A stretch of DNA of 64,000 bases from a virus. Location: the IMG/VR virus record IMGVR_UViG_3300032285_004186; one strand, 5' to 3'. This document shows, one piece after another, positions 1 to 64,000 of this stretch. Within the stretch, counting starts at the first letter, position 1; each line of letters opens with the position of its first letter. A program made the translations under genes and the position numbers. The notes beneath the pieces are model-generated. The model was not told where the DNA came from. It saw nothing but the letters and a program-made list of their open reading frames with translations, and did not search any database.

Positions 1-503
1 AAAAAATCATTAGCTGTTTGTTCCACTAATTGGATAGAAGGTACCAACACTAAAGTTTTAATTTTAGACATTTTGTCAAAAAAACTCTTTATTAAACCAG
101 CCATAATTAAAGTCTTACCACCTGCAGTTGGAATAACTGTTACACCTCTACCTTGTTTTAAGGCTGCGTGTATGCTCCGTTCTTGATAATCTCTGTAAGT
201 TTTGTTTTTAAATGTAGATACACTTGGATTGGCAAATCCTGGATTGAATAATTCTTTTATTTGTAGAGAAATATTATAAGAATAATGATTTAATTCTAAA
301 TAATTTAAAATCTCACCTAAGAGACCTGTATCAAATTTACCCTGTTGAGTGATAGAGTATAATCTAGACGGAGTAAAATGTGAAGAACCCCTTCGATAGG
401 AAGGATTGGATATAGAAAAATTCTCTCTAATCAAAGAGAGAATTTCTTTTTCACTTTCTATCAAAATTTGACGGTTTTTATTAACCAAAGAAAACTGTAT
501 CAT
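1..503 (-). CDS. uvsW: UvsW-like SF2 DNA helicase, N-terminal part (runs off the left edge)
   Basis: Manual translation from ATG at 503, which overlaps the upstream TAA: MIQFSLVNKNRQ...RDYQERSIHAALKQGRGVTVIPTAGGKTLIM...TLVLVPSIQLVEQ (Q motif, Walker A, motif Ia). Adjacent to a uvsY-like gene as in T4-like phages. Not in the ORF track. Confidence 0.85.
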   Translation of the reverse strand, partial: MIQFSLVNKNRQILIESEKEILSLIRENFSISNPSYRRGSSHFTPSRLYSITQQGKFDTGLLGEILNYLELNHYSYNISLQIKELFNPGFANPSVSTFKNKTYRDYQERSIHAALKQGRGVTVIPTAGGKTLIMAGLIKSFFDKMSKIKTLVLVPSIQLVEQTANDF

Positions 504-901
504 TAAGTCGTCTCCAATTTGTTTATTTCTATGATGTTTTTAATATCATAAGTCATAGATCTAAACACGGTTTCTACTTTTTCTAGATATTCTATTAGAA
601 GTTTAGTTTCTTCTATATCTTCATTAAGTTTCATTAAGGCATCTGAATTGTCTATTTTCTTTTCTAAAGATGCCTTAGGGATACCAGGAGGTAATCCTTG
701 TTCTTCTAAAGAAGAAAGAACTGCTATTTTAGCCATTTTTTTCTTTCTTTCTAAATTATTAAGATATCTCTTCTGTTCTATCAATCGAAATACCCATTTA
801 TGTTTAATAGAAGGCAAAGTCAATTGTTTTTGAGAAAGATTTAACTCATCTATTTGAGTGTCTTCTTTGAGTTCTTGACTAAGTTTATCAAAATCTAACA
901 T
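503..901 (-). CDS. uvsY: UvsY-like recombination mediator
   Basis: 132-aa helical protein from ATG 901 (LKEDTQIDELNL...LPSIKHKW...IEYLEKVETVFRSMTYDIKNIIE); typical UvsY pattern, next to uvsW. Confidence 0.7.
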   Translation of the reverse strand: MLDFDKLSQELKEDTQIDELNLSQKQLTLPSIKHKWVFRLIEQKRYLNNLERKKKMAKIAVLSSLEEQGLPPGIPKASLEKKIDNSDALMKLNEDIEETKLLIEYLEKVETVFRSMTYDIKNIIEINKLETT

Positions 902-931
902 AAATATTATTGATTTTATTAATATTCTAGT

Positions 932-1150
932 ATGTCCACAAAATTTCAACAATTATTTTTACAACTTATGGAGGACAACTCTGCAGCACTGGGGGGTGTT
1001 TTTGGACCCAATGATGCTTATGCCTCACCTGAAAATTTAGACACCAAGTTTTCTATGGCCATAACCGGAAAATCTAGTGTTAAAGGTCCGAAAAATAAAA
1101 AAAAGAAAAAATTTCCGTTGATAAGAAGAAATTTGAATAGATCTTTATAA
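932..1150 (+). CDS. Hypothetical protein, possible internal virion protein
   Basis: 72 aa; N-terminus KFQQLFLQLMED, basic C-terminus; TAAATA at 901-906 upstream. Confidence 0.5.
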   Translation: MSTKFQQLFLQLMEDNSAALGGVFGPNDAYASPENLDTKFSMAITGKSSVKGPKNKKKKKFPLIRRNLNRSL

Positions 1151-1578
1151 TGGCCACGGAAGAAAAATATGGTCATTGGATTTTAAATGACGAAATACAA
1201 ATAAATGAAACTACTTTTGGGTTTATTTATGAAATTACTAATATTATAGAAAATAAAATATATATTGGTAAAAAACAGTGTAATTCTAGAGTAAAAAGAA
1301 AACCCTTAAAAGGTAAAAAACGTAATAGAATAAGTTTTAAACAATCTGATTGGAAGACTTATACTAGCTCTTCAGAAAATGTTAATAATGATATAATTCG
1401 TCTGGGCAAAGAAAATTTTACATTTAAAATTATTAAAATTTGTTCTTGTAAATGGGAATTAGCTTACTATGAGGCTAAAATTCAATTTGAACGCAATGTT
1501 TTATTTGACAAAAATTATTACAACGGTATTATTAATCTTAGAATAGGATCTCCTCCTAAAAATCTTACTTTAACATGA
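1150..1578 (+). CDS. Stand-alone GIY-YIG nuclease
   Basis: GFIYEITN...KIYIGKKQ, WKTYTSSS, late Glu (YYEA) and YYNG motifs of the GIY-YIG fold. Confidence 0.8.
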   Translation: MATEEKYGHWILNDEIQINETTFGFIYEITNIIENKIYIGKKQCNSRVKRKPLKGKKRNRISFKQSDWKTYTSSSENVNNDIIRLGKENFTFKIIKICSCKWELAYYEAKIQFERNVLFDKNYYNGIINLRIGSPPKNLTLT

Positions 1579-2045
1579 AAATAAAAGATTCTTTGGTTCT
1601 TTATCTTCCACAAAGAATTATAATTTTTCCGTTACATTTGTATTTAAATGTTTTAATGTCTAGAGTATTAAACAGATTACATGAATGGGATCTTATTAAA
1701 GATAAAAAAATTTCAGGCAAAGAAAAATATTTTAATTTCTTTTTAGAAAAAGAAATATTAGACATTTTATTAGAAATAAAACTAGTATATAAAAATTTAA
1801 ATCTTAAAGTTTTTATTTTTTTAAAAGATAGTAATTTTTCAGAAACAAATTTATTATATATAGATTCAAAGAATCAAATTTTAAAAAAAATAATTTTAAA
1901 ATTTAAAAAAATTTGTGGAAAATATTTTATATACAATCCAAATATTAATTTTAATTTTATACAAACAGAAAAAACTTTTAAAAATCTTAAATGTGGTGAA
2001 CCCACAGGTGAAGAATTGGAATTTTTAATTAAATTAAAAGACTAA
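1575..2045 (+). CDS. Hypothetical protein
   Basis: 156-aa ORF coupled by ATGA overlap; very AT-rich, no motif recognised. Confidence 0.5.
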   Translation: MKIKDSLVLYLPQRIIIFPLHLYLNVLMSRVLNRLHEWDLIKDKKISGKEKYFNFFLEKEILDILLEIKLVYKNLNLKVFIFLKDSNFSETNLLYIDSKNQILKKIILKFKKICGKYFIYNPNINFNFIQTEKTFKNLKCGEPTGEELEFLIKLKD

Positions 2046-2046
2046 C

Positions 2047-2934
2047 ATGTCAGAAAAATATATAGTGTTTCACATAGACGGGGGAGTGGGTAAAAGTGTT
2101 TTAGCAACTGCTGTTTGTTCTTCTATCAAAAAAGCTCATCCGGAAAGAAAGATTATTGTCATAACAGCTTGGCCAGAAGTTTTTTTACACAATCCAGAAA
2201 TTTATAGAGTATACAAAGCCGGAAATTTTGCTTATTTTTATGAAGATTTTATTAAAGACAAAGATTCTTTAATTTTCAGACTAGAACCCTATCACAGTAG
2301 TGATTTTATACACCAGAGTAAGTCTTTGATAGAAATATGGTGTGATTTATTTCAAATTCCTTGTATTTCTTTACAGCCTAAACTTTTTTTAACTCAAAGA
2401 GAAATAATAAATGCTCAGAGTACTTTGAATACTAAGGATCCTATATTAATGATTCACCCATTTGGAGGTGGTGATAATGCTGAAAATTCTTACTCTTGGG
2501 CCAGAGATCTGCCACCAGTCTTGGCTCAGAATTTAGTTAATAAATTGCATAAAAATTTTGGTAAAGTATTACAAATTCGAAGAGATAAACAAATTGTGTT
2601 AGATAATACTGTAGGTGTATCAGATAGCCTGCGTAATATTTTTTGTTATGTACATTTATCTACAAGAGTAATAGCCATAGACTCCATGATTCAACATATA
2701 GCAGCAGCCCTAAACAAGCCAGCTGCAGTCGGTTGGATAGCAAATTCACCTAAAGTATTTGGACATGAATTACATACCAATATTCCACCTAGCCAACGTC
2801 CAGCTTTTAGACATTCTATAGATTCTTACTTAGAAGAACTGGATTGGACCGGAAAGAGACATTACGAATGTCCGTATGATGATATTAATAATATCTTTAA
2901 AGAAGAAGAATTTTTAAAATACTGTGAATTATGA
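2047..2934 (+). CDS. GT-B glycosyltransferase, GT9/heptosyltransferase-like
   Basis: HIDGGVGKSVLATAV...IKKAHPER...PEVFLHNP, HPFGG, and IAIDSMIQHIAAALNKP (GT9 'DS..xHlAaAl.kP' motif). Confidence 0.75.
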   Translation: MSEKYIVFHIDGGVGKSVLATAVCSSIKKAHPERKIIVITAWPEVFLHNPEIYRVYKAGNFAYFYEDFIKDKDSLIFRLEPYHSSDFIHQSKSLIEIWCDLFQIPCISLQPKLFLTQREIINAQSTLNTKDPILMIHPFGGGDNAENSYSWARDLPPVLAQNLVNKLHKNFGKVLQIRRDKQIVLDNTVGVSDSLRNIFCYVHLSTRVIAIDSMIQHIAAALNKPAAVGWIANSPKVFGHELHTNIPPSQRPAFRHSIDSYLEELDWTGKRHYECPYDDINNIFKEEEFLKYCEL

Positions 2935-3209
2935 ATGAAGACAATTTAAAACCAGATTCAGTTGAAACTATTATTAGTATAGGTCGTATTTTCTCAGAAA
3001 AAGATGACATGTGGATGCCGTGTCTTAAAGATGAAGCCTCTCACGACATAGATCCGGTGTGGGTTGCTGCAGTGATGTATCTAGTGTTAGATCGTTATGT
3101 TGGTTGTATACCAGATGAGAAGCAAATAGAATTTTATGAAACTACTTTAAAGATATTTGAAGCCATGAAAGAAAATGGAGCCAAGTTTATTTTAAAGGTC
3201 AATAAATAA
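2931..3209 (+). CDS. Hypothetical protein
   Basis: 92-aa ORF with ATGA overlap. Confidence 0.55.
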   Translation: MNEDNLKPDSVETIISIGRIFSEKDDMWMPCLKDEASHDIDPVWVAAVMYLVLDRYVGCIPDEKQIEFYETTLKIFEAMKENGAKFILKVNK

Positions 3210-3222
3210 CATAAATATCTTC

Positions 3223-3927
3223 ATGGCCGCTTCTTTATTTCTACAAAATCTTATTAATGAACAAATTAATTTGTCAAAAAACAAATTAAAATCTAAATTT
3301 AATCTTACCTTAGAAAGTATTTTATCAGAAGATGAAGTAGTACCCGGAACAATTTCTTCACCACCAAATGCATCTGCTGGTGGACCACCAGCCACACCAC
3401 AAGCAAATCCAGTTACTCCAGAACCGGAAACAGACCTCCCGCCAATTAATGCAGATATAGAAATAAAATTATCTAGATTAGCAGCCTTAGCTCTACTGAC
3501 GGATATACACAGAGTTTTGGATAAACATGAAGAATTAAGATCTGATGAAATTGTATTGTCTAAACTAAAAGATAGTGGAATTTCTGGCAAAGAGGATTGT
3601 TTAAAGGCTTTGCAGAAAATTTTAAAATTTGTTAAATTGGGTGATAATGAAGTGGGCTTTGATATAGATCAAGATTTTGTAAAGAAATTTGATCCTTCTT
3701 CAGAAGATGCTATAACTAATTTAATTCTTAAAGTATTGTTTATATCTAAAGATAAAATTCTTCAAAATAATGATTCTTTGAGAAGTGTGGTTGATGATAT
3801 AGGTTCTTTGCAATCACAAATTAAACCTATAGAAAAATCAGACCCAGTGGCAGCTACAGATCTTGCTAAACAAATAGTTCAAAAAATAAATAATGATATT
3901 CTTCCGTCAGCAGACTTGACTATATAA
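3223..3927 (+). CDS. Hypothetical late protein, candidate internal head protein
   Basis: TAAATA 5 nt upstream; LINEQ and ILSEDE (L-X-E) near the N-terminus, then a Pro-rich linker. Confidence 0.55.
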   Translation: MAASLFLQNLINEQINLSKNKLKSKFNLTLESILSEDEVVPGTISSPPNASAGGPPATPQANPVTPEPETDLPPINADIEIKLSRLAALALLTDIHRVLDKHEELRSDEIVLSKLKDSGISGKEDCLKALQKILKFVKLGDNEVGFDIDQDFVKKFDPSSEDAITNLILKVLFISKDKILQNNDSLRSVVDDIGSLQSQIKPIEKSDPVAATDLAKQIVQKINNDILPSADLTI

Positions 3928-3943
3928 AACATAAGACTAATAT
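3916..3943 (+). promoter_or_regulatory. Putative sigma70-type promoter TTGACT-N16-TAATAT
   Basis: -10 ends 5 nt before ATG 3949; no Shine-Dalgarno. Confidence 0.5.
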
Positions 3944-3948
3944 AGGTT

Positions 3949-4206
3949 ATGTCTGATACAGAATTTACACAAGAAGAAATTCAATTAATTATTGAATCGT
4001 TATTGTATTGTGCTTCTTCTGAAATCAATCATACAAAATATCACGAAGATATAACTAGGGTTATAGAACTTGCTGTGAAATTGCGCCTCAAACATCAGGA
4101 CATTCCGTTAGATAATGTTTATTATTTCGATGGTAAAGTATTTACTTGTCCTTATGTAGATGAAATAAACAAATTCTTTCCGGAAATAAGATATACTGAT
4201 TTATGA
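3949..4206 (+). CDS. Hypothetical protein
   Basis: 85-aa ORF overlapping the next gene by ATGA. Confidence 0.55.
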   Translation: MSDTEFTQEEIQLIIESLLYCASSEINHTKYHEDITRVIELAVKLRLKHQDIPLDNVYYFDGKVFTCPYVDEINKFFPEIRYTDL

Positions 4207-4835
4207 AAATTGCTGTAGTAGGAACTCAATGTATAGGTAAGTCTACTTTTATTAAAGACTTTCTCAAAAAATGGCCGATGTATACCACGCCGGAAAAAAC
4301 TTATAGAGATGCAGTTAAGGAAAAAAATATTTCCATTAATCGTGAAGGTACAGAAGAATCTCAGCAAATTATTTTAGATTTCTTGGTGGATCAAGCTTTG
4401 TCTTGTTCTAAATCTGAAAATGTTATATTTGATAGATGTGTATTAGATAATTTGGCTTATTCTTCTTGGTTGAATTTAAACAATAAGGTTTCTGACAAAT
4501 TTCTAGATCAGTCTAGAATTTTAGTAAGAGAAACTTTAAAGATGTTTGATATTATTTTCTTTCTTCCTATTACCAAGGTATCTCCAGTTGCTATAGTGGA
4601 AGATGGTGTGAGGGATATAGATCCTACTTACAGAGAAGAAATAGATAACATTTTCAAGGTCTTTGTTAAGTCTTATCAATCCGGAGATGGAAGAGTATTT
4701 CCTAAGGGTGATAGCCCTCCAATTATAGAAATATACGGGAGTCCGGAACAGCGCATTGCCTTGACCTCTATGTATATTACTGAAGAAGGCAAACCATACG
4801 GAGAAGAACAAAGTCTCATAACAGACATTTATTAG
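4203..4835 (+). CDS. P-loop nucleotide kinase-like protein (AAA_28/NadR-type)
   Basis: KIAVVGTQCIGKST Walker A, VIFDRCVLD, DIIFFLP, EDGVRD, C-terminal GSPEQR. Confidence 0.75.
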   Translation: MKIAVVGTQCIGKSTFIKDFLKKWPMYTTPEKTYRDAVKEKNISINREGTEESQQIILDFLVDQALSCSKSENVIFDRCVLDNLAYSSWLNLNNKVSDKFLDQSRILVRETLKMFDIIFFLPITKVSPVAIVEDGVRDIDPTYREEIDNIFKVFVKSYQSGDGRVFPKGDSPPIIEIYGSPEQRIALTSMYITEEGKPYGEEQSLITDIY

Positions 4836-4849
4836 AATAAATAAATGAT

Positions 4850-5827
4850 ATGAGTTTATTTGAAGACCTTTATCAACAACAATTAGAAGAAATGGCCCGT
4901 TCTACAGATGTGGCTGATTTTGGCGGCGTGCCAGAAGATTTTCCAAGCAAAGCCATTCCTAATAGAGGCACAGCCAATCGTTTTGGTAGACATCAAAATT
5001 CAGATGTTCAGCCATTCTTTCAAGCAGTTGTACAAGATTTTCTTTCTAGAGAAAATAAAAAAATTACATATGCAGAAGTTTCTACGGCTATTAAAAATAT
5101 TTTGTTAAAAGGTAAAGATCGCGGCGGTATGGGAATGGGACCTACCTTTGCGGATAAATGGACTCAACATTTGTCTGATGTATTGTTTAAATTACTAAAA
5201 AGTGTTAATGCAGCATCTAAAGCACCTAGCAGTAGTCCAGCAGAAGAAGATTCAGAAGACAAATCTCCAATTAATGTAGCTCCGGAAGTTCCAACATCTT
5301 CTGAAAAAGAAATTTCACCGGAAGAATCTGAAAAAGAAGCTGATCAAGATATTTCAGATAATGAAGCAGAAGAAGAGCCAGCAGAAGTTTCTAAACCAGA
5401 ATCTGCTGAAGATGATCTAGAAGCCACAGCCGGATTAGATTTGAATCCAGAAGAGGAAGCTTTATTAGATGTTATTAAAAATCTTGGTGGTAATGAAGTT
5501 ACTAACAAACAAATTATAGCAGATCCATCCACTCCCTTTAAATTAAGAGATGATCCTTCTAAATTAAGGGAGGTACTAGGTAAAATGGCTAGAGAACACG
5601 GAGTTATTAGCCGAGGAGATACTGGATGGAATATTAAAGAAAAAGAATCTTCAGAAAATGGAGCTGTGTTTGATAGAGATGAAGATGGAGAAGATTATGG
5701 GGCCAAAGACACCATATCTCAATATGCTTCAAATTATGGTGAAAGACCTGAATTTGGATCTCAATTTGAAAGTTTTGACATTATGAAAACTTTCGTAGAT
5801 TCTTTTAAATCTAAAAGTCTTGAGTAA
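4850..5827 (+). CDS. Acidic low-complexity late protein, candidate internal head protein
   Basis: TAAATA 6 nt upstream; MSLFEDLYQQQLEEMARS start; long E/S/P-rich linker. Confidence 0.55.
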   Translation: MSLFEDLYQQQLEEMARSTDVADFGGVPEDFPSKAIPNRGTANRFGRHQNSDVQPFFQAVVQDFLSRENKKITYAEVSTAIKNILLKGKDRGGMGMGPTFADKWTQHLSDVLFKLLKSVNAASKAPSSSPAEEDSEDKSPINVAPEVPTSSEKEISPEESEKEADQDISDNEAEEEPAEVSKPESAEDDLEATAGLDLNPEEEALLDVIKNLGGNEVTNKQIIADPSTPFKLRDDPSKLREVLGKMAREHGVISRGDTGWNIKEKESSENGAVFDRDEDGEDYGAKDTISQYASNYGERPEFGSQFESFDIMKTFVDSFKSKSLE

Positions 5828-5848
5828 CCCTTAAATACTAGTTATACT
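5820..5848 (+). promoter_or_regulatory. Putative sigma70-type promoter TTGAGT-N17-TATACT overlapped by inverted repeat TACTAGT-TAT-ACTAGTA (5836-5852)
   Basis: -10 ends 6 nt before the primase ATG at 5855. Confidence 0.55.
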
Positions 5849-5854
5849 AGTAAC

Positions 5855-6814
5855 ATGAGGCAGTTACCTGGAAGTTATGTTTTAAGTAAGTTTTATACAC
5901 TAGCAGGGGAGCCTACTTTTCGTAAATTTGACGGAAATTATAATGCCTCTTGTCCTATTTGTCGTGAAGGTAAGAGCTGGTTGAAGAAAAAAAGACTTTA
6001 TTTTTATCCGTCAACCAGCTCTTTTTATTGTTTTAATTGTAACAAATCTTGGAATGCCCTTAATTGGATAAGAGAATCCTCTAATCTTACGAAGGAAGAA
6101 ATAGAATTAGAGGCATTTAGTGGTAGTTTATCTATTGATATCACAGATCATAATAAACAAGTCAAAAGTATGCGTAAGGAAAAACCTAATCTGCCACACG
6201 ATTCGTTGAATTTAAATGATTTGCAGCAACGCAAGTACTACCAGCCTTCTACTTATTTTCAATTGGCCTTGGAGTATTTGGAAAAGAGAAGATTAAATAC
6301 AGCTATTAATAAATCAGACAATTTTTATATAAGCTTGACAGATCATTTTCATAAAAATCGTCTTTGTATTCCTTATTATGATAGAAATAAACAAGTAGTA
6401 TTTTACCAAACCAGAAGTTTAGATGGTCAAGAACCTCGATATTTGAATAAAATTGGATATGATAAGACTGTTTTTGGTTTGGAAAGAATAAATCATCAAT
6501 TAGATTATATTTTTCTTTTTGAAGGTCCTATGGATGCCATGTTTGTTAAAAACGGAGTTAGTTTGGCGGGGTTATCTTTAACCAATATTCAAGAAAAACA
6601 ACTAGCTGAATTTCCTTTTCATGAAAAAATATGGATTCTAGACAATCCTAAAGCAGATCAGGCAGCTAGGGAAAAGATTTTTACATTAATAAATGCAAAA
6701 CAAAAGGTATTCCGCTGGCCTCTGGATAAACCCTATAAAGATTTCAATGAATGGGCTGTAAAAGAGGAAATAGACGAAATACCTTTAGATTTTATTTTAA
6801 ATTCTTTATATTAA
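5855..6814 (+). CDS. gp61: DNA primase (T4 gp61-like)
   Basis: Zn finger CPIC...CFNC, RLCIPYY, YQTRSL, TOPRIM FEGPMDAMF, ILDN, KDFNE. Confidence 0.9.
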   Translation: MRQLPGSYVLSKFYTLAGEPTFRKFDGNYNASCPICREGKSWLKKKRLYFYPSTSSFYCFNCNKSWNALNWIRESSNLTKEEIELEAFSGSLSIDITDHNKQVKSMRKEKPNLPHDSLNLNDLQQRKYYQPSTYFQLALEYLEKRRLNTAINKSDNFYISLTDHFHKNRLCIPYYDRNKQVVFYQTRSLDGQEPRYLNKIGYDKTVFGLERINHQLDYIFLFEGPMDAMFVKNGVSLAGLSLTNIQEKQLAEFPFHEKIWILDNPKADQAAREKIFTLINAKQKVFRWPLDKPYKDFNEWAVKEEIDEIPLDFILNSLY

Positions 6815-7359
6815 GACATCTTAGTTATGTCTGCATCTCTTTGTTTTTTAGGAGCCAGGTTAATAAATCCGTTTAATATTTCTCTTAATTTAGCCACTTC
6901 ACCAGCAACACGAGTAATACCATCTGAAGTTTTACGAGTAATACCTCTCATTAAAGAACCTGGCCTATCCACTGCGGCTAGAGTTTTAGCCAAAGATTGA
7001 CTTTGGGTGTCATTAATGAATTCTGTAAACTCTTCTAATTTTGCAGCCCATTTACCCATTTCAGAAATAGCATTGGCTGTAATATTAGGATCTACTCCTT
7101 GCGTATCAAAATTGTCTTTAGGTGTTTCATCTTCTAAAGAACCTTGAAAATCTGTTTGATTTTGGTCTGGGGTAAAATCTTCTGGTGCTTTGGGCTCTAT
7201 TCCTTCTTCTGCCTCTTTGACTAAGTGGGTAATAAAACTTCTAACAAAAGGAATGTAAGATTCATCACAACTACAAGATTGTTTGCTGGCTTTTAAGATT
7301 CTAGACACTTCTTTAGAAGATTTAGATTTATTTTTCTTAGTTTTCATTGAATTCTTCAT
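6811..7359 (-). CDS. Hypothetical late protein
   Basis: 182 aa; minus-strand TAAATA at 7377-7372; LVKEAEE site followed by an acidic linker and a helical domain. Confidence 0.55.
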   Translation of the reverse strand: MKNSMKTKKNKSKSSKEVSRILKASKQSCSCDESYIPFVRSFITHLVKEAEEGIEPKAPEDFTPDQNQTDFQGSLEDETPKDNFDTQGVDPNITANAISEMGKWAAKLEEFTEFINDTQSQSLAKTLAAVDRPGSLMRGITRKTSDGITRVAGEVAKLREILNGFINLAPKKQRDADITKMS

Positions 7360-7375
7360 GGATTTATAGTATATT
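7347..7375 (+). promoter_or_regulatory. Putative sigma70-type promoter TTGAAT-N17-TATATT for the queC operon
   Basis: -10 ends 6 nt before ATG 7382; overlaps a minus-strand TAAATA. Confidence 0.55.
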
Positions 7376-7381
7376 TACCTT

Positions 7382-8125
7382 ATGGATAGTGCAAACAACG
7401 ACAAGATTTGTGTAGTTTTATATAGTGGAGGCATGGATAGTACTGTAGTTTTGCATCATGCTTTAGCAAACTATAACAAGGTTTATGCCCTAGCTTTTGA
7501 TTATGGACAGAGGAACATAAGAGAATTGACCGGAGCTGAAAATTACATCACAAATTATATTTTAAAATCTTCTTATGCAGAGAAATTAAAGTATTCTCGT
7601 ATGCCCTTACCGGTAAAATTTTTAAATTTTAATTCTGCATTAACAGATGAGAATATAGAAGTGCCTAAAATGAAAGAGGTTATTGGTGATCCACAAAATG
7701 TAGCGTATGTTCCAAATAGAAATATGATTTTTTTGTCCCTAGCGGTGGGCATGGCGGAAAGTGTCGGCGCGCCTGATGTTTTATATGGAGCAGCCAAGGC
7801 TGACGACACTTCAGGTTTTTGGGATTGTACACCAGATTTTAGAAATTATCTTAACACTATTCTTTCTCTTAATCGTAGAAATCGTATAGAGATTAAAACT
7901 CCTTTAATAGACAAAACAAAAAAAGAAATTATCGAATATGGTTTAGAATTGGGTGTAGAGTTTGGTTGGACAAGAACCTGTTATACAGAACATGAAAATT
8001 CTTGCGGAGAATGTCCAAGTTGTTCGGCTCGAATTGCCGGTTGGTTACATACAGGTAAGATAGACCCATTGAAATATTCTAGAGAAATTGATTGGCAAAA
8101 ATATAATTGTCAATCAATATACTAA
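7382..8125 (+). CDS. queC: QueC-family ATP pyrophosphatase (7-cyano-7-deazaguanine synthase-like)
   Basis: PP-loop YSGGMDS, FDYGQR, YVPNRNMIFLS, TPL..KTK, Zn site TCY...CGECPSC. Confidence 0.9.
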   Translation: MDSANNDKICVVLYSGGMDSTVVLHHALANYNKVYALAFDYGQRNIRELTGAENYITNYILKSSYAEKLKYSRMPLPVKFLNFNSALTDENIEVPKMKEVIGDPQNVAYVPNRNMIFLSLAVGMAESVGAPDVLYGAAKADDTSGFWDCTPDFRNYLNTILSLNRRNRIEIKTPLIDKTKKEIIEYGLELGVEFGWTRTCYTEHENSCGECPSCSARIAGWLHTGKIDPLKYSREIDWQKYNCQSIY

Positions 8126-8128
8126 TAT

Positions 8129-8761
8129 ATGTGTGGCATAGCAGCAGCTCCAACGTTTGAAAAGGCTTTTAATTTATACAGATTAAATTTACATCGAGGC
8201 AGTTATTCTTCTGGCTTAATGTCTGTAGATACTAAGACAGGTGCTTATTTTATATATAAACAACAAAAAGCATTTGAAGAAATAGAATCTTTGCTTTGGA
8301 AGATAGAACAAAGTAGAAATAATTTTGATTACTTTCTTTTTCATTCAAGAGCCCCCACCAACAGCACAGAAACACTATGGACTGCAGAAACTACTCATCC
8401 TTTTGCATATGATAATTGTCATGTAGCCCACAATGGTATTATTACAAATTTTCAAGAACTTAATAAAGATTTGAATTTTAATGTAGACACACAAATAATA
8501 CCATACAATCTAATAAAGACATACAATATACAAGAAACATATTCCAACTTGCAAGGATTGCTTACTAGTTGGATAGTTTGGGGTAAAGATGTACATGTAA
8601 TTAAAGCTGGTAGCTCTTTATGGATGGACAAAGATTCTTTTTCTTCTTCAAAATTTGAAGGTGCTCACTACATAGAGGAAGACGGTGTAATATTTAATTA
8701 TATTAATAATAAATTTGAAAAAAGTGGAACATTTCCTTATACAAGTACATATTTTATATGA
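8129..8761 (+). CDS. Class II (Ntn) glutamine amidotransferase
   Basis: N-terminal MCGI nucleophile, HRG..SSG, HSRAPT, HPF, AHNGII, VDT. Confidence 0.85.
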   Translation: MCGIAAAPTFEKAFNLYRLNLHRGSYSSGLMSVDTKTGAYFIYKQQKAFEEIESLLWKIEQSRNNFDYFLFHSRAPTNSTETLWTAETTHPFAYDNCHVAHNGIITNFQELNKDLNFNVDTQIIPYNLIKTYNIQETYSNLQGLLTSWIVWGKDVHVIKAGSSLWMDKDSFSSSKFEGAHYIEEDGVIFNYINNKFEKSGTFPYTSTYFI

Positions 8762-9444
8762 AAAAAATAACAGCAGTAATTGCCACACAGGCAAAATCTA
8801 TTCAAGAATTTGAAAAACGACCCATTTTTAAATCTTTACAACGACATCATGATTCTAAAGATTTATTTTCAGCTGGTAAATTTGATTTTGTCTTAGTTAA
8901 AGACAATAAAGAGGGGTTGCCTAAAGTGTATAATAAATTTTTGCAAGATTCTAAATATCAAAAAGACATTCTTTTATTTGTTCATGATGACGTTGAATTA
9001 GAAGATTTGTTTTTGATAGAAAAATTGCAAAATTCACCCTACGAGGTTACCGGTTTGGCTGGTACTAAAAAAGCAAATTTAAATAAACCACCCGGCTGGC
9101 ATTTAATGAGCACAAAAGAAGACTGGGTAGGTGAAGTAGCCCATGCTGATTCCTCTGGAGTTTGGACGACAGTTTTTGGTCCAACTAATTCCAGGGCTTT
9201 ATTAATAGACGGACTTTTTATAGCAGTAGATGTTAAAGCTATAAATGAAAAAAATGTTTCATTTAATGAAAAATTTGAATTTCATCATTATGATTTATCT
9301 TTTTGTTTAGATTGTAACAAAGCCAAGGTAAAAATAGGAGTTTTGCCTATTAGAGTCATACATCACGGTTTGGGCGACAGTATGCTTTCAGAAGAATGGA
9401 AAGTTAGTGCTGAAATCTTTAAACAAACCTACGGTACAAATTAA
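8758..9444 (+). CDS. GT-A glycosyltransferase (GT2-like, Glyco_tranf_2_5-type)
   Basis: GLPKVYN, LLFVHDDV (DxD-type), GLAG, IDGLFIAV, FNEKFEFHHYDLSFC. Confidence 0.8.
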   Translation: MKKITAVIATQAKSIQEFEKRPIFKSLQRHHDSKDLFSAGKFDFVLVKDNKEGLPKVYNKFLQDSKYQKDILLFVHDDVELEDLFLIEKLQNSPYEVTGLAGTKKANLNKPPGWHLMSTKEDWVGEVAHADSSGVWTTVFGPTNSRALLIDGLFIAVDVKAINEKNVSFNEKFEFHHYDLSFCLDCNKAKVKIGVLPIRVIHHGLGDSMLSEEWKVSAEIFKQTYGTN

Positions 9445-9466
9445 AAATTACATTTACAATAAACAC

Positions 9467-10060
9467 ATGAGTAGATCAAAAATATACAAAGATGAAGATT
9501 ATGATGGATCTTTGATTCACGGACGATTTGGGTATAAAATTTTTCGTAAGAATTATAATCCATTAGGGGTGATTCATATTACCAGGGGCAATATGGATGT
9601 TAAAGACAATTTAATTGATTTAGAAGATAAATTAACAAATGATTTCATTTACTCCGAAGATGCTTTGAGTATTTGTTGGGAGATTCCTAACATGAATCCG
9701 ACAGGAGCTGTATTCTTTCAAAGACTTTTTATGCAAGAAATTGCTAATCTTTTTAGAACAGATCAATTCGGAATTTACGATCTTTATGTTGACGGAGATG
9801 ATTTAATGTTGCGTAAAAAAGGCATGGGTGAAAATAACAGAGAAGAATTCGGTAAGGCCAGTGTCAGTATCACTAAGGTAACAGACAATATTGCACTGGG
9901 TCATATTGGTATCAACATCTCCGCAGGATCAAGAGCTCCTAGTTTTGCTTTTTCACTATATTTGACAGATGAAAAAGTAGATGAATTGGCCAGTGTAATT
10001 GAAGAAATTTTCTATGATATTCTTCAAGATTGTTTTATAGCTACTACCAAGGTGATTTAA
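9467..10060 (+). CDS. DUF366-family protein (class II aaRS/biotin-lipoate ligase-like fold)
   Basis: YDGS...RGNMDV...IDLED...DFIYSED...FQRL...GDDL...KASVSI...HIGINI match DUF366 motifs as recalled. ATG 9467 preferred over the track start at 9407. Confidence 0.7.
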   Translation: MSRSKIYKDEDYDGSLIHGRFGYKIFRKNYNPLGVIHITRGNMDVKDNLIDLEDKLTNDFIYSEDALSICWEIPNMNPTGAVFFQRLFMQEIANLFRTDQFGIYDLYVDGDDLMLRKKGMGENNREEFGKASVSITKVTDNIALGHIGINISAGSRAPSFAFSLYLTDEKVDELASVIEEIFYDILQDCFIATTKVI

Positions 10061-10449
10061 TGATTAAGAAAAAATATAATGATGATTTATTTGTGTATCT
10101 TGATTGGCTTCTTAAAAAACCAATCAAGGATTTACAATTGCAAAATGTGCCGTCTACTTTTATCACCAATAGATGGTTGTCTATGACAAATGTAGATATA
10201 ACAAATATTGTTAATACAACATTTAATAGATGGCTTTTGTCTAAAAATTTTAGTTCAGACAATTCATTGGCTTCTAAATTTTATCGGATAGTAATTCCTA
10301 AATTTAATAAAAGAATATCTTATATTAAAAAACCAACTCTAGAAAATTCCAAGGATATTGAAGATGTTTCTTATCTTGCAAAAAATTTAGAAATGTCTCA
10401 AAAAGAAATAGAAATGTATAATCAAACCCTTGATTATTTAAACCTTTAA
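10060..10449 (+). CDS. gp62: Clamp loader small subunit (T4 gp62-like)
   Basis: FITNRWLSM, FYRIVIPK..KRISYIKK, LAKNLEMSQKE resemble gp62 blocks; ATG 10060 overlaps the upstream TAA. Confidence 0.6.
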   Translation: MIKKKYNDDLFVYLDWLLKKPIKDLQLQNVPSTFITNRWLSMTNVDITNIVNTTFNRWLLSKNFSSDNSLASKFYRIVIPKFNKRISYIKKPTLENSKDIEDVSYLAKNLEMSQKEIEMYNQTLDYLNL

Positions 10450-10463
10450 TTTAATTATTTTTT

Positions 10464-10847
10464 ATGATAGATAGACCTGTAAATTTAGAAGATCGAATTG
10501 GAGGCAAAATAGAAATAGAACATTATCAGGGCAATGATTTTGAATTAGAAGATTGGGTATTAGATAAGGTATTAGATAATATTTTAATGGTTCAGTATGT
10601 GGACATTAATGAGGCCGGCACAGAAATTAAAAGAGGTAGTTTATGGATACCTATCGGAGCAGTTCAACATACTTGGAGGGTTGCTAAAGTTATTAAAGCC
10701 GGACCGGATTGTAAAACTGTAAAAGAAGGAAATTATATTGTTTTTCCTAATGATAGAGGTTTAAAAGTGGCAAATCTTAACGGATTAAAAAATGTAGCTT
10801 TCTTGAATGAAGACCGTATTTTTGGGGTCTGTAATCCAAAGATATAA
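10464..10847 (+). CDS. groES: GroES-like co-chaperonin (T4 gp31 analogue)
   Basis: LDNILMV...RGSLWIP...AKVIKAGPDCKTVKEGNYIVF...FLNEDRIFGV; TAATTA 6 nt upstream. Confidence 0.75.
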   Translation: MIDRPVNLEDRIGGKIEIEHYQGNDFELEDWVLDKVLDNILMVQYVDINEAGTEIKRGSLWIPIGAVQHTWRVAKVIKAGPDCKTVKEGNYIVFPNDRGLKVANLNGLKNVAFLNEDRIFGVCNPKI

Positions 10848-10851
10848 TTAA

Positions 10852-11235
10852 GTGAATTTATCTTCTAATGGTTTATCTAGTTTATTGGAAGCTAATGTAG
10901 TGGAATTAAAATTTATAAGAAGACATCCGATTCAAGGCAAACCTATAACCAGACGAATGTTGGCCTCTTTAAACTCTGCAATATTAGATTCAGATCTAGG
11001 AAGGACTGTTTTAAATTTTAAACCACCTACCAGAGCACCATCTTACAATCCTAGTAATTATAATTTAATAACTGTATTTGATATTTTTATGCAAGATTGG
11101 AGATCTATACCAGCAGATAAAGTAGAAGTAATAAGAGTTCTTCCTTCAGATCCAGTAACAGATTTTTGGGAATATTTTTTTACTTCTTTAGCAAAAATGA
11201 CACCAGCTCAAAAAGCTGCCTTTATGGATCAATAA
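10852..11235 (+). CDS. Conserved phage Sm/WYL-like protein (DUF2693-like)
   Basis: VVELKFIRR...RRMLASLN...ITVFDIFMQDWRSI pattern; GTG start. Confidence 0.5.
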   Translation: MNLSSNGLSSLLEANVVELKFIRRHPIQGKPITRRMLASLNSAILDSDLGRTVLNFKPPTRAPSYNPSNYNLITVFDIFMQDWRSIPADKVEVIRVLPSDPVTDFWEYFFTSLAKMTPAQKAAFMDQ

Positions 11236-11591
11236 TGAATATTAACAACACACCACTCGAAGAAGCTTGTAAATTTCTTTTGCAAAAAAATATATCTTTA
11301 GAAGTTAATAATAAAATTTTTAAATCTGGAAAATTATTACTTTTTTATCAAAAAAATTTTTATTTAACTTTTGTTTTAAATTCCAACAAAAAAGATAAAG
11401 ATAAAGTAGAAATACCAATACCCTTTGAAACAGAAACTCATTTTGAAGACAATTTAATTTATTTTGATTATCGAATAAAAACATTAAGCAAACTGGCACC
11501 GGACATGGAAAATTATTTAAAAATATATCCATCAAAAGTAGCCAGTAATAAGTATTGGGATACTATATTAACTATCAATGCAAGTAATTAA
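11235..11591 (+). CDS. Hypothetical protein
   Basis: ATG 11235 overlaps the upstream TAA; preferred over the track start at 11166. Confidence 0.55.
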   Translation: MNINNTPLEEACKFLLQKNISLEVNNKIFKSGKLLLFYQKNFYLTFVLNSNKKDKDKVEIPIPFETETHFEDNLIYFDYRIKTLSKLAPDMENYLKIYPSKVASNKYWDTILTINASN

Positions 11592-11838
11592 AACAGTTTT
11601 AATTTATAGTGTATATTCTGGTTCTTTTTATGAATTACCAGAATCAGACGTTCTTCTATTAGATATTGGACATTTACCTTTAATTAAGAAACCTAATAAA
11701 TGCAATAAATGTTATCATAGAGGTTTTGTTGGAAGAGATTCTTTAAATTTAACATATTCCCCTTGTTTGTGCGTGCAAAAAGTCTTAAATTTTGATATTC
11801 TTAAGAAGCTTGAAAACAAACATTCCAGACTTTCTTGA
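11578..11838 (+). CDS. Small Cys-rich (Zn-ribbon-like) protein
   Basis: CNKCYHRG...PCLCV. Confidence 0.55.
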   Translation: MQVIKTVLIYSVYSGSFYELPESDVLLLDIGHLPLIKKPNKCNKCYHRGFVGRDSLNLTYSPCLCVQKVLNFDILKKLENKHSRLS

Positions 11839-13486
11839 TTTTTTTCCAACAAGTAAAGGTGAATCACCTAGATTGCAACAGATACAAGGGTTAAATGCTA
11901 TTCGTAAAGCATTTCAATCTGGTAAAAAATATGTTATAGCCAGACTACCAACAGGTTCTGGTAAATCCCATATAGCTACAGCCATAGCTAGATCATCAAA
12001 AAGTATAGATTCAGAACGTAGGATTCTTTTAGAAAATTATGAAGCTTTTCGTAAAGATAAAAGTGGTAATTGGATAAATGATACTATTTTTAAAGAAAAA
12101 GAATCTTTTGGGGCATTTATATTAACCATTACTAGATCTTTACAGGACCAGTACACAGATTTATTTCCAGAACAATTAGCAGTTAAGGGTCAAAGTAATT
12201 ATCAATGTGATGTTGATAAAAATTTAACAATAGATTTTGCACCCTGTATTTTTACTCCAGATTTAAAACAAGAATGTTTTAAAGCAGATAGATGTCCTTA
12301 TCACAAAGCTCGTAAAAACGCTATAGCATCTCAAGATCCAATTTTAAATTATCGAGTATTTTTCAATTTGCCTCCTTTTTTACAACGAAGGGAATATATT
12401 ATTTGTGATGAAGCAAAAGAACTAGAAAAAGAATTAGTAGGTCAATATTCTATTACAATTAATTATGCTCAATTACTTTCAGAAGAGATATCATTTAAAA
12501 AAATAGTTTCAGATGATAATGAAGAAGCATTCTTGTGGCTACAAGACATTTTTTTACAATTAAAAAATCAAACAGCTGATTTAAAACACAAGTTATCTTT
12601 AATGAATAACAAGGGAAGTGTTTTAGAAGGTATTCTATTTAAGACAGCCCAACGACTCGGAAAATTAAACAATTTATACAATTCAGTTTGGGATATAGTT
12701 GAGATTTGGCACGAGTGTGAATTTTTAGTAGAAAGCAAAGATTCTAAATCAGTGACATTTGTACCCTTTAATGTCAAACCAATAGCTCAACGTATTTTTA
12801 ATCAAGCAGATAAAGTTTTATTAACTTCTGCAACTATTAGTGATCCAGAGGAATATGCTCGTAGCCTAGGAATTAAAAAAGATGAATATGCAGTTGTAGA
12901 TATTTCATCAGTTTTTGATCCTTTAAAATCACCAATTTATTGTTCATCAAAATATAGTTTGTCATTTAAAACACTAGAAGCCAATCTTCCTAAGGTAGTA
13001 AACATGGTGGCAGAAATATGTGACATGCATAAAGGACAAAAGGGATTAATTCATACACACACTAATCAAATTACAGAATTTGTAAAGAAAAAATTAGGCA
13101 AAAATCAAAGATTTTTATTCAGAGAAGTTGGTATTTCCAATCAAGACATTATAGATGAACATCGTATTCGAAAAGAAGAAGATACAATTTTGGTCAGTCC
13201 ATCTTTGGACACCGGAGTAAGTTTAGATGATGATCTTGGTAGGTTTCAAATTATTATTAAGGCACCTTATTTGCCGTTAGGTTCTAAAAGAATTAAGAAA
13301 ATCTTTGATAAAAGTCCGCGTTATTATAGCATGTCTATGTTAGACACTTTAATTCAAATGTGTGGAAGATGCACAAGATCTAAAGATGATTATTCCGTAA
13401 CTTATATTTTAGATGGAGCAGCAGTCAAGGCAATCACTACCAATAAAACTCATTTGCCTAAATATTTCTTAGATAGATTCATGTAA
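11792..13486 (+). CDS. DinG/XPD-family SF2 helicase
   Basis: Q motif PRLQQ, LPTGSGKS, four Cys between motifs Ia and II (Fe-S), ICDEAK, TSAT, IIKAPY, QMCGRCTRSKDD. Start codon uncertain. Confidence 0.85.
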   Translation: MIFLRSLKTNIPDFLDFFPTSKGESPRLQQIQGLNAIRKAFQSGKKYVIARLPTGSGKSHIATAIARSSKSIDSERRILLENYEAFRKDKSGNWINDTIFKEKESFGAFILTITRSLQDQYTDLFPEQLAVKGQSNYQCDVDKNLTIDFAPCIFTPDLKQECFKADRCPYHKARKNAIASQDPILNYRVFFNLPPFLQRREYIICDEAKELEKELVGQYSITINYAQLLSEEISFKKIVSDDNEEAFLWLQDIFLQLKNQTADLKHKLSLMNNKGSVLEGILFKTAQRLGKLNNLYNSVWDIVEIWHECEFLVESKDSKSVTFVPFNVKPIAQRIFNQADKVLLTSATISDPEEYARSLGIKKDEYAVVDISSVFDPLKSPIYCSSKYSLSFKTLEANLPKVVNMVAEICDMHKGQKGLIHTHTNQITEFVKKKLGKNQRFLFREVGISNQDIIDEHRIRKEEDTILVSPSLDTGVSLDDDLGRFQIIIKAPYLPLGSKRIKKIFDKSPRYYSMSMLDTLIQMCGRCTRSKDDYSVTYILDGAAVKAITTNKTHLPKYFLDRFM

Positions 13487-13497
13487 GTAATACTCTA

Positions 13498-14670
13498 ATG
13501 AGAAAATATACATATCACGGTGAAATAATGACTATGGTTGAAAGTTTTACAGCAGCTTTCAATGACATTATTGTTAAAGGATATGATAAATCTCGAATAG
13601 TTATTCCAGATAGTGATAAAAAAGTACGATTTGTTTATGCACCTAAGCAGAGAGTTTATGAATCCTTAAACACTCCCGGACCGGGTGGAATATCTGTACC
13701 CGTAGTTTCTATCAGTCAAGGAAGTATAACCAGAGACAAAACTAGGGTTTTTAATAAAAATCAAGGATTTCAAATACCTTACCACTCCACCGGCGAATCA
13801 GATGAAATCATTAAAAATATATCTCAACCGGTTCCTATCAATTTGACAATTAATATGTCAATTATGACAAAGTATCAGGAACATATGGATCAAATTATTA
13901 GCAATTTTGTTCCTTACTGTGACCCTTATGTAATTATTTCTTGGAAATTTCCAGTTTTACCTGATTCCACAATTCCTTATGAAATAAGATCAGAAGTTTT
14001 ATGGGATGGCATGATAAAAACCACTTACCCAACAGAGTTACAACCAAATGCTCCGTTCAGACTTACCGCAGATACCTCTTTTACTATCAAGGGTTGGTTG
14101 TTCAAAAACAATGAGGAAGCTTATAATAAAATTTATTACATTAATAGTGATTTTTCACCAGTAGATCAAACATTTTTATTAGAACAATTACAAACAGAAA
14201 CAACACATATATCAGCTGCACCACATATTAAAAGTGCTTCACCTTATCGGTTATCATTTTGGACAGAAAACTTGCCTTATTCATCTTTAAATATTTTTGA
14301 TATAGATTTATATGGCAAATATTTTTTTGATATACAGGGTTTGTATTTAAGTGCCTCAAATAATGAGATGTTGCAAGGTATGCAACTGCATGATTTCTTT
14401 AGTTTGAGACCAAAATTGTCAGCAAATAATCCACCTTTTTATGCTTTAGAGCTATCAGGATTTAAAGTTGAATCAGATCATTATATAAAATTTGAAATAC
14501 CGCAAATACCATTAACTAGTGGAACATTTGATATTATAGCAGTCAATGAAGCGGGTTATGGTAAATTAACAACTGGTAGTTTAAGACAATCTATTAGTTC
14601 GTGGTCTGGGTGGACCTTAGAACAACCTCCTTATTCCTCCGGAATTTTTGTGACTCTTTTTGAAGCTTAA
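13498..14670 (+). CDS. gp15: Tail terminator/sheath stabiliser (T4 gp15-like) with C-terminal Ig-like extension
   Basis: YTYH.EI...FNDI, YAPKQR, QPVPINL, DQIISNFVPY, FTIKGWLF. Confidence 0.75.
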   Translation: MRKYTYHGEIMTMVESFTAAFNDIIVKGYDKSRIVIPDSDKKVRFVYAPKQRVYESLNTPGPGGISVPVVSISQGSITRDKTRVFNKNQGFQIPYHSTGESDEIIKNISQPVPINLTINMSIMTKYQEHMDQIISNFVPYCDPYVIISWKFPVLPDSTIPYEIRSEVLWDGMIKTTYPTELQPNAPFRLTADTSFTIKGWLFKNNEEAYNKIYYINSDFSPVDQTFLLEQLQTETTHISAAPHIKSASPYRLSFWTENLPYSSLNIFDIDLYGKYFFDIQGLYLSASNNEMLQGMQLHDFFSLRPKLSANNPPFYALELSGFKVESDHYIKFEIPQIPLTSGTFDIIAVNEAGYGKLTTGSLRQSISSWSGWTLEQPPYSSGIFVTLFEA

Positions 14671-14725
14671 AAATTTAACAAATAATGTTGTTTATTTGTA
14701 TATTACAGTAATTATATAAGTACAT

Positions 14726-16597
14726 ATGGCCGACCTTCTCGCTACACCTGATAGAAATTCTAGTTCTAATCGCAATTTTATATCCAGCATTTTGCAAAGA
14801 TTGCCTTATGTTTCTACAGAAATAGAAGCAGATACAAATAATCCAAAGTATGAATTATTTGACAGACTTTCTAAAAGAACAGAATTCAGATTACTGAAAC
14901 AATCTGTAATTACGGGTGGAGCAATGCAAAGTGAGTATGGTTCGGGTTCTGGTGGCCACGGTTCCATAACATCTCACAGTCCTTATCACAAATATTTATA
15001 TGCAAATATAGACACAGACAAGATAAGAAGAATATCTGAATATAGGCGCATGGCTTCATTTGCAGAAGTAGCTGATTGCCTAGATGAAATTTGTGATGAA
15101 TTCATCGTTAAAGACGAAAATGGTCATATTTTACATTTAAATTTTTCTAATTTTTGTGATTTATCTTCTGAAGAAAAAATTGAATTAAAAAAAGAATATG
15201 AAAAGTTTGTCAATATTTATGATTTAGAACATAAAGGATGGGGGTATTGCAGACAATTATTAGTAGAAGGGGAAATTTTCTTTGAAAATATTACATATAA
15301 AGATAAACATGAGTATGGAATTATTGGAGTATTATCCATACCCGGAGAATTAATTAATCCCTGTTATGATAACATACAGAATAATGTTATAGAAAATTTT
15401 ACGTTTCAAAAACCAATTAATTTACAACAACAAGCAACACAGCCTCTTTCTCAGCAGCAAGCTAATAAAAATCCGGTCAATGCCTTGCAACAACAAATAG
15501 TAACTCTTCAGGCTAATCAGGTTACCTACATGAATTCTGGTTTGTGGAATGAAGACCACAGCATAAGAATTCCTTTTATAGAAAATTGCAGAAGATCTTA
15601 TAAAATGTTATCTCTTTGTGAAGATGCTATTATTATATATCGTCTTGTAAGAGCACCAGAACGATTAAAATTTACCATAGATGTAGGCAATATGCCTCCT
15701 TACAAGGCAGAAGCCTATATGAAGGGATTAATGCAACAATATTATTCTAAGCAGGTTTATGATGGTGGTGTTAATTCTACAGGACCAGTCAGCAATTCTT
15801 ACAATCCTCAATCTATGTTAGATAGTTACTGGTTTGCTCGCAAGCCAGGTGAGGTCGGATCAGATGTTCAGGTCTTGCAAGGAGGAGACAACCTTGGCAA
15901 ATTAGATGATCTGATGTATTTTGTAGGTAAATTGTATAAGAGTTTAAAAGTACCTATGTCTCGTTTAAATCCTAATGAGACCTTTAAAGACGGGTCTGAA
16001 ATTCTTAAAGAAGAATTGAGATTTGCTAAGTTTATAATTCGCTTACAGAATCAAGTAGCGGCTGGTATTAAAAACGCTTTTATCAGTCATTTAAAAATTA
16101 AAGGTTGGTGGAAAGAATACAAACTTCATGAGTCTTATATAAATTTAGAATTTAATGCCCCTTCTAATTTCTTTGCTATTCGCCAACAACAAATGGCAGA
16201 ATTGAAACAGAAGAACTTTTCAGATATGTCTCAAAATGAAGGCATATCAAATATCTTTGCTCAACGTCATTATCTCGGATATAGTGATGCCAAAATTAGT
16301 GAGAATATGGAATGGCAACGCAAAGAAGCAGGCTTTAAATGGGAATTAGCTCAAATAGCTAATGCTGGTCCCAACTGGAGAGAACAAATTGAAGCCGCTC
16401 AGCAAGCATCTTTGGAAAATCAAGGAGGAGCTCAATCCGGGTTTGAAGGTGGTGGAGGAGCTGGAGCGTCAGCTATTCCAGAATTTGGCAATGTTAGTGG
16501 AGCCAATACTCCAGAAACACCTACCAGTGAAGTACCAGCTCCCGCAGGAGAAGCAACACCTACATCATTAGAGACTCCACCTGGACCAGCTACTTAG
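14726..16597 (+). CDS. gp20: Portal protein (T4 gp20-like)
   Basis: YRRMA..AEV..CLDEI, EDAIIIYRLVRAPER..F.IDVGNMP..KAEAY, LYKSLKVP.SRL, EELRFAKFI.RLQ. Confidence 0.95.
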   Translation: MADLLATPDRNSSSNRNFISSILQRLPYVSTEIEADTNNPKYELFDRLSKRTEFRLLKQSVITGGAMQSEYGSGSGGHGSITSHSPYHKYLYANIDTDKIRRISEYRRMASFAEVADCLDEICDEFIVKDENGHILHLNFSNFCDLSSEEKIELKKEYEKFVNIYDLEHKGWGYCRQLLVEGEIFFENITYKDKHEYGIIGVLSIPGELINPCYDNIQNNVIENFTFQKPINLQQQATQPLSQQQANKNPVNALQQQIVTLQANQVTYMNSGLWNEDHSIRIPFIENCRRSYKMLSLCEDAIIIYRLVRAPERLKFTIDVGNMPPYKAEAYMKGLMQQYYSKQVYDGGVNSTGPVSNSYNPQSMLDSYWFARKPGEVGSDVQVLQGGDNLGKLDDLMYFVGKLYKSLKVPMSRLNPNETFKDGSEILKEELRFAKFIIRLQNQVAAGIKNAFISHLKIKGWWKEYKLHESYINLEFNAPSNFFAIRQQQMAELKQKNFSDMSQNEGISNIFAQRHYLGYSDAKISENMEWQRKEAGFKWELAQIANAGPNWREQIEAAQQASLENQGGAQSGFEGGGGAGASAIPEFGNVSGANTPETPTSEVPAPAGEATPTSLETPPGPAT

Positions 16598-16610
16598 GAT
16601 AAGTAGTTAC

Positions 16611-17753
16611 ATGCCTGTTGTACCTCCCAATTTTGGAAGCACTACTTTTAACAATATAATTACAAGTTATGATTTGCTCTCCCAGCGTATTAAACATATG
16701 CTCGGAGAACCTTTGGTTCAAGTAGAAATAAGTGATGCACAAATGTACACGTGCATAGATACAGCCTGTGAATTTTTTACTAAATTTGCCGGCACTACAG
16801 AAGAATTTTTAATATTTCGTTCAGATTTATACATTCCAGGTAAAGGTCTTCCTATTGGAAGGATAATAAACACTACACCAGAATTGGGCAATAATCAAAT
16901 AACAGAAATAATCTCAAGTCCCGGAATCACGGAATATAATGAAACTATAGGAGATGGGATTTCTAAGGCTTTTTTAATTAATCATAATCTTAATTCATCA
17001 GAAGTGATTGTGGAACTTTATGATGCAAATACCGGACAACAAGTGTATGCATCCGTAACTACAGTATCACTAAATGCGGTGGCTATTTCTTTTGGATTTG
17101 TTATTCCAGTTAATTCTTATAATGTAATAGTTATAAACGGCGTCACCTCTGGTGAAACCTCAACTACAACTGCTTCTGTAACTAGCACAAGCAGTGCAGG
17201 TTGGGATTTTGATATGAACAATTACCGAAAAGTTGCAGATGTGTATTCTTTCGCAGAGGGAAATAATTCTGGTATTAATACATTATTTTCCGTAGAACAT
17301 ACCATAGCACAACAAGCTTATTTTGGACATTTATTAGGTAATGTTGGCTATGATTTAATTACTTGGCAAGCCTTAAAAGGGTGGTTGGATTTAAGAGATA
17401 AAGTATTGGCTTTGACTCCTTATTTGAGATTTGATCCTCACACTCAAATGCTTCGTATCATTCCCGAGCCAAGCCAAACTAATACTCCTTATTATGGTTT
17501 AGTGGGTTGTCATTTGCAAAGACCTATTAAAGATATTGTAAGTCAATTGTGGGTTTATAGATATACCATGGCTTTAGTCAAATTAGCAACCGCTCATGCT
17601 AGAGGAAAATATAGTGGTACTAATTTATTCGGGGGACAAGTAGTTTCCTATCAAGACCTAATGTCTCAGGGATTATCTGAAAGAGATAAACTAGAAGATG
17701 AATTAATGAATAAACACGTTGATTCAATGCCTACTAGATTTTTTATAGGGTAA
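16611..17753 (+). CDS. gp13: Neck protein (T4 gp13-like) with internal insertion
   Basis: IKHMLGEPLVQVEI..Q...ID.A N-terminus; WVYRYTMALVK...RGKYSG..LFGG C-terminus. Confidence 0.8.
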   Translation: MPVVPPNFGSTTFNNIITSYDLLSQRIKHMLGEPLVQVEISDAQMYTCIDTACEFFTKFAGTTEEFLIFRSDLYIPGKGLPIGRIINTTPELGNNQITEIISSPGITEYNETIGDGISKAFLINHNLNSSEVIVELYDANTGQQVYASVTTVSLNAVAISFGFVIPVNSYNVIVINGVTSGETSTTTASVTSTSSAGWDFDMNNYRKVADVYSFAEGNNSGINTLFSVEHTIAQQAYFGHLLGNVGYDLITWQALKGWLDLRDKVLALTPYLRFDPHTQMLRIIPEPSQTNTPYYGLVGCHLQRPIKDIVSQLWVYRYTMALVKLATAHARGKYSGTNLFGGQVVSYQDLMSQGLSERDKLEDELMNKHVDSMPTRFFIG

Positions 17754-17754
17754 T

Positions 17755-18222
17755 ATGCGCAAGCATTTAAATAAAAATTCTAAATATAACCAAGGCAAAT
17801 TTCTTCCTCGAAATATAAACAAATACAAAGGTTCTTTACCCATTATATATAGATCTGGGTTGGAATTGAAGGCTTTTAGATGGATGGATAATAACCCAAA
17901 TATTATTAGCTGGGGGTCTGAATCAGTGATAATACCATATTTTTCTCCATTAGATATGGAGAAAAAAATACATAGGTATTTTGTAGATTTAGTGGCTCAT
18001 TTAAAAAACAAAGAAGGTGTCATTAAAAAATTATTAATAGAAGTTAAACCACATAAACAAACTTCTGCACCAACTTATAGTCCACGAAAAGGAAAAAAAA
18101 CTGTGCTGTATGAACAAACACAGTTTTTAATTAATTCTGCTAAATGGGAGGCTGCTAAAGCCTGGTGTGATAAAAATAATTACACTTTTATCATTCTCAC
18201 CGAAAAACACCTAAAAGATTAA
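17755..18222 (+). CDS. gp4: Head completion nuclease (T4 gp4-like)
   Basis: KYKG...IIYRSGLE, WGSESVIIPY, HRYFVD, IEVKP.KQT, NSAKWEAA, F.ILTE. Confidence 0.9.
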   Translation: MRKHLNKNSKYNQGKFLPRNINKYKGSLPIIYRSGLELKAFRWMDNNPNIISWGSESVIIPYFSPLDMEKKIHRYFVDLVAHLKNKEGVIKKLLIEVKPHKQTSAPTYSPRKGKKTVLYEQTQFLINSAKWEAAKAWCDKNNYTFIILTEKHLKD

Positions 18223-18467
18223 GCATACGCTAATAGTGAATTTGGTTTTTCTTTATTAATAATGCCGTGAGCGTTATAAAGAGTTAATTTTGGTTTAGCC
18301 GCAGTTTCTGCATTTTGTTGAATAGTACCTAGGTCATCTACTGGTAAATCATTTTTAGGTAAATGATCATTCTGGGTCCTCATGGATGCTAATAGAGGTT
18401 GTATAATTTCTGGTTGATTGATAGATGATATGGGTTGCATTGGATTAAAATTATACAATTTTTGCAT
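18219..18467 (-). CDS. Hypothetical protein
   Basis: 82-aa ORF filling the gap; minus-strand TAAATA at 18486-18481. Confidence 0.45.
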   Translation of the reverse strand: MQKLYNFNPMQPISSINQPEIIQPLLASMRTQNDHLPKNDLPVDDLGTIQQNAETAAKPKLTLYNAHGIINKEKPNSLLAYA

Positions 18468-18551
18468 AAAAATTCTCGTTTATTTATCTATAAAAAAATG
18501 TTTTTCTTGATATGACCGACTTTAACCATAAATATCTTTTATAATTCTTAT

Positions 18552-19226
18552 ATGAGTAATAACACATACCGTTTATTGGTTGAAGAGCCTACTTACGAAG
18601 TAAAATATTTAATAGAAGAAAAAAATCGTAATACTCCCTCCAATATGTTTATTCATGGCCCCTTTCTTATGGCCAATGAAGCTAACAAAAACAAAAGAAT
18701 TTATCCTTTGGAAGAAATGGTCAAAGAAGTAAATCGTTATACTTCTGAAATGATTAATAATCATAGAGCCACTGGAGAATTAAATCATCCTCAAACCCCG
18801 GATATTAATTTAGAAAGAGTCTGTCATATGGTTACAGAGATGAAGCAAAATGGTAACATTTTTGAAGGCAAATCCAAGATTCTTTCTAATCCAATGGGTC
18901 AATTGGTAAGATCTTTAATTTTAGACGGAGTTAAACTAGGAGTTTCAAGCAGAGCCTTGGGTAAATTGGAACCTGGAAACAATGGAATTAATAAAGTTTC
19001 AGATTTTAAATTGGTTGCTGTAGATGTTGTAGCAGATCCCTCAGTTCCTACAGCATTTGTAAACGGTATTTTAGAATCTAAACAATGGATTTTAGCAGAA
19101 GACGGAAATTTTGAACCTCTTTATGATAATTTTGAAAAGAAAATTTCATCTCTTCCACTTAAAAATCAAAAACAATTTTTAAAAGAACAAATTTTAGCAT
19201 TTATTAATGCTCTTAAATCTGTTTAA
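18552..19226 (+). CDS. gp21: Prohead protease (T4 gp21-like)
   Basis: NKNKRIYP, GELNHP, LGVSSRALG, DVVADPS. Confidence 0.95.
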   Translation: MSNNTYRLLVEEPTYEVKYLIEEKNRNTPSNMFIHGPFLMANEANKNKRIYPLEEMVKEVNRYTSEMINNHRATGELNHPQTPDINLERVCHMVTEMKQNGNIFEGKSKILSNPMGQLVRSLILDGVKLGVSSRALGKLEPGNNGINKVSDFKLVAVDVVADPSVPTAFVNGILESKQWILAEDGNFEPLYDNFEKKISSLPLKNQKQFLKEQILAFINALKSV

Positions 19227-19258
19227 AGACCTAGTCTAGATAAATATCAATATATTTT

Positions 19259-19492
19259 ATGAATTCTACAAATCCATTAATTTCCAAATTTATAGCGCAA
19301 CTTTGTGAAAAGCAATTTGCATATGCTAACACTACTTTAGCAACTATTATAGAAGCTAAATTAAAAGAAAAAATTAAAAAAGAAGCTAAAAAGCTTTCTG
19401 GCAAATCTAAATCTATGTCAAAAGCAGATAAAAAGAAAGAATTTCTAGCTCGTATGGCTAAAGGTAAAAAAAAATCCAAAGGGGCCAAATAA
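19259..19492 (+). CDS. Small prohead core protein (gp67-like) with Lys-rich tail
   Basis: Between gp21 and gp22; late promoter at 19241-19246. Confidence 0.45.
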   Translation: MNSTNPLISKFIAQLCEKQFAYANTTLATIIEAKLKEKIKKEAKKLSGKSKSMSKADKKKEFLARMAKGKKKSKGAK

Positions 19493-19518
19493 AGGAATAA
19501 ATAAATTATAACAATTGT

Positions 19519-20409
19519 ATGAACATAACCACTATTCTTGAGAATATTGATAAAGAAGTCTTAAACGAAGAGTCCGCAAGAGCAATTGCAGAGGCTTTTG
19601 AATCTGCTGTTAATGAAAAAGTATCTGCTCGTGTTGGTCTTGAAGTTGAAAAGGCTTTGAGTGAACAGGATGAAGACCATGCTAAAAAACTCAAAACTTT
19701 AGTAGAGGCTATTGATTCTGATCATACTTCTAAATTAGAAAAAGTAGTTGAAGCTGTTAATGCTAATCATACAGAAAAATTACAAAAAATTGTTTCTTAT
19801 TATCGCAAAGCAATTAATGAAAAAGCTGGTGCTTTTAGTAATAAAATTGTAGAAGAAATGAGCAATTATCTGGATTTATATTTAGACAAATTGATCCCGA
19901 GAGAACAGTTGAGTGAAGCAGTTGCTAATACAGCTGCTAAACAACAATTAGACCAGATCAAAAAAATTATTTCTTTGGATCCTTCCCAGCTTAATGAAAA
20001 TTTCAAAAAAATTGTAATTCAGGGCAAATCTAAAATTGATCATCTCCAAGCCCAGCTTAATGAAGCTTATGAACAAAATGTTGCATTGAGCAAGACAGCA
20101 CAAGCCGCTAAAGCTGCTCTTTTAATTGAACAAAAAACAAAGGGCATGGTTGGTTCTAAAAAACAATTCATTTCTAAAATTTTAGGAGATAAGTCAGTTG
20201 AATATATTAATGAAAATTTCAATTATGTAGTTAATATGTTTGAAAGAGAAGAAAGAACTTCTTCTAATGATTTAGTCTCAGAAGCATCTAAAGTAGCTGT
20301 CTCTAAAGATGCTAAAGTAGTTTACCCTCAGGTGATGACCGAATCTGTCAGTACACCAACCAACACCCAAGTAGCTGATTACTTGACTGGTTTAAAAAGA
20401 GTTCGGTAA
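19519..20409 (+). CDS. gp22: Prohead scaffold (T4 gp22-like)
   Basis: AFESAVNEKV, YLDLYL, coiled coil with many L/I-N-E sites; directly upstream of the capsid gene. Confidence 0.85.
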   Translation: MNITTILENIDKEVLNEESARAIAEAFESAVNEKVSARVGLEVEKALSEQDEDHAKKLKTLVEAIDSDHTSKLEKVVEAVNANHTEKLQKIVSYYRKAINEKAGAFSNKIVEEMSNYLDLYLDKLIPREQLSEAVANTAAKQQLDQIKKIISLDPSQLNENFKKIVIQGKSKIDHLQAQLNEAYEQNVALSKTAQAAKAALLIEQKTKGMVGSKKQFISKILGDKSVEYINENFNYVVNMFEREERTSSNDLVSEASKVAVSKDAKVVYPQVMTESVSTPTNTQVADYLTGLKRVR

Positions 20410-20476
20410 TTTTAAGTTGGAGAAATACACGGCGTATTCTCGAAATATATACAGTAAATAGAAAACAAATAAACAT

Positions 20477-21931
20477 ATGAGTAATGTAAGTTCCGCACCC
20501 GGATATATTGACGCAAACCGCGCAACCCAACTTCTCGAGAAGTGGGCACCTATGCTTGATTTTTCAAGTGATAAGGTTTCCCCTATTGAGGGTGAACATC
20601 AACGTTTGGCAACCGCCATGTTGATGGAAAACCAAGAGCGCTGGTGTCTCAATGAAGCTGGTAACATCGCTGGAAGCGGTGGAGTCTTTGGCTCTGCTGG
20701 TCCTGGTGGTACCTTTGGTGGTCAATTTGGTAACACAGATGGCTACGCTCAAGGAGATTCCCGCATGCCTAAGGTTTTGATTCCCATGGTTCGTCGTACG
20801 TTCCCAGAATTGATTACCAACGAAATCGTTGGAGTTCAACCTATGAGTGGTCCTGTCGGATTGGCTTTCGCCTTACGCTATCGTTACGAAGCTGATAGTT
20901 TGGGTTCTACTGGATTAGACGGATATACAAACGGATCCACCACCTTTGGTGCTGGTATTCAACGTAGTGCTATTGACGGGCAAGAATTGGGTTACCAATA
21001 TCTTGACACTCGCTTCACTGGCACATCTGCAGCTTCCCTCTCCGGCAACACCGATTTTTCGATTGCCGCAGAAGACCAAGGTGTTGCAGCTATCCTCAGT
21101 CAGTATGAACTTACTGGTAATATTCCTCAAATCACTGTCGAATTCTCCAAGACAGCAGTTGAAGCCGGCACACGCCGTTTAGCAGCTCGTTGGTCTGTTG
21201 AGTTGGAGCAAGATTTGAAGAACATGAACGGATTGGATATCGATTCTGAATTGACAAATGCGATGAGCTATGAAATTCAGGCAGAAATCGACCGTGAAAT
21301 GATTATCAGAATGCTTCAGATTTCTCTCAACGCTGGTAAAGGCACTGGATATAGCTTCTGGTACGCAGCTTCCGCTGATGCCCGTTGGTTAGGAGAACGC
21401 AACCGCGACTTCTACGCCAAGGTTATCGTTGAAGCAAACCGTATCGCAATTCGTAACCGCCGTGGTAGCGCTAATTTCATTATCGCCACTCCGAAAGTTT
21501 GTGCGATCATGGAAATGTTACCTGAGTTTCAATGGATGCCTGTAAACGGTAACGTGAATACTCAACCCACTGGCATTGCCAAGGTTGGTACTCTCGGTGG
21601 TCGTTTCACCATCTACAGAGATACTCGTACGGAAGCTCAGAATCTCACCACTCGTGGTGGGACAACCAATCCTGCGAATGCATTAGAGTATGCCTTGTTA
21701 GGTTACAAAGGTACCGAGTATTACGATACAGGTATCGTCTACTGTCCATATATTCCTGTCATGATTCAACGTACAGTTGGAGCAAACGACTTTAGCCCAC
21801 GTGTTGGGTTGATGACTCGTTACGGCGTCGTAGATTACATCTTCGGTGCTTCCCTCTACTATCACACAATCATCGTCAAGGGCTTGGGCTCAGACAATGT
21901 AAACGGCAACGGTGGTAAGCTCTACATGTAA
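20477..21931 (+). CDS. gp23: Major capsid protein (T4 gp23-like)
   Basis: LLEKWAP, LMENQ, LIPMVRR.FP.LI..EIVGVQPMSGP.GL.FALR, ELEQDLK, EIDRE, YCPYIP, MTRYG. Confidence 0.97.
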   Translation: MSNVSSAPGYIDANRATQLLEKWAPMLDFSSDKVSPIEGEHQRLATAMLMENQERWCLNEAGNIAGSGGVFGSAGPGGTFGGQFGNTDGYAQGDSRMPKVLIPMVRRTFPELITNEIVGVQPMSGPVGLAFALRYRYEADSLGSTGLDGYTNGSTTFGAGIQRSAIDGQELGYQYLDTRFTGTSAASLSGNTDFSIAAEDQGVAAILSQYELTGNIPQITVEFSKTAVEAGTRRLAARWSVELEQDLKNMNGLDIDSELTNAMSYEIQAEIDREMIIRMLQISLNAGKGTGYSFWYAASADARWLGERNRDFYAKVIVEANRIAIRNRRGSANFIIATPKVCAIMEMLPEFQWMPVNGNVNTQPTGIAKVGTLGGRFTIYRDTRTEAQNLTTRGGTTNPANALEYALLGYKGTEYYDTGIVYCPYIPVMIQRTVGANDFSPRVGLMTRYGVVDYIFGASLYYHTIIVKGLGSDNVNGNGGKLYM

Positions 21932-21948
21932 TCCATAGTGAACCTCTT

Positions 21949-21985
21949 AAAACACTCCCACTCAAAAGGTGGGAGTGTTTTTTTT
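21949..21985 (+). terminator. Intrinsic terminator after gp23
   Basis: Stem AAAACACTCCCAC / GTGGGAGTGTTTT around loop TCAAAAG, running into a T tract. Confidence 0.85.
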
Positions 21986-22005
21986 GCTTTGATTTCCCTT
22001 TTCTG

Positions 22006-22014
22006 TGATATAAT
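22006..22014 (+). promoter_or_regulatory. Extended -10 promoter TGaTATAAT
   Basis: Just after the terminator, 11 nt before ATG 22026; identical element at 24045-24053. Confidence 0.55.
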
Positions 22015-22025
22015 ATCAATTTGAT

Positions 22026-22559
22026 ATGAAAAGATATGCTCTATGTGGCGCACATGGTACTGGTAAAACCACAGTTTTGCAGGATATTGCAGATTATTTG
22101 ATAGACGAAACAGAGATAAAACCAATCTTTAATACAAGTAATGCTCGTAATTTGTTTAAAATGGGTATAAAAGTTAATGATAAAGGTGATGATTTTGTTC
22201 AATATGTAGTACAGGCAAGCCATGTTAGTCGATTTGCAGAACCTAATTGGTTTGCAGATCGTTGTGTGGTAGATGGATTTGCTTATATGGAAGCAGCATC
22301 AAGGAGACAATTGGTATCCAGGGATTGTTGGAATACAGTTTATACATTAATGGATACATTTGCTCCGTTATACACTCAAATTTTTTATGTTCCTATAGAA
22401 TTTGAAATGGAAAATGATGGGGTACGAAAAGTTGATATAGAATATCAACAAGAAGTAGATCGATATATGTCAAAAGCGTTGAAGAATTATAATAATGTTA
22501 CAATTGTAAAAGGAAATCGTGCGGAACGTAAAGAACTTGTATTAAAATACATTGCATGA
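22026..22559 (+). CDS. Second AAA_28/NadR-type P-loop kinase
   Basis: GAHGTGKTT, FADRCVVD, IFYVP, NDGVRK, KGNRAER. Confidence 0.75.
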   Translation: MKRYALCGAHGTGKTTVLQDIADYLIDETEIKPIFNTSNARNLFKMGIKVNDKGDDFVQYVVQASHVSRFAEPNWFADRCVVDGFAYMEAASRRQLVSRDCWNTVYTLMDTFAPLYTQIFYVPIEFEMENDGVRKVDIEYQQEVDRYMSKALKNYNNVTIVKGNRAERKELVLKYIA

Positions 22560-23089
22560 ATTTGTTTATCCTAGACCTAGATCCTAAAATTGCAGCTCAA
22601 TATTACCAGGATCTTCATATTAATAAGATTATTATAGAAGGAACACAGTTACTAGCAGCAGCTTATCCTCTTGATAGACTGGCACAAGATGATTGTCCTC
22701 GCACTCAAAAAGGTACAGTACGTAAACATGGACATTATAACCATCCAATGACTAAATGGGTACGGACAAATATGACTAATTTTGTATGGACATTAAATCA
22801 TTTAGATGGTTTATATCAAGAAAGATTATATAGATTTGAAAAGGAACACTTCAGTAAAGATTTTATAGATTGGGCTTGGAGTAATCCACCAGATCTGCCA
22901 CACGGAGATATGACTGAACACCCGCAATGCTTTGCTGTATCTTTTCCACAATGTATTGTGCCGGGTAATCCTGTAAAGGGTTATCAAAATTACTACAATG
23001 CTGGTAAAACAGAATTTAAATTTGGATCCAAGATTGTGAAAGCCAAATGGACCAAGAGAGACGTACCTTATTTCTTTGTTAATAAGTAA
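22556..23089 (+). CDS. Pyrimidine-dimer DNA glycosylase (DenV/Pyr_excise)-like protein
   Basis: MNLFILD.DP..AA....D.HINK.I.E..QLL, HYNHPMTKWVR, YQNYY...K, WTKR. Confidence 0.7.
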   Translation: MNLFILDLDPKIAAQYYQDLHINKIIIEGTQLLAAAYPLDRLAQDDCPRTQKGTVRKHGHYNHPMTKWVRTNMTNFVWTLNHLDGLYQERLYRFEKEHFSKDFIDWAWSNPPDLPHGDMTEHPQCFAVSFPQCIVPGNPVKGYQNYYNAGKTEFKFGSKIVKAKWTKRDVPYFFVNK

Positions 23090-23093
23090 TTTT

Positions 23094-23561
23094 ATGAATT
23101 TTAAATCATTTTATACTGAAGCAGTTAATAAATTTAACACAGAATGGCAGGTTACTAGAGAAGAAGCTAAGAAAATTAAAGAGGTGGATAAAAAAATAGC
23201 TCATGTAAAATCTTTTTTAATTGCAAATCCCTCATCAGCTAACTTTGGCAGAGTGGCTAACTGGACTCGAATGACAAAATTGGGCTATAAAAACACATCA
23301 CCGGAAAGTGCTCAAAAATTTGAAGATTTTCTAGACTACCTGGAATTCAATAAATCTAAATTTTCAGCAGAAGATAAAGATATAGATTTAAAAAATCTTC
23401 CAGAAGCAAAATTTATAGCAGTGTATAAAGATTTGGTTCATAGAAAGAATAATCTTCATCATGGTGGAAAAAGACCAGTTTCTATGAGCCAATATTTGGC
23501 TAAAATGAAAGAAGTAGCAAGAGAAAGAAAGATTTCTTTGCCCCCAGATCCACAAGATTAA
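23094..23561 (+). CDS. Hypothetical late protein, candidate internal head protein
   Basis: TAAGTA 5 nt before ATG 23094; MNFKSFYTEA start. Confidence 0.55.
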   Translation: MNFKSFYTEAVNKFNTEWQVTREEAKKIKEVDKKIAHVKSFLIANPSSANFGRVANWTRMTKLGYKNTSPESAQKFEDFLDYLEFNKSKFSAEDKDIDLKNLPEAKFIAVYKDLVHRKNNLHHGGKRPVSMSQYLAKMKEVARERKISLPPDPQD

Positions 23562-24028
23562 TTGTCTTCCAATAGATCTACTTGATTTTTGCGAGGTTTA
23601 GCATCTACAAACTTGTTTATTACCTCGTCCCTGGTGGCTATAAGAATATTGTTTGCAGCAGGTAGCCTGGAAACAATCTCCTTTTTACCAGCAATATCCA
23701 TTTTCTTCAATTCTACAGCAGTGGTAGATTGCTTATGTTGTAAATTGATGCTATTAAGAGAGTCTATAGCCTTAGTTGTAGCACTCATTAACGAGGCCAT
23801 AGCAGCTATTTCTTTAGGATCTGCTCCCATAGAAATATTATTAGATAATATGGTTATAGCATCTAGACCAGCTTGAATAACCTCTGCGGTTTTTTGATAA
23901 ACATATCCACTTACATTTTCGTCTGTTACAATTATTTCTGGGGTTGCTGGAGTGGGAGAATGATCAGCTGGCAAAGAAGTTGCTTTTAGTTCACTGATAA
24001 TACTGTCTATTTCAGAGTTAGATTCCAT
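23558..24028 (-). CDS. Probable small terminase subunit (T4 gp16-like)
   Basis: Two long helices with DPKEIAAMASLM and C-terminal NNILIATRDE, resembling gp16; minus-strand TAAATA at 24058-24053. Confidence 0.55.
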   Translation of the reverse strand: MESNSEIDSIISELKATSLPADHSPTPATPEIIVTDENVSGYVYQKTAEVIQAGLDAITILSNNISMGADPKEIAAMASLMSATTKAIDSLNSINLQHKQSTTAVELKKMDIAGKKEIVSRLPAANNILIATRDEVINKFVDAKPRKNQVDLLEDN

Positions 24029-24063
24029 TGCTTTTAAGATAGGATGATATAATATTTAGGTAT

Positions 24064-24222
24064 ATGAGTATAAAAGTATCGGTAGAAAATTACGGAACCT
24101 TCTTTATTGATTCCAGTAAAGTAACAGAACTAATTGCTTGGCTTATGTCAAATTATCACAATCCAGCTCTTGGCGAAGTCAATAATCATCAATCTCACGG
24201 CAATCAAATCATTAATGGTTGA
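24064..24222 (+). CDS. Small 52-aa hypothetical protein (below the ORF-track cutoff)
   Basis: MSIKVSVENYGTFFIDSSKVTELIAWLMSN...; lies between TGaTATAAT and the dUTPase ATG. Confidence 0.55.
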   Translation: MSIKVSVENYGTFFIDSSKVTELIAWLMSNYHNPALGEVNNHQSHGNQIING

Positions 24223-24223
24223 T

Positions 24224-24676
24224 ATGGAACAACCAAATTTTCTCAAAGCTCCTAAAATTTCTTTTAAGAAAACCCATCCCGACGCTCAGCTTCCGTTCAG
24301 GAAGAGAGCAAATGATACAGGATTTGATTTGTTTTCTGTAGAAGATGTTATTATTCCAGCTAAAGGAGACGCCAATATTCCAACTGGAATTACAGTGGCT
24401 AAAGTTCCTATGTCTGTGTGGTTTTTAATCCTTCCACGTTCAGGAATGGGATTTAAGTACGGAATTCAACCACATTTAGGTGTTATAGATAATCCATATA
24501 GAGGAGATTTAGCAGTAAAACTTTATAATTTTTCAGATCAAGACTATAAGGTTTCTAAAGGAGATAGAATAGCCCAAATAGCCTATTTTCCTCTTATTGT
24601 TTTAGAATCGGAATGGACAGAAGAAGTGGAAGATACAGATCGAGGAGACAAGGGATTTGGTAACTCCGGAAAATAA
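24224..24676 (+). CDS. dut: Trimeric dUTPase
   Basis: TGFDL, PRSG, GVIDNPYRG, GDRIAQ, RGDKGFGNSG (motifs I-V). ATG 24224 preferred. Confidence 0.95.
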   Translation: MEQPNFLKAPKISFKKTHPDAQLPFRKRANDTGFDLFSVEDVIIPAKGDANIPTGITVAKVPMSVWFLILPRSGMGFKYGIQPHLGVIDNPYRGDLAVKLYNFSDQDYKVSKGDRIAQIAYFPLIVLESEWTEEVEDTDRGDKGFGNSGK

Positions 24677-24677
24677 T

Positions 24678-25619
24678 ATGAGCCATACTAATCATTATAA
24701 CAAATTATGGGTTGAAAAGTATCGGCCGAAGACATTATCAGATGTAGTTCTTTCACCGGAAGTTAAAGAACATTTTGAAAATCTCAATGAAGATACTCCA
24801 CATCTTTTATTTTATGGTTCTCCTGGTACGGGTAAAAGTACCATGGCCAAGATCATTGTTAATGATATTCTCAAATGCCAATATCTGTATATCAATGCTT
24901 CAGACGAAAATGGAGTAGATACTATTCGCAATAAGGTCATTAGCTTTGCTCAAACATGCTCTATTGATGGTAAAAAGAAAGTAGTTATTCTAGAAGAAGC
25001 AGATGGGTTAACCGGAGACAGTCTTCGCATTCTTCGAAATGTAATGGAAGATTTTGAAAGTTCTACTCGTTTTATTCTTACAGCCAATTATTTTAATAAG
25101 GTTATAGAACCTATCAGGTCTAGGTGTTTATTATTTAAGTTACAACCAGATTTAAAAGAAATTGTAATTAGATGTATTCATATTCTACAAACAGAAAAAA
25201 TATTAGTAGAAGAAGATCAGAAAATGGTTCTCTTGGGACACATAGAAAAGAATTATCCAGATCTCCGGCGCATCATTAATGATTTACAAAAGTTTTCTAT
25301 GTCGGGAAAACTTCTTATTAAAGAACAAAAACAAATTACAGATATAGTCAATTATGTTTATGATGCTTTGATATCTAAGACCTCAAGCTTAGAAATAAGA
25401 TCCAAGATTATAGAAAATGAAAGAACCTTTAACGGGGATTATCAATCTTTAATGAAAGAATTGTTTGAAATCTTTTATTCTTCGAAATTAATAAAAGATT
25501 TAACAAAGAAAATGATTTTATGTGATATAGGAGAATACATGTTCAGAGATTGTACGGTCCTTGATCATGAAATTAATTTCTATATGTGTATAGTTTCGTT
25601 GGAAAACCATTTAAAATAG
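24678..25619 (+). CDS. gp44: Clamp loader large subunit (gp44/RFC-like AAA+)
   Basis: LWVEKYRP, GSPGTGKST, INASDENG, EEADGL, SRC, PDLRRIIN. Confidence 0.93.
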   Translation: MSHTNHYNKLWVEKYRPKTLSDVVLSPEVKEHFENLNEDTPHLLFYGSPGTGKSTMAKIIVNDILKCQYLYINASDENGVDTIRNKVISFAQTCSIDGKKKVVILEEADGLTGDSLRILRNVMEDFESSTRFILTANYFNKVIEPIRSRCLLFKLQPDLKEIVIRCIHILQTEKILVEEDQKMVLLGHIEKNYPDLRRIINDLQKFSMSGKLLIKEQKQITDIVNYVYDALISKTSSLEIRSKIIENERTFNGDYQSLMKELFEIFYSSKLIKDLTKKMILCDIGEYMFRDCTVLDHEINFYMCIVSLENHLK

Positions 25620-26189
25620 TTATTTGACCTTTTTATAGACAGCATCAGAAGCTCCTTTAGAATGCTTCAAGACTGTGTTTTTAGTTGGTAAATGATTGTC
25701 TGTGGGTTGATTATCTATCTTAGATTCCATGCGAAAAACCTTAGCAGAAGCATCACCCATAGGTCTTTCATATTTGTTAGGCACACTTTCTAGAGGCGGA
25801 AGATTAATGCCATAATCTTTTACTTCCACTAAGTCAAAATCTCCCGGCACTGTAAAGTCATTAAATTCTGTGGGCCATTCTACTTTACGTGGATCTGTCC
25901 TTAATAAAAGATAACAATTTCCCGCTCCTTCGTTATCATTGGCATCTTTAACATTTTGTCTAGCTCCACTAGCCACCACTCTTTTAATAAAAAATAATAC
26001 TTCATTGTCTATTAACTCTTTTAAAAATTTAACAAATGATGGTTCACCAGAATAATGCTTTTTAAAATATTTGTCTTTTAAAAAGGAAGGTTTAATAATA
26101 ATTGGAGTACCTTCCCTAAAACCTCCATTTGAAAAGTGGGAAAAAGCTGCTTCAAATAACGTTTCAAATTTGTTAAATTTTTGTTTCAT
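25620..26189 (-). CDS. Hypothetical late protein
   Basis: MKQKFNKFETLFEA start; shares the palindromic TAAATATTTA with gp25. Confidence 0.55.
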   Translation of the reverse strand: MKQKFNKFETLFEAAFSHFSNGGFREGTPIIIKPSFLKDKYFKKHYSGEPSFVKFLKELIDNEVLFFIKRVVASGARQNVKDANDNEGAGNCYLLLRTDPRKVEWPTEFNDFTVPGDFDLVEVKDYGINLPPLESVPNKYERPMGDASAKVFRMESKIDNQPTDNHLPTKNTVLKHSKGASDAVYKKVK

Positions 26190-26209
26190 ATAATATAGAG
26201 GTTATGCAA

Positions 26210-26219
26210 TAAATATTTA
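26210..26219. promoter_or_regulatory. Palindromic bidirectional late promoter TAAATATTTA
   Basis: TAAATA on both strands between two divergent genes. Confidence 0.6.
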
Positions 26220-26226
26220 CCACATT

Positions 26227-26742
26227 ATGGCAGCTATTTATTTAGATAATTTAGTTAAACCTCAAAAAGTTCAATCTCAAATCACAAATATAGCTGTAGA
26301 ACCAGAATCTTTGCAATATACTTACAGAGATTTGCATTTAGATTTGAGTCTTTTTAAAAATATAGGAGACGGCTTTAAAGTTGTAAATACAAAAGATATA
26401 CAGGCAGATTATGATATCATTGCTATACGCAATTCTATTTACAACATTTTTACAACCAGACCCGGTGAAAAGATATTATCTCCAGATTTTGGTTGTTCTT
26501 TAGATCAATTTTTATTTCAACCTTTATCTGAAGTCAGGGCTCAAATTTTAGGCAATAAAATTTTAGAAAATATCACAAAATTTGAACCCAGAATAATTGT
26601 TAATAAAATTTTAATTAACACTAATTATATGGAGTATACCTATGAAATTAATGTTGATTATCAAATCCTGGATAGTGGATTAGTAGACAATTTGCAAATG
26701 AATTTCAATACTACCTCTTACACATCTATTCAAATTCTATAA
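26227..26742 (+). CDS. gp25: Baseplate wedge protein (T4 gp25-like)
   Basis: AIRNSIYNIFTTRPGEK...PDFG..L...LF, FEPRI. Confidence 0.9.
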   Translation: MAAIYLDNLVKPQKVQSQITNIAVEPESLQYTYRDLHLDLSLFKNIGDGFKVVNTKDIQADYDIIAIRNSIYNIFTTRPGEKILSPDFGCSLDQFLFQPLSEVRAQILGNKILENITKFEPRIIVNKILINTNYMEYTYEINVDYQILDSGLVDNLQMNFNTTSYTSIQIL

Positions 26743-26745
26743 AAT

Positions 26746-28548
26746 ATGGCTAACTTCATTACCCCAACATCTTTAACTCCATATATAGCATTTGATCCGT
26801 CTGAACTTAGAAACAAAATTATAGACCGGCTCAATCAAGCAGAAGTATTTACAGATCAAAATTATCAAGGATCTAATTTGTCTGCTATCATAGACATAAT
26901 AGGATACGTTTTTAGCACTTTACAATTTTATAACAGCAAAGTGTCTTCAGAAAGTATGTTTTCTGAAGCTCAAATATATGAAAATATGAATCGTATAGTT
27001 AAACTCATTAACTATAAACCCATAGGAAGATTAACTCAAAATTTACCATTTAATTTAACCGCAACTAATGATTTAGGCCCAGCTGCCTATGTAATACCTC
27101 GTTTTAGTTATATAATTACAGGTGGAACTACTTTTACTTTAACACAAGATTTAGCATTTTCAAAATTAACTAGCTTATCAGAAGATATAGCAGATATTAA
27201 TAATAATTATTTATTATATCAGGGTACAATGGAGGAATATCCTCTACACACAGCTGTTGGAATAGATAATGAAGTAGTATTTTTAAATTTAGACAAAAAT
27301 ATTCAAGTAGATCATTTTAATATTTTTGTATATGTAAAATCTACATCGTCTTCCGCTTGGAGGGAATATACCCGAGTAGAAGATAGATCTACCTATACAG
27401 CAAAAGATAATATTTTTGAAATTAGATTCAATGCAAACAAATATTATGAAATTACATTTGGTGATGGTGTAAACGGAACTTCTTTAACTCCCGGTGATCA
27501 AGTTGCTATTTATTATTTAAATATAAATCCTCTAGCTTTAAATGTCGGAGCAAATGCTTTAGATCACAGTAATTTAATACCGTTTAATTCCATACAATTC
27601 CAATCAATTATTAAAGATACTGCAAATGTTTTTGGCAATTATATTTCTTCAGATCTGTTTAATTATATTCAGTTATCAAATACTTTTCCCTCGTCTAACT
27701 ATAGCCCAGAAGAAAATGTAGATTCTATTCGAAACAATTCTCCTAAAATTTTCAGATCTCAACATAGATTAGTTTCTTTACAGGATTATGAATATTTTAT
27801 TAAAACTAATTTTAATAATTTAATTTCTACATCTTCTATAGTTAACAATGATGATTATTTAAGGGGTCATTTAAGATATTTGTATAATATCGGATTAAAT
27901 AACCCTCAATCAAAAACTTTAGTATTATTCAATCAAATTAAATTTGCTAATAGTTGTAATTTTAACAATATCTACATATATAGTGTACCTGTAAGAGATC
28001 AATTATATCTATCTTCTCCTCAAAAAGAATACATAATAAATAAAATTAATTCTTTAAAAACTCTCACTTCTCAAACTATGTTTATGGATCCGGAGTATAT
28101 GTACTTTGATTTTTATACTAAAAGATCAGACGGAACATTTGATACAACAGACATAAACAATTCTAAATTAATTATATACAAAAATCCTAATGTAAGAAGA
28201 TCTAATTCAGCTATTTTATACGATGTAATTCAAGTATTTTTACAAACTTTTAACAAAAATACCACATCTTTGGGTCAAGATATTAATACTCATCAATTAT
28301 CAACAGACATCTTGTCTATAGACGGAATCAAGTCTTTACAAACTTATAGAAGTGATATAAACAGTGGCGTAAATGAAATATCATTTTTAGTATGGAATTC
28401 TAAATACCCAAACGATGATGTTAATGTATACACTCAAACTGTTCATTTAGATTATTTTCAATTTCCACTTTTTAATAATATTTCAGATTTAGCAAATCGC
28501 ATAGAAATAATAGATTTATCTAATTCTATTAAAATACCTGAATTTTAA
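26746..28548 (+). CDS. gp6: Baseplate wedge protein (T4 gp6-like)
   Basis: FTDQNYQGSNLS.IID, ESMFSEAQ, YEITFGDGVNG, E.VDSIR.N.P, Q.RLVS..DY. Confidence 0.9.
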   Translation: MANFITPTSLTPYIAFDPSELRNKIIDRLNQAEVFTDQNYQGSNLSAIIDIIGYVFSTLQFYNSKVSSESMFSEAQIYENMNRIVKLINYKPIGRLTQNLPFNLTATNDLGPAAYVIPRFSYIITGGTTFTLTQDLAFSKLTSLSEDIADINNNYLLYQGTMEEYPLHTAVGIDNEVVFLNLDKNIQVDHFNIFVYVKSTSSSAWREYTRVEDRSTYTAKDNIFEIRFNANKYYEITFGDGVNGTSLTPGDQVAIYYLNINPLALNVGANALDHSNLIPFNSIQFQSIIKDTANVFGNYISSDLFNYIQLSNTFPSSNYSPEENVDSIRNNSPKIFRSQHRLVSLQDYEYFIKTNFNNLISTSSIVNNDDYLRGHLRYLYNIGLNNPQSKTLVLFNQIKFANSCNFNNIYIYSVPVRDQLYLSSPQKEYIINKINSLKTLTSQTMFMDPEYMYFDFYTKRSDGTFDTTDINNSKLIIYKNPNVRRSNSAILYDVIQVFLQTFNKNTTSLGQDINTHQLSTDILSIDGIKSLQTYRSDINSGVNEISFLVWNSKYPNDDVNVYTQTVHLDYFQFPLFNNISDLANRIEIIDLSNSIKIPEF

Positions 28549-28550
28549 AT

Positions 28551-31500
28551 ATGAGCATTCCTATACTTTCATCCAACACTGATTCTGGAAAAATGGGTGT
28601 TACTAAATTTATATTTGATTCTGGTATAACAGATAATTCATATAAAATTGTTTGGTATTTTGGTGATGGTGGGTCTTATAAAGGTAATACATCCCAACAC
28701 ATTTACTATTCACCAGGAACTTATACAGTTACGATGCTTGCTTATCCAACATCTGGCAGTCCTCTTATTCAGAAAAAGAACATAGTAATAACTCTGCATT
28801 TTAATAATTCTATTAATTTTAATTTTATTCCACCACCAACCTTTGCCGGACATTACAATAGATATCCATTTAGGGTTAACATAACTGCACCAGACATTCA
28901 TGATCATTATGTTAATCTGGGGTGTCAATTTTCTAGATCAGATTCTCCTCAGGAAGTACCAAATAAATGGTCTTTTTTAAGACCACAATGGAGGTTTTTT
29001 GATATTAATGGCAATTTGATACAAAAAATTAAAACTAAAGATACTATTATTAAAATAAATGATCTAGGTGATATAGATCCTAATGGTACTTTTGTTGCCG
29101 GAGTTACAGGATATGCAGATTTTTATTTTTCAGATGATATATACAATGCAGATTTGGCTCAAAATGGTTTGCCTTATACAACCATTATAGCCACTTTAGA
29201 TACATTAAATTCTAAAGATTTTACTTTACAATCTGATGCTTTAAATCAGCTTCCTAGTTATGCAAATAGTCTAGCATCTGCTACATGTCCTCATATATTC
29301 CTCTGGAGAACTCCAGATTATTTAAAAGTATCAGAAAACGGTATCCGACCATATGCAAACCCTCGATGGTCCGATAGCAATATTCCTATAATAGTAACCG
29401 CTAATATACATAATGAATTTCCAGATCCGTTTTTAGATGGTAATGGTGTAAAGATCATAAATCCAGACTCATTTTTTGTTCACAATTTTCCACTTAATAA
29501 TTTAGATTCAATTTATGTAAATTTACAAATTACTGGTTATGATATTAATTTTTCACCCACTCCATCATTTTATTGGACAGATGAATCAAATTATAAAATA
29601 CCAGGATATTATAAAGGTTCTTTTAATTTTCCAGAACCAAGTGCTTCTAATGTTCAAGTAGACGCCTCTTTAACATTTGCGATTCCTATCACTTCTTATA
29701 ACTACTATAATCCCTTTATATGGGTTTCTAGCTTATCTTCTAATCAAATATATGTAACGTCTTATCAAAAATTTAAAGAACTAGATTCTATTTCAATTAA
29801 TAAAGTTCCGTATACTAAGAGTATATCCTTTACTAATTCTTATTCAGCAAATGAATATACAATAGCTGCTGGACATTTACCTGATTATCATGCATGGGTA
29901 TCAGACCGAAATCTTAAGCAAATTTATCACGTTTCATCTTTAGGACAAATATTAACTACAGTTAATATACCTTCTTTAATAAAAAATTCTTGTGGAGTAT
30001 CTTTGACTGGCAATCAGGCGGAACCAGTTTCTTTAATCATGGACGGAAATAAAAATGTTTGGTTTTCCTTAAAAAATAGCTTGTCTACTGTTAAATTAGA
30101 TCCTTATGGCAATTTTTTATTAGCAACTTGTCCTCCAATTTACGATCCTACAGTTTCCTCTGGAGGCACTCCTACACACATGGAGACTAATTCTCTCAAT
30201 GATGTATATGTAAGTTATTCCAGCCTTGCAAGTGGATTTTTGGTGAGATATTCCTCAGATGGTTCTGTAATAAATGTTTCCGGTAGCATATATAACAGAA
30301 ATCTGGCCCCTAAACAAATCGTTAGTGCTTCCTCAGATAGCAATGGCGGAGATACTTGGCAGTGTATCTATTCAAACAACTCTAAAGATTATATTATACA
30401 AAAAAAATCTTGGGACAATAATTTATTATTTTATGATTCCAACAGTGCCATTTATGCCGCTTCTTATGGTCCCTTTTTAAATGTAAATCATTTAACTTTA
30501 GACAAAGATTATAATCTCTGGTTTACTTTTAATAACCAAAGTCTTGGAAAAATAACAAATTCTACATATGCATTATCTACTATAGAAGTATTCAATGAAT
30601 ATTCTTCTTTATTTACACCCAATTCATCTTCTGTTAAAGGTTTAGTAACAGATTTTAGTGGAAAAATATTTGTTATTAATTCCACTGAGAGTCAGGTTTA
30701 TGTGATTGATGGTGAACAAATGACTATAACAGATTCTTTTTATGTTAAGAATTTATCGACTTTTTCTGGTGATTGTAACGGATTTAATTGGATCAACAAA
30801 TATAGATCATCTGCTCCAGAGTTTTTTGATCAAGAAATTTATCAAACTATATCTGGATCTTCAAATTATTTAAATTTTTATACAGATAAAGCCCAGGAAT
30901 ATGGTTTATTTAAAATAAATGAAAATTATGATTTGGCTCAAACTCTTAAAGATCATGCATTTACACCCAAATTAATAGAAAGTTCTGTTTTATTTAATGA
31001 ATTTTTCCCGGCAATTTTTGGTAAAAAACCGTTTAATACAAATGATTTAGGAGTTGAATTATATGAAAAAATATCTAATTTTTCTCTTAATCACAATGAT
31101 ATAGATACTTGCGGATTAGATCAATTATACAACAATGCTCAAATGGTTGATTTGATAACAGATGATTTTCGTTTAAATTATCCACCAGAATTGTTAAGAT
31201 TAATGCATTTAGCCAGCATTAATCAAACTAGATTATGGGGTGGTCAATTAAAAGGAGGATTACAATTTAGTTCTAAAGATCAAAATGGTTTCTTTAATAG
31301 AGGATCTCTTATTTCTTCTTTTTCTTATAGAGTAACTGGTGGAATTCCTTTGGTATTAAAAAATAAAACACTTTATGATCCTTGTAAATTAATATATACC
31401 GGAAGAATAAACGGTTATAGATATTATAGTTTAGATACCCTGGCTCAATACCTTAAATTGCCCACAGCTTGGAGGAATCAGTATGAATTTTATTCATATA

Positions 31501-31670
31501 TTCCTTCCGTTTCTGGTGATTATTTAGGAGGTATTATAGATTGGAACAATCCTCAAACAACAATAAATTTTGAAAATCCAACCATAGAATATTGGTCTGG
31601 TAAAGAAGGTGTCCTGGAAACATCTTTTGCATATGAATTATACAAGGGTTTAAATCTCTTGAACAGTTAA
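28551..31670 (+). CDS. Large baseplate-associated protein (PKD domain, beta-propeller, gp7-like C-terminus)
   Basis: WYFGDG...HIYYSPGTYTVT PKD motif; blade-like repeats (DGNKNVWF, DKDYNLWF, DFSGKIFV); follows gp6. Confidence 0.6.
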   Translation: MSIPILSSNTDSGKMGVTKFIFDSGITDNSYKIVWYFGDGGSYKGNTSQHIYYSPGTYTVTMLAYPTSGSPLIQKKNIVITLHFNNSINFNFIPPPTFAGHYNRYPFRVNITAPDIHDHYVNLGCQFSRSDSPQEVPNKWSFLRPQWRFFDINGNLIQKIKTKDTIIKINDLGDIDPNGTFVAGVTGYADFYFSDDIYNADLAQNGLPYTTIIATLDTLNSKDFTLQSDALNQLPSYANSLASATCPHIFLWRTPDYLKVSENGIRPYANPRWSDSNIPIIVTANIHNEFPDPFLDGNGVKIINPDSFFVHNFPLNNLDSIYVNLQITGYDINFSPTPSFYWTDESNYKIPGYYKGSFNFPEPSASNVQVDASLTFAIPITSYNYYNPFIWVSSLSSNQIYVTSYQKFKELDSISINKVPYTKSISFTNSYSANEYTIAAGHLPDYHAWVSDRNLKQIYHVSSLGQILTTVNIPSLIKNSCGVSLTGNQAEPVSLIMDGNKNVWFSLKNSLSTVKLDPYGNFLLATCPPIYDPTVSSGGTPTHMETNSLNDVYVSYSSLASGFLVRYSSDGSVINVSGSIYNRNLAPKQIVSASSDSNGGDTWQCIYSNNSKDYIIQKKSWDNNLLFYDSNSAIYAASYGPFLNVNHLTLDKDYNLWFTFNNQSLGKITNSTYALSTIEVFNEYSSLFTPNSSSVKGLVTDFSGKIFVINSTESQVYVIDGEQMTITDSFYVKNLSTFSGDCNGFNWINKYRSSAPEFFDQEIYQTISGSSNYLNFYTDKAQEYGLFKINENYDLAQTLKDHAFTPKLIESSVLFNEFFPAIFGKKPFNTNDLGVELYEKISNFSLNHNDIDTCGLDQLYNNAQMVDLITDDFRLNYPPELLRLMHLASINQTRLWGGQLKGGLQFSSKDQNGFFNRGSLISSFSYRVTGGIPLVLKNKTLYDPCKLIYTGRINGYRYYSLDTLAQYLKLPTAWRNQYEFYSYIPSVSGDYLGGIIDWNNPQTTINFENPTIEYWSGKEGVLETSFAYELYKGLNLLNS

Positions 31671-31691
31671 CATATCTGCTAAATATTACAC

Positions 31692-34600
31692 ATGGCTAGC
31701 AGTATACAAGCTTTTAATATACAAACTTTAGGTTCTTGGCCTACAGAAACCTATCAAATAAGCCCACTGGATCAATATATAGATCCCAATGCCGGGTTTT
31801 TGCCGGCTGAAAACATGTTTCGCTACTTAAATGTAGCCATGAATGAAACTGACTCTTTACATACTGTTAATTATTATGGTATAAATTACAAATTTTCTGA
31901 TCCACCAATCAGTCAATATGTTATAGATACATCTCGTAATTCTTCTTTGGTATGGGATTTATCTTCTCATCGAAAAGCATACAATTTCGGACCTCAAATT
32001 AATTACTTGTATATATTGTCCAATCCAGGTGTAGATAGTTTGTATCAAAAATACTATGCTACTCTCACATATCCCTCTAGATTATTTTTAAAACCTTTAA
32101 ATTTACGGAAAAATGCCTCTTCTTGGACCCTTACTACCAGTTCTGTTTTAGTATCTGCCCAATCTTTCTTTTTTTCTGGTTCATCTCATGAAATAGCTTC
32201 TTATTTGCAGCACATTTCTTATTTAAATTCTCCACCAACATTTATTCCTTTACCTAATGATATAAAAAACAATTTTGTATTTGAATTATCTAGTTGTCGC
32301 ATGCAGGTAAACACACCACTGGTGATGTTTACAGATACCTTTAACCCAGCAAAAGCTAGTCGAACTTTAGATCGATTGGGAGGAGTTATACGCCCGGACT
32401 CAACTTTTATTACTTATAATATAAATTATTACAATAAACAAAATAATAAGATTACATCACTATCTCAAGTGACACCTGACGTAGATCATTTAGCTCCGCA
32501 TGGATTCAAAACATCATATATCCTTAATCAATCTGAGTTATCTAGTAGTAGTTTGCAAAAATATCAATTATTACAATATAAACCATTTGATAATGTCACT
32601 GATAATTTGGCATCACCATTTTTATGTATATTAAGTGCGGTTTTTAATCTTACATCTACTAATTTACAATATTTTAATTTACAATTTGCAAGAGACAATT
32701 ACACCCTCTACACGGCAAGCACAGGTACTCCGGGCAGCATAATAGGAGCTTCCTACATAGTAGACAGCGATAGAATGCTCTTTTCCACAGAAACCAGTCA
32801 AAGTACTCTTTCTTCTTTTCAAATAAACGGAATTTCTAAAAATCTAGGCATTCCTGTAAATTATGCATATCTAACAAACAATTCTTCTTGGACTACAAAA
32901 TATCCGCCTCATTATTATAGTTATAAAAATTCTTTATATTCTCCACTTAACGGATTTTCTAATAATAAATCTGATACTTGCAATCTTACTTTTTATTTAC
33001 AAACTTCTGTTGTAAATTTACAAACAACTAGTGCTCTTTTATCATCTTTTATATCTTCAGATCACAACATTTTGTCTTATAATCTTCCCGACAATAATGT
33101 AAATGAATATATTAAATATGAATTAATTTCTGATAATAGTTTAATCAGAAACACTCAATCTTTAAGTGCTATTAATTTTTATTACGGCTCTTCAACTTTT
33201 AGTTCTCCTTATAACATAATTTCATCTCCATGGGTGTCAGTTACAAGTGGGTGTCAATTATATATAGATTATCCAGGAGCACCATACGGACAAACTTCTT
33301 TAACAATACGTTCAACTCTAAGTTCTGCGGCTGGATACCTAGCATCTAGACAAGTAGCTGAAGTTTCTTTAGCACCTGGAATATTTCAAAGTGCTGTAGG
33401 GCATCCTATTTTCTTAGATAGAGTCGACCAAGGCCCAGATTATTTTGATGTTTCTTGCTCTATGTTAACAGCCTCTCCTGGATGGCCTACTAAAGATTTG
33501 CGAGATAGCTATATTTCCTGGAGTTTTACGCCTCAAGATTTAAATGCTCAACTTTTGTCTATAAATTCAGCTGGATCTGTTCTATTAAATCTATCAGCCA
33601 ATCAGCCTTATCGTTTTTCAGATTTTACAAATTCTGTAAGGTTGTCAGGTATTGGGTTTTCCACAGCAGTTATATACCTTTCGTCTCAAAAATATAATCA
33701 AGTTACTTCTCTTACTTCCATTTCTAGTTTATATGATCCTTTTTATTTAAAACAATTTGTTATAAATCCTCAAATTCCTTTAGCCAATGAAAATAAAACT
33801 AGAACTATAACTCTTTTTGCTCAATTACCATTTGCTAATCAACTTTATGACATACCTTTAGGCACTTCTGTGTTTTGGGAGTGGGATTATTTAACAAACA
33901 CAGCTCCTACCAGGGGTCCTATAAACGTTTATTATGGTCCTTTAAAGACTCCATACACATATGGTCAGGAAATGGATATAACATCTTTAAGTTCAATTTA
34001 TATTGAAATTACTCCTCAAGAAAATGATAATATTCCAATATTAAATCATGCAAGATTTCGTTTAAGTAGTAAAATTAGAAACCCTCAAATATCTAGTATA
34101 TATGAAGTAGTGGTTGATGATTTTCCAGCTCGCTCCATTTTTAATTCAGATTTTAAAATTGGATATACAAATTACCAACAAACAGAAGGTATTATATTAG
34201 ATACAGGTTTAAACAATTTTACAGTAACCCGCCCAAATGACGGCACCAATGTTTTTTCCCTTTCTAGTTATGCTAATTCTCACATTAGTCCAAACACAAC
34301 TTATGTATGGACCATTTCAGACGATGCAAACACTCTCTCTTCTCAAAAAATTTTATATTCTAATCATGTTATAAATTATGATATTAACCCTAGAGCCTCT
34401 GTTACTACTATAACTCTCAGTGCTCTCTCGGCTGTATTGACCCCGTGGTTTAATTTAAATATTACAGGCAACACAGAATTTTCTAACACAAATCCGGTCC
34501 ATAGTGTAGAAACATCTGTTACAGTATTTACACCAACCACGGCAGATTTTTACAAACCTTTAGAATTTATTATATATCCAGAATATGCTTGGTTAGGTGG

Positions 34601-37478
34601 GAGAAATTTAACTATATTAAATCAATCAAACTATACTTTATCTAAAGCACCTTCTGCATATCAGCATAAAAAATCTAATAGCCAGACATATTGGATAAGT
34701 GCTAATAAATTTTTTAATCAATATGATTATTGTATTGGTTCTAATTATCTATTTTTGTCTTCTTTAAGCAGTAATATAGGAATAATAGATATTCCATACT
34801 CCACAGAAATGTTTGATATTTCCGGATTAACAATTTCTTTGTCCGGGTTTAGTGATCTATATCCACCAAATCATACCATTTCTTATTTTAAACCTGATAA
34901 AGATTTTTTAAAGTCTTTTAATTTTTATATAACAGCTGCAACCAGTGTTTTATCTGGCAATTCTTATCTAAATTCTTTTAAATCTAATCCGTTTATAGTT
35001 CCTTACAATACAGATATAGATTTTACCTTTTCTTTAGCCAAGACTTCTCTGGATTTAAATTATAACAGAACAATTACCATTACTCAGCATTTTTCCGCTA
35101 AACCTTACAATTCTCCAGTAAGACCCCTAACTGAATTTGGTACAGTTACTTATTTACTTTCTACTAATTTTTGGTCCAAAGAAATCACTCTTCCGTCTAT
35201 AGACGGCACTTTCAACGCTCTTTATTTAAAAACCGGTGACCCCTATGAGGAAGGATATGTAAGTGATTCTCAAACAAATTATCTAGCATTTAAACCACTT
35301 TTTAGTAAAATGTTTTATCAAATACCCTCGTCTACTTTTGATAATTATTCTATAACTGATTATGAAGGTCAAAGAGATTTGTGGAATAAAGATACACAAA
35401 TAACTTATTTTCCAACATCAAATACTGGTCCGTATAAATGGCAAACTTTAGTTACTCACGTTACGGGTTTAAAACCATTAATTTTTGTGTCAGACTATAT
35501 AGCTCTTACTGGACAAGAAATATATATACAATATTCCATGCCAGATGAGCTAAAAGAACATTATCATAATGTAGCTTATTATGCTACAGATTTTGGTGAA
35601 ACTGGCTCGACTTATATTTTACCAACCACTAGTCTACCTTATCAATTAAGCAAATATCAATATTCTTCTACTGGATCTTTTTTTATACAATACTCTGCAT
35701 TTTATACAGATGGAGCTCTCAAAACCGGAGAACTTTTAGATCCTATCACAATCAAACCTTATTGGACTCAATATGATCAAAGTGTTATAAGAACCATAGA
35801 TGAAAATTCTTTAATTTTTCCTTATTCTTTAGAACAAACCACTATTCAACCTAATGAGTGGGGAGATGTTGATATCTTTAATACTTCAGTTTCTCGCTTA
35901 TATAACAATTTGCAATATTTGCAAGATAACATACAAACAATTAATTCTGATACACCCACATTACTTTATGGTTGGTTAGGTGGAAATGTTTATACTAAAT
36001 CTCAAGGCATTCGTTGGTTTGTTCGAAATTTTGATCCAAAATATTATCTTTTTCCTAATTATGCCTCAACCACCAATAGTGTATCTGCATTCTATAATAT
36101 AGAAGACATAGCTATTAATAATGATTACATATATGTATTAGATAATTATAAACTTAGATGTTTTTATAATAAATCTTACAAACCTATAGAGACTTTTTTT
36201 GATTTATCTTCTTCTTGGAATTTGGAAATGGTTGCTCCTAATAGTTTAGATATAGATTTAGAGACTTCTGATTTATTTATTGTAGACCCTCCTCGCAATA
36301 AAATTGTTCGTTTGAATGTAGATCTACAAACTCCAGCCATTAATTTTTCAGTTAATGTTGGTGGATTTGGATCTCGATTAGATTCCAGCAAATTTAACGC
36401 ACCTTCTCAGGTAGTTGTAGCCAATAATAGTGTTTTTGTTTTAGATTATAATAATAAATGTGTTAAAGAATATACCAAGGATCTTAATTGGATGCACACC
36501 TATTATCATCCAGATTTTGAAACTAATTCTCCCATTAGTATAGCCAGTAATCAAACTGGCTTAGTTTATATAGCCACGTCAACTTTTAAAATTTATATTT
36601 TTTCTGATGCAAATCCATCTACTCCAGTAGTTAATTTTACATTAACAGAAATGCAAAATTTAAATATAAAAATTGTTAAAATAATTTTAGATAAATTTGG
36701 CGGATTTTTATATGTTAACGGTATCAAGAAAACATTTAAATATACCTCCACACCTATAAAAACAAATAACAATTCTTATGTAGGAGTTTTTATAGGCATA
36801 ATGAATTTAAATTTTTCATCTTCTTCCATTAAAAACGGATCTAATCAAAATTTATTTTTATCAACTAAAAACGCGATTATTAGAGTACAAGACATAGTTG
36901 CTTTATTTAAAATTGGCAAAGGCTTGCCTTATTCAAATTGGACGCAAGAGCAATTATTGTTAAACAAACAAGAATTTGCTTCTGATTTAAACTATAATAA
37001 ATGTTTGCAGCGTTTAGTACAAAATGTTAAAACTTTTAGAAATAATTTAAATGCTAAATTTGTTAAATCTCTTAAAAAAACTGCTGTAGGAGATGTATCT
37101 TATTTTGCCATGGCTCCTATTTCTGTATCAGATCTACCTGTATTTGAAGATGATGTAGAAAATGAATTGGTTAATATTGGAGTCAATGAATTACATATAC
37201 CTCAGGTTTTTAATAGAGAAATATCTAAAATTTACAGATCTTTAGATTTATTAAGAAATTTTTTAAATATATCTCAAATATCAGAACCAACTACACAGAC
37301 TATACAAGAAAGTTTTTGTTGGTCTTGGAAGGCTACTTCTTGTTATAATTTAACCTTGCCTTCTATTAAAGTATTAGATGTAAATCCTATTACTTATACA
37401 GAATTAAAAGCAGACTTTCCTGTAGATTATGCACCCTCTAAATATTGGAAAGATGCTCAATCTAATTGCTGTTCTTAA
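31692..37478 (+). CDS. 1928-aa virion structural protein with C-terminal NHL-type beta-propeller
   Basis: TAAATA 6 nt upstream; Ser/Thr-rich beta content; LFIVDPPRNKIV, GGFG....SKFNAPSQV, VFVLDYNNKCVKEY. Confidence 0.65.
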   Translation: MASSIQAFNIQTLGSWPTETYQISPLDQYIDPNAGFLPAENMFRYLNVAMNETDSLHTVNYYGINYKFSDPPISQYVIDTSRNSSLVWDLSSHRKAYNFGPQINYLYILSNPGVDSLYQKYYATLTYPSRLFLKPLNLRKNASSWTLTTSSVLVSAQSFFFSGSSHEIASYLQHISYLNSPPTFIPLPNDIKNNFVFELSSCRMQVNTPLVMFTDTFNPAKASRTLDRLGGVIRPDSTFITYNINYYNKQNNKITSLSQVTPDVDHLAPHGFKTSYILNQSELSSSSLQKYQLLQYKPFDNVTDNLASPFLCILSAVFNLTSTNLQYFNLQFARDNYTLYTASTGTPGSIIGASYIVDSDRMLFSTETSQSTLSSFQINGISKNLGIPVNYAYLTNNSSWTTKYPPHYYSYKNSLYSPLNGFSNNKSDTCNLTFYLQTSVVNLQTTSALLSSFISSDHNILSYNLPDNNVNEYIKYELISDNSLIRNTQSLSAINFYYGSSTFSSPYNIISSPWVSVTSGCQLYIDYPGAPYGQTSLTIRSTLSSAAGYLASRQVAEVSLAPGIFQSAVGHPIFLDRVDQGPDYFDVSCSMLTASPGWPTKDLRDSYISWSFTPQDLNAQLLSINSAGSVLLNLSANQPYRFSDFTNSVRLSGIGFSTAVIYLSSQKYNQVTSLTSISSLYDPFYLKQFVINPQIPLANENKTRTITLFAQLPFANQLYDIPLGTSVFWEWDYLTNTAPTRGPINVYYGPLKTPYTYGQEMDITSLSSIYIEITPQENDNIPILNHARFRLSSKIRNPQISSIYEVVVDDFPARSIFNSDFKIGYTNYQQTEGIILDTGLNNFTVTRPNDGTNVFSLSSYANSHISPNTTYVWTISDDANTLSSQKILYSNHVINYDINPRASVTTITLSALSAVLTPWFNLNITGNTEFSNTNPVHSVETSVTVFTPTTADFYKPLEFIIYPEYAWLGGRNLTILNQSNYTLSKAPSAYQHKKSNSQTYWISANKFFNQYDYCIGSNYLFLSSLSSNIGIIDIPYSTEMFDISGLTISLSGFSDLYPPNHTISYFKPDKDFLKSFNFYITAATSVLSGNSYLNSFKSNPFIVPYNTDIDFTFSLAKTSLDLNYNRTITITQHFSAKPYNSPVRPLTEFGTVTYLLSTNFWSKEITLPSIDGTFNALYLKTGDPYEEGYVSDSQTNYLAFKPLFSKMFYQIPSSTFDNYSITDYEGQRDLWNKDTQITYFPTSNTGPYKWQTLVTHVTGLKPLIFVSDYIALTGQEIYIQYSMPDELKEHYHNVAYYATDFGETGSTYILPTTSLPYQLSKYQYSSTGSFFIQYSAFYTDGALKTGELLDPITIKPYWTQYDQSVIRTIDENSLIFPYSLEQTTIQPNEWGDVDIFNTSVSRLYNNLQYLQDNIQTINSDTPTLLYGWLGGNVYTKSQGIRWFVRNFDPKYYLFPNYASTTNSVSAFYNIEDIAINNDYIYVLDNYKLRCFYNKSYKPIETFFDLSSSWNLEMVAPNSLDIDLETSDLFIVDPPRNKIVRLNVDLQTPAINFSVNVGGFGSRLDSSKFNAPSQVVVANNSVFVLDYNNKCVKEYTKDLNWMHTYYHPDFETNSPISIASNQTGLVYIATSTFKIYIFSDANPSTPVVNFTLTEMQNLNIKIVKIILDKFGGFLYVNGIKKTFKYTSTPIKTNNNSYVGVFIGIMNLNFSSSSIKNGSNQNLFLSTKNAIIRVQDIVALFKIGKGLPYSNWTQEQLLLNKQEFASDLNYNKCLQRLVQNVKTFRNNLNAKFVKSLKKTAVGDVSYFAMAPISVSDLPVFEDDVENELVNIGVNELHIPQVFNREISKIYRSLDLLRNFLNISQISEPTTQTIQESFCWSWKATSCYNLTLPSIKVLDVNPITYTELKADFPVDYAPSKYWKDAQSNCCS

Positions 37479-37486
37479 TTATTAGC

Positions 37487-37494
37487 TATAAATA
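37487..37494 (+). promoter_or_regulatory. T4-type late promoter TATAAATA
   Basis: Exact T4 gp55 consensus 6 nt before ATG 37501. Core TAA(A/G)TA recurs at 3212, 4838, 13484, 14717, 16600, 18529, 19241, 19498, 20455, 23083, 31680, 39062, 48605, 52907. Confidence 0.7.
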
Positions 37495-37500
37495 AATACA

Positions 37501-38121
37501 ATGTTTCACTATTCTACTATAATTTTAGATCCAGATAATAGAGAAATTGTATTAAATGGTATATCACCATTTTCTTTGTCTATAGATCCACAAAATACAG
37601 ATCGAGGACTTAAAACTTATAAAATAGTATATGATTTTGATGACGATTCAGCTATAATTACCAAACTTTTAGCAGCAATGCCTTCAGCTAAAAATGATTA
37701 TTTAAAATACCCGTATGAAATTTTAGATCCACGTAATCAAATTTTGACTCATTCTTTAATTTTACGACAAGAAATATCCAGAACTTTTAATATAAATATT
37801 AAAGTCTATTCTATTTTAAATCCAATAATAGGATCTGGAGAAGTTCCTAATTATACAGAATATAAAATTACTTTAAATTTAGAAGCTCCTATATTAGATA
37901 CGGCATCTATTGCCACGAGTGGTAATTATTTTGAAGAAATGCACTTAGTTAACACTAGAATGTTTGGAGCAGATAATACTATTCTTTATAATTTTGAAAG
38001 TGAAAATCCTCATTATCTTTTACCAACTTTAGTTAAATGGCATAATTTATATAGTGATTTAAATCCTCCTCCATTTTTATTTGATCCTGAATATTCGCCC
38101 CGCGGTATGTACCCACGATAA
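37501..38121 (+). CDS. Hypothetical virion protein
   Basis: Late promoter, tail-region context, IVYDFDD PKD-like remnant. Confidence 0.55.
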   Translation: MFHYSTIILDPDNREIVLNGISPFSLSIDPQNTDRGLKTYKIVYDFDDDSAIITKLLAAMPSAKNDYLKYPYEILDPRNQILTHSLILRQEISRTFNINIKVYSILNPIIGSGEVPNYTEYKITLNLEAPILDTASIATSGNYFEEMHLVNTRMFGADNTILYNFESENPHYLLPTLVKWHNLYSDLNPPPFLFDPEYSPRGMYPR

Positions 38122-38122
38122 T

Positions 38123-39064
38123 ATGTTAGAATTTCAAAACCATAATATACCCGGTGAACTTTGGTTAAGATCTCCAAATGGAGACAAACAACTCGCATCA
38201 ATGTTATTAAATAATATTTATGCCAAATATGAAACACTAAATCCTTCTGTTACTTCCAATTTATATGGAGTTGTATACGGCAATGATCAAGCTATATATG
38301 ATACTTTTTATGGTGAATTGACATCTAATCAAATTACAAGATTTGATTCTTTTTATGATTCAATTTTTATAGAAACAAAATCTGGATGTATTTTTGAAAA
38401 AATTTATACAGAAGATAATTTAATCAAACCGTTTACTGTTTCTGACAATTTTACAGCCAAACACAATGTTCATCCGGGATTTTTGTCTTATGATTCATAT
38501 GTTGATTACTGGTTTGATGAAAGTAATAATAGAGTGTTTTATGTTTATTTGTCTAATCTGAAGGAAAATAAAGATTTTCCAGACAGATTTGCATTTGCAG
38601 TGATTGTTAATATTTTTGATTGTAACACTGGTTTAATAAGAACTGTAATGTTATGGAAAGTAGTATTAAATTTAATAGCCAAAGATGGATGGGATCCTTT
38701 TAATTTTATTATAGAACCACCAAAACTTACATTTAATTCCACCACCAGGACTTTTAATGTTTCTTTTTTATTAAAAAACGAAAATAAACAATTTGGCTTA
38801 ATAAGTGTTAATTTTAAACAATCAGACACTCTCCAGAACGGATTGTATGAAATTAAAGAAGTAAACGGCCATCTTCCATTTTTTACCATAGATCCCTCCA
38901 GATGTGAAGCCTATCCTTTTGATCCACACGGGCTTTCTTTATATCGAGTAGTAACGGTGGCATCTAATAAAAATGATCCAGCTTACAATTTGAAATTTGT
39001 TTTATTGGATTATTGGAATGAATATGATGAAATATTTGAAGCAAAATATCTGGATATAGAATAA
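38123..39064 (+). CDS. Hypothetical virion protein
   Basis: ATG 38123 just after the upstream stop; beta-rich. Confidence 0.55.
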   Translation: MLEFQNHNIPGELWLRSPNGDKQLASMLLNNIYAKYETLNPSVTSNLYGVVYGNDQAIYDTFYGELTSNQITRFDSFYDSIFIETKSGCIFEKIYTEDNLIKPFTVSDNFTAKHNVHPGFLSYDSYVDYWFDESNNRVFYVYLSNLKENKDFPDRFAFAVIVNIFDCNTGLIRTVMLWKVVLNLIAKDGWDPFNFIIEPPKLTFNSTTRTFNVSFLLKNENKQFGLISVNFKQSDTLQNGLYEIKEVNGHLPFFTIDPSRCEAYPFDPHGLSLYRVVTVASNKNDPAYNLKFVLLDYWNEYDEIFEAKYLDIE

Positions 39065-39073
39065 ATAATAAAA

Positions 39074-42000
39074 ATGAATTCTTTATCTGCTAATGGTGAA
39101 ATAAAAATAACAGACCTCAGCCCGGCCAGAGATTTAAGGGCCAGTGATTTATTCATAGCAGCCACTCATCTTGATGGTTCTGCGGATATAACTACACAAT
39201 CTGTTTCTTCTTGTGTACTTTTAAAGTATATTTTAGCCAACGGAGCATATAATTTTGCACCAGATCTTTCTAGCATCGGCGCTCATACTTGTAATCCTTC
39301 ATTATATGGTAGTTTTGTATGTGATGTTAACTCTAAACATTTTACTATAATTCCTTCTCATCCATTACCTATATGTGAACCTTCTTTTGAAGCTCCTAAT
39401 TTAGGCACAGATTCTTATTATTCTAACATTGGCGGTGGTGTGGGAAATATTGTTTGGGGTTTAGAGACAACCATTGGTGGTGGATGTCGTAATGTGGTAA
39501 TGGATAGTAATTCTGTTATTGCTGGGGGGAAAAATAATTTTATTAATTGTTGCGGCTCCACAATTGCTGGGGGTGAAGACAATACCAGTTGTGATATCTA
39601 CACATCCATAGGTGGTGGAAATAATAACTTAATTAATCAAGTAGGTGGAACTATTGCCGGTGGAGAATACAATTATATTACTCAACCAGCAGGAGAAGAT
39701 ACAAATTATCAAGGAGCTGCTATAGTAGGAGGTTCTTGTAATGCCTTATCTGGATGTTTTGCTTTTATAGGTGGTGGATATCATAATTCGGTACAACAAA
39801 ACCACTCTTCTATAGTTGCAGGAAATTGTAATTTAATTTCTTCTTCTTTCAGCACAATTGGTGGTGGGCAAAATAATATTATATCTGGAAATTGTGGAGT
39901 TATAGGAGGAGGTTCTTTCAATCAATTAATATGTAACGGATCTATTATTGCTGGTGGAGATCATAATAGCACCGCTGGAGATTATTCAACAATTGGTGGT
40001 GGGAACTATAATTCTGTACAAAATTGCTTTTCTCAAATTGGCAATGGTGAACATAATTGCATAACCGGAGTTAAGTCTGTTATAAATTCTGGTACAGAAA
40101 ATTATATAGCAGGTGATTATGGTTTTGTAGGAAATGGTTTTTGCAATACTGCTAATTCTAATTTTAACATTATAACTAATGGAATGTATAATAATTCTGT
40201 TAGTGCTCATGCTACTATCATTAACGGTATTTGTAACAATACAATAGGAGACAAAGCCACCATTATTAACGGATGTCTTAATTCCGCAACATCAGATTAC
40301 ACTTTAATAGGTAATGGATGTAATAATGCATCCTCTGGCACAAATTCAACAGTTATTAATGGTATTTGCAACTCTTCTTCTGGTTGCAATAGCTTAATAG
40401 GTTCTGGTTGTAATAATCTAGCATCGGGATTTGAATCTCTTGTACTCAACGGAAATAATAATTCTTCTCACGGAATTAATAGTTCTATAATTAATGGATT
40501 TTCTAATTCTTTAAGTGGCAATTTAGCATCTATTATTAACGGTAGTAATAACTCTGCTATTGGCAATTGTAGTTTGATAGGCGGCGGTGCTTATAATAAT
40601 ACAAACGGGGTTTATTCTATTGTTGTTAATGGTTGCTGTAATATAGCATCTGCAAATCATGCTTCTGTAAATAATGGTTATTGTAATATTGCCAGCGGAG
40701 TCAATGCCACTGTTGTTAATGGTACATGTAATACTTCCTCCGGTAATTATAGTTTAATAATTCAAGGTTCGTGTAACTCTTCTCAAGGAATTAATTCAAC
40801 TATAATAAACGGGTATTGTAATACTGCTGTTGGAAATAATAGTTTTATAATCGCTGGCTGTTGTAACCTTGCTCTTGGTAGCAATTCTTCTGTTTTTACG
40901 GGCTGTAAAAATATATCTATATGCTCCAGCGGTTCTATAATATCTGGTTTTAGCAATACGGTATCTGCTATTCAGGCTACAATAGTTTCTGGCTCTAACA
41001 ATTTAGCCACTGGTTACAACAGCTTAATAGTTTCTGGATGTAATAATAGTACTGGTAACACTTCTTCAATTATTCTTGGTGGGTGTTTTAATACCTCTAA
41101 CGGAGCCAATAGCTTAATAACTGCAGGTTGTAGCAATGTTACACTTGGAACAAATTCCACAATTATCAACGGTGTCTGTAATGCTTCACAAAGCAATTAC
41201 AATTTGATAGCCAGTGGATGTTGTAATACAGTTACGAACAATTATTCTATTGTCCTAGGAGGGTCTAATAATTGTGTAAATGGTGCATCTAGTTCTATTA
41301 TAAACGGAACTGCTAACTTTTCTCCCGGATCCGGTAGTTTAATAGGATCTGGTAATTGTAACTCTTCTTGTGGAGCAAATTCTTCTGTTTTAAATGGAAA
41401 TTGTAATACTTCTTCTGGCAATTGCAGCACTGTAATAACTGGTTATTGTAATACTGCTTCTAATAATAATTCAGTTATTGTGGCTGGATGTTGTAATAAT
41501 ATAACAAGTGAGTATAGTATTATTAATAATGGCAAATGTAATTCTATTTCCGGCAATTATTCTGTTATAGCTGGCGGTTCAAATAATATTGCTGCTGGAG
41601 TTTGTAGTATTGTATCTGGCGGCTATGGAAATTGTGCTTTAAATCCAATTTCTTTAATAGTTGGTGGTTATTGTAATGTTTCTTCGGCAAATGGTAGTTC
41701 TATAATAGGTGGCAACTGCAATATCTCTTCTGGAACAAATTCTGCCATTATAAACGGTTGTTATAACAATGTTTCCGGAAAATGTAGTATAATCGGCAGT
41801 GGTTGTTGTAATCTAGTAACCAATGATTATTCTATTATAATTTCCGGGCGTAATAATTTTTCTTGTGGTAGCAATGATTTGATAGGAACTGGATTTTTTA
41901 ATTCTTTATCCGGTTCAAATTCTACTATAATCAACGGTGGATATAATTCAATTAATGGAAATTTTGCTTTAATAGCTGCTGGTTGCTATAATATAGCTGA

Positions 42001-45000
42001 CGGAAACTATTCTTCTATTATTAATGGTTGCAACAACATTTCTTCTGGAACAAATAGTACAGTAATCAATGGTCAAAACAACTCTATTAGTGGGTCTGAT
42101 TCTTCAATTATTAACGGTTGCTATAATTCTAGCTCCGGCAATTGTTCTTTAATAGGATCCGGAACAAACAATAATACTTCTGGCAACTTTTCAGTGATAA
42201 TAGATGGTTATTGTAACGTTTCATCCGGAAATAATAGTGTAATAGTCAATGGATGCAACAATATAGCATCTTCAGATTTTGCTAGTGTTTTTAACGGTAT
42301 TAAAAATACAGCCAACGGAGCTAGTAGTTTAGTGGCCAGTGGGTGTAATAATATTGCTTCAGGAAACAATGCTGTTATTTTTAGTGGATCCAATAATTTA
42401 GCATCCAATAATAACGGTCTTGTAATATCTGGGTTATATAATGCTTCTTCCGGTATTAACTCAACCATTATAGCCGGAGCCTTTAACAGTGCTTGCGGAA
42501 ATTATGGATTAATAGTAAATGGGTGTCAGAATGTTGCTTGTGGAGACTATTCTTTAATATTAAATGGATGTTTTAATACCTCTTCCTCTAATAATGGTAT
42601 AATAGCCGGGGGATATCTTAATACATCTTCTGGAAATTATTCCACAATATTAAATGGTAATAATAATTGTGCTTCAGGTAATCGCAGTTTAATAGCTTCC
42701 GGAACCTATAATGTTGCTAGTAATAATAATTCAGTTGTTTTTAGTGGTAATAATAATAGATCTAGTGCTTTTAACAGTACTATAATAGGTGGAGTTTGTA
42801 ATTCAGCCTCTGCTAACAACGCTTCTATTATCAATGGTAGTTGTAACAATGTATCTGCAGAATGTGGTTCTGTAATTTCTGGTAGCTGTAACAATGTATC
42901 CGGAGTTTATGGGTCTATAATTAATGGAAGATGTAATTCTATTAACTCTGATAATTCCTTTATAGCAGGTGGAACCTGTAATCAAAGCAATTTTCAACCC
43001 AATACTTTTATTTTAGGGTCTTGTATTACAGCCACTCGACCTGATTTCACTTATGTAAATAACTTAACATCTAAGAATGAAATTTATGCTGCAAATAATG
43101 TATGTAGTACAAATATTTGTGCTACACAATATATTCATTCTAGCATGGATATGTGTGCCTCAAATGTGTCTTACGGAAATATAGTATGTGGTACATCTTT
43201 TGTATGTTCACCTCAGTCTTTTTCTTCTATATGCTCTGTAACACCATTTTTAAGTGCTCAAAATGCTTGTGTATCCGATACAGTACATACTTCAATAGTT
43301 TGTTCAGATACATGCGTAGATGCTTGTTATCTTGTATCTAATAATATTCTTAGTAATCAATCTATCACTAATACCGGTATTTTAACCAATATAGGCACTC
43401 TTTCCAGTATTGGTTCTATTTGTAATTCTGGAAATATTAACAACATCGGTTCCGTTTGTAATGTTGGTATTTTGTGTAATATAGGCACTATTTGCAACTC
43501 ATCTGGTTCTATAAATAGTGATAATGACATTACAGTAAGTAGTACTGGTAGATTTTTAAGTGCTGGACACGACCTCATAGAATTATTCAATGCCTATACA
43601 GCTGGTCCAGGTTTTTATAAAACCCCAGCTGTAAATGAATTTGTGGGTGATGGTACAACTGTTATTTTCAGTTCGCCAGACTTTGCTAGCGTTAACCCAA
43701 ACAATTATATCATTTCTATTGGTGGATTGACTCAGAGACCTAATATAGATTTTACTTGCAATTATTATTATAAAGGGTCAGTTATCTTTAATGTTCCCCC
43801 TCCAGCCGGAGAAATTGTCACTATTTATTCTAATCAAAGCAGTGAAACTGGAAGAGAAATGATTGGATTTTTTAATCCGCAATATACAACAATTACTTCT
43901 TCTAATACTGCTCAATATTTATTACCCGGCTCTGTATATAATGGCGATGATGCTAACGGATACGTAGTAGCAGTTTCTGGTTTGGTTCAGAGACCGTATA
44001 CAGATTTCACGGTTACTAGTGCTTTTAACGGACAATATGGATTTGTAGGCGGTGTATTAACTCTTTCTAATACACCAGCTTCTAATATACCTATAGTGGT
44101 TTATTCCTATAAATTTACTGGATTATCTATTTATAATTCCATCATGCAGTATCTTTCTAGTACTAATTATGGGGTTCCAGTTTCATCTATAGTAGTTCCT
44201 AGTTTAACCGCCACTGTTGGTATAACCGCTCCGTGGATTAATACTCCAATTATATCATACAACACAGGCACAACTGTAAGAGGAGATTTAACTATTACAG
44301 GCGGGTTGACCACTTTAGGCGGAATTACTTTCTTAGGCTCTCAGGTTTCAAACACTACAGCTTTAAGTGTCGTGAATAACGGACCCGGAACTGCTTTATT
44401 CATTTCACAATTTAACACGGCATCTCCTATTGCATCTTTTTATGATTCTCAAGCGAATAAAGAAGTCTTGAGAATAGGTTCTACCGGAGCTATTAGAAAT
44501 GTCGGAATCTATACATCTACTCCTAATAAAACTTTAACAGTCACGGGAGATATAAGTGCCTCTGGATATTTATATGCCGGAAAAAGTCTTATTACCGGCC
44601 TAGGCACTTCTGTAGAAGACTCTGCTATTGAATTGGGAACGGATAGAACTGGTGACGGTAATGCTTATATAGACTTACACACTTCTGTAGGAACAGATTA
44701 TAATGCTCGTTTTATTAGATTATCTGGAATAAATGGTGCGGCATCTCTTACAAACATCGGCACCGGAAATCTTTCAATAACCCAGGAAGGAATTGCTCCT
44801 ATAATCTTTAATACTTCCGATACTGAAAGAATGCGCATTGGATCTGGAGGTAATATTGGTATAGGAACCTCTAATCCGAGAAGTTTTGTTGAAATATTAA
44901 GTTCTCAAAATGCCTCCACTGGATTGTTAATAAACAATCAAAGCAATCAACCTCTAGCTGAGTCTAGTTTAAACATTGGTGCTTACGGAGGAACTTGGTC

Positions 45001-47980
45001 TATTGCAAACGGATCTTCTAGTAAAAATAATAACGCTCTTACTTTTTCTAAAGACGGAATTGAATACATTCGATTTAACGCTGACGGTAAAATTGGAATA
45101 GGAACTTTATCTCCCACCACAAAATTAGATATTATAGGATCTGGAAATCTTGTTAAATTTGCTGGATCTGGTAGTCAATATCAAGGCATCAGCATACAAG
45201 CCACTGATGCAAGTGCTTTAAGTGCCAGAACTGGATTTATAGACTTTAAAAACGAAAATAATATTCAAACAGCTTCAACAATGTCTGATTTATTTGTTGA
45301 CGGAAGTAGTTCTATTTCTTTTCAAACAACTTCTGCTGGGTCTAGATTTGCAGATAGGAGAATTGAACGTTTGCGTATAGACGGAACTGGTAATATTGGA
45401 ATAGGCTCTTCAAATCCTAGAAGTAGATTAGACATAGCAGGTGGAGTTATTGCTGGAGTGGCCAATATTAGAGGTCAAGCCAATACCGGAACTTGGTCTA
45501 TATGGGGTGGCCTGGGAACAGATAATTCACAAGATGGTGGTTATGTTTCTGTATACGGAAGTTCCCATGTTACAAATCCGGGACAATTAATTTTAGGCAG
45601 CTCTTCTGTGGGAAGTGTGGTCAATATTCTTTCTAGTGGTAATGTAGGAATTTCTGTAACAAATCCTTTATATAAATTAGATGTATCTGGCAGCATTAAG
45701 AGCAGTGAAGAAATCATTGTAGCAAATACAACCTCTAGCAACCAATTACGTCTAGTTCAAGGCAATTTTGGCTCAATAATACGAAATGACGGATCTGATT
45801 TTTATTTATTAACAACAAATTTATCAGATCAATACGGAAGTGCTAATAATTTAAGACCCTTTGCATATCATCTTGCCACAGGTGATGTTGCAATGAACCA
45901 TAATGTATCTATTGGAGGAGCTTTAAATGTTGCTAATGATTTAAAAAATACCAATTCATCTTCTTCCTTAAATATGTATGTCGGTTCTGCTTTTAATAGT
46001 GGCGGAGCAGCCATAAGCTTAAAGGGAATCAATGCAGCGTATAATAGCGGTGGATTAGAATTCTATACCGGTTCGGATACAACTGGTACAGAAAAAATGA
46101 GAATTCTATCCTCTGGACAGGTTGGTATAGGATCTACTACCCCAGCGGCTCAATTGTCTATTATAGGATCTGGTCAAGCTACTAATATTTTAAGTACCAT
46201 TGGTAACTTAGGAGGTACATTAATTTTAGGAGACAGTGGAGCCAACATCTATAATGGAGGTGCTTTAGTATTCTCCGCAAATAGTCAACAATGGAGATTT
46301 GCAGCTATCAAAAGTTTGGTTACAGACGGAACCGGTAATTCGGTTGGAGATATGTCCCTTCAGACCAGACGAAATTCTTCAGATGTATCTTTAACTGAAA
46401 ACATCAGAATTGTTGGATCAACCGGTAACATTGGAATAGGAGTAGGCTCTCCGGCTAGCAAATTACACATAGACGGAACTATTACGTTAAATGCTTTACA
46501 GGGCATACACGGAGCAAATGATTCATCTAATCTTTATATAGCTGGTGGAAGACTCCAGAATAAAGGAGCCACCATTACTCTTTACGGATCTGGAGGAAAT
46601 ATTCCAGGGTCTATGGTTTTTCAAACCGGATCTGGAATTACAAATTATGAACGGATGAGAATTGATGCCAGTGGCAATGTTGGCATAAATACCACCAATC
46701 CCACCAAGACATTAACTGTAAACGGAGATGTCTTAGTACAATCTGGTACTTTAAGTGCTGGCAACATTAAACCACTCTCTACATTAACATATGACATAGG
46801 TCAAGCAGATAACAAATTTAATAATGTTTATGCTAACAACTATTACGGAACACTTAATGTTAATCAAATAGCTGGTGTATTGCCATATGCAAACGGCGGA
46901 ACTAACGGATCAACCGCCTCAGATGGTATAAAAAATCTATTAGCTGGTTTAGGGTCCGGAACTTCCGGTTATGTTTTAAAGACCGGAGGAGCTGGATCTT
47001 ATTATTGGGCTCCGGAAACTGGAGCAACTGTGCAAGTAGGTACTCTCATAAATTCTACTCGTACATCTACAACTGCAATAGCTAATCAAACCCTTTTTTC
47101 AGCTCCCACTTACACCACTGGCTCTAATCAATTGAGAGTATACGTCAACGGAGTGCGACAAACCACTAATGATTATACAGAAACTAACTCCACTTCCTTT
47201 GCCTTAAACATAGCCACAAATGCTGGAGATTATGTATTAGCTGAAGTTGATGGTTATTATACATATCCTAATGTAGCATCTGCAGTTGTTTTTGCTTCTG
47301 GAGGTAATATATCTTCAATTACAGTTCAAAATGCCATTTCTGAAATTGATACTAAAAAAATAGCTAAAACTGGAGATTCTATGTCTGGTAATTTGACCAT
47401 GTCAAATGCCTCTATAAATTTAGCAGCTGGCACCAATTCCTTTGCTCCTTTAAAATTTGTTAGCGGAGTATTACAAACATCTGCAACAGCCGGTTCTGTA
47501 GAATTTGATGGTAGTAAACTTTACATTACCACTTCAACTCCTCTCAGAATGGCTTTAGCTACTGAAAATTTTATTAATACTAATTATGCTCCTAAAAATA
47601 TTCCAATTTTTACAGGCCCTGTAACAATTTCTACAGGAGGTCTTGCAGTTTCTGGAAATATTACCGCTACTGGTGACATTATAGCAGCTTATTCTTCTGA
47701 TAAAAGATTTAAATCCAATGTATCTCCAATAACAAATAGTTTAGAAAAAATATCTAAAATTTCTGGTGTTAGTTTTGAATGGAATAATGAACAAGATGTT
47801 TATAGTGGTAAAGATATAGGTGTTATTGCTCAGGAAATTGAAGAAGTTCTACCAGAAATAGTTATTACCAGAGATAACGGTTATAAGGCAGTTAAGTATG
47901 AAAAAATTATAGCTCTATTAATTGAAGGTATTAAAGAATTAAAAAAAGAAGTTGATGATTTAAAAAAAAATAATATATGA
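39074..47980 (+). CDS. 2968-aa tail fibre: 14-aa beta-solenoid repeats, GNVGIG repeats, C-terminal S74 chaperone
   Basis: S.IING.NN.SSG repeats; ERMRI..GNIGIGT..P repeats; YSSDKRFKSNV...GVIAQE...VKYEKI..LLIE.IKEL. Confidence 0.85.
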   Translation: MNSLSANGEIKITDLSPARDLRASDLFIAATHLDGSADITTQSVSSCVLLKYILANGAYNFAPDLSSIGAHTCNPSLYGSFVCDVNSKHFTIIPSHPLPICEPSFEAPNLGTDSYYSNIGGGVGNIVWGLETTIGGGCRNVVMDSNSVIAGGKNNFINCCGSTIAGGEDNTSCDIYTSIGGGNNNLINQVGGTIAGGEYNYITQPAGEDTNYQGAAIVGGSCNALSGCFAFIGGGYHNSVQQNHSSIVAGNCNLISSSFSTIGGGQNNIISGNCGVIGGGSFNQLICNGSIIAGGDHNSTAGDYSTIGGGNYNSVQNCFSQIGNGEHNCITGVKSVINSGTENYIAGDYGFVGNGFCNTANSNFNIITNGMYNNSVSAHATIINGICNNTIGDKATIINGCLNSATSDYTLIGNGCNNASSGTNSTVINGICNSSSGCNSLIGSGCNNLASGFESLVLNGNNNSSHGINSSIINGFSNSLSGNLASIINGSNNSAIGNCSLIGGGAYNNTNGVYSIVVNGCCNIASANHASVNNGYCNIASGVNATVVNGTCNTSSGNYSLIIQGSCNSSQGINSTIINGYCNTAVGNNSFIIAGCCNLALGSNSSVFTGCKNISICSSGSIISGFSNTVSAIQATIVSGSNNLATGYNSLIVSGCNNSTGNTSSIILGGCFNTSNGANSLITAGCSNVTLGTNSTIINGVCNASQSNYNLIASGCCNTVTNNYSIVLGGSNNCVNGASSSIINGTANFSPGSGSLIGSGNCNSSCGANSSVLNGNCNTSSGNCSTVITGYCNTASNNNSVIVAGCCNNITSEYSIINNGKCNSISGNYSVIAGGSNNIAAGVCSIVSGGYGNCALNPISLIVGGYCNVSSANGSSIIGGNCNISSGTNSAIINGCYNNVSGKCSIIGSGCCNLVTNDYSIIISGRNNFSCGSNDLIGTGFFNSLSGSNSTIINGGYNSINGNFALIAAGCYNIADGNYSSIINGCNNISSGTNSTVINGQNNSISGSDSSIINGCYNSSSGNCSLIGSGTNNNTSGNFSVIIDGYCNVSSGNNSVIVNGCNNIASSDFASVFNGIKNTANGASSLVASGCNNIASGNNAVIFSGSNNLASNNNGLVISGLYNASSGINSTIIAGAFNSACGNYGLIVNGCQNVACGDYSLILNGCFNTSSSNNGIIAGGYLNTSSGNYSTILNGNNNCASGNRSLIASGTYNVASNNNSVVFSGNNNRSSAFNSTIIGGVCNSASANNASIINGSCNNVSAECGSVISGSCNNVSGVYGSIINGRCNSINSDNSFIAGGTCNQSNFQPNTFILGSCITATRPDFTYVNNLTSKNEIYAANNVCSTNICATQYIHSSMDMCASNVSYGNIVCGTSFVCSPQSFSSICSVTPFLSAQNACVSDTVHTSIVCSDTCVDACYLVSNNILSNQSITNTGILTNIGTLSSIGSICNSGNINNIGSVCNVGILCNIGTICNSSGSINSDNDITVSSTGRFLSAGHDLIELFNAYTAGPGFYKTPAVNEFVGDGTTVIFSSPDFASVNPNNYIISIGGLTQRPNIDFTCNYYYKGSVIFNVPPPAGEIVTIYSNQSSETGREMIGFFNPQYTTITSSNTAQYLLPGSVYNGDDANGYVVAVSGLVQRPYTDFTVTSAFNGQYGFVGGVLTLSNTPASNIPIVVYSYKFTGLSIYNSIMQYLSSTNYGVPVSSIVVPSLTATVGITAPWINTPIISYNTGTTVRGDLTITGGLTTLGGITFLGSQVSNTTALSVVNNGPGTALFISQFNTASPIASFYDSQANKEVLRIGSTGAIRNVGIYTSTPNKTLTVTGDISASGYLYAGKSLITGLGTSVEDSAIELGTDRTGDGNAYIDLHTSVGTDYNARFIRLSGINGAASLTNIGTGNLSITQEGIAPIIFNTSDTERMRIGSGGNIGIGTSNPRSFVEILSSQNASTGLLINNQSNQPLAESSLNIGAYGGTWSIANGSSSKNNNALTFSKDGIEYIRFNADGKIGIGTLSPTTKLDIIGSGNLVKFAGSGSQYQGISIQATDASALSARTGFIDFKNENNIQTASTMSDLFVDGSSSISFQTTSAGSRFADRRIERLRIDGTGNIGIGSSNPRSRLDIAGGVIAGVANIRGQANTGTWSIWGGLGTDNSQDGGYVSVYGSSHVTNPGQLILGSSSVGSVVNILSSGNVGISVTNPLYKLDVSGSIKSSEEIIVANTTSSNQLRLVQGNFGSIIRNDGSDFYLLTTNLSDQYGSANNLRPFAYHLATGDVAMNHNVSIGGALNVANDLKNTNSSSSLNMYVGSAFNSGGAAISLKGINAAYNSGGLEFYTGSDTTGTEKMRILSSGQVGIGSTTPAAQLSIIGSGQATNILSTIGNLGGTLILGDSGANIYNGGALVFSANSQQWRFAAIKSLVTDGTGNSVGDMSLQTRRNSSDVSLTENIRIVGSTGNIGIGVGSPASKLHIDGTITLNALQGIHGANDSSNLYIAGGRLQNKGATITLYGSGGNIPGSMVFQTGSGITNYERMRIDASGNVGINTTNPTKTLTVNGDVLVQSGTLSAGNIKPLSTLTYDIGQADNKFNNVYANNYYGTLNVNQIAGVLPYANGGTNGSTASDGIKNLLAGLGSGTSGYVLKTGGAGSYYWAPETGATVQVGTLINSTRTSTTAIANQTLFSAPTYTTGSNQLRVYVNGVRQTTNDYTETNSTSFALNIATNAGDYVLAEVDGYYTYPNVASAVVFASGGNISSITVQNAISEIDTKKIAKTGDSMSGNLTMSNASINLAAGTNSFAPLKFVSGVLQTSATAGSVEFDGSKLYITTSTPLRMALATENFINTNYAPKNIPIFTGPVTISTGGLAVSGNITATGDIIAAYSSDKRFKSNVSPITNSLEKISKISGVSFEWNNEQDVYSGKDIGVIAQEIEEVLPEIVITRDNGYKAVKYEKIIALLIEGIKELKKEVDDLKKNNI
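39410..43010 (+). repeat. Degenerate ~42-bp (14-aa) in-frame repeat, roughly 85 units
   Basis: Consensus about (S/N)SxIINGCxNxSSG; unit count estimated as length divided by period. Confidence 0.85.
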
Positions 47981-48618
47981 CAAAGGTTAAAGTATCTACT
48001 CTTGATTTAACAAATTTATCCAATTTAACAGCTGCAACCAGCGGTGCGACCTTTACCGGAAATTGGTCCACAGCACTGGGTGCAACTTTAATTTCAACTT
48101 CTTGTTCTGGTAATGCTGCTACAGCCACCAATGCTGCTACAGCTACCAATGCCGCTAATGCCGCTAATGCCGCTAATGCCACTAATGCAGTTAATTTACG
48201 TGATGCTACTAATACTTCCTATATATCTGCATCTATTACCGGAGCAGCTAATAGTATTGTTCAAACTGATGCCGGTGGAAACATAGTAGCAGCTGGAGAT
48301 ATTACAGCATTTTCAGATATTAACTTTAAAGAAAATATTTCTACAATAGAAAATGCTTTAGATAAAACCCTTCAATTAAGAGGAGTTTACTACAATCGAG
48401 CAAATGATTCAGAAAAAAAACAAAAAATTGGGGTCATAGCTCAAGAAATAGAAAAAATACTTCCAGAAGTAGTGTGCTACAATGATATTGGAGAAAGAAA
48501 TTTAATTTTATCTGTTAATTATGGCAACATTACAGCTCTTTTAATAGAAGCCATTAAAGAGCAGCAAAAACAAATAGAGATATTGAAAGAACAAATTTCA
48601 GTATTAAGTAATAGATAA
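47977..48618 (+). CDS. Short tail-fibre protein with S74 chaperone domain
   Basis: GNAATATNA repeats; [43 protein letters not shown]. Confidence 0.85.
48112..48189 (+). repeat. Tandem repeats: two 18-bp units then AATGCCGCT x3 plus variants
   Basis: Read directly; in frame, encoding NAATAT and NAA. Confidence 0.9.
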
Positions 48619-48619
48619 T

Positions 48620-50083
48620 ATGAACTTAGTTAAACCCACTTTAAACATGTTACAACCCGCTACAAGTGGGGTGCTTGCTGGTATAAATTCCATTGTTACA
48701 CACAATAACAGTTTTGTTATCGGATCTGGTTTGTCATCCACACAAACAGACACTTTATATGTTAACAATTTAAGTATAACAGGTTCTCTCTCCGGTGGAG
48801 TACAAACAGTTGCCGGTCGAATTGGCAATGTTTTGCTTACTATAGATGATGTAGATTATTTAAGAACTACTTTACAAAGTTTTCAAGACACTTTTTATAA
48901 TAAATTAGACCTAACCGGAGGAACCATTACAGGTAATTTAAACATAACTGGTGATTTATCTGCTTCTGGGAGTTTATATTATGCTAATACCTTTACCACA
49001 AACACTTCAACTTTAAGTGTTGTAAATGTAGGTGTAGGACCCGCTTTATATGTCTATCAAGAAAGGGGGTCAGGTGATGTTGCTTCTTTTTATGATGGAG
49101 ATGGTGTAGAGGTTTTACATGTAGGCAATGCCAAGAATACAGCGGGCCAAGATCCTAACGGTGTAATAGGAATTAAAACTTCTTTTCCTAATAAAACGTT
49201 AACAGTTGCTGGAGAAATTAGTGCTACACAAGATATCAGCACATCCGGCAAATTTAAAGGAGATGGTACTTCCTTAGTTCTTCCTATAGCTTCCAATACT
49301 CAATTGGGTGTATTTAAGGTAGGTGATTATTTATCTATATCTCCAGATGGCACCTTATCATCTACTTTAGGCAATAATATAACATCTATAACCGGAGCAA
49401 CTGGAGCCACTGGAGCCACCGGTCCTATAGGCAATCCTGGATTTACTGGACCAACCGGAGTTAGTGGTGCCACTGGACCCACGGGAGCAACTGGTAATAT
49501 AGGACCAACCGGACCAACCGGTCTAGGGGCCACAGGTGCTACCGGAATAGTTGGACCATCTGGAGCTACAGGGCCTACAGGACCCACAGGCCCTACAGGA
49601 CTCAGAGGTGTTGGTGATCCGGGACCAACAGGAGCTACCGGAGCCTCTGGTATAATACCATCTGATATTTACGCAAACTCCATTACCTTGTCTGTATCAG
49701 CTTCTGCTCCGGCCATAAGTGGTGCTCATTATGGAGACGGTAGTCAATTATTAAATCTCAATAGCAAAAATATTTTAACAAGTGTTTCCCCTATTGCAGA
49801 CAATAGTTATACTTTAACATTATCAGATGCTAACACTGTATTAACTTTCAACAATGGTTCATCTATTACGTTGCAAATTCCTACTAATTCTTCTGTAAAT
49901 TTTCCCAACGGAACTCAAATATTAATAGTTCAACTAGATGCTGGCCAAGTATCAATTACAGCTGTATCTGGGGTAACTTTATTATCTGTTAGCGGAAAAG
50001 TGACCACTTCTTTTACCAATTCCATAGCATCTTTGGTTAAATTAGATACAGATACTTGGATTGTTGGTGGAGACGTTTCTTAA
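48620..50083 (+). CDS. Collagen-like fibre protein
   Basis: About 28 Gly-X-Y triplets (mainly GAT/GPT); [19 protein letters not shown]; C-terminal YTL..SD...FPNGTQI...DTWIVGGD domain. Confidence 0.85.
49391..49652 (+). repeat. Gly-X-Thr collagen repeat
   Basis: 9-bp periodic GGN-NCN-ACN with two interruptions. Confidence 0.9.
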
Positions 50084-50085
50084 TT

Positions 50086-52797
50086 ATGTTAGCCGTAGTT
50101 GCTTCTCAGAAAAATCAATCTCAGCAAGGAGCAGCTGCTATAATAGCTGCTGCAAATGTATGGGGTCAGGCCAATGATGGACAATATCTAGATAGCGGTA
50201 GATGGTATTTAAATAAAGTTTATTTAAACACTGTATCAGACCAGGCTGGATTTGAAAGTGCCGTAAATTATATAGCTTCTTCTACATATTCAAATGGAGA
50301 ATATAAATCCACTGGAAGATGGTATTATAATGGAAATTATGTTGTTGATGAAACCGGATATAATAATGCTGTAGCTGATGTATGGGGTCTGTGGAATAAT
50401 GGATTTGAACCCACAACTGGAAGAATTTATCACTCAGGAGAACTTAATAATGATGATTATGCTGTTAATGGTCAATTGTTATCTAATTATATTTCCTATC
50501 AAGAGATAACTGATTGGGGAGCTTCTAATAATGGAGAGTTTGTTTATTATACAGACTATCCATATTATAAAAATGCATATTCAAATCGTTATTTTTATAA
50601 CGGCACAGAATACTACAATTACTCTGATTATGTAATGCAATTGTTTTACGCGTGGAATGGTTCTGGAGGTAGTTTTAGAGGTAAATGGTATGATTTGAAT
50701 AAAAATGAAGTCTCAGCTCAACTTTCAAATGCAGAACAGTGGGGTCTAGTGAATAATGGAAAAGCTCCTTATACAGATAGATGGTATTTTAATGGCATTT
50801 ACGTAGGAGATCAAAATGGCTATAATAATGCAGTTTTAGTGTATAATGCAAATTATTGGGGTTCAACTCATGACGGTCAATTTGAATCTTCTGGAAGGTA
50901 TTATTACCGTGGCAGTTATGTCGGAGATTTATCTGGATATAATATTGCAAGAGCTAATTATTGGGGTTCAACTCATGACGGTCAATTTGAAACTTCCGGA
51001 AGGTATTATTACCGTGGCAGTTATGTCGGAAATTTATCTAACTACAACATAGCTAGAGCTAATTATTGGGGATTGACCAATAATGGACAATTTGAATCTT
51101 CCGGAAGGTATTATTTTAGAGGAAATTATATTAGCACTCTAGCAGCTTATGATATTATAAGAGCTAATTATTGGGGATTGACCAATAATGGACAATTTGA
51201 ATCTTCCGGAAGGTATTATTTTAGAGGAAATTATATTAGCACTCTAGCGGCTTATGATATTACAAGAGCAGATTATTGGGGATTGACCAATAATGGACAA
51301 TTTGAATCTTCCGGAAGGTATTATTGGAATGCTAGTTATGTTGGAAATTTATCTGCATATAATAGTGCTATAGATGCTTCTGCATTGTCTGCTCTTACAT
51401 ATGGTCAATATTTAACCACTGGAAGATGGTATAGATATGGATCTTTTGTAGGAACTAGTCTAACAGATTATGACAATTCTTTGCCATCTTATAATGCTCA
51501 AGCAGATGCTTGGGGCTTATTAAACGAGGGTCAATATCAAAATAGTGGAAGATGGTACTGGGATACAGAGTTAATGCCAAATTCAACTCAATATTATTCA
51601 AAATATAATAATGCAAATTATTTCCGTTCTCTTTCTAGTTATATAAGTGCTGCTAATACTTGGGGATCAACTCACGATGGTAGATATCGCTTATCTTCTA
51701 GATGGTATTATAGAACAATTTATTATTCTAGTCTGGCAGATTATGATGTTGCTAGAGCAGAGTATTGGGGATTAACCAATGATGGTCAATTTGAATCTTC
51801 TGGAAGGTATTATTTAAACTCTGTATATGTTGGTAATCTAACAGCATACACAGCAGCTTCAACCGCTAATGCTTGGGGATTAACTCATGATGGTCAATAT
51901 TTGTCTACAGATAGGTGGTATTATCGAGGCTCATATATTAGATTAAATTTATTTAGTAATTTATCAGAAATACAATATCTTATTGGTAGATTTGGATCTT
52001 CTGCGTCAATGAGTAATAATATGTTATATGGTTTTGCAAAAGCATATTATTGGGGACGTAAAAATAATGGTCAATATATAGATGATGAATCAAACATAAC
52101 TGGAAGATGGCTTGCTCTTAAAAATGATACAGATACAACTGCCTCTAATCATGATTTGGGTGCAAATAGTGGGGCACATTATCTATTCGGAGATTTAGTT
52201 AGATATGATTTAGCTTATTCATATCAACAGCAAGCTACTTTTCTAGATCATTTTTACGATGATGAGGGAAATATTATTGGAGATTTTATTTATAATCAAA
52301 CAGCCTATGGAACGGCGTTGGATCTCTATTCTCCTCCATATGATGGAGGTGCTACCATATTTAATAATTATACAAATAACATTAATGCGCCTAACAGTAG
52401 GATAGCAATAAACAATTTTGATACTTTTTTAAATTTAATAAAACAATCAATCTATACAGGAGCTTTTGCATTTGTATATAATACGACACCAGATTATTAC
52501 GGCAATTTCAACTCAACTGTTAAATATGCATATTTTTATAATGGAGATTTTATTAGTTATAGGGAAAAAGATTTTATTGAAGTAAATTCAAGTGTATCAG
52601 TTGCAAACACCTGGAAATTAACAAACAATGGCCAATATCCTAATTCTAATATGTGGTTCTTTAAAGGAGTTTATGTTGGGTCCTCTTTATTACAATACAA
52701 TAAAGCCAGAGAAGCAGATTTTCAAGCATCAAAAGCAGTTGGTCAATTTGAAAATACTGGGAGATATTATAATAATGGAGATTATGTTTACATGTAG
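50086..52797 (+). CDS. Tyr/Trp/Asn/Gly-rich ~35-aa repeat protein, probable receptor-binding or decoration protein
   Basis: About 19 units of A-x-x-W-G-x-x-(N/H)-(N/D)-G-Q-(F/Y)-x-x-(S/T)-G-R-(W/Y)-Y. ATG 50086 preferred. Confidence 0.65.
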   Translation: MLAVVASQKNQSQQGAAAIIAAANVWGQANDGQYLDSGRWYLNKVYLNTVSDQAGFESAVNYIASSTYSNGEYKSTGRWYYNGNYVVDETGYNNAVADVWGLWNNGFEPTTGRIYHSGELNNDDYAVNGQLLSNYISYQEITDWGASNNGEFVYYTDYPYYKNAYSNRYFYNGTEYYNYSDYVMQLFYAWNGSGGSFRGKWYDLNKNEVSAQLSNAEQWGLVNNGKAPYTDRWYFNGIYVGDQNGYNNAVLVYNANYWGSTHDGQFESSGRYYYRGSYVGDLSGYNIARANYWGSTHDGQFETSGRYYYRGSYVGNLSNYNIARANYWGLTNNGQFESSGRYYFRGNYISTLAAYDIIRANYWGLTNNGQFESSGRYYFRGNYISTLAAYDITRADYWGLTNNGQFESSGRYYWNASYVGNLSAYNSAIDASALSALTYGQYLTTGRWYRYGSFVGTSLTDYDNSLPSYNAQADAWGLLNEGQYQNSGRWYWDTELMPNSTQYYSKYNNANYFRSLSSYISAANTWGSTHDGRYRLSSRWYYRTIYYSSLADYDVARAEYWGLTNDGQFESSGRYYLNSVYVGNLTAYTAASTANAWGLTHDGQYLSTDRWYYRGSYIRLNLFSNLSEIQYLIGRFGSSASMSNNMLYGFAKAYYWGRKNNGQYIDDESNITGRWLALKNDTDTTASNHDLGANSGAHYLFGDLVRYDLAYSYQQQATFLDHFYDDEGNIIGDFIYNQTAYGTALDLYSPPYDGGATIFNNYTNNINAPNSRIAINNFDTFLNLIKQSIYTGAFAFVYNTTPDYYGNFNSTVKYAYFYNGDFISYREKDFIEVNSSVSVANTWKLTNNGQYPNSNMWFFKGVYVGSSLLQYNKAREADFQASKAVGQFENTGRYYNNGDYVYM
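50848..51330 (+). repeat. 105-bp near-identical tandem repeats (four full units plus a partial fifth)
   Basis: (A/G)ATTATTGGG recurs at 50851, 50956, 51061, 51166, 51271. Confidence 0.92.
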
Positions 52798-52918
52798 GTA
52801 CCTAATAGTTTATTTTTAAAAGTCTAACTAACTGTTAAATATTATTTTTCAAACTGAATTTTTTTAAAATCTTCCTAGATTCTAATACAGCTTTTAGATT
52901 TACAGATAAATAGTATTA

Positions 52919-55900
52919 ATGTCTGTTTCCTTTAATTTTCCGGCTCTTAGTGCTATCTCTTGGCTACCTGTTAATTTCAAAACAGTAGGTGGAGATCATG
53001 TTACAAAGTTTGAAGTTTTAAAAACCAAAGATGGTGCTACCTTTGGTTTAAATGAATGTTTAAGAAACTTTAAGGATACTACTTTCAACAAGAGGACTGG
53101 TATGTTTTTAACAGACATTACTACTGCTTCTAAGATTCTAGAAGATTCCACCTCTCCAGAAGATTATGCTCCTTTGACAGAGATATATTCTCCTATATGT
53201 ACCGTAGATAGAGCCAATGATCAAATTATTTCTATATCACCCAAAACTCGAGAATTGTATGTCACTTTTAGAAATGCTACCACCATAAAAGGTAATATAG
53301 CAAATGTAAATACTGCAGATAATTTCAGGTTTATTTTTTTCAAAGACACTACTCATACATTTGCCAACGCAGAAGAAGATTTTGTTTCTATATCCTCTGC
53401 ATATTATAATCAAACTAATACCAGCATTCCTGATCAATTTTTTTTAACATGGAACTCTTCTAATAATAAATTAACATTTCAACCTCAAATTCATCCTCCA
53501 AGTGCTTCGCAAAGATTTTCTTATTTAAAATCTAATAAAGGTATTTGTTTATTCAAACCTGATACTAATTTTTCTTTTATAGTAGACAGAGTCAATTCCT
53601 CAGATTTTCCTTATGGAGTTTTTCAATTTCGAGATTATTTATCTGAATCTCATTCAAATTATGCATTACCGCCGTCTTCTTTTTTAAAATTTGTTTCTTA
53701 TAATGATCTTGTTATTAAAAATAAAGATATAGTAGATAGTCATTTAACAAAATATCAAATTAATAAATTAGATTATCAGCAAGAAATACTTCCAGACTCT
53801 CAAATTAAAGCCCAGTCCTATGTACAAAATTTTTTAGGATTATTTCCGGTTGAAAATCCTACTCTTAACAAAAATCATGCTACTTATGATTTGCAAATTC
53901 ATGGACTGAAAAATTATCAAACTCCGGAATATAACTACTCTTTTAATAAAAATTATATAGATGGTTACAGCGGAGCTCATCGTCTTTATGATCGTATTTT
54001 TTCTGGTAGCAATCAAAGAGAAGGTTTAGTAAATGTTCATTTAGGATATTCAGCCAATACTTCTGAAATAAAATTTTTAAAAGACCAAGAAACTCCTTTT
54101 AATTTTGCACCCACCTCTTATAGAATTCCACTAAGCTCTGCTGGTTTAATAGAAGACGGTGCAATTCCCGGCCATCATCCATTTGTTTCAGATAGAATAT
54201 ATTTTAAACAAATGGATTATAATGGTCAAATACAAGGCATGCCCCAACCATCAAGTATTAATAAACTTTCTAACACTTGGTTATGTGCTTGGTTATCTGG
54301 ATCTGAAACTAGTAATGCAGTTTGGATGGATAGATTTTATAATTCTGGTTATTACACATTTGAACAGGCTTTAACCGCAGACATCACAACATATCGTGAC
54401 AGAATTTTACCAGATCAATCTTATATTATAGACACTCCTTCTACAATGTATTTAGAACCGGGAGCTTTTTATAGATATTATCACAGTGGTCTACAAACTA
54501 GTCAAAATTATGTACCATTTTTAGACGGAAGTTTTAATTCTACTTTAGGTTCTAAGATTTTACACATTAGCAGTTGGGACTCTAATCCATTAAATGATCT
54601 ATCTTTTAATCACAATAATGGATTAGTATATCCTTCTAATTATATTAATTCTGAAAAAGATTATTGGGAGTTGACTGGTAGTAATCATGCAATATTTCCC
54701 GCTCGAACTGTTTTATTAGAAGAACGTCATCTCACCGCTTCTTTATGGGTAAATACCTCTGATTGGTCTAATATACAAGGAAGTCAAATATTCGGTAATT
54801 TTTATAACAGTGGCTTTGGATTAATTAATGAAACCTCTTTATCAGCTCCGTTAATAGCTTTTGGAGACAAATCTACCGGTCAAGTTTATAATTTAAATTA
54901 TAAATTTAAAATTGTAAATTCTTCTGATACTTTATTTAATAATTCAGTTCCAAACAACAATTTAATTATTTGCAGATTGCCAGATTTTACTTATTGGACC
55001 TTTGACACCAAAAACGGTATTGGAACCAAGTATGATATTGAAGGAAGACGGATAAAAACTTTATCCCAACGATTTTTAAAAATAGATCAGATAGAAGTCG
55101 ACGGTGATTATAATTTATACTTGTATCAATCTTATAAAAAGAGAGTATCTGTCTTAACAGCTGGTGGTGATTTGTTAACCGGAATTTCTTATAGATTAAA
55201 AAAACATTCTGTACAAAGAATAGAACTTTTTAAATATAAAAATATTCCACAAATTTCTATTATAGAAATCTTCGGCAATGCGTCTGTCATAGACAATGAA
55301 AATAATATATGGCAATGTTTAGGTAAAAATTTATATAAATCTTCTTACGACCCTCTCACAGATTTACACAGCAATCCAGTTTTTTATGCAACTTTAGGCA
55401 TAACTCAACAAATTACATGTGATTCTCATAACAACATTTGGATTTTACATGATCAGGATAAAGTATCTATTCTCAAACCTTCTCAACAATTATTCAAAAC
55501 TTTTAGAATAGGTAAAAGATCTGGATTACCGGAAGATCCGTGTTTAACAAACACCAACAGATTTAGATACATTAATTTTGTTAAAATACCACAAGCTAGT
55601 ATAGTAGATTGTGCTTCTTATAACTATGAAGACTTGGCTGTTTTGTTAGATATTAGAGACAATGAACTAATGTTAATAGATTTAAACGGGGATTTAATAA
55701 CTCGTTTAGATTTGACTTCCTTATACGGATTAAAATCTAATAAACCTATATTTTGTGCAGATGGAGATTTTACTGGTTATCAAATTTTGCGTAGATTTAA
55801 AAGCAATAATAAAAATTTAAGTTGGAAATTTTACACAGCCTATACAAACGGAAAAAATCCTCAAGCTTTTAATTTACAATATGATACAAATTTATTACAT

Positions 55901-56431
55901 CCGGGTTGGCATCATTTTGTTTTTGTTTTTGATGCTGAAAATGAATCTGCTAAATATTACATAGATTCTGTTTTAGTTGATGAAATTTCAATAGATCCAT
56001 TTAGGCAGCTTTGGTTTAATTATAGATCTTCTTTATCTCTAGGAGTTGAATCTGTAAAAAATAGCAATTTAAATGATTTAATTAATATTCAAGATGCTTA
56101 CAAATTTGTAGGAAAAATAGCAGATTTAAGACTCTATAATAAACCATTATCTCCAGGAGATATTTCACAATTATATTTTAGTTTTAAATATTCAGACAAT
56201 CGAAAACCGTTGTTGTGGAATATGACTACTGGTAAACGAAATTATATAGAAAAAATTGAACACTGGTTACAATTGCAATTACCAGGTAGTAAAAGTAAAT
56301 ACTTCAATATTAATATTCACAATTTTAAAGCTACACCAGATGTTCAGACTATTATAGAAGATGCTATAAGAAAAAATATAGCTAAATTAGCACCTGCGTA
56401 TACTTCTTTGTATAAAATTAATTGGTTATAA
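52919..56431 (+). CDS. Virion protein with split LamG/concanavalin-like domain and propeller-like region
   Basis: LTASLWV...WHHFVFVFD...YYIDSVL...FVGKIADLRLYNKPLS; TAAATA 6 nt upstream. Confidence 0.7.
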   Translation: MSVSFNFPALSAISWLPVNFKTVGGDHVTKFEVLKTKDGATFGLNECLRNFKDTTFNKRTGMFLTDITTASKILEDSTSPEDYAPLTEIYSPICTVDRANDQIISISPKTRELYVTFRNATTIKGNIANVNTADNFRFIFFKDTTHTFANAEEDFVSISSAYYNQTNTSIPDQFFLTWNSSNNKLTFQPQIHPPSASQRFSYLKSNKGICLFKPDTNFSFIVDRVNSSDFPYGVFQFRDYLSESHSNYALPPSSFLKFVSYNDLVIKNKDIVDSHLTKYQINKLDYQQEILPDSQIKAQSYVQNFLGLFPVENPTLNKNHATYDLQIHGLKNYQTPEYNYSFNKNYIDGYSGAHRLYDRIFSGSNQREGLVNVHLGYSANTSEIKFLKDQETPFNFAPTSYRIPLSSAGLIEDGAIPGHHPFVSDRIYFKQMDYNGQIQGMPQPSSINKLSNTWLCAWLSGSETSNAVWMDRFYNSGYYTFEQALTADITTYRDRILPDQSYIIDTPSTMYLEPGAFYRYYHSGLQTSQNYVPFLDGSFNSTLGSKILHISSWDSNPLNDLSFNHNNGLVYPSNYINSEKDYWELTGSNHAIFPARTVLLEERHLTASLWVNTSDWSNIQGSQIFGNFYNSGFGLINETSLSAPLIAFGDKSTGQVYNLNYKFKIVNSSDTLFNNSVPNNNLIICRLPDFTYWTFDTKNGIGTKYDIEGRRIKTLSQRFLKIDQIEVDGDYNLYLYQSYKKRVSVLTAGGDLLTGISYRLKKHSVQRIELFKYKNIPQISIIEIFGNASVIDNENNIWQCLGKNLYKSSYDPLTDLHSNPVFYATLGITQQITCDSHNNIWILHDQDKVSILKPSQQLFKTFRIGKRSGLPEDPCLTNTNRFRYINFVKIPQASIVDCASYNYEDLAVLLDIRDNELMLIDLNGDLITRLDLTSLYGLKSNKPIFCADGDFTGYQILRRFKSNNKNLSWKFYTAYTNGKNPQAFNLQYDTNLLHPGWHHFVFVFDAENESAKYYIDSVLVDEISIDPFRQLWFNYRSSLSLGVESVKNSNLNDLINIQDAYKFVGKIADLRLYNKPLSPGDISQLYFSFKYSDNRKPLLWNMTTGKRNYIEKIEHWLQLQLPGSKSKYFNINIHNFKATPDVQTIIEDAIRKNIAKLAPAYTSLYKINWL

Positions 56432-56432
56432 T

Positions 56433-57221
56433 ATGAGTGACATAGCAAATATACCCACAAAATTAGATGAACAATGTTCTTTAATTAATCTTATAGATGA
56501 AAATCAATGTGTTGGCAATTCTTTGGTTATAGTTAACAACAATTTAATTAATTTATCTTCAGCTTTACAAAATTTAGATGATTATTCATTTTTTTGGAAC
56601 AGTGCTTATACCTCCTTTCAAGCCAACAGTGGTACCTGGCTGATAGCAGCATCTCATATACAACAATATAATGAACTATGGAATAGTGCTTATTCTACGG
56701 TTCAAACTTTAAGCTCTAATTGGTCTAACCCATTTATTGTATTTTATCCGGAAATTATTTTAATAGATGATTGGTATACTAATCAAACTCAATATTTAAA
56801 CAATAATCTTTTAAATTGGATAACCACAAACTTTCCTCCTCAAACATTTTCTATCAATCAACTTATATACATACAAGTCAATTTATATCAAACATATCCA
56901 TTTAACTTTACTTTTAACAGAGAATTGCAGGAAAATTGTGCACCGAATGGTGGCTTAAGTGTTTCTTGTAATGAATGTGGTAGGCCGTCTAGGGGATGTA
57001 ATCACCACGGAGGATTGGCTGGCTGGGGGGATTGTGATAATGCTTTTAATCATTGTGGATTAGATATTGGAGTTGGCGGTTCTAGTTTTTCTTGTCAAGG
57101 TACAGGTGGTAAGACATTAAAAATACAAAAAACAATAAATTCTACGGACACTAGTATAGCCCGGATTTTAAAATTCACCTACCAAAACTCAAACAATAAT
57201 TCTTGGTCTTTTATTAGTTAA
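56433..57221 (+). CDS. Virion protein, paralogue 1 of 3, with Cys-rich insert
   Basis: Shared blocks CVGNSL..VNNN, TV..LSS.W, FYP, W...NFP. Confidence 0.6.
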   Translation: MSDIANIPTKLDEQCSLINLIDENQCVGNSLVIVNNNLINLSSALQNLDDYSFFWNSAYTSFQANSGTWLIAASHIQQYNELWNSAYSTVQTLSSNWSNPFIVFYPEIILIDDWYTNQTQYLNNNLLNWITTNFPPQTFSINQLIYIQVNLYQTYPFNFTFNRELQENCAPNGGLSVSCNECGRPSRGCNHHGGLAGWGDCDNAFNHCGLDIGVGGSSFSCQGTGGKTLKIQKTINSTDTSIARILKFTYQNSNNNSWSFIS

Positions 57222-57225
57222 ATTT

Positions 57226-58227
57226 ATGTATACTTTTACATCAATATTATCAACTTCTACTATAGGTGATTCTTTACTATATGTCAATAATAATTATGAA
57301 TCTTTAGATAATTGGACAGTTAGTATACAAACTAGTGCCAATAATCTGTGGCAACCATTAGTAGATTTATACAATAGCCATATAGATAGTTGGAATCAAT
57401 CTCTTACTTTTGCTCAACAAAATTCTGCTAAATGGGTAAGTGTAGCAACAACTGTTGAAAATTTAAGTTCACAGTGGCTTACTCCGTTGTCTTTGTTTTA
57501 TCCACATATATATTCAACCTCTCAAGATTTAAATACAATTAAAAATGATATTACCAAATGGTTAAATCAAAATTTTCCAGTTTCTGTTTCTTATAAAAAT
57601 ATACCATACTATGCAGAGAAGCAAAAAATCATAGTATATAGTTATAGTTACTATATTAACAAATCAATTAACTCTACAGAATTTTTAATAGATCAAACCA
57701 CCTGTAATACAGCCAATGGAATAAGTTATGTTAATTGTAGCAATCAATATACAGGCATAGCTTATTGTTCAAATGGAAACCTGAATTGCAATGATTATGC
57801 GAGTAACTGCGGTACTACTGGGAGTGTCAGTTGTTATTTTAATGCTCCTCCCTACGGACCTTATATAATTGGACAAGGTTATCGTACTGTTTTGGTGCCA
57901 GTAGATCCGATTATTTCCGTAGATGATGATGGAAATGTTACAACCACAGAACAGCCACCGCAACAAGTACAATTATATGGAGCTTTAAATGATACTGGTC
58001 AATCTTATATCCAGGTTAATTTAAATACCAACTTCACAGATCAAACAGAAAGTAAACATATTAATTACTTTAATTTTGAAGTTCGAGATTGTCAGTGGGT
58101 TTTTATATCTTCATTTAACAATCCAGTCCCAGTTCCTAAAACAGAATCAACTTATATAATATTATCAGAAAATGAAGAAATAATTTCTTCAGAATCCGCA
58201 GACACCTTAGTGTGGTTTAAAAAATAA
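57226..58227 (+). CDS. Virion protein, paralogue 2 of 3, with Cys-rich insert
   Basis: IGDSL.YVNNN, TTVENLSSQW, LFYP, WLNQNFP. Confidence 0.6.
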   Translation: MYTFTSILSTSTIGDSLLYVNNNYESLDNWTVSIQTSANNLWQPLVDLYNSHIDSWNQSLTFAQQNSAKWVSVATTVENLSSQWLTPLSLFYPHIYSTSQDLNTIKNDITKWLNQNFPVSVSYKNIPYYAEKQKIIVYSYSYYINKSINSTEFLIDQTTCNTANGISYVNCSNQYTGIAYCSNGNLNCNDYASNCGTTGSVSCYFNAPPYGPYIIGQGYRTVLVPVDPIISVDDDGNVTTTEQPPQQVQLYGALNDTGQSYIQVNLNTNFTDQTESKHINYFNFEVRDCQWVFISSFNNPVPVPKTESTYIILSENEEIISSESADTLVWFKK

Positions 58228-58229
58228 AT

Positions 58230-59597
58230 ATGAGACAGTTTACTTATGAAATTTATGAACAAGATTGTGTTGGTAGTAGTGCCGGCAAACACAATTTTAA
58301 TAGTTTAAGCTTGGAAACTCAAATTTGCAATTTGTCTAGCAATTTTATGTCTCCTACCAATACATATAATACTTCCATGGAAGGATTTTTGGCAGAGGTG
58401 GATAAATTAAAAGGATTTGGAGATATATCTAGATATATTAAAACCTATACAACAGTTTCTCTTTTAAGTTCTTTTTGGAATACACAAGATTTTTCCGTAT
58501 TATATCCCCTTAATATATCTAGTATAAACAATTTACCAATTTCCAATCCAACCATTCAAACTCCGGGAGCGGTTTTAAATTCTTTAGCTCAATCTTATTT
58601 AACAGTTAATTTTCCTCCTTCTAATTTTCTACCAAATACTAAAGCAAGTGTTAATATGTTTGTTTACAGTGAAGCATTTAATCCATCAGATCCTAATCAC
58701 TTACAAGCTACTACAGTTGATAAAGAATTTTCTTTTATGAACAGAACTATGTCTGTTTCTCAGACTCGCAAGGATGTTCATTTAGATCACGGTAATATTT
58801 TACAATTTGTTAATGTTAATAATTCTTGGAAATGTGTTAATGTTATAAGTCCTTTAATTAATCTCAATGATTCCAATCGTAAAAAAATATTTTTAAATGT
58901 TAATTCCTTTCAAACAAATTATAACATAGGCACGGCAGTATCTAGTCGAACAGATTATGTTCCAGGATTTACAGATATAGTAGTTACCATAGCAGATGGA
59001 GTTTTTATTTCTGCCTCCACTCCTTCAGAAGCTGCATTAACTATAGGCAATCTTCAAAACGGAGATTATGTTATATTATTTAATAACGGGACAATTATAG
59101 GTGCAGGAGGAACTGGAGGCACTGGTGGAAATAGTTTTGATACGGGGTCTGTTTTAGGATCCAACGGAGGAGAAGGTGGTGTGGCTATAGCTGCATTCAT
59201 GCCATGTACTATAGAAAATAGGGGACATATATATGGAGGTGGCGGCGGAGGCGCAGGCGGAACTGGAGGATTAACTGGTTCTAATTCTGTAGGTGGTGGA
59301 GGCGGAGGAGGTGCTGGCTCTGTTGGTGGCTTAGGAGGTACTAGAGGTAGTAATAAGTTGTTTAAATCTAAAAATGTGTTTGTTAAAGATGGTTCAAACG
59401 GCACAGAAACTAAAGCAGGGATAGGTGGTCCTGGGCTTTCATCAGACCCACGAGCTACTGGAGGATCTGGTGGTCTTTTAGGTCAGCCGGGTCTCAATTC
59501 TGATTCAGCTTTTGGTGGTTCTGCTGGTAACTATATATTAGGAAATACTAATGTTTATTGGTCTATTGCTGGTGATGTATTGGGTAATATAGCATAA
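58230..59597 (+). CDS. Virion protein, paralogue 3 of 3, fused to a gp38-like polyglycine adhesin domain
   Basis: CVGSS...N.N, TTVSLLSSFW, VLYP, VNFP; then NNGTIIGAGG.GG, GG.GG.A, NRGHIYGGGGGG. Confidence 0.7.
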   Translation: MRQFTYEIYEQDCVGSSAGKHNFNSLSLETQICNLSSNFMSPTNTYNTSMEGFLAEVDKLKGFGDISRYIKTYTTVSLLSSFWNTQDFSVLYPLNISSINNLPISNPTIQTPGAVLNSLAQSYLTVNFPPSNFLPNTKASVNMFVYSEAFNPSDPNHLQATTVDKEFSFMNRTMSVSQTRKDVHLDHGNILQFVNVNNSWKCVNVISPLINLNDSNRKKIFLNVNSFQTNYNIGTAVSSRTDYVPGFTDIVVTIADGVFISASTPSEAALTIGNLQNGDYVILFNNGTIIGAGGTGGTGGNSFDTGSVLGSNGGEGGVAIAAFMPCTIENRGHIYGGGGGGAGGTGGLTGSNSVGGGGGGGAGSVGGLGGTRGSNKLFKSKNVFVKDGSNGTETKAGIGGPGLSSDPRATGGSGGLLGQPGLNSDSAFGGSAGNYILGNTNVYWSIAGDVLGNIA

Positions 59598-59606
59598 TAT
59601 AATTTT

Positions 59607-60005
59607 ATGTATGTTTTATTTAACAAAGACAATAAATTTATAGGATATTCGCCAGATATATCACCTCAAGCCAACATTTTAAAAAAAGAAATACCATCTT
59701 CACAACAAGATTTAAATGTATGGAAATGGGTTGGTGATTACCACACCGGCAAAATGGTTTCAATTTTTGAAGAAAATTTTAATCAAGAAGAATTAGAAGA
59801 AGAAAAAAAAGCCTTTGCAAATATTAATGAAAAATATCCTATAGGTGTACAATTGGCTAACATTATCAGGCAAATCAAAAAAATAGCAGATTCATTACCA
59901 ATATCCACACAAGATGACAGATTTATGGACATGGCAGAGATTATATTGAATACACTAGACAAACATGACAAGCGAATTAAATATGCTTTAACTAGAAAAA
60001 AATGA
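59607..60005 (+). CDS. Hypothetical protein (possible tail-fibre assembly factor)
   Basis: 132-aa ORF after the adhesin; function suggested by position only. Confidence 0.45.
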   Translation: MYVLFNKDNKFIGYSPDISPQANILKKEIPSSQQDLNVWKWVGDYHTGKMVSIFEENFNQEELEEEKKAFANINEKYPIGVQLANIIRQIKKIADSLPISTQDDRFMDMAEIILNTLDKHDKRIKYALTRKK

Positions 60006-60460
60006 ATACTAAAAAAGATCCACATTTATATTTTAAATACAACCGTGGCCTGGGTCATTTTGTGGCCAGTGTTTTACATTCCAAAGCTTTTGGTTGGTTG
60101 ACCAAACTCATTACTGGCAAAGACAAACCCTGTACAGTTTGCTCTAAAAGAGCAGATGCTTTAAATGTTTTGTTTCCTATACCTTTTTGGAAATTGTTTT
60201 TTAAAACAGAAAAAGAAATGTTTGAATCTTTGAATAAAGATTTAATAGATGCAGGTTATTCGACTTATTTATCTCAAGACAAAACACATTTAAAATCTGT
60301 TAAAGGAGAATTAATTCAGAATATAGTTGAAAAACCATTCAATCCTTTGAGTGATTTATTTAATGATGAAAAATTAACAAAATACACATTTATAAGCTCT
60401 AGTGATCAGGAAGTAGATCATTTATTAGTTAGGACACAATATTTTAAACTTAAAAATTAA
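60002..60460 (+). CDS. Hypothetical protein with CxxC motif
   Basis: RGLGHFV...KPCTVCSKRADALN. Confidence 0.55.
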   Translation: MNTKKDPHLYFKYNRGLGHFVASVLHSKAFGWLTKLITGKDKPCTVCSKRADALNVLFPIPFWKLFFKTEKEMFESLNKDLIDAGYSTYLSQDKTHLKSVKGELIQNIVEKPFNPLSDLFNDEKLTKYTFISSSDQEVDHLLVRTQYFKLKN

Positions 60461-60462
60461 TT

Positions 60463-60924
60463 ATGGAAATCACGGTCATTTCAACACAAACAGAAAACTC
60501 TTTAGACACAACTCAATATTTTGGTCTTTTATTATCCAAAGCTTTAACCACCATTCACATGGTTCATTGGTATATTTTAAATCATAATATTCATGAAATC
60601 TTGGGTGATCTTTATGAGGATTTAGATGGTCTTTTTGATAAATTGCAAGAAGAAATTATTGGCACTTCCAAATCTCAGGGCAAATTATTTCCAGGATTTT
60701 CTCCAGAGACTTTCAATATAGACGATTTATCTCTATATAAAGGAGATAATGAAGACCTCATGGATACCTATTATAAAACCTCTGTTAAGCTAGTAGCTAT
60801 CTTGAATTCCTTGGAGTTTTCTAATTATATTGAGTCAGTGGACTCTGGGCTAAATAACACGAAGGAAGATATTCTTTCCCGTATTAATAAGGCTAATTAT
60901 TTATTAGCCATGATACAACTATAA
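60463..60924 (+). CDS. Ferritin/Dps-like four-helix protein (DUF5856-like)
   Basis: HMVHW...HEILGDLYEDLDGLFDKLQE and C-terminal INKANYLL. Confidence 0.7.
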   Translation: MEITVISTQTENSLDTTQYFGLLLSKALTTIHMVHWYILNHNIHEILGDLYEDLDGLFDKLQEEIIGTSKSQGKLFPGFSPETFNIDDLSLYKGDNEDLMDTYYKTSVKLVAILNSLEFSNYIESVDSGLNNTKEDILSRINKANYLLAMIQL

Positions 60925-62042
60925 TCTGTTCCATAGATTCCTTTTAAATCTAAAGAAGAACTTTTTTCATACCAGCCATTTCCTTGATAGATGTTAAGTA
61001 CTTGTTGAAAGTAATGTTCGTATTTTCTAGCAATTACTTCCATGGAATAATTGGCATTGGCCCAATCGGCACAGGTTTGTGAGTTAATATTTGAAATATT
61101 ATTAATGGCCCAAACAAAATCTTCCATAGTTCTTCCGCGATAACCTGTAACTCCGTGAAGATTAACTTCTGTAAAGGCTCCCCAATCAGAAGAAATAACC
61201 GGTGTTCCGGACATTAAATATTCTACCTGTACTCCTCCAAAGGGTTCTATGTAAGTGCTAGCTATAAAACCAGCTTTGGCTTTAGACATTAATTTTTTAC
61301 GTTTTTCAATATCTGCATATCCAACATAATTTACATGGGAAGGCCAATCTTTTAAACCAACATTTTCTGGACCCCCTTGTCCTGCTATAACTAATTGATG
61401 ACCAGTTTGTTCTGTAGCTTGTATGGCTATATCAACCCCTTTACCGGACGTAATTCTTCCAAGTGCTAGGATATAATCTTCCTTTTCAGAAGAAAAGGTA
61501 AATTCAGATGGATCAAAATAATTTGGTATGACCGTATGATACCAATCCATGATTCCACTTTTTACAGCTTCTACACCACACAAAGCATGCATTACTGCAT
61601 AGGATTCAAATACTTTAAATCTGGCAAAAGAATGTGGATATCCAATACCGGGCTCTACTGTAATTAAATCTGGATTAGCGTCACACGCGCCTTTAACTCC
61701 GTATCCCCAGAAGGCTAAAATAAAATCATTTTTTTGTTTTCTTTTAAAAATTTCTTCTCCTGCTTTTTTATTAAAGGTTATATGAGCATGGTCATCAGCA
61801 CTATGTTTAAAGAAATTTTTTCTCCAATCATAATTGCCGTAAGAAATTTCTAAATCCTTATTAGTAGTAACAGTTACCTGTTCATCTGCATCTGTTACAC
61901 TATCTTCATGTCCATAATGGATAAGAGTATGTCCTCTTCCTTTCATCATTCGACAAAACTTGACTACTTTTTGAGTAAAGGCACAAGCATTGTATTCAGT
62001 TGAACTAACTGTGTGAGGTAATCCCAAGACATGAAATCTCAT
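60897..62042 (-). CDS. GT4-family (GT-B) glycosyltransferase
   Basis: LALGRITSGKGVDIAI, IAGQG, EPFGGVQVE (EX7E), GTPVISSDWGAFTE, GVTGY. Confidence 0.9.
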   Translation of the reverse strand: MRFHVLGLPHTVSSTEYNACAFTQKVVKFCRMMKGRGHTLIHYGHEDSVTDADEQVTVTTNKDLEISYGNYDWRKNFFKHSADDHAHITFNKKAGEEIFKRKQKNDFILAFWGYGVKGACDANPDLITVEPGIGYPHSFARFKVFESYAVMHALCGVEAVKSGIMDWYHTVIPNYFDPSEFTFSSEKEDYILALGRITSGKGVDIAIQATEQTGHQLVIAGQGGPENVGLKDWPSHVNYVGYADIEKRKKLMSKAKAGFIASTYIEPFGGVQVEYLMSGTPVISSDWGAFTEVNLHGVTGYRGRTMEDFVWAINNISNINSQTCADWANANYSMEVIARKYEHYFQQVLNIYQGNGWYEKSSSLDLKGIYGTDYSCIMANK

Positions 62043-62047
62043 ATAGT

Positions 62048-62077
62048 AATATATAAGAAATATAATCTTTTATTCAA
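62048..62077 (-). promoter_or_regulatory. Putative sigma70-type promoter TTGAAT-N18-TATATT
   Basis: -10 ends 5 nt before the GT4 ATG at 62042. Confidence 0.5.
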
Positions 62078-62083
62078 CAAAAA

Positions 62084-64000
62084 TTAACTTTGTTTAGAAG
62101 CTTCTAATTCTGCTATTCTAAGATCTAAAACATCTACTTTAGTCTTAAGTTCTTTAATAGCTGCAGTTAAAACTGCTATTAAATTACCCTCAGCAATACC
62201 CAAGAATTCTTCTTCTCTTTTTGAATTAATAATATTGCCACTTTCATCCAAGACTTCCGGTATTTCACAGGTATTAGATTTAACAATAGCATTAACAAAG
62301 GAAGTGTCTTTAAAAGTCTCTTTTACCTCTTGAGCAACAAAACCAACTGTAGAAGTAGTTTTATCAAAATTATGAACTGGATGAGACTTCCAATCAAAAG
62401 AAACTGGATTAAGTTTATCTACCCAATTTAATGCTCCGGACAAAGAATTAATGTTTTGTTTGTATCTTCCATCTGAGGTAGCTATTGTATTACTGGTAGC
62501 AAATATTTGACTATTAACTTGAAGTTTATAGGCAGAATTGTTGCTAGAATTATACCCTATCAACATAGTTCCATTTAAAACAGAAGATGCTCTGGTGTTA
62601 AATATACTGGAATTTTGAACTGCCACAGATATACATCTACCATCAGAAGATACTGCCACATCTCTCCAGGCTGCAGTCCACCATTTGGCAGACCAAGTAG
62701 CTCCGTAATCATAAGAAACCCAAACATTTCCCGCATCTATGGTGCCCACTTGCACTCTACCATCTGCAGACATTGCAAAGTAAGACCAAGTCCTAGTTGT
62801 ATCTGTTACTTTTGCTGTCCAGGATAATCCATAATCATAAGATATATATATGTAGCCAGGACCAGTGCCAGTAGTCATTATTCTACCGTCTGCTGACATA
62901 GCAATTCCATTGATTGAACCAGAACCAGCCGTAAATTTTGCAGCAAAGGTAACTCCGTAATCATAAGAAATATATACAGAACCCCCAGCTGAGGCATCCA
63001 CAGCCGCCATTATTCTTCCGTCTGAGGACATTTTAACATCCCACCAAATTCTAATACCTAAAGACGTTACAGTTGCCCATGTAACACCATAATTGTAAGA
63101 AACACTCACAACTGAGTTTGAATTGAATTTACCGGATAACATTATTCTTCCATCAGAATTTGTTGCTACACAAAAGCTCAACCCATTTGATCCTGGTGTG
63201 GTTACTGCAGACCAAGTAGCACCACCGTCTCTAGATATTTTAACATAGGTAGACCAGGCTGATACTATCACAGTTTTACCATCTGAAGATATGGCAACTC
63301 TATAAGCGTTACCGCTAGTGTTACCAACTATACTGAAAGTTGCTCCGTAATCATAGGACATATATATTGCACCTGTATCATAATCAGCTGTTACTTGAGT
63401 TTTGCCGTCTGAAGACATCGCTATACCTACAAAGGAAGCTGATGCACTGGAAGCAATGGTGGAAGCAAATGTATCATCTACTAACCCCAAATGATTTTCT
63501 TTAATACCGATTCTTCCGAAAAATGCTCCATTTAGATTTTGACCCAAAAGTAAATTATTAGTAGAAAAAGATGCTGGATTGTTATAGAGAGCTATTCCGG
63601 AAGTAACTGCCTGTGGAGTTATTGTTAAAAACGGACTAGGAGTCAAAAGAATACTGGAAAAAACTGGTTGAATACTTAAAACTCCACTCACTGTTCCTCC
63701 GGTTAAGGAAAAGGCAGTTGCATTTATACCAGTTAATTTACTACCATCACCATAATGAACTCCACTTAATGCTAAAGCACTAACAGAACTAAACACTACG
63801 TTAGTTGGCAAAACATAACTAGATGGAATACCAGTCAATTTACTACCATCACCATAATAAATACCACTCAAAGCCAAAGCACTAACTGAACTAAATACTA
63901 CATTAGTAGGCAAAGAGTAAGTCGGGGCATTAATGTTACCACTGCCGTCTATGGTTATGTTACCACCTGTCTTGACACCACCTAGAACACTGCTTGAAGC
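62084..64000 (-). CDS. Tail fibre with Asp-box/BNR propeller and S74 chaperone (5' end beyond the window)
   Basis: Frame is open to the right edge (ASSSVLGGVKTGGNITIDGSG...); six S-x-(D/N)-x-G-x-(T/S)-(W/F) boxes; TSDGRYKQNI, LNPVSFDW, GFVAQE. Confidence 0.85.
   Translation of the reverse strand, partial: ASSSVLGGVKTGGNITIDGSGNINAPTYSLPTNVVFSSVSALALSGIYYGDGSKLTGIPSSYVLPTNVVFSSVSALALSGVHYGDGSKLTGINATAFSLTGGTVSGVLSIQPVFSSILLTPSPFLTITPQAVTSGIALYNNPASFSTNNLLLGQNLNGAFFGRIGIKENHLGLVDDTFASTIASSASASFVGIAMSSDGKTQVTADYDTGAIYMSYDYGATFSIVGNTSGNAYRVAISSDGKTVIVSAWSTYVKISRDGGATWSAVTTPGSNGLSFCVATNSDGRIMLSGKFNSNSVVSVSYNYGVTWATVTSLGIRIWWDVKMSSDGRIMAAVDASAGGSVYISYDYGVTFAAKFTAGSGSINGIAMSADGRIMTTGTGPGYIYISYDYGLSWTAKVTDTTRTWSYFAMSADGRVQVGTIDAGNVWVSYDYGATWSAKWWTAAWRDVAVSSDGRCISVAVQNSSIFNTRASSVLNGTMLIGYNSSNNSAYKLQVNSQIFATSNTIATSDGRYKQNINSLSGALNWVDKLNPVSFDWKSHPVHNFDKTTSTVGFVAQEVKETFKDTSFVNAIVKSNTCEIPEVLDESGNIINSKREEEFLGIAEGNLIAVLTAAIKELKTKVDVLDLRIAELEASKQS
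63725..63913 (-). repeat. Two-copy direct repeat, 102-bp period
   Basis: LPTNVVFSSVSALALSG(I/V)(Y/H)YGDGSKLTGI twice, differing mostly at synonymous sites. Confidence 0.85.

What the first reader, a model, noticed from the sequence alone, without database searches (positions are those of the whole stretch)
7347..10060. QueC - Ntn amidotransferase - GT2 glycosyltransferase - DUF366 operon: candidate undescribed modification pathway
Seen: four tightly spaced genes (gap of 3 nt, ATGA overlap, gap of 22 nt) behind one sigma70-like promoter, among the primase and clamp-loader genes. Established: fused Gat-QueC makes archaeosine/deoxyarchaeosine in crenarchaea and some phages; QueC homologues in QatABCD and type IV CBASS instead conjugate deazaguanine to proteins; an Ntn glutaminase plus a PP-loop ATPase is also the asparagine-synthetase architecture used to amidate sugars. 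Inference: split QueC/Gat plus a glycosyltransferase and a ligase-fold DUF366 fits no pathway I know. It could make a glycosylated or otherwise hypermodified deazaguanine in DNA, an amidated glycan, or a protein adduct. No folE, queD, queE or dpdA is visible in this window.
Basis: partly seen in the sequence, partly recalled or inferred. Interest (0 to 1): 0.85.

Follow-up and report, generated by a model that had tools for sequence, protein, structure and literature searches.

The report
Deazaguanine DNA-modification genes, bystander glycosyltransferase
Three of these four tightly packed phage genes (QueC, a separate glutaminase and DUF366) belong to a scattered system of a known kind that swaps guanine in phage DNA for a 7-deazaguanine, the sugar transferase between them is a resident gene kept by relatives that lack that system, and the one new lead is DUF366, which is inherited with the pathway but has no known role.

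Summary
The four genes exist as described: QueC 7382-8125, Ntn glutaminase 8129-8761, GT-A glycosyltransferase 8758-9444, DUF366 9467-10060, with a 3-nt gap, an ATGA overlap and a 22-nt gap. The promoter match is no better than chance, and tight packing continues past 10060.

They are not one self-contained new pathway. Relatives, and the window's own phage population, also encode a QueE-like radical SAM enzyme, a QueD-like PTPS and a DpdA3-like protein. The DpdA3-like model folds as a tRNA-guanine transglycosylase. All three lie 20-40 kb away, beside DNA polymerase, uvsX and gp41.

Six complete relatives carry QueC, Gat, DUF366, QueD, QueE and DpdA3-like together. Three complete genomes and one 92% complete genome carry none of these but keep the glycosyltransferase at the same site. 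DUF366 is therefore inherited with the pathway, and the glycosyltransferase is not.

The same split QueC-then-Gat pair occurs in Vibrio phage KVP40.

Verdict: a new variant of the DpdA3-type 7-deazaguanine DNA-modification system in an uncultured T4-like phage clade. A sugar-bearing deazaguanine is unlikely but not excluded. The role of DUF366 is the open question.

This scan found the same cluster earlier on other genomes. One such note led me to the test that changed my reading.

The parts
7382..8125 (+). QueC, 7-cyano-7-deazaguanine synthase (PP-loop ATPase); pathway member
   Evidence: PF06508 1.8e-53 and TIGR00364 above its equivalog cut-off. SGGMDS at residues 15-20; Cys200 plus CxxCxxC at 208-214. 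Present in 6 of 6 pathway-positive complete relatives and in none of the four pathway-negative ones, three complete and one 92% complete.
8129..8761 (+). Stand-alone Ntn (class II) glutaminase, inferred ammonia donor for QueC; pathway member
   Evidence: N-terminal MCG is conserved in relatives and in KVP40.0125. Weak GATase_6/7 and GlmS N-terminal hits; phrog_12378, phrog_4736. It lies within about 2.5 kb of QueC in nearly all loci that hold both (two exceptions, QueC 8.6-9.7 kb away), and is directly adjacent in KVP40 and Vibrio phage 2.275.O. Absent from pathway-negative genomes.
8758..9444 (+). GT-A glycosyltransferase (Glyco_tranf_2_5, called GT25 here); resident gene of the wider phage group, not inherited with the pathway
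   Evidence: PF13712 3.4e-8. AF2 model pLDDT 93; best solved match is the UDP-binding GT-A majastridin 2qgi (E 2e-9, TMq 0.69). HDD motif at 76-78 is invariant. Kept as primase-GT25-d139-GroES in genomes without any deazaguanine gene.
9467..10060 (+). DUF366 (COG2029) protein; inherited with the pathway, function unknown
   Evidence: PF04017 9.4e-17. A family profile hits PDB 2ddz (PH0223, no assigned function) at 4e-32. 46 invariant columns among 15 phage homologues. Present in 6 of 6 pathway-positive and 0 of 4 pathway-negative genomes.
10060..10449 (+). Next gene (129 aa from the ATG at 10060), start overlaps the DUF366 stop; conserved syntenic neighbour, listed only to show that the unit runs on
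   Evidence: TAATG overlap. It follows DUF366 in 91 of 92 loci, and directly follows the GT where DUF366 is absent.

Best explanation
The window comes from an uncultured T4-like myovirus. QueC, the separate Ntn glutaminase and DUF366 are the locally encoded part of a dispersed DpdA3-type 7-deazaguanine DNA-modification system. Proposed route: GTP is converted to dihydroneopterin triphosphate by host FolE (some relatives carry their own FolE). QueD-like PTPS then makes CPH4, and the QueE-like radical SAM enzyme makes 7-carboxy-7-deazaguanine (CDG). QueC, fed with ammonia that the glutaminase releases from glutamine, makes preQ0 (possibly the amide or the amidine). A TGT-fold DpdA3-like transglycosylase encoded next to the DNA polymerase exchanges guanine in phage DNA for the deazaguanine, which should protect the DNA from restriction. 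Gene identities, folds, linkage and co-inheritance are shown. The reaction order, the ammonia hand-over, the final base and the protective role are inferred from the characterised families. DUF366 is gained and lost with these genes, so it probably acts in the pathway, either as a tailoring enzyme or as a helper of base exchange; its step is unknown. The GT-A glycosyltransferase sits in the middle of the cluster but belongs to the wider phage lineage and works without the pathway.
For: QueC is canonical. Relatives: the four genes are syntenic in IMG/VR contigs. Complete genomes G001, G006-G009 and G015 each carry QueC, Gat, DUF366, QueE-like (phrog_2076, about 1e-45), PTPS and a 265-298 aa protein of phrog_19058. 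That phrog_19058 protein matches phiST DpdA3 (CGPG_00065) at E 3e-9 to 6e-4. It cross-hits the phiST family phrog_20335 and the reverse also holds. Its AF2 model (pLDDT 92) has tRNA-guanine transglycosylases as all top 50 solved matches (E about 1e-7, TMq 0.62-0.69). Same phage population: the exact GT protein of the window (P0121) and a DpdA3-like protein (P0258) occur in the same sample ERR2848522, and both are recorded on a 141,493-bp contig. L146 shows gp46, QueE-like, GT-B, DNA polymerase, DpdA3-like, ThyX, UvsX, PTPS, gp41 in that order. G008 and G009 add FolE beside QueD-QueE. G007-G009 add a bimodular QueF 1-2 kb from DpdA3-like, one ORF between. Complete G011, G012, G014 and 92%-complete G010 have the GT but none of QueC, Gat, DUF366, DpdA3-like, QueE-like or PTPS. 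In the GT tree, pathway-negative loci are interleaved with pathway-positive ones. KVP40 has the same QueC-then-Gat pair beside folE, a 459-aa ORF that is probably its DpdA2, and a QueF-like gene. KVP40-like phages carry dPreQ1 in DNA (PMC10516641), which needs preQ0, so the split pair can make preQ0.
Against: No modified base has been measured. The DpdA3-like, QueD-like and QueE-like genes are not in the 64-kb window, and their presence in the same genome rests on a shared sample and a shared contig length, not on read sequence. The QueE-like and QueD-like proteins score far below the NCBIfam equivalog cut-offs. The GT tree is a quick tree with many unsupported forks, so the number of independent losses is uncertain (at least two forced by supported branches). 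In every pathway-positive arrangement the GT is embedded among deazaguanine genes: QueC-Gat-GT-DUF366, QueC-GT-Gat-DUF366, uvsX-QueC-Gat-GT-gp41 and DpdA3like-GT-DUF366. A pure bystander model explains this only by calling the site an insertion hot spot. DUF366 homologues in Bdellovibrionales lie beside FtsK, MurB and DivIVA, not beside que genes.
Confidence: 0.7

Rival explanations
1. One reading: the four genes act together, and the GT-A enzyme adds a sugar to the deazaguanine (free base, nucleotide or in DNA), giving an undescribed glycosylated 7-deazaguanine.
For: The GT is a confident UDP-sugar-type GT-A. In pathway-positive phages it always lies among deazaguanine genes, in four different arrangements. 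It moved together with QueC-Gat to the uvsX-gp41 slot in G007-G009, at only 27-41% identity. One weaker solved match (rank 25) is AvpGT, solved in complex with the nucleoside Ara-A.
Against: Three complete genomes and one 92% complete genome keep the GT at the same site with no QueC, Gat, DUF366, QueD, QueE or DpdA3-like gene, and their GTs interleave with those of pathway-positive phages. PreQ0 has no obvious acceptor group on its 7-substituent. QueF is present in one clade and absent in the other, although both have the GT.
Confidence: 0.13
2. The genes raise host or phage tRNA queuosine or preQ0 supply to favour translation of an AT-rich genome, and DNA is not modified.
For: No FolE or classical TGT Pfam hit in G001. 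Phage que genes without a recognised DpdA have been explained this way in older literature (own knowledge).
Against: A TGT-fold DpdA3-like protein is inherited with the que genes and sits beside DNA polymerase. No tRNA genes in the window. According to PMC10516641, every phage known to carry a 7-deazaguanine in its DNA encodes a DpdA, which that paper calls a signature of such modifications.
Confidence: 0.07
3. Gat plus the PP-loop enzyme is an asparagine-synthetase-like amidotransferase that amidates a sugar or glycan built with the GT. Alternatively, the QueC homologue conjugates a deazaguanine to protein, as in Qat or type IV CBASS.
For: The Ntn glutaminase plus PP-loop architecture is shared with AsnB-type enzymes. 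Related phages place large sugar-gene clusters at this site (L041, L011).
Against: QueC passes the QueC equivalog cut-off, while QatC scores 18.8 bits against a cut-off of 280. QueC and Gat are gained and lost with QueD, QueE and DpdA3-like, not with the GT.
Confidence: 0.04

Closest known systems
[quoted passage not shown]
   Same: QueD, QueE and a short TGT-like transglycosylase related to phiST CGPG_00065, encoded near the DNA polymerase; a QueC-family enzyme in some of these phages.
   Different: The transglycosylase belongs to a sister family (phrog_19058, not phrog_20335). The glutaminase is a separate gene. DUF366 is inherited with the pathway but has no tblastn match in any of 50,697 phage records, apart from one bacterial-looking record. 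FolE is often missing. The genes are scattered over three or four loci.
Vibrio phage KVP40 / nt-1 group (DpdA2 systems; PMC6884629, PMC10516641)
   Same: The same split arrangement, QueC followed directly by a roughly 200-aa Ntn glutaminase (KVP40.0124 and KVP40.0125). QueC is 34% identical; Gat is 27.5% identical over residues 1-107.
   Different: KVP40 uses DpdA2, has FolE and QueF in the same cluster, and has neither DUF366 nor this GT. In what I read of the two papers, the KVP40-type glutaminase is not discussed as a pathway component.
Gat-QueC of phage 9g and Crenarchaeota (archaeosine or dG+ synthase)
   Same: A class II glutaminase working with a QueC module.
   Different: There the two are one polypeptide with Gat at the N-terminus, and the product is G+. 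Here they are two genes with Gat downstream. In one clade they coexist with QueF, which needs preQ0.
PH0223 of Pyrococcus horikoshii (PDB 2ddz), the solved DUF366 member
   Same: Full-length profile match at 4e-32.
   Different: No function is assigned to either protein.

Membership tests
DpdA-dependent 7-deazaguanine DNA modification system | CDG/preQ0 synthesis genes (QueD, QueE, QueC) | tested here: met
   QueC is in the window. QueE-like (phrog_2076, about 1e-45) and PTPS are in all six pathway-positive complete relatives and in L146 from the same sample. QueD-QueE are adjacent or 1-1.3 kb apart in G007-G009.
DpdA-dependent 7-deazaguanine DNA modification system | A DpdA-family (TGT-fold) transglycosylase | tested here: met
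   Not in the window. Found in relatives and in the same phage population: matches phiST DpdA3, reciprocal PHROG cross-hits, and TGT as all top 50 fold matches. The HLLGCG and D-T-S motifs lie in the order of the TGT YLMGVG and DMFD motifs (the motif assignment is my inference).
DpdA-dependent 7-deazaguanine DNA modification system | 7-deazaguanine base present in virion DNA | not testable with these tools
   Needs LC-MS/MS or raw-signal analysis.
QueC (TIGR00364) | PP-loop SGGxDS, four-Cys zinc site, score above the equivalog cut-off | tested here: met
   SGGMDS; C200, C208, C211, C214; 164.6 bits against 150.3.
Gat-QueC fusion (archaeosine synthase type) | Glutaminase fused N-terminally to QueC in one polypeptide | tested here: not met
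   Two ORFs, with Gat downstream of QueC and 3 nt between them. The catalytic N-terminal Cys is present.
QatC / Cap9 protein-conjugating QueC homologues | Match to the QatC model and a Qat or CBASS gene context | tested here: not met
   NF041925 scores 18.8 bits against a cut-off of 280. The context is phage replication genes.
GT-A nucleotide-sugar glycosyltransferases | GT-A fold with a DxD-type metal/nucleotide motif | tested here: met
   pLDDT 93. UDP-bound majastridin 2qgi is the best match, then ppGalNAc-T2. Invariant H76-D77-D78. Donor and acceptor are untested.
DUF366 (PF04017) | Full-length match above the Pfam gathering score | tested here: met
   61.5 bits against 29.9; 2ddz at 4e-32 with the family profile.
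Class II aaRS / BPL / LplA-like ligases (the claim for DUF366) | Ligase fold and adenylate-forming motifs | not tested
The claim rests on recollection only.

The most novel reading that the evidence does not exclude
DUF366 is a new component of 7-deazaguanine DNA modification. It would be either a tailoring enzyme that gives these uncultured T4-like phages a base not yet described, or a required helper of DpdA3-type base exchange. That would be the first function for a family that has had a solved structure but no assigned role.
Probability: 0.35. Interest if true: 0.75.

Novelty: new variant of a known kind. Interest (0 to 1): 0.45.

Why it matters
The result places a large group of freshwater and marine T4-like phages among the deazaguanine-DNA phages. 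At least about 520 IMG/VR contigs carry DUF366, and no cultured phage has a capsid protein more than about 34% identical. Phages with DpdA3 are the ones reported to replace all their guanines, so this group's DNA may resist many restriction enzymes and may be misread by signal-based sequencing. The work gives DUF366 its first testable functional association. It shows that the split QueC/glutaminase pair is widespread and also occurs in the KVP40 group. It also removes a tempting but weak prediction, a glycosylated deazaguanine, by a presence/absence test.

Tried and rejected
(1) An intermediate reading of mine held that QueC-Gat-GT is the functional triad and DUF366 only a syntenic neighbour. 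It rested on the triad moving as a block in G007-G009. I rejected it after the presence/absence profile.

(2) The 433-aa gene next to the QueE-like gene (phrog_7162 'glycosyltransferase') was a DpdA candidate. Its alignment looks GT-B-like, it has no TGT features, and it is conserved beside DNA polymerase.

(3) Pfam TGT, KVP40.0122 (the 459-aa ORF I take to be DpdA2) and DUF6610/DpdA4 gave no hit in the relatives. Only DpdA3 matched.

(4) The AAA_28 kinase-like gene (window 4203-4835) follows QueE in some relatives and hinted at a nucleotide-level route. It is also present in pathway-negative loci, so it is not pathway-specific.

(5) The only phage-database hit for DUF366, 'Microcystis phage MaAM05', lies in a bacterial-looking region with secF, fliM and fabI.

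(6) Literature searches for DUF366, PH0223, PF04017 and COG2029 gave nothing useful.

(7) Cellular contexts of DUF366 (Bdellovibrionales) show no que genes. A diverse DUF366 alignment was too variable for a genome scan.

(8) Atlas and viral fold searches gave only unnamed phage clusters.

(9) Searching short contigs of the GT-DUF366-only class for QueC was uninformative, because they are 6-23% complete.
Full report
OBSERVATION. The window is a fragment of a T4-like myovirus with about 32% G+C. It carries portal, gp23-like capsid, prohead protease, clamp loader, baseplate wedge, gp15-like and primase genes. No cultured phage has a capsid protein more than about 34% identical, and no whole genome is held for the window.

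The four ORFs are as reported:
- QueC, 7382-8125.
- Ntn glutaminase, 8129-8761, after a 3-nt gap.
- GT-A glycosyltransferase, 8758-9444, with an ATGA overlap.
- DUF366, 9467-10060, after a 22-nt gap.

The family assignments hold. QueC has the SGGMDS PP-loop and the four-cysteine zinc site, and it exceeds the NCBIfam QueC equivalog cut-off. The glutaminase starts Met-Cys-Gly.

Two details of the observation do not hold. The promoter-like site is a 9/12 match in a region where such matches are as frequent as in shuffled sequence. The tight packing also continues: the DUF366 stop overlaps the start of the next gene.

RELATIVES AND LINKAGE. Twelve IMG/VR contigs with a close DUF366 keep the neighbourhood. 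In all that extend far enough, except the most distant one (L011, where glycosyltransferase genes take that place), QueC, Gat and the GT precede DUF366. Two gene orders occur, QueC-Gat-GT and QueC-GT-Gat.

A profile search shows at least 518 viral contigs with DUF366. In 92 loci examined it is followed in nearly all (91, 89 and 84 loci) by the same 129-aa gene, a GroES-like gene and a helicase. Only the roughly 20 closest loci have QueC-Gat-GT upstream. Other clades hold sugar-gene clusters or structural genes at that site.

In the complete genomes G007-G009, QueC, Gat and the GT lie together between uvsX and gp41, at 27-41% identity to the window and more than 40 kb from DUF366. At that point I read QueC-Gat-GT as the module and DUF366 as a neighbour.

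THE REST OF THE PATHWAY. All complete relatives that have QueC also have a QueE-like radical SAM protein (phrog_2076, about 1e-45; its top five NCBIfam hits are all QueE models, though far below their cut-offs) and a QueD-like PTPS. In G007-G009 these two are adjacent or 1-1.3 kb apart, and G008 and G009 also carry FolE beside them.

Pfam TGT, KVP40.0122 (probably DpdA2) and DUF6610/DpdA4 found nothing. The DpdA3 of Cellulophaga phage phiST (CGPG_00065, identified in PMC10516641) matched 272-298-aa ORFs in G006-G009, and these are orthologous to a 285-aa gene right after the DNA polymerase of G001. The proteins belong to phrog_19058 and cross-hit the phiST family phrog_20335; the reverse cross-hit also holds.

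One member, P0258, comes from the same sample as an exact copy of the window's GT, and both proteins are recorded on a 141,493-bp contig. Its AlphaFold model (pLDDT 92) has tRNA-guanine transglycosylases as all fifty best solved matches. The signature enzyme of deazaguanine DNA phages is therefore present. It lies about 20-40 kb from the cluster, in the order gp46, QueE-like, GT-B, DNA polymerase, DpdA3-like, ThyX, UvsX, PTPS, gp41.

WHICH OF THE FOUR GENES BELONG. A note from an earlier follow-up on another genome stated that related phages keep the GT after losing the system. I tested this.

A scan for GT relatives found at least 547 viral contigs. Of 48 loci with at least 4 kb on both sides:
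- 23 are primase-GT-129-aa gene-GroES, with no QueC, Gat or DUF366.
- 9 have all three (QueC, Gat and DUF366) beside the GT.
- 9 have QueC-Gat-GT only.
- 5 have DUF366 but no QueC or Gat. Three of them (and a shorter fourth locus, which lacks DUF366) have DpdA3-like directly upstream of the GT.
- 2 have Gat-GT-DUF366, with QueC 8.6-9.7 kb upstream.

Complete genomes G011, G012 and G014, and the 92%-complete G010, contain the GT but no QueC, Gat, DUF366, DpdA3-like, QueE-like or PTPS. G015, like G001 and G006-G009, contains all of them. That is 6 of 6 against 0 of 4 for DUF366 and for each pathway gene. In a quick GT tree, pathway-negative loci interleave with pathway-positive ones, and supported branches force at least two changes of state.

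DUF366 is therefore inherited with the pathway, although it is not always adjacent to it. The GT is a resident gene of the wider lineage. Its model (pLDDT 93) is a UDP-sugar-type GT-A, closest to majastridin (2qgi), and gives no clue to the acceptor.

MECHANISM. QueD, QueE and QueC should make preQ0 from host-derived (or, in some relatives, phage-derived) dihydroneopterin triphosphate.

The separate glutaminase is best read as the ammonia donor for QueC. The same QueC-then-Gat pair stands in KVP40 next to folE, a probable DpdA2 and a QueF-like gene, and in Vibrio phage 2.275.O. KVP40-like phages carry dPreQ1 (PMC10516641), which requires preQ0. A role as G+ synthase, as for fused Gat-QueC in phage 9g (PMC6884629), is not excluded for the window's clade, which lacks QueF.

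The DpdA3-like protein would then exchange guanine in DNA. The characterised DpdA3 phages replace all guanines (PMC10516641).

DUF366 has 46 invariant positions among phage homologues, which suggests an enzyme, but nothing here assigns its step. Its cellular homologues in Bdellovibrionales lie among cell-division genes.

WHAT REMAINS ODD. The GT is embedded among deazaguanine genes in four different arrangements, yet it is dispensable for, and independent of, the pathway by presence/absence. An insertion hot spot between primase and the GroES-like gene would explain this, and the sugar clusters at the same site in L011 and L041 fit that idea. A facultative action of the GT on modified DNA cannot be excluded.

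NOVELTY. This is a new variant of a known kind of system. It is DpdA3-type, with a split glutaminase (shared with the KVP40 group) and a pathway-linked DUF366 that no studied deazaguanine phage has. Earlier follow-ups of this scan reached similar verdicts on other genomes, and the tests here are independent of theirs.

Noticed in passing
L123:7880-8836 (G008), between QueC and Gat: A 318-aa IMPDH/GMP-reductase-family gene (PF00478 8e-61) is inserted inside the QueC-Gat pair. A GMP-reductase homologue (ToyE) acts on a preQ0 nucleotide in toyocamycin synthesis (own knowledge), so this clade might process a deazaguanine nucleotide.
   Followed up: no
L125:5503-5976 (G007); L125:6675-8540 and L124:7135-8820: A GNAT acetyltransferase lies between Gat and the GT in G007. 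Opposite-strand ORFs of 561-621 aa lie between QueC and Gat in G007 and G009; the G007 one has no Pfam match (the G009 one was not scanned), and they may be mobile insertions.
   Followed up: no
L150-L152 (G007:161.4-162.0 kb; G008:10.4-11.1 kb; G009:180.0-180.7 kb): A bimodular QueF (314-324 aa) lies 1-2 kb from the DpdA3-like gene in G007 and G008 (about 8 kb away in G009). It is absent from G001 and G006, the window's clade. The two clades probably carry different final bases: preQ1-derived against preQ0, ADG or G+.
   Followed up: partly
L037:9099-10400 (G001), L146:5910-7226: A conserved 406-438-aa GT-B-like protein (phrog_7162 'glycosyltransferase') lies between gp46/QueE-like and the DNA polymerase, which recalls the position of T4 alpha-glucosyltransferase. 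Its target is unknown.
   Followed up: partly
window 4203-4835 and 22026-22559: Two AAA_28 / dNMP-kinase-like paralogues (phrog_2107). The first has homologues directly after QueE in G007-G009 and L041, but it also occurs in pathway-negative phages.
   Followed up: partly
L148:4202-7483 (43% G+C relative): GT and a divergent DUF366 are adjacent here, with a type-2 GTP cyclohydrolase I (GCHY-1/FolE2, 352 aa) 1 kb downstream. A 317-aa gene with no known family takes the place of QueC-Gat.
   Followed up: partly
L041 (JGI contig, 191 kb): DUF366 is embedded in a sugar cluster of about ten genes (four GTs, a DegT aminotransferase, three epimerases/dehydratases, UDP-glucose dehydrogenase) that starts right after QueE-like and the AAA_28 gene.
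   Followed up: no
L001 (MW495066.1, 'Microcystis phage MaAM05', 108-125 kb): The region around the only DUF366 hit among phage records encodes secF, fliM, fabI, glyS, a PBP-like transglycosylase and engB. It looks like bacterial DNA inside a phage record.
   Followed up: no
window 60897-62042 (-), 31692-37478 and 39074-47980: A second glycosyltransferase with a very strong PHROG match (phrog_3408, 7e-152), and two giant ORFs of 1928 and 2968 aa, presumably tail fibre or baseplate proteins.
   Followed up: no
window 6811-7359 (-): A 182-aa lysine- and glutamate-rich gene of unknown function is transcribed divergently from QueC. It is conserved at this position at 42-62% identity in relatives.
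   Followed up: no

What the first reader, a model, noticed from the sequence alone, without database searches (positions are those of the whole stretch)
31692..37478. L-S-[A/G/S] tripeptide concentrated in outer virion proteins plus three phage glycosyltransferases: candidate sequon-directed virion glycosylation
Seen (manual counts): about 22 LS[AGS] in the 1928-aa protein, against roughly 4 expected from approximate composition, including stacked TLSALSAV and FLSSLSS. About 15 occur in the 2968-aa fibre, 3 in the short gp15 extension, several in the 50086, 52919, 56433-59597 and 62084 proteins, and one in a variable segment of gp23 (SAASLSGN). I found none in ~3,600 aa of 14 enzyme/replication proteins; the small 10852 protein is an exception with two LSS. 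These carriers have unrelated folds. The window encodes GT9-like (2047), GT2-like (8758) and GT4 (60897) transferases. Established: some mycobacteriophages glycosylate virions with their own GTs, and bacterial O-glycosylation can use 3-residue sequons. Inference: LS[AGS] marks serines modified to coat the virion. Caveat: these proteins are Ser-rich.
Basis: partly seen in the sequence, partly recalled or inferred. Interest (0 to 1): 0.8.

Follow-up and report, generated by a model that had tools for sequence, protein, structure and literature searches.

The report
Leu-Ser-small motif in phage tail proteins
A Leu-Ser-small tripeptide is 4-6 times over-represented at conserved beta-strand positions in accessory domains of an uncultured T4-like phage lineage, but nothing links it to the phage's sugar transferases, so a fold signature is more likely than a glycosylation code.

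Summary
The 1928-aa protein has 22 LS[AGS] against 4.2 expected, and 21 lie in residues 1-1100. The excess survives global, local-block, secondary-structure and strand-face shuffles.

- 49 homologs total 651 vs 169.
- The gp15 C-terminal extension in 88 orthologs has 176 vs 29, while its core has 15 vs 12.
- T4, S-CAM7 and P-SSM2 virion proteins pool to 41 vs 41.7, so the trait is lineage-specific.

The N-terminal module is a confident all-beta model of tandem Ig/cadherin-like sandwiches. The whole excess sits in recurrent alignment columns; sporadic sites match expectation. Leu and the small residue lie on the hydrophobic face of the strand. Ser lies on the polar face and is replaced by T, C, N or D, not A or G.

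All three GTs are real folds, but the link to the motif fails:
- GT4 (61% identical) occurs in S-CAM7, which has no enrichment and no homolog of the big protein.
- The GT9-fold enzyme lacks the hallmarks of protein heptosyltransferases.

The best reading is a lineage-specific beta-sandwich structural motif (~0.55). A glycosylation sequon is not excluded (~0.15). The decisive test is biochemical.

The parts
31692..37478 (+). Gene for the 1928-aa virion (baseplate-periphery or fibre) protein, the main carrier: 22 LS[AGS]
   Evidence: Intact ORF. About 45 full-length homologs at 32-65% identity, all from uncultured viral contigs. No match in cultured phages. Lies after the gp6-like and gp7-like genes.
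31692..35141 (+). N-terminal module (aa 1-1150): tandem Ig/FN3/cadherin/MG-like beta-sandwich domains carrying 21 of the 22 motifs
   Evidence: AF2 model pLDDT 86.9, all-beta. Foldseek and VIA-align hits to complement MG arrays, protocadherins, fibronectin, S-layer proteins and phage Ig-domain proteins. 16 of 21 motif Leu lie in strands. The module also occurs alone in ~1250-aa proteins.
32988..35003 (+). Five delimited beta-sandwich domains (aa 433-568, 569-685, 686-811, 812-949, 950-1104), each with a conserved motif at offset 94-110
   Evidence: Domain breaks come from recurrent VIA-align range ends. Offsets 110, 94, 105, 97, 100; penultimate strand in three domains. Random placement reaches the same coverage 11.5% of the time, so this is suggestive only.
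35142..37478 (+). C-terminal part (aa 1151-1928) with NHL-type repeats; no enrichment (1 vs 1.1)
   Evidence: PF01436 NHL at aa 1568-1593. Counts.
14179..14670 (+). C-terminal extension of gp15 (aa 228-390), the second strongly enriched module: 3 motifs here, 176 vs 28.9 across 88 orthologs
   Evidence: PF16724 covers only aa 4-226. Extension 6.1x against core 1.2x; column 284 reads L/V/I - S (85 of 89) - A/G/S. No cultured phage has the extension. Fold unverified: IPT/TIG lead at 0.83 only.
28551..31670 (+). gp7-like baseplate protein (1039 aa, PKD domain): 2 vs 2.0 here, but 6-7 vs 1.5 in orthologs of relatives
   Evidence: The sites conserved among relatives are absent from the window's ortholog.
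39074..47980 (+). 2968-aa fibre: 15 vs 7.9, partly from repeated units (N-S-LSG, I-LSS-G-x-V-G-I)
   Evidence: Beta-roll repeats, gp34 trimerisation domain and S74 chaperone domain.
56433..59597 (+). Three tandem paralogues sharing one TV-x-x-LSS-x-W element, so three counts trace to one ancestral site; the third carries a Gp38 adhesin domain
62084..63913 (-). 609-aa fibre-like protein (BNR/Asp-box, S74 chaperone domain), 4 LSG of which two come from a duplicated N-terminal segment; immediately upstream of GT4 on the same strand
60897..62042 (-). GT4 (GT-B) glycosyltransferase
   Evidence: PF00534 E 6.5e-18. phrog_3408 E 7e-152. 60-61% identical to the GT of Synechococcus phages S-CAM7 and ACG-2014f and of relative G004. 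Lies next to large fibre-type genes in all three contexts, but those neighbours are not homologous to each other.
2047..2934 (+). 295-aa GT9-fold glycosyltransferase
   Evidence: No Pfam or NCBIfam hit. JGI names homologs ADP-heptose:LPS heptosyltransferase. AF2 pLDDT 91.6. Foldseek top hits are GT9 3tov, WaaF, WaaC and TibC. No four-Cys iron finger.
8758..9444 (+). GT2-like (GT-A) glycosyltransferase lying between a free glutamine amidotransferase and DUF366, downstream of QueC
   Evidence: PF13712 33.9 bits. Neighbours identified. An earlier follow-up judged it independent of the deazaguanine genes.

Best explanation
LS[AGS] is the commonest form of a position-conserved motif, aliphatic - Ser - small. 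It sits in beta-strands of accessory beta-sandwich modules of an uncultured T4-like phage lineage. The carriers are the roughly ten-domain N-terminal array of the 1928-aa baseplate/fibre protein, and probably the C-terminal extension of gp15.

The Leu (or V/I/F) and the small residue two positions later lie on the hydrophobic face of the strand. The Ser between them lies on the polar face. The most likely reading is a fold-level signature of a lineage-specific sandwich domain type, multiplied by tandem duplication and kept by purifying selection. In that reading Leu anchors the strand in the core, the small residue (A > C > S > G) allows close packing where the strand leaves the sheet, and the Ser hydroxyl (replaceable by T, C, N or D) makes a local hydrogen bond or polar surface contact.

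Shown: the enrichment, its lineage specificity, its confinement to conserved columns, the beta-sandwich fold, the strand location, and the substitution spectra.

Inferred: burial of Leu and the small residue, the hydrogen-bonding role of Ser, and a common origin of the domains.
For: - Excess is family-wide (651 vs 169 in 49 homologs) and restricted to the N-terminal module; the C-terminal part is at about 1x.
- The whole excess lies in recurrent alignment columns: 9.8 per sequence, against 1.9-3.5 sporadic sites per sequence and an expectation of 3.5. gp15 shows the same pattern.
- Confident all-beta model with tandem Ig/cadherin/FN3/MG-type matches.
- 16 of 21 motif Leu lie in strands, and 12 of 21 sites have in-out-in geometry.
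- Column profiles: position -2 is hydrophobic; L, S and the small residue are the three most conserved columns; the flanks are variable.
- Graded preferences fit a packing position at +2: LSA 8.7x, LSC 4.5x, LSS 3.7x, LSG 3.3x, LST 1.5x. L is exchanged with V, I and F.
- A motif falls at offset 94-110 in each of five consecutive domains.
- Enrichment is absent from the conserved gp15 core and present only in its added domain.
- The window's gp7 ortholog lacks the sites that relatives keep.
Against: - The motif is not a generic beta-sandwich feature. P-SSM2 (5195-aa gp7 and a 2506-aa protein), S-CAM7 and T4 virion proteins show none: 41 vs 41.7 pooled.
- Shuffles that keep strand faces still expect only 3.35, so amphipathic alternation does not produce it.
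- Profile comparison finds no homology among the domains, or between them and the gp15 extension (all below 10-30% probability). A common origin is therefore not demonstrated.
- The shared offset is not significant (p 0.115).
- Motif Leu are no closer to strand ends than other strand Leu (p 0.76).
- Ser is often the best-conserved residue (85 of 89; 34-36 of 36) and avoids A/G replacement. That calls for a Ser-specific reason I can only infer.
- Other virion proteins of this lineage keep a roughly 2x excess that local composition does not explain.
Confidence: 0.55

Rival explanations
1. Sequon-directed O-glycosylation. The exposed Ser of aliphatic-Ser-small is the acceptor for a phage glycosyltransferase acting in the cytoplasm, probably on the unfolded or nascent chain, and this coats the accessory domains of the virion with sugar.
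For: - The enrichment is real, lineage-specific and limited to virion proteins, in at least two non-homologous modules.
- Ser is on the polar face and is the most conserved residue at several sites. Thr is the commonest replacement in the big protein (2.7x background), and A/G are avoided.
- Three GT folds are confirmed in the window.
- GT4 lies beside fibre genes in three genomes.
- The GT9 fold matches TibC, a protein Ser heptosyltransferase, about as well as it matches LPS heptosyltransferases.
- Unchecked earlier notes report many more GT genes in this genome, some among fibre genes.
Against: - There is no turnover or gain of sites.
- L and the +2 residue lie on the buried face, and the exposed neighbours are unconserved, so a folded domain would not present a readable sequon.
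- N, D, K, E and C also replace Ser.
- Only 27% of sites are shared between orthologs at 30-40% identity, and the window's gp7 has lost them all.
- GT4 at 61% identity occurs in S-CAM7, which has no homolog of the big protein and no enrichment (15 vs 12.5; P = 0.03 against a 1.93x ratio).
- P-SSM2 has a distant GT9-like homolog and no enrichment.
- The GT9-fold enzyme lacks the iron finger and N-terminal barrel of BAHTs.
- Capsid and tail-tube proteins, the substrates in mycobacteriophages, are not enriched.
- The motif sits in ordered, high-pLDDT strands and not in loops or low-complexity segments.
Confidence: 0.15
2. The conserved exposed Ser serves another function shared by these accessory domains. 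Candidates are a contact surface for a common partner (neighbouring subunits, whiskers or fibres, a chaperone) or a modification other than glycosylation.
For: - Ser-specific conservation on the polar face in non-homologous modules of one lineage.
- Absence from controls.
- A modest excess across many virion proteins of the lineage.
Against: - No partner or enzyme is identified.
- The flanking exposed positions are variable, which is unusual for an interface.
- Sites are lost freely between orthologs.
Confidence: 0.12
3. Statistical artefact: Ser-rich composition, local composition, repeats, or post-hoc choice of the motif.
For: - The carriers are Ser-rich (12-14%).
- Part of the signal outside the main protein comes from repeats and paralogues.
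- In those proteins LS[AGS] is not the top pattern.
Against: - Four kinds of shuffle leave 21-22 vs 3.4-4.7.
- LSS is the top tripeptide of 8000.
- Independent orthologs repeat the result.
- There is no self-similarity by BLAST or hhalign.
Confidence: 0.03

Closest known systems
Tandem Ig-like/FN3/cadherin-type beta-sandwich decorations on tailed-phage virions (for example Hoc-type and Big/PKD/BACON-bearing structural proteins)
   Same: The N-terminal 1150 aa fold as a string of beta-sandwich domains. They match protocadherin, fibronectin, complement MG and S-layer arrays, and phage 'immunoglobulin domain' and 'outer capsid' proteins. The PHI-x-PHI-x-small pattern on one face of a strand resembles the strand B and F signatures of Ig, FN3 and cadherin domains (my own knowledge, not tested).
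   Different: No Pfam or PHROG domain is detected in the module. The domains are longer (116-155 aa). The central Ser is specifically conserved. Comparable giant proteins of P-SSM2, S-CAM7 and T4 lack the motif.
Bacterial autotransporter heptosyltransferases (BAHT: TibC, Aah) modifying TibA/AIDA-I (PMC4358343)
   Same: A GT9-fold enzyme that O-glycosylates many serines at patterned positions of a beta-rich repeat protein in the cytoplasm. The phage ORF 2047 has a GT9 fold and matches TibC at TMq 0.62-0.64.
   Different: [quoted passage not shown] The phage protein has 295 aa, starts directly with the Rossmann strand, and has only two conserved Cys. LPS heptosyltransferases match equally well or better. 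The substrates here are sandwiches, not a beta-helix.
Mycobacteriophage virion glycosylation by phage-encoded glycosyltransferases (Freeman et al. 2023, cited in PMC12801897 ref. 61; the paper itself is not held)
   Same: Phage-encoded GT genes next to structural genes, and the idea of a sugar coat on virions.
   Different: From memory, the capsid and tail-tube subunits are the modified proteins there. Here gp23 and the tube and sheath proteins are not enriched, and nothing has been shown biochemically.
Three-residue bacterial O-glycosylation sequon D-(S/T)-(A/I/L/V/M/T) of Bacteroidota (my own knowledge)
   Same: A short motif with Ser followed by a small or aliphatic residue.
   Different: That motif needs Asp before the acceptor. 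It is read in the periplasm by an oligosaccharyltransferase using lipid-linked glycans. Here the preceding residue is Leu and virions assemble in the cytoplasm.

Membership tests
Tandem Ig-like/FN3/cadherin-type beta-sandwich array | Successive ~100-150-aa two-sheet beta-sandwich domains | tested here: met
Tandem Ig-like/FN3/cadherin-type beta-sandwich array | Membership of a curated sequence family (Pfam Ig, fn3, Cadherin, PKD, Big, TIG) | tested here: not met
   No Pfam hit in aa 1-1150 at E <= 0.01. gp15 extension: no Pfam hit in 39 orthologs at E <= 0.1.
Tandem Ig-like/FN3/cadherin-type beta-sandwich array | Domains related to each other (internal repeats) | tested here: inconclusive
   Self-BLAST finds none. 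hhalign best 30% probability with windows and 9% with real boundaries. A motif at a similar offset in 5 of 5 domains, p 0.115.
Sequon-directed protein O-glycosylation system | Motif enriched in substrates beyond composition | tested here: met
Sequon-directed protein O-glycosylation system | Acceptor residue exposed | tested here: inconclusive
   Polar-face assignment for 12 of 21 sites and a substitution spectrum typical of exposed positions.
Sequon-directed protein O-glycosylation system | A transferase whose distribution follows the substrates or motif | tested here: not met
   GT4 at 60-61% identity occurs in S-CAM7 and ACG-2014f, which lack the big protein and the enrichment. GT9-like relatives are spread over cyanophages and a pelagiphage, and P-SSM2 shows no enrichment. 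Only fragments of relatives could be searched.
Sequon-directed protein O-glycosylation system | Sugar demonstrated on the motif residue | not testable with these tools
   Needs mass spectrometry or glycan staining.
BAHT protein heptosyltransferases (TibC/Aah) | GT9-type GT-B catalytic fold | tested here: met
   Foldseek: 3tov E 5e-12, WaaF 1e-9, WaaC, and TibC 4rb4 E 9e-8 with TMq 0.62-0.64.
BAHT protein heptosyltransferases (TibC/Aah) | Iron finger with four conserved cysteines | tested here: not met
   Only C99 (100%) and C275 (88%) are conserved in 42 homologs. Requirement taken from PMC4358343.
BAHT protein heptosyltransferases (TibC/Aah) | N-terminal beta-barrel and beta-hairpin thumb for the dodecamer | tested here: not met
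   295 aa against ~406 aa. The first Rossmann strand starts at residue 4, and no extra N-terminal domain appears in the model.
Mycobacteriophage-type virion glycosylation | Phage GT genes adjacent to virion structural genes | tested here: met
   GT4 lies directly downstream of the 609-aa fibre-like gene. Its homologs lie among tail and fibre genes in S-CAM7 and G004.
Mycobacteriophage-type virion glycosylation | Major capsid and tail-tube subunits are the modified proteins | not tested
   Only motif counts are available: gp23 has 1 vs 0.6, and the sheath, tube and portal region shows no excess. That says nothing about modification as such.
GT4 (Glycos_transf_1) | Pfam PF00534 above the gathering score | tested here: met
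   65.3 bits against cut-off 26.4.

The most novel reading that the evidence does not exclude
The exposed serine of the aliphatic-Ser-small motif is O-glycosylated in the cytoplasm by one of this lineage's own transferases. Candidates are the minimal 295-aa GT9-fold enzyme or a member of the GT island reported upstream. This would give a domain-embedded glycosylation code on Ig-like decoration modules of a marine T4-like phage. It would be a phage counterpart of autotransporter heptosylation, or of the consensus-directed O-fucosylation of EGF and TSR repeats.
Probability: 0.15. Interest if true: 0.8.

Novelty: new member of a known kind. Interest (0 to 1): 0.4.

Why it matters
If the motif is only a fold signature, the result is a tidy description of a new, unannotated family of giant baseplate/fibre proteins. 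It also describes a gp15 with an added domain, in an uncultured T4-like lineage, and gives a compact marker (aliphatic-Ser-small in strands) for recognising these modules.

If the serines are modified, this would be the first sequence-readable glycosylation code on a phage virion. Sugar coats could then be predicted from metagenomes, which bears on host recognition, grazing and particle stickiness of marine viruses.

The work here narrows the question to a small, cheap experiment: one 160-aa domain, three to a dozen transferases, and intact-mass spectrometry.

Tried and rejected
- **DNA-level motif.** Rejected: the codons for L, S and the third residue vary freely.
- **Composition artefacts.** Rejected for the main protein by global, 30-120-aa block, secondary-structure-class and strand-face shuffles.
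- **Sequence-level internal repeats.** None by self-BLAST. hhalign of windows and of true domains stays below 30% and 10% probability.
- **Generic property of large beta-rich myovirus proteins.** Rejected by T4, S-CAM7 and P-SSM2.
- **Strand-exit cap.** Leu is 2.4x enriched two residues before strand ends in general, but motif Leu are no closer to ends than other Leu (p 0.76).
- **Same offset in every domain.** 5 of 5, but p 0.115.
- **gp15 extension related to the big protein's domains.** hhalign probability below 1.1%.
- **gp15 extension as an IPT/TIG domain.** Only an atlas lead at 0.83; no Pfam or PDB profile hit.
- **GT9-like ORF as a BAHT.** Rejected.
- **GT2-like gene as part of the QueC DNA-modification genes.** This was my first inference from adjacency. 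An earlier follow-up judged the gene a bystander, and I did not test this further.
- **Reaching the window's own contig to verify the GT island reported upstream.** No genome is held. An exact 43-mer is absent from viral contigs and metagenome contigs.
- **Literature.** Freeman et al. 2023 is not held in the library.
- **Solvent accessibility.** Model coordinates are not exposed to scripts, so it was not computed.
Full report
**What the window is.** The window comes from a distant T4-like myovirus with about 31% GC. Its gp23 is only 34% identical to those of cyanomyophages. Pfam recognises gp15 and a gp6-like baseplate protein. The order gp6-like, gp7-like (1039 aa, PKD domain), the 1928-aa ORF, then fibres follows the T4 baseplate module. 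No whole genome is held. No cultured phage has a homolog of the 1928-aa protein.

The 1928-aa protein has 22 LS[AGS] against 4.24 expected.
- 21 of the 22 lie in residues 1-1100, where 3.3 are expected. The remaining 828 residues have 1 against 1.1.
- LSS is the most enriched of all tripeptides in the protein (14 vs 2.5, z 7.2), so the post-hoc choice of motif does not create the result.
- Codons vary, so the signal is in the protein.
- The excess survives 30-120-aa block shuffles (22 vs 4.6), shuffles within secondary-structure classes (21 vs 3.4) and shuffles that keep the hydrophobic and polar face of every strand (21 vs 3.35).

**It is a family trait.**
- Forty-nine homologs at 26-65% identity total 651 motifs against 169 expected, again in the N-terminal part.
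- In a 36-sequence alignment, 478 instances fall in 125 columns. About a dozen columns carry the motif in 10-29 sequences.
- Sites in columns shared by at most 1-3 sequences number 1.9-3.5 per protein, which equals the composition expectation of 3.5. The whole excess (9.8 per protein) lies in recurrent columns.
- So the proteins do not accumulate the motif at new places. A fixed set of positions has an aliphatic-Ser-small profile.

**Fold.**
- An AlphaFold model of residues 1-1150, built on 55 sequences, has mean pLDDT 86.9 and is almost all beta.
- Foldseek and VIA-align match it to multi-domain beta-sandwich arrays: complement MG domains, protocadherins, fibronectin, gp130, S-layer proteins and phage Ig-domain proteins.
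- Alignment ranges break repeatedly near residues 433, 569, 686, 812, 950 and 1105. That gives five consecutive domains of 116-155 aa.

**Anatomy of the sites.**
- Sixteen of 21 motif leucines are in strands, although strands make up 43% of residues.
- At 14 recurrent sites, position -2 is hydrophobic. L, S and the small residue are the three most conserved columns (entropy 0.98, 1.15, 1.27). The flanks are variable at 1.8-2.2.
- Twelve of 21 sites have Leu on the hydrophobic face, Ser on the polar face and the small residue back on the hydrophobic face.
- Across the family the preferences are graded:
  - first position: L 4.75x, V 2.4x, I 1.7x;
  - second position: S 4.75x, C 3.6x, T 1.8x;
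  - third position: A 8.7x, C 4.5x, S 3.7x, G 3.3x, T 1.5x.
- Motif serines are kept more often than other serines (50% vs 29%, p 0.001).
- When Ser is replaced, T (2.7x background), C (22x), N/D (1.5x) and K/R/E (1.8x) are used. A/G (0.2x) and hydrophobic residues (0.25x) are avoided.
- The middle position is therefore polar and probably exposed, and prefers a hydroxyl. The third position behaves as a packed small residue.
- A conserved site falls at offset 94-110 in each of the five delimited domains, in the penultimate strand in three of them. Random placement achieves this 11.5% of the time.
- No homology among the domains is detectable.

**Other proteins.**
- The remaining structural proteins of the window have 47 against 24.4.
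- There LS[AGS] ranks fourth among XY[AGS] patterns, and VS[AGS] is equally enriched.
- Several instances are copies: three paralogues share one TV-x-x-LSS-x-W element, the 62084 protein has a duplicated segment, and the fibre has repeat units.
- The gp15 result was unexpected. In 88 orthologs the C-terminal extension has 176 against 28.9 (6.1x), while the conserved core has 15 against 12.2. Column 284 reads L/V/I - S (85 of 89) - A/G/S. Sporadic columns are again below expectation.
- The extension is not detectably related to the big protein's domains. Its fold is unverified, and no cultured phage has it.
- In relatives about 33% identical, the gp7-like protein has 6-7 against 1.5 and neighbouring genes are 2-3x enriched. 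The window's own gp7 ortholog has 2 against 2.0 and none of those sites.

**Controls.**
- T4 structural proteins: 9 vs 11.1.
- P-SSM2, including its 5195-aa gp7 and a 2506-aa protein: 17 vs 18.2.
- S-CAM7 virion proteins (8075 aa): 15 vs 12.5.
- Pooled: 41 vs 41.7.
- The enrichment is thus a property of this uncultured lineage. It is not a general property of big beta-rich myovirus proteins, nor of AT-rich marine phages.

**The transferases.**
- GT4 is secure (PF00534; phrog_3408 E 7e-152).
  - It lies beside large fibre-type genes here, in S-CAM7 and in relative G004, but those neighbours are not homologous to each other.
  - It is 60-61% identical in S-CAM7 and ACG-2014f. Those phages have no homolog of the big protein and no enrichment.
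- The GT2-like gene passes Pfam's cut-off. It sits between a glutamine amidotransferase and DUF366, downstream of QueC. An earlier follow-up in this scan judged it independent of that deazaguanine system.
- ORF 2047 has no family hit, but its homologs are named heptosyltransferase by JGI.
  - Its model (pLDDT 91.6) matches GT9 enzymes, including the protein heptosyltransferase TibC.
  - It lacks TibC's four-Cys iron finger and N-terminal barrel, which are required for TibC's assembly and activity (PMC4358343).
  - Distant relatives occur in cyanophages and a pelagiphage.
- Unchecked earlier notes report a GT-rich island just upstream of the window and a glycosylation/sulfation cassette among fibre genes. 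I could not reach that DNA.

**Weighing.**
- For a sequon: lineage specificity, restriction to virion accessory domains, a conserved hydroxyl on the polar face, and a GT-rich genome.
- Against a sequon:
  - confinement to conserved columns, with no gain of sites;
  - Leu and the +2 residue on the buried face, with unconserved exposed neighbours, so only an unfolded chain would present the motif;
  - replacement of Ser by N, D, K, E and C;
  - free loss of sites between orthologs;
  - location in ordered strands;
  - failure of the only testable GT link: GT4 and distant GT9-like relatives occur in phages without the motif.
- I therefore favour a lineage-specific beta-sandwich structural motif (0.55). 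Its weak points are stated: no demonstrable domain homology, absence from comparable proteins elsewhere, and an inferred role for Ser.
- Ser-directed glycosylation stays at about 0.15, and another Ser-dependent function at about 0.12.
- The question is now a short bench experiment, not a computational one.

**Limits.**
- Pooled ortholog counts are not phylogenetically independent. The number of recurrent columns (about 12 in the big protein, about 7 in the gp15 extension) is the fairer measure.

Noticed in passing
window 7382-10060: QueC (TIGR00364, 164.6 bits), a free GlmS-type glutamine amidotransferase domain, a GT2-like gene and DUF366 lie in a tight row. This is a 7-deazaguanine DNA-modification context. 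Earlier notes of this scan cover it.
   Followed up: partly
window 13498-14670: gp15 (tail sheath stabiliser) carries a ~160-aa C-terminal extension that is present in many uncultured relatives (380-430 aa) and absent in others (250-295 aa). No cultured phage has it: tblastn coverage is at most 39%. The consensus looks like an IPT/TIG-type Ig fold, but this is unverified.
   Followed up: partly
window 2047-2934: A minimal 295-aa GT9-fold glycosyltransferase family with no Pfam or NCBIfam model. It is found in 170+ protein clusters on marine viral contigs. G12, G13, G15, K16, D154 and D212 are invariant.
   Followed up: partly
window 32001-36000: GC skew is -0.19 over the gene segment for the N-terminal module, while nearly all the rest of the co-oriented window is positive. 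This presumably reflects TCT/ACN-rich Ser/Thr codon use.
   Followed up: no
window 39074-47980: The 2968-aa fibre combines five stretches matching the grass antifreeze beta-roll (PF21300), a gp34-type trimerisation domain and a C-terminal S74 intramolecular chaperone domain.
   Followed up: no
window 56433-59597: Three tandem paralogues share an N-terminal scaffold that includes TV-x-x-LSS-x-W. The third ends in a Gp38-type adhesin domain (PF05268).
   Followed up: partly
window 62084-63913 (-): A fibre-like protein with a duplicated ~34-aa N-terminal segment, BNR/Asp-box repeats, an S74 chaperone domain and a weak Chlorovirus glycoprotein-repeat hit (E 9e-4). It is co-oriented with, and directly upstream of, GT4.
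   Followed up: no
window 52919-56431: A 1170-aa virion protein with a concanavalin A-like lectin/glucanase domain (PF13385) near its C-terminus.
   Followed up: no
window 1150-1578: A SegE-type GIY-YIG homing endonuclease (PF19835, E 2e-28) lies just upstream of the GT9-fold gene.
   Followed up: no
L001 (S-CAM7 17.9-20.4 kb) and L008/L009 (P-SSM2): 2OG-Fe(II) oxygenase genes sit next to the GT4 homolog and among the structural genes of the cyanophages. That is another possible protein-modifying activity near fibre genes.
   Followed up: no
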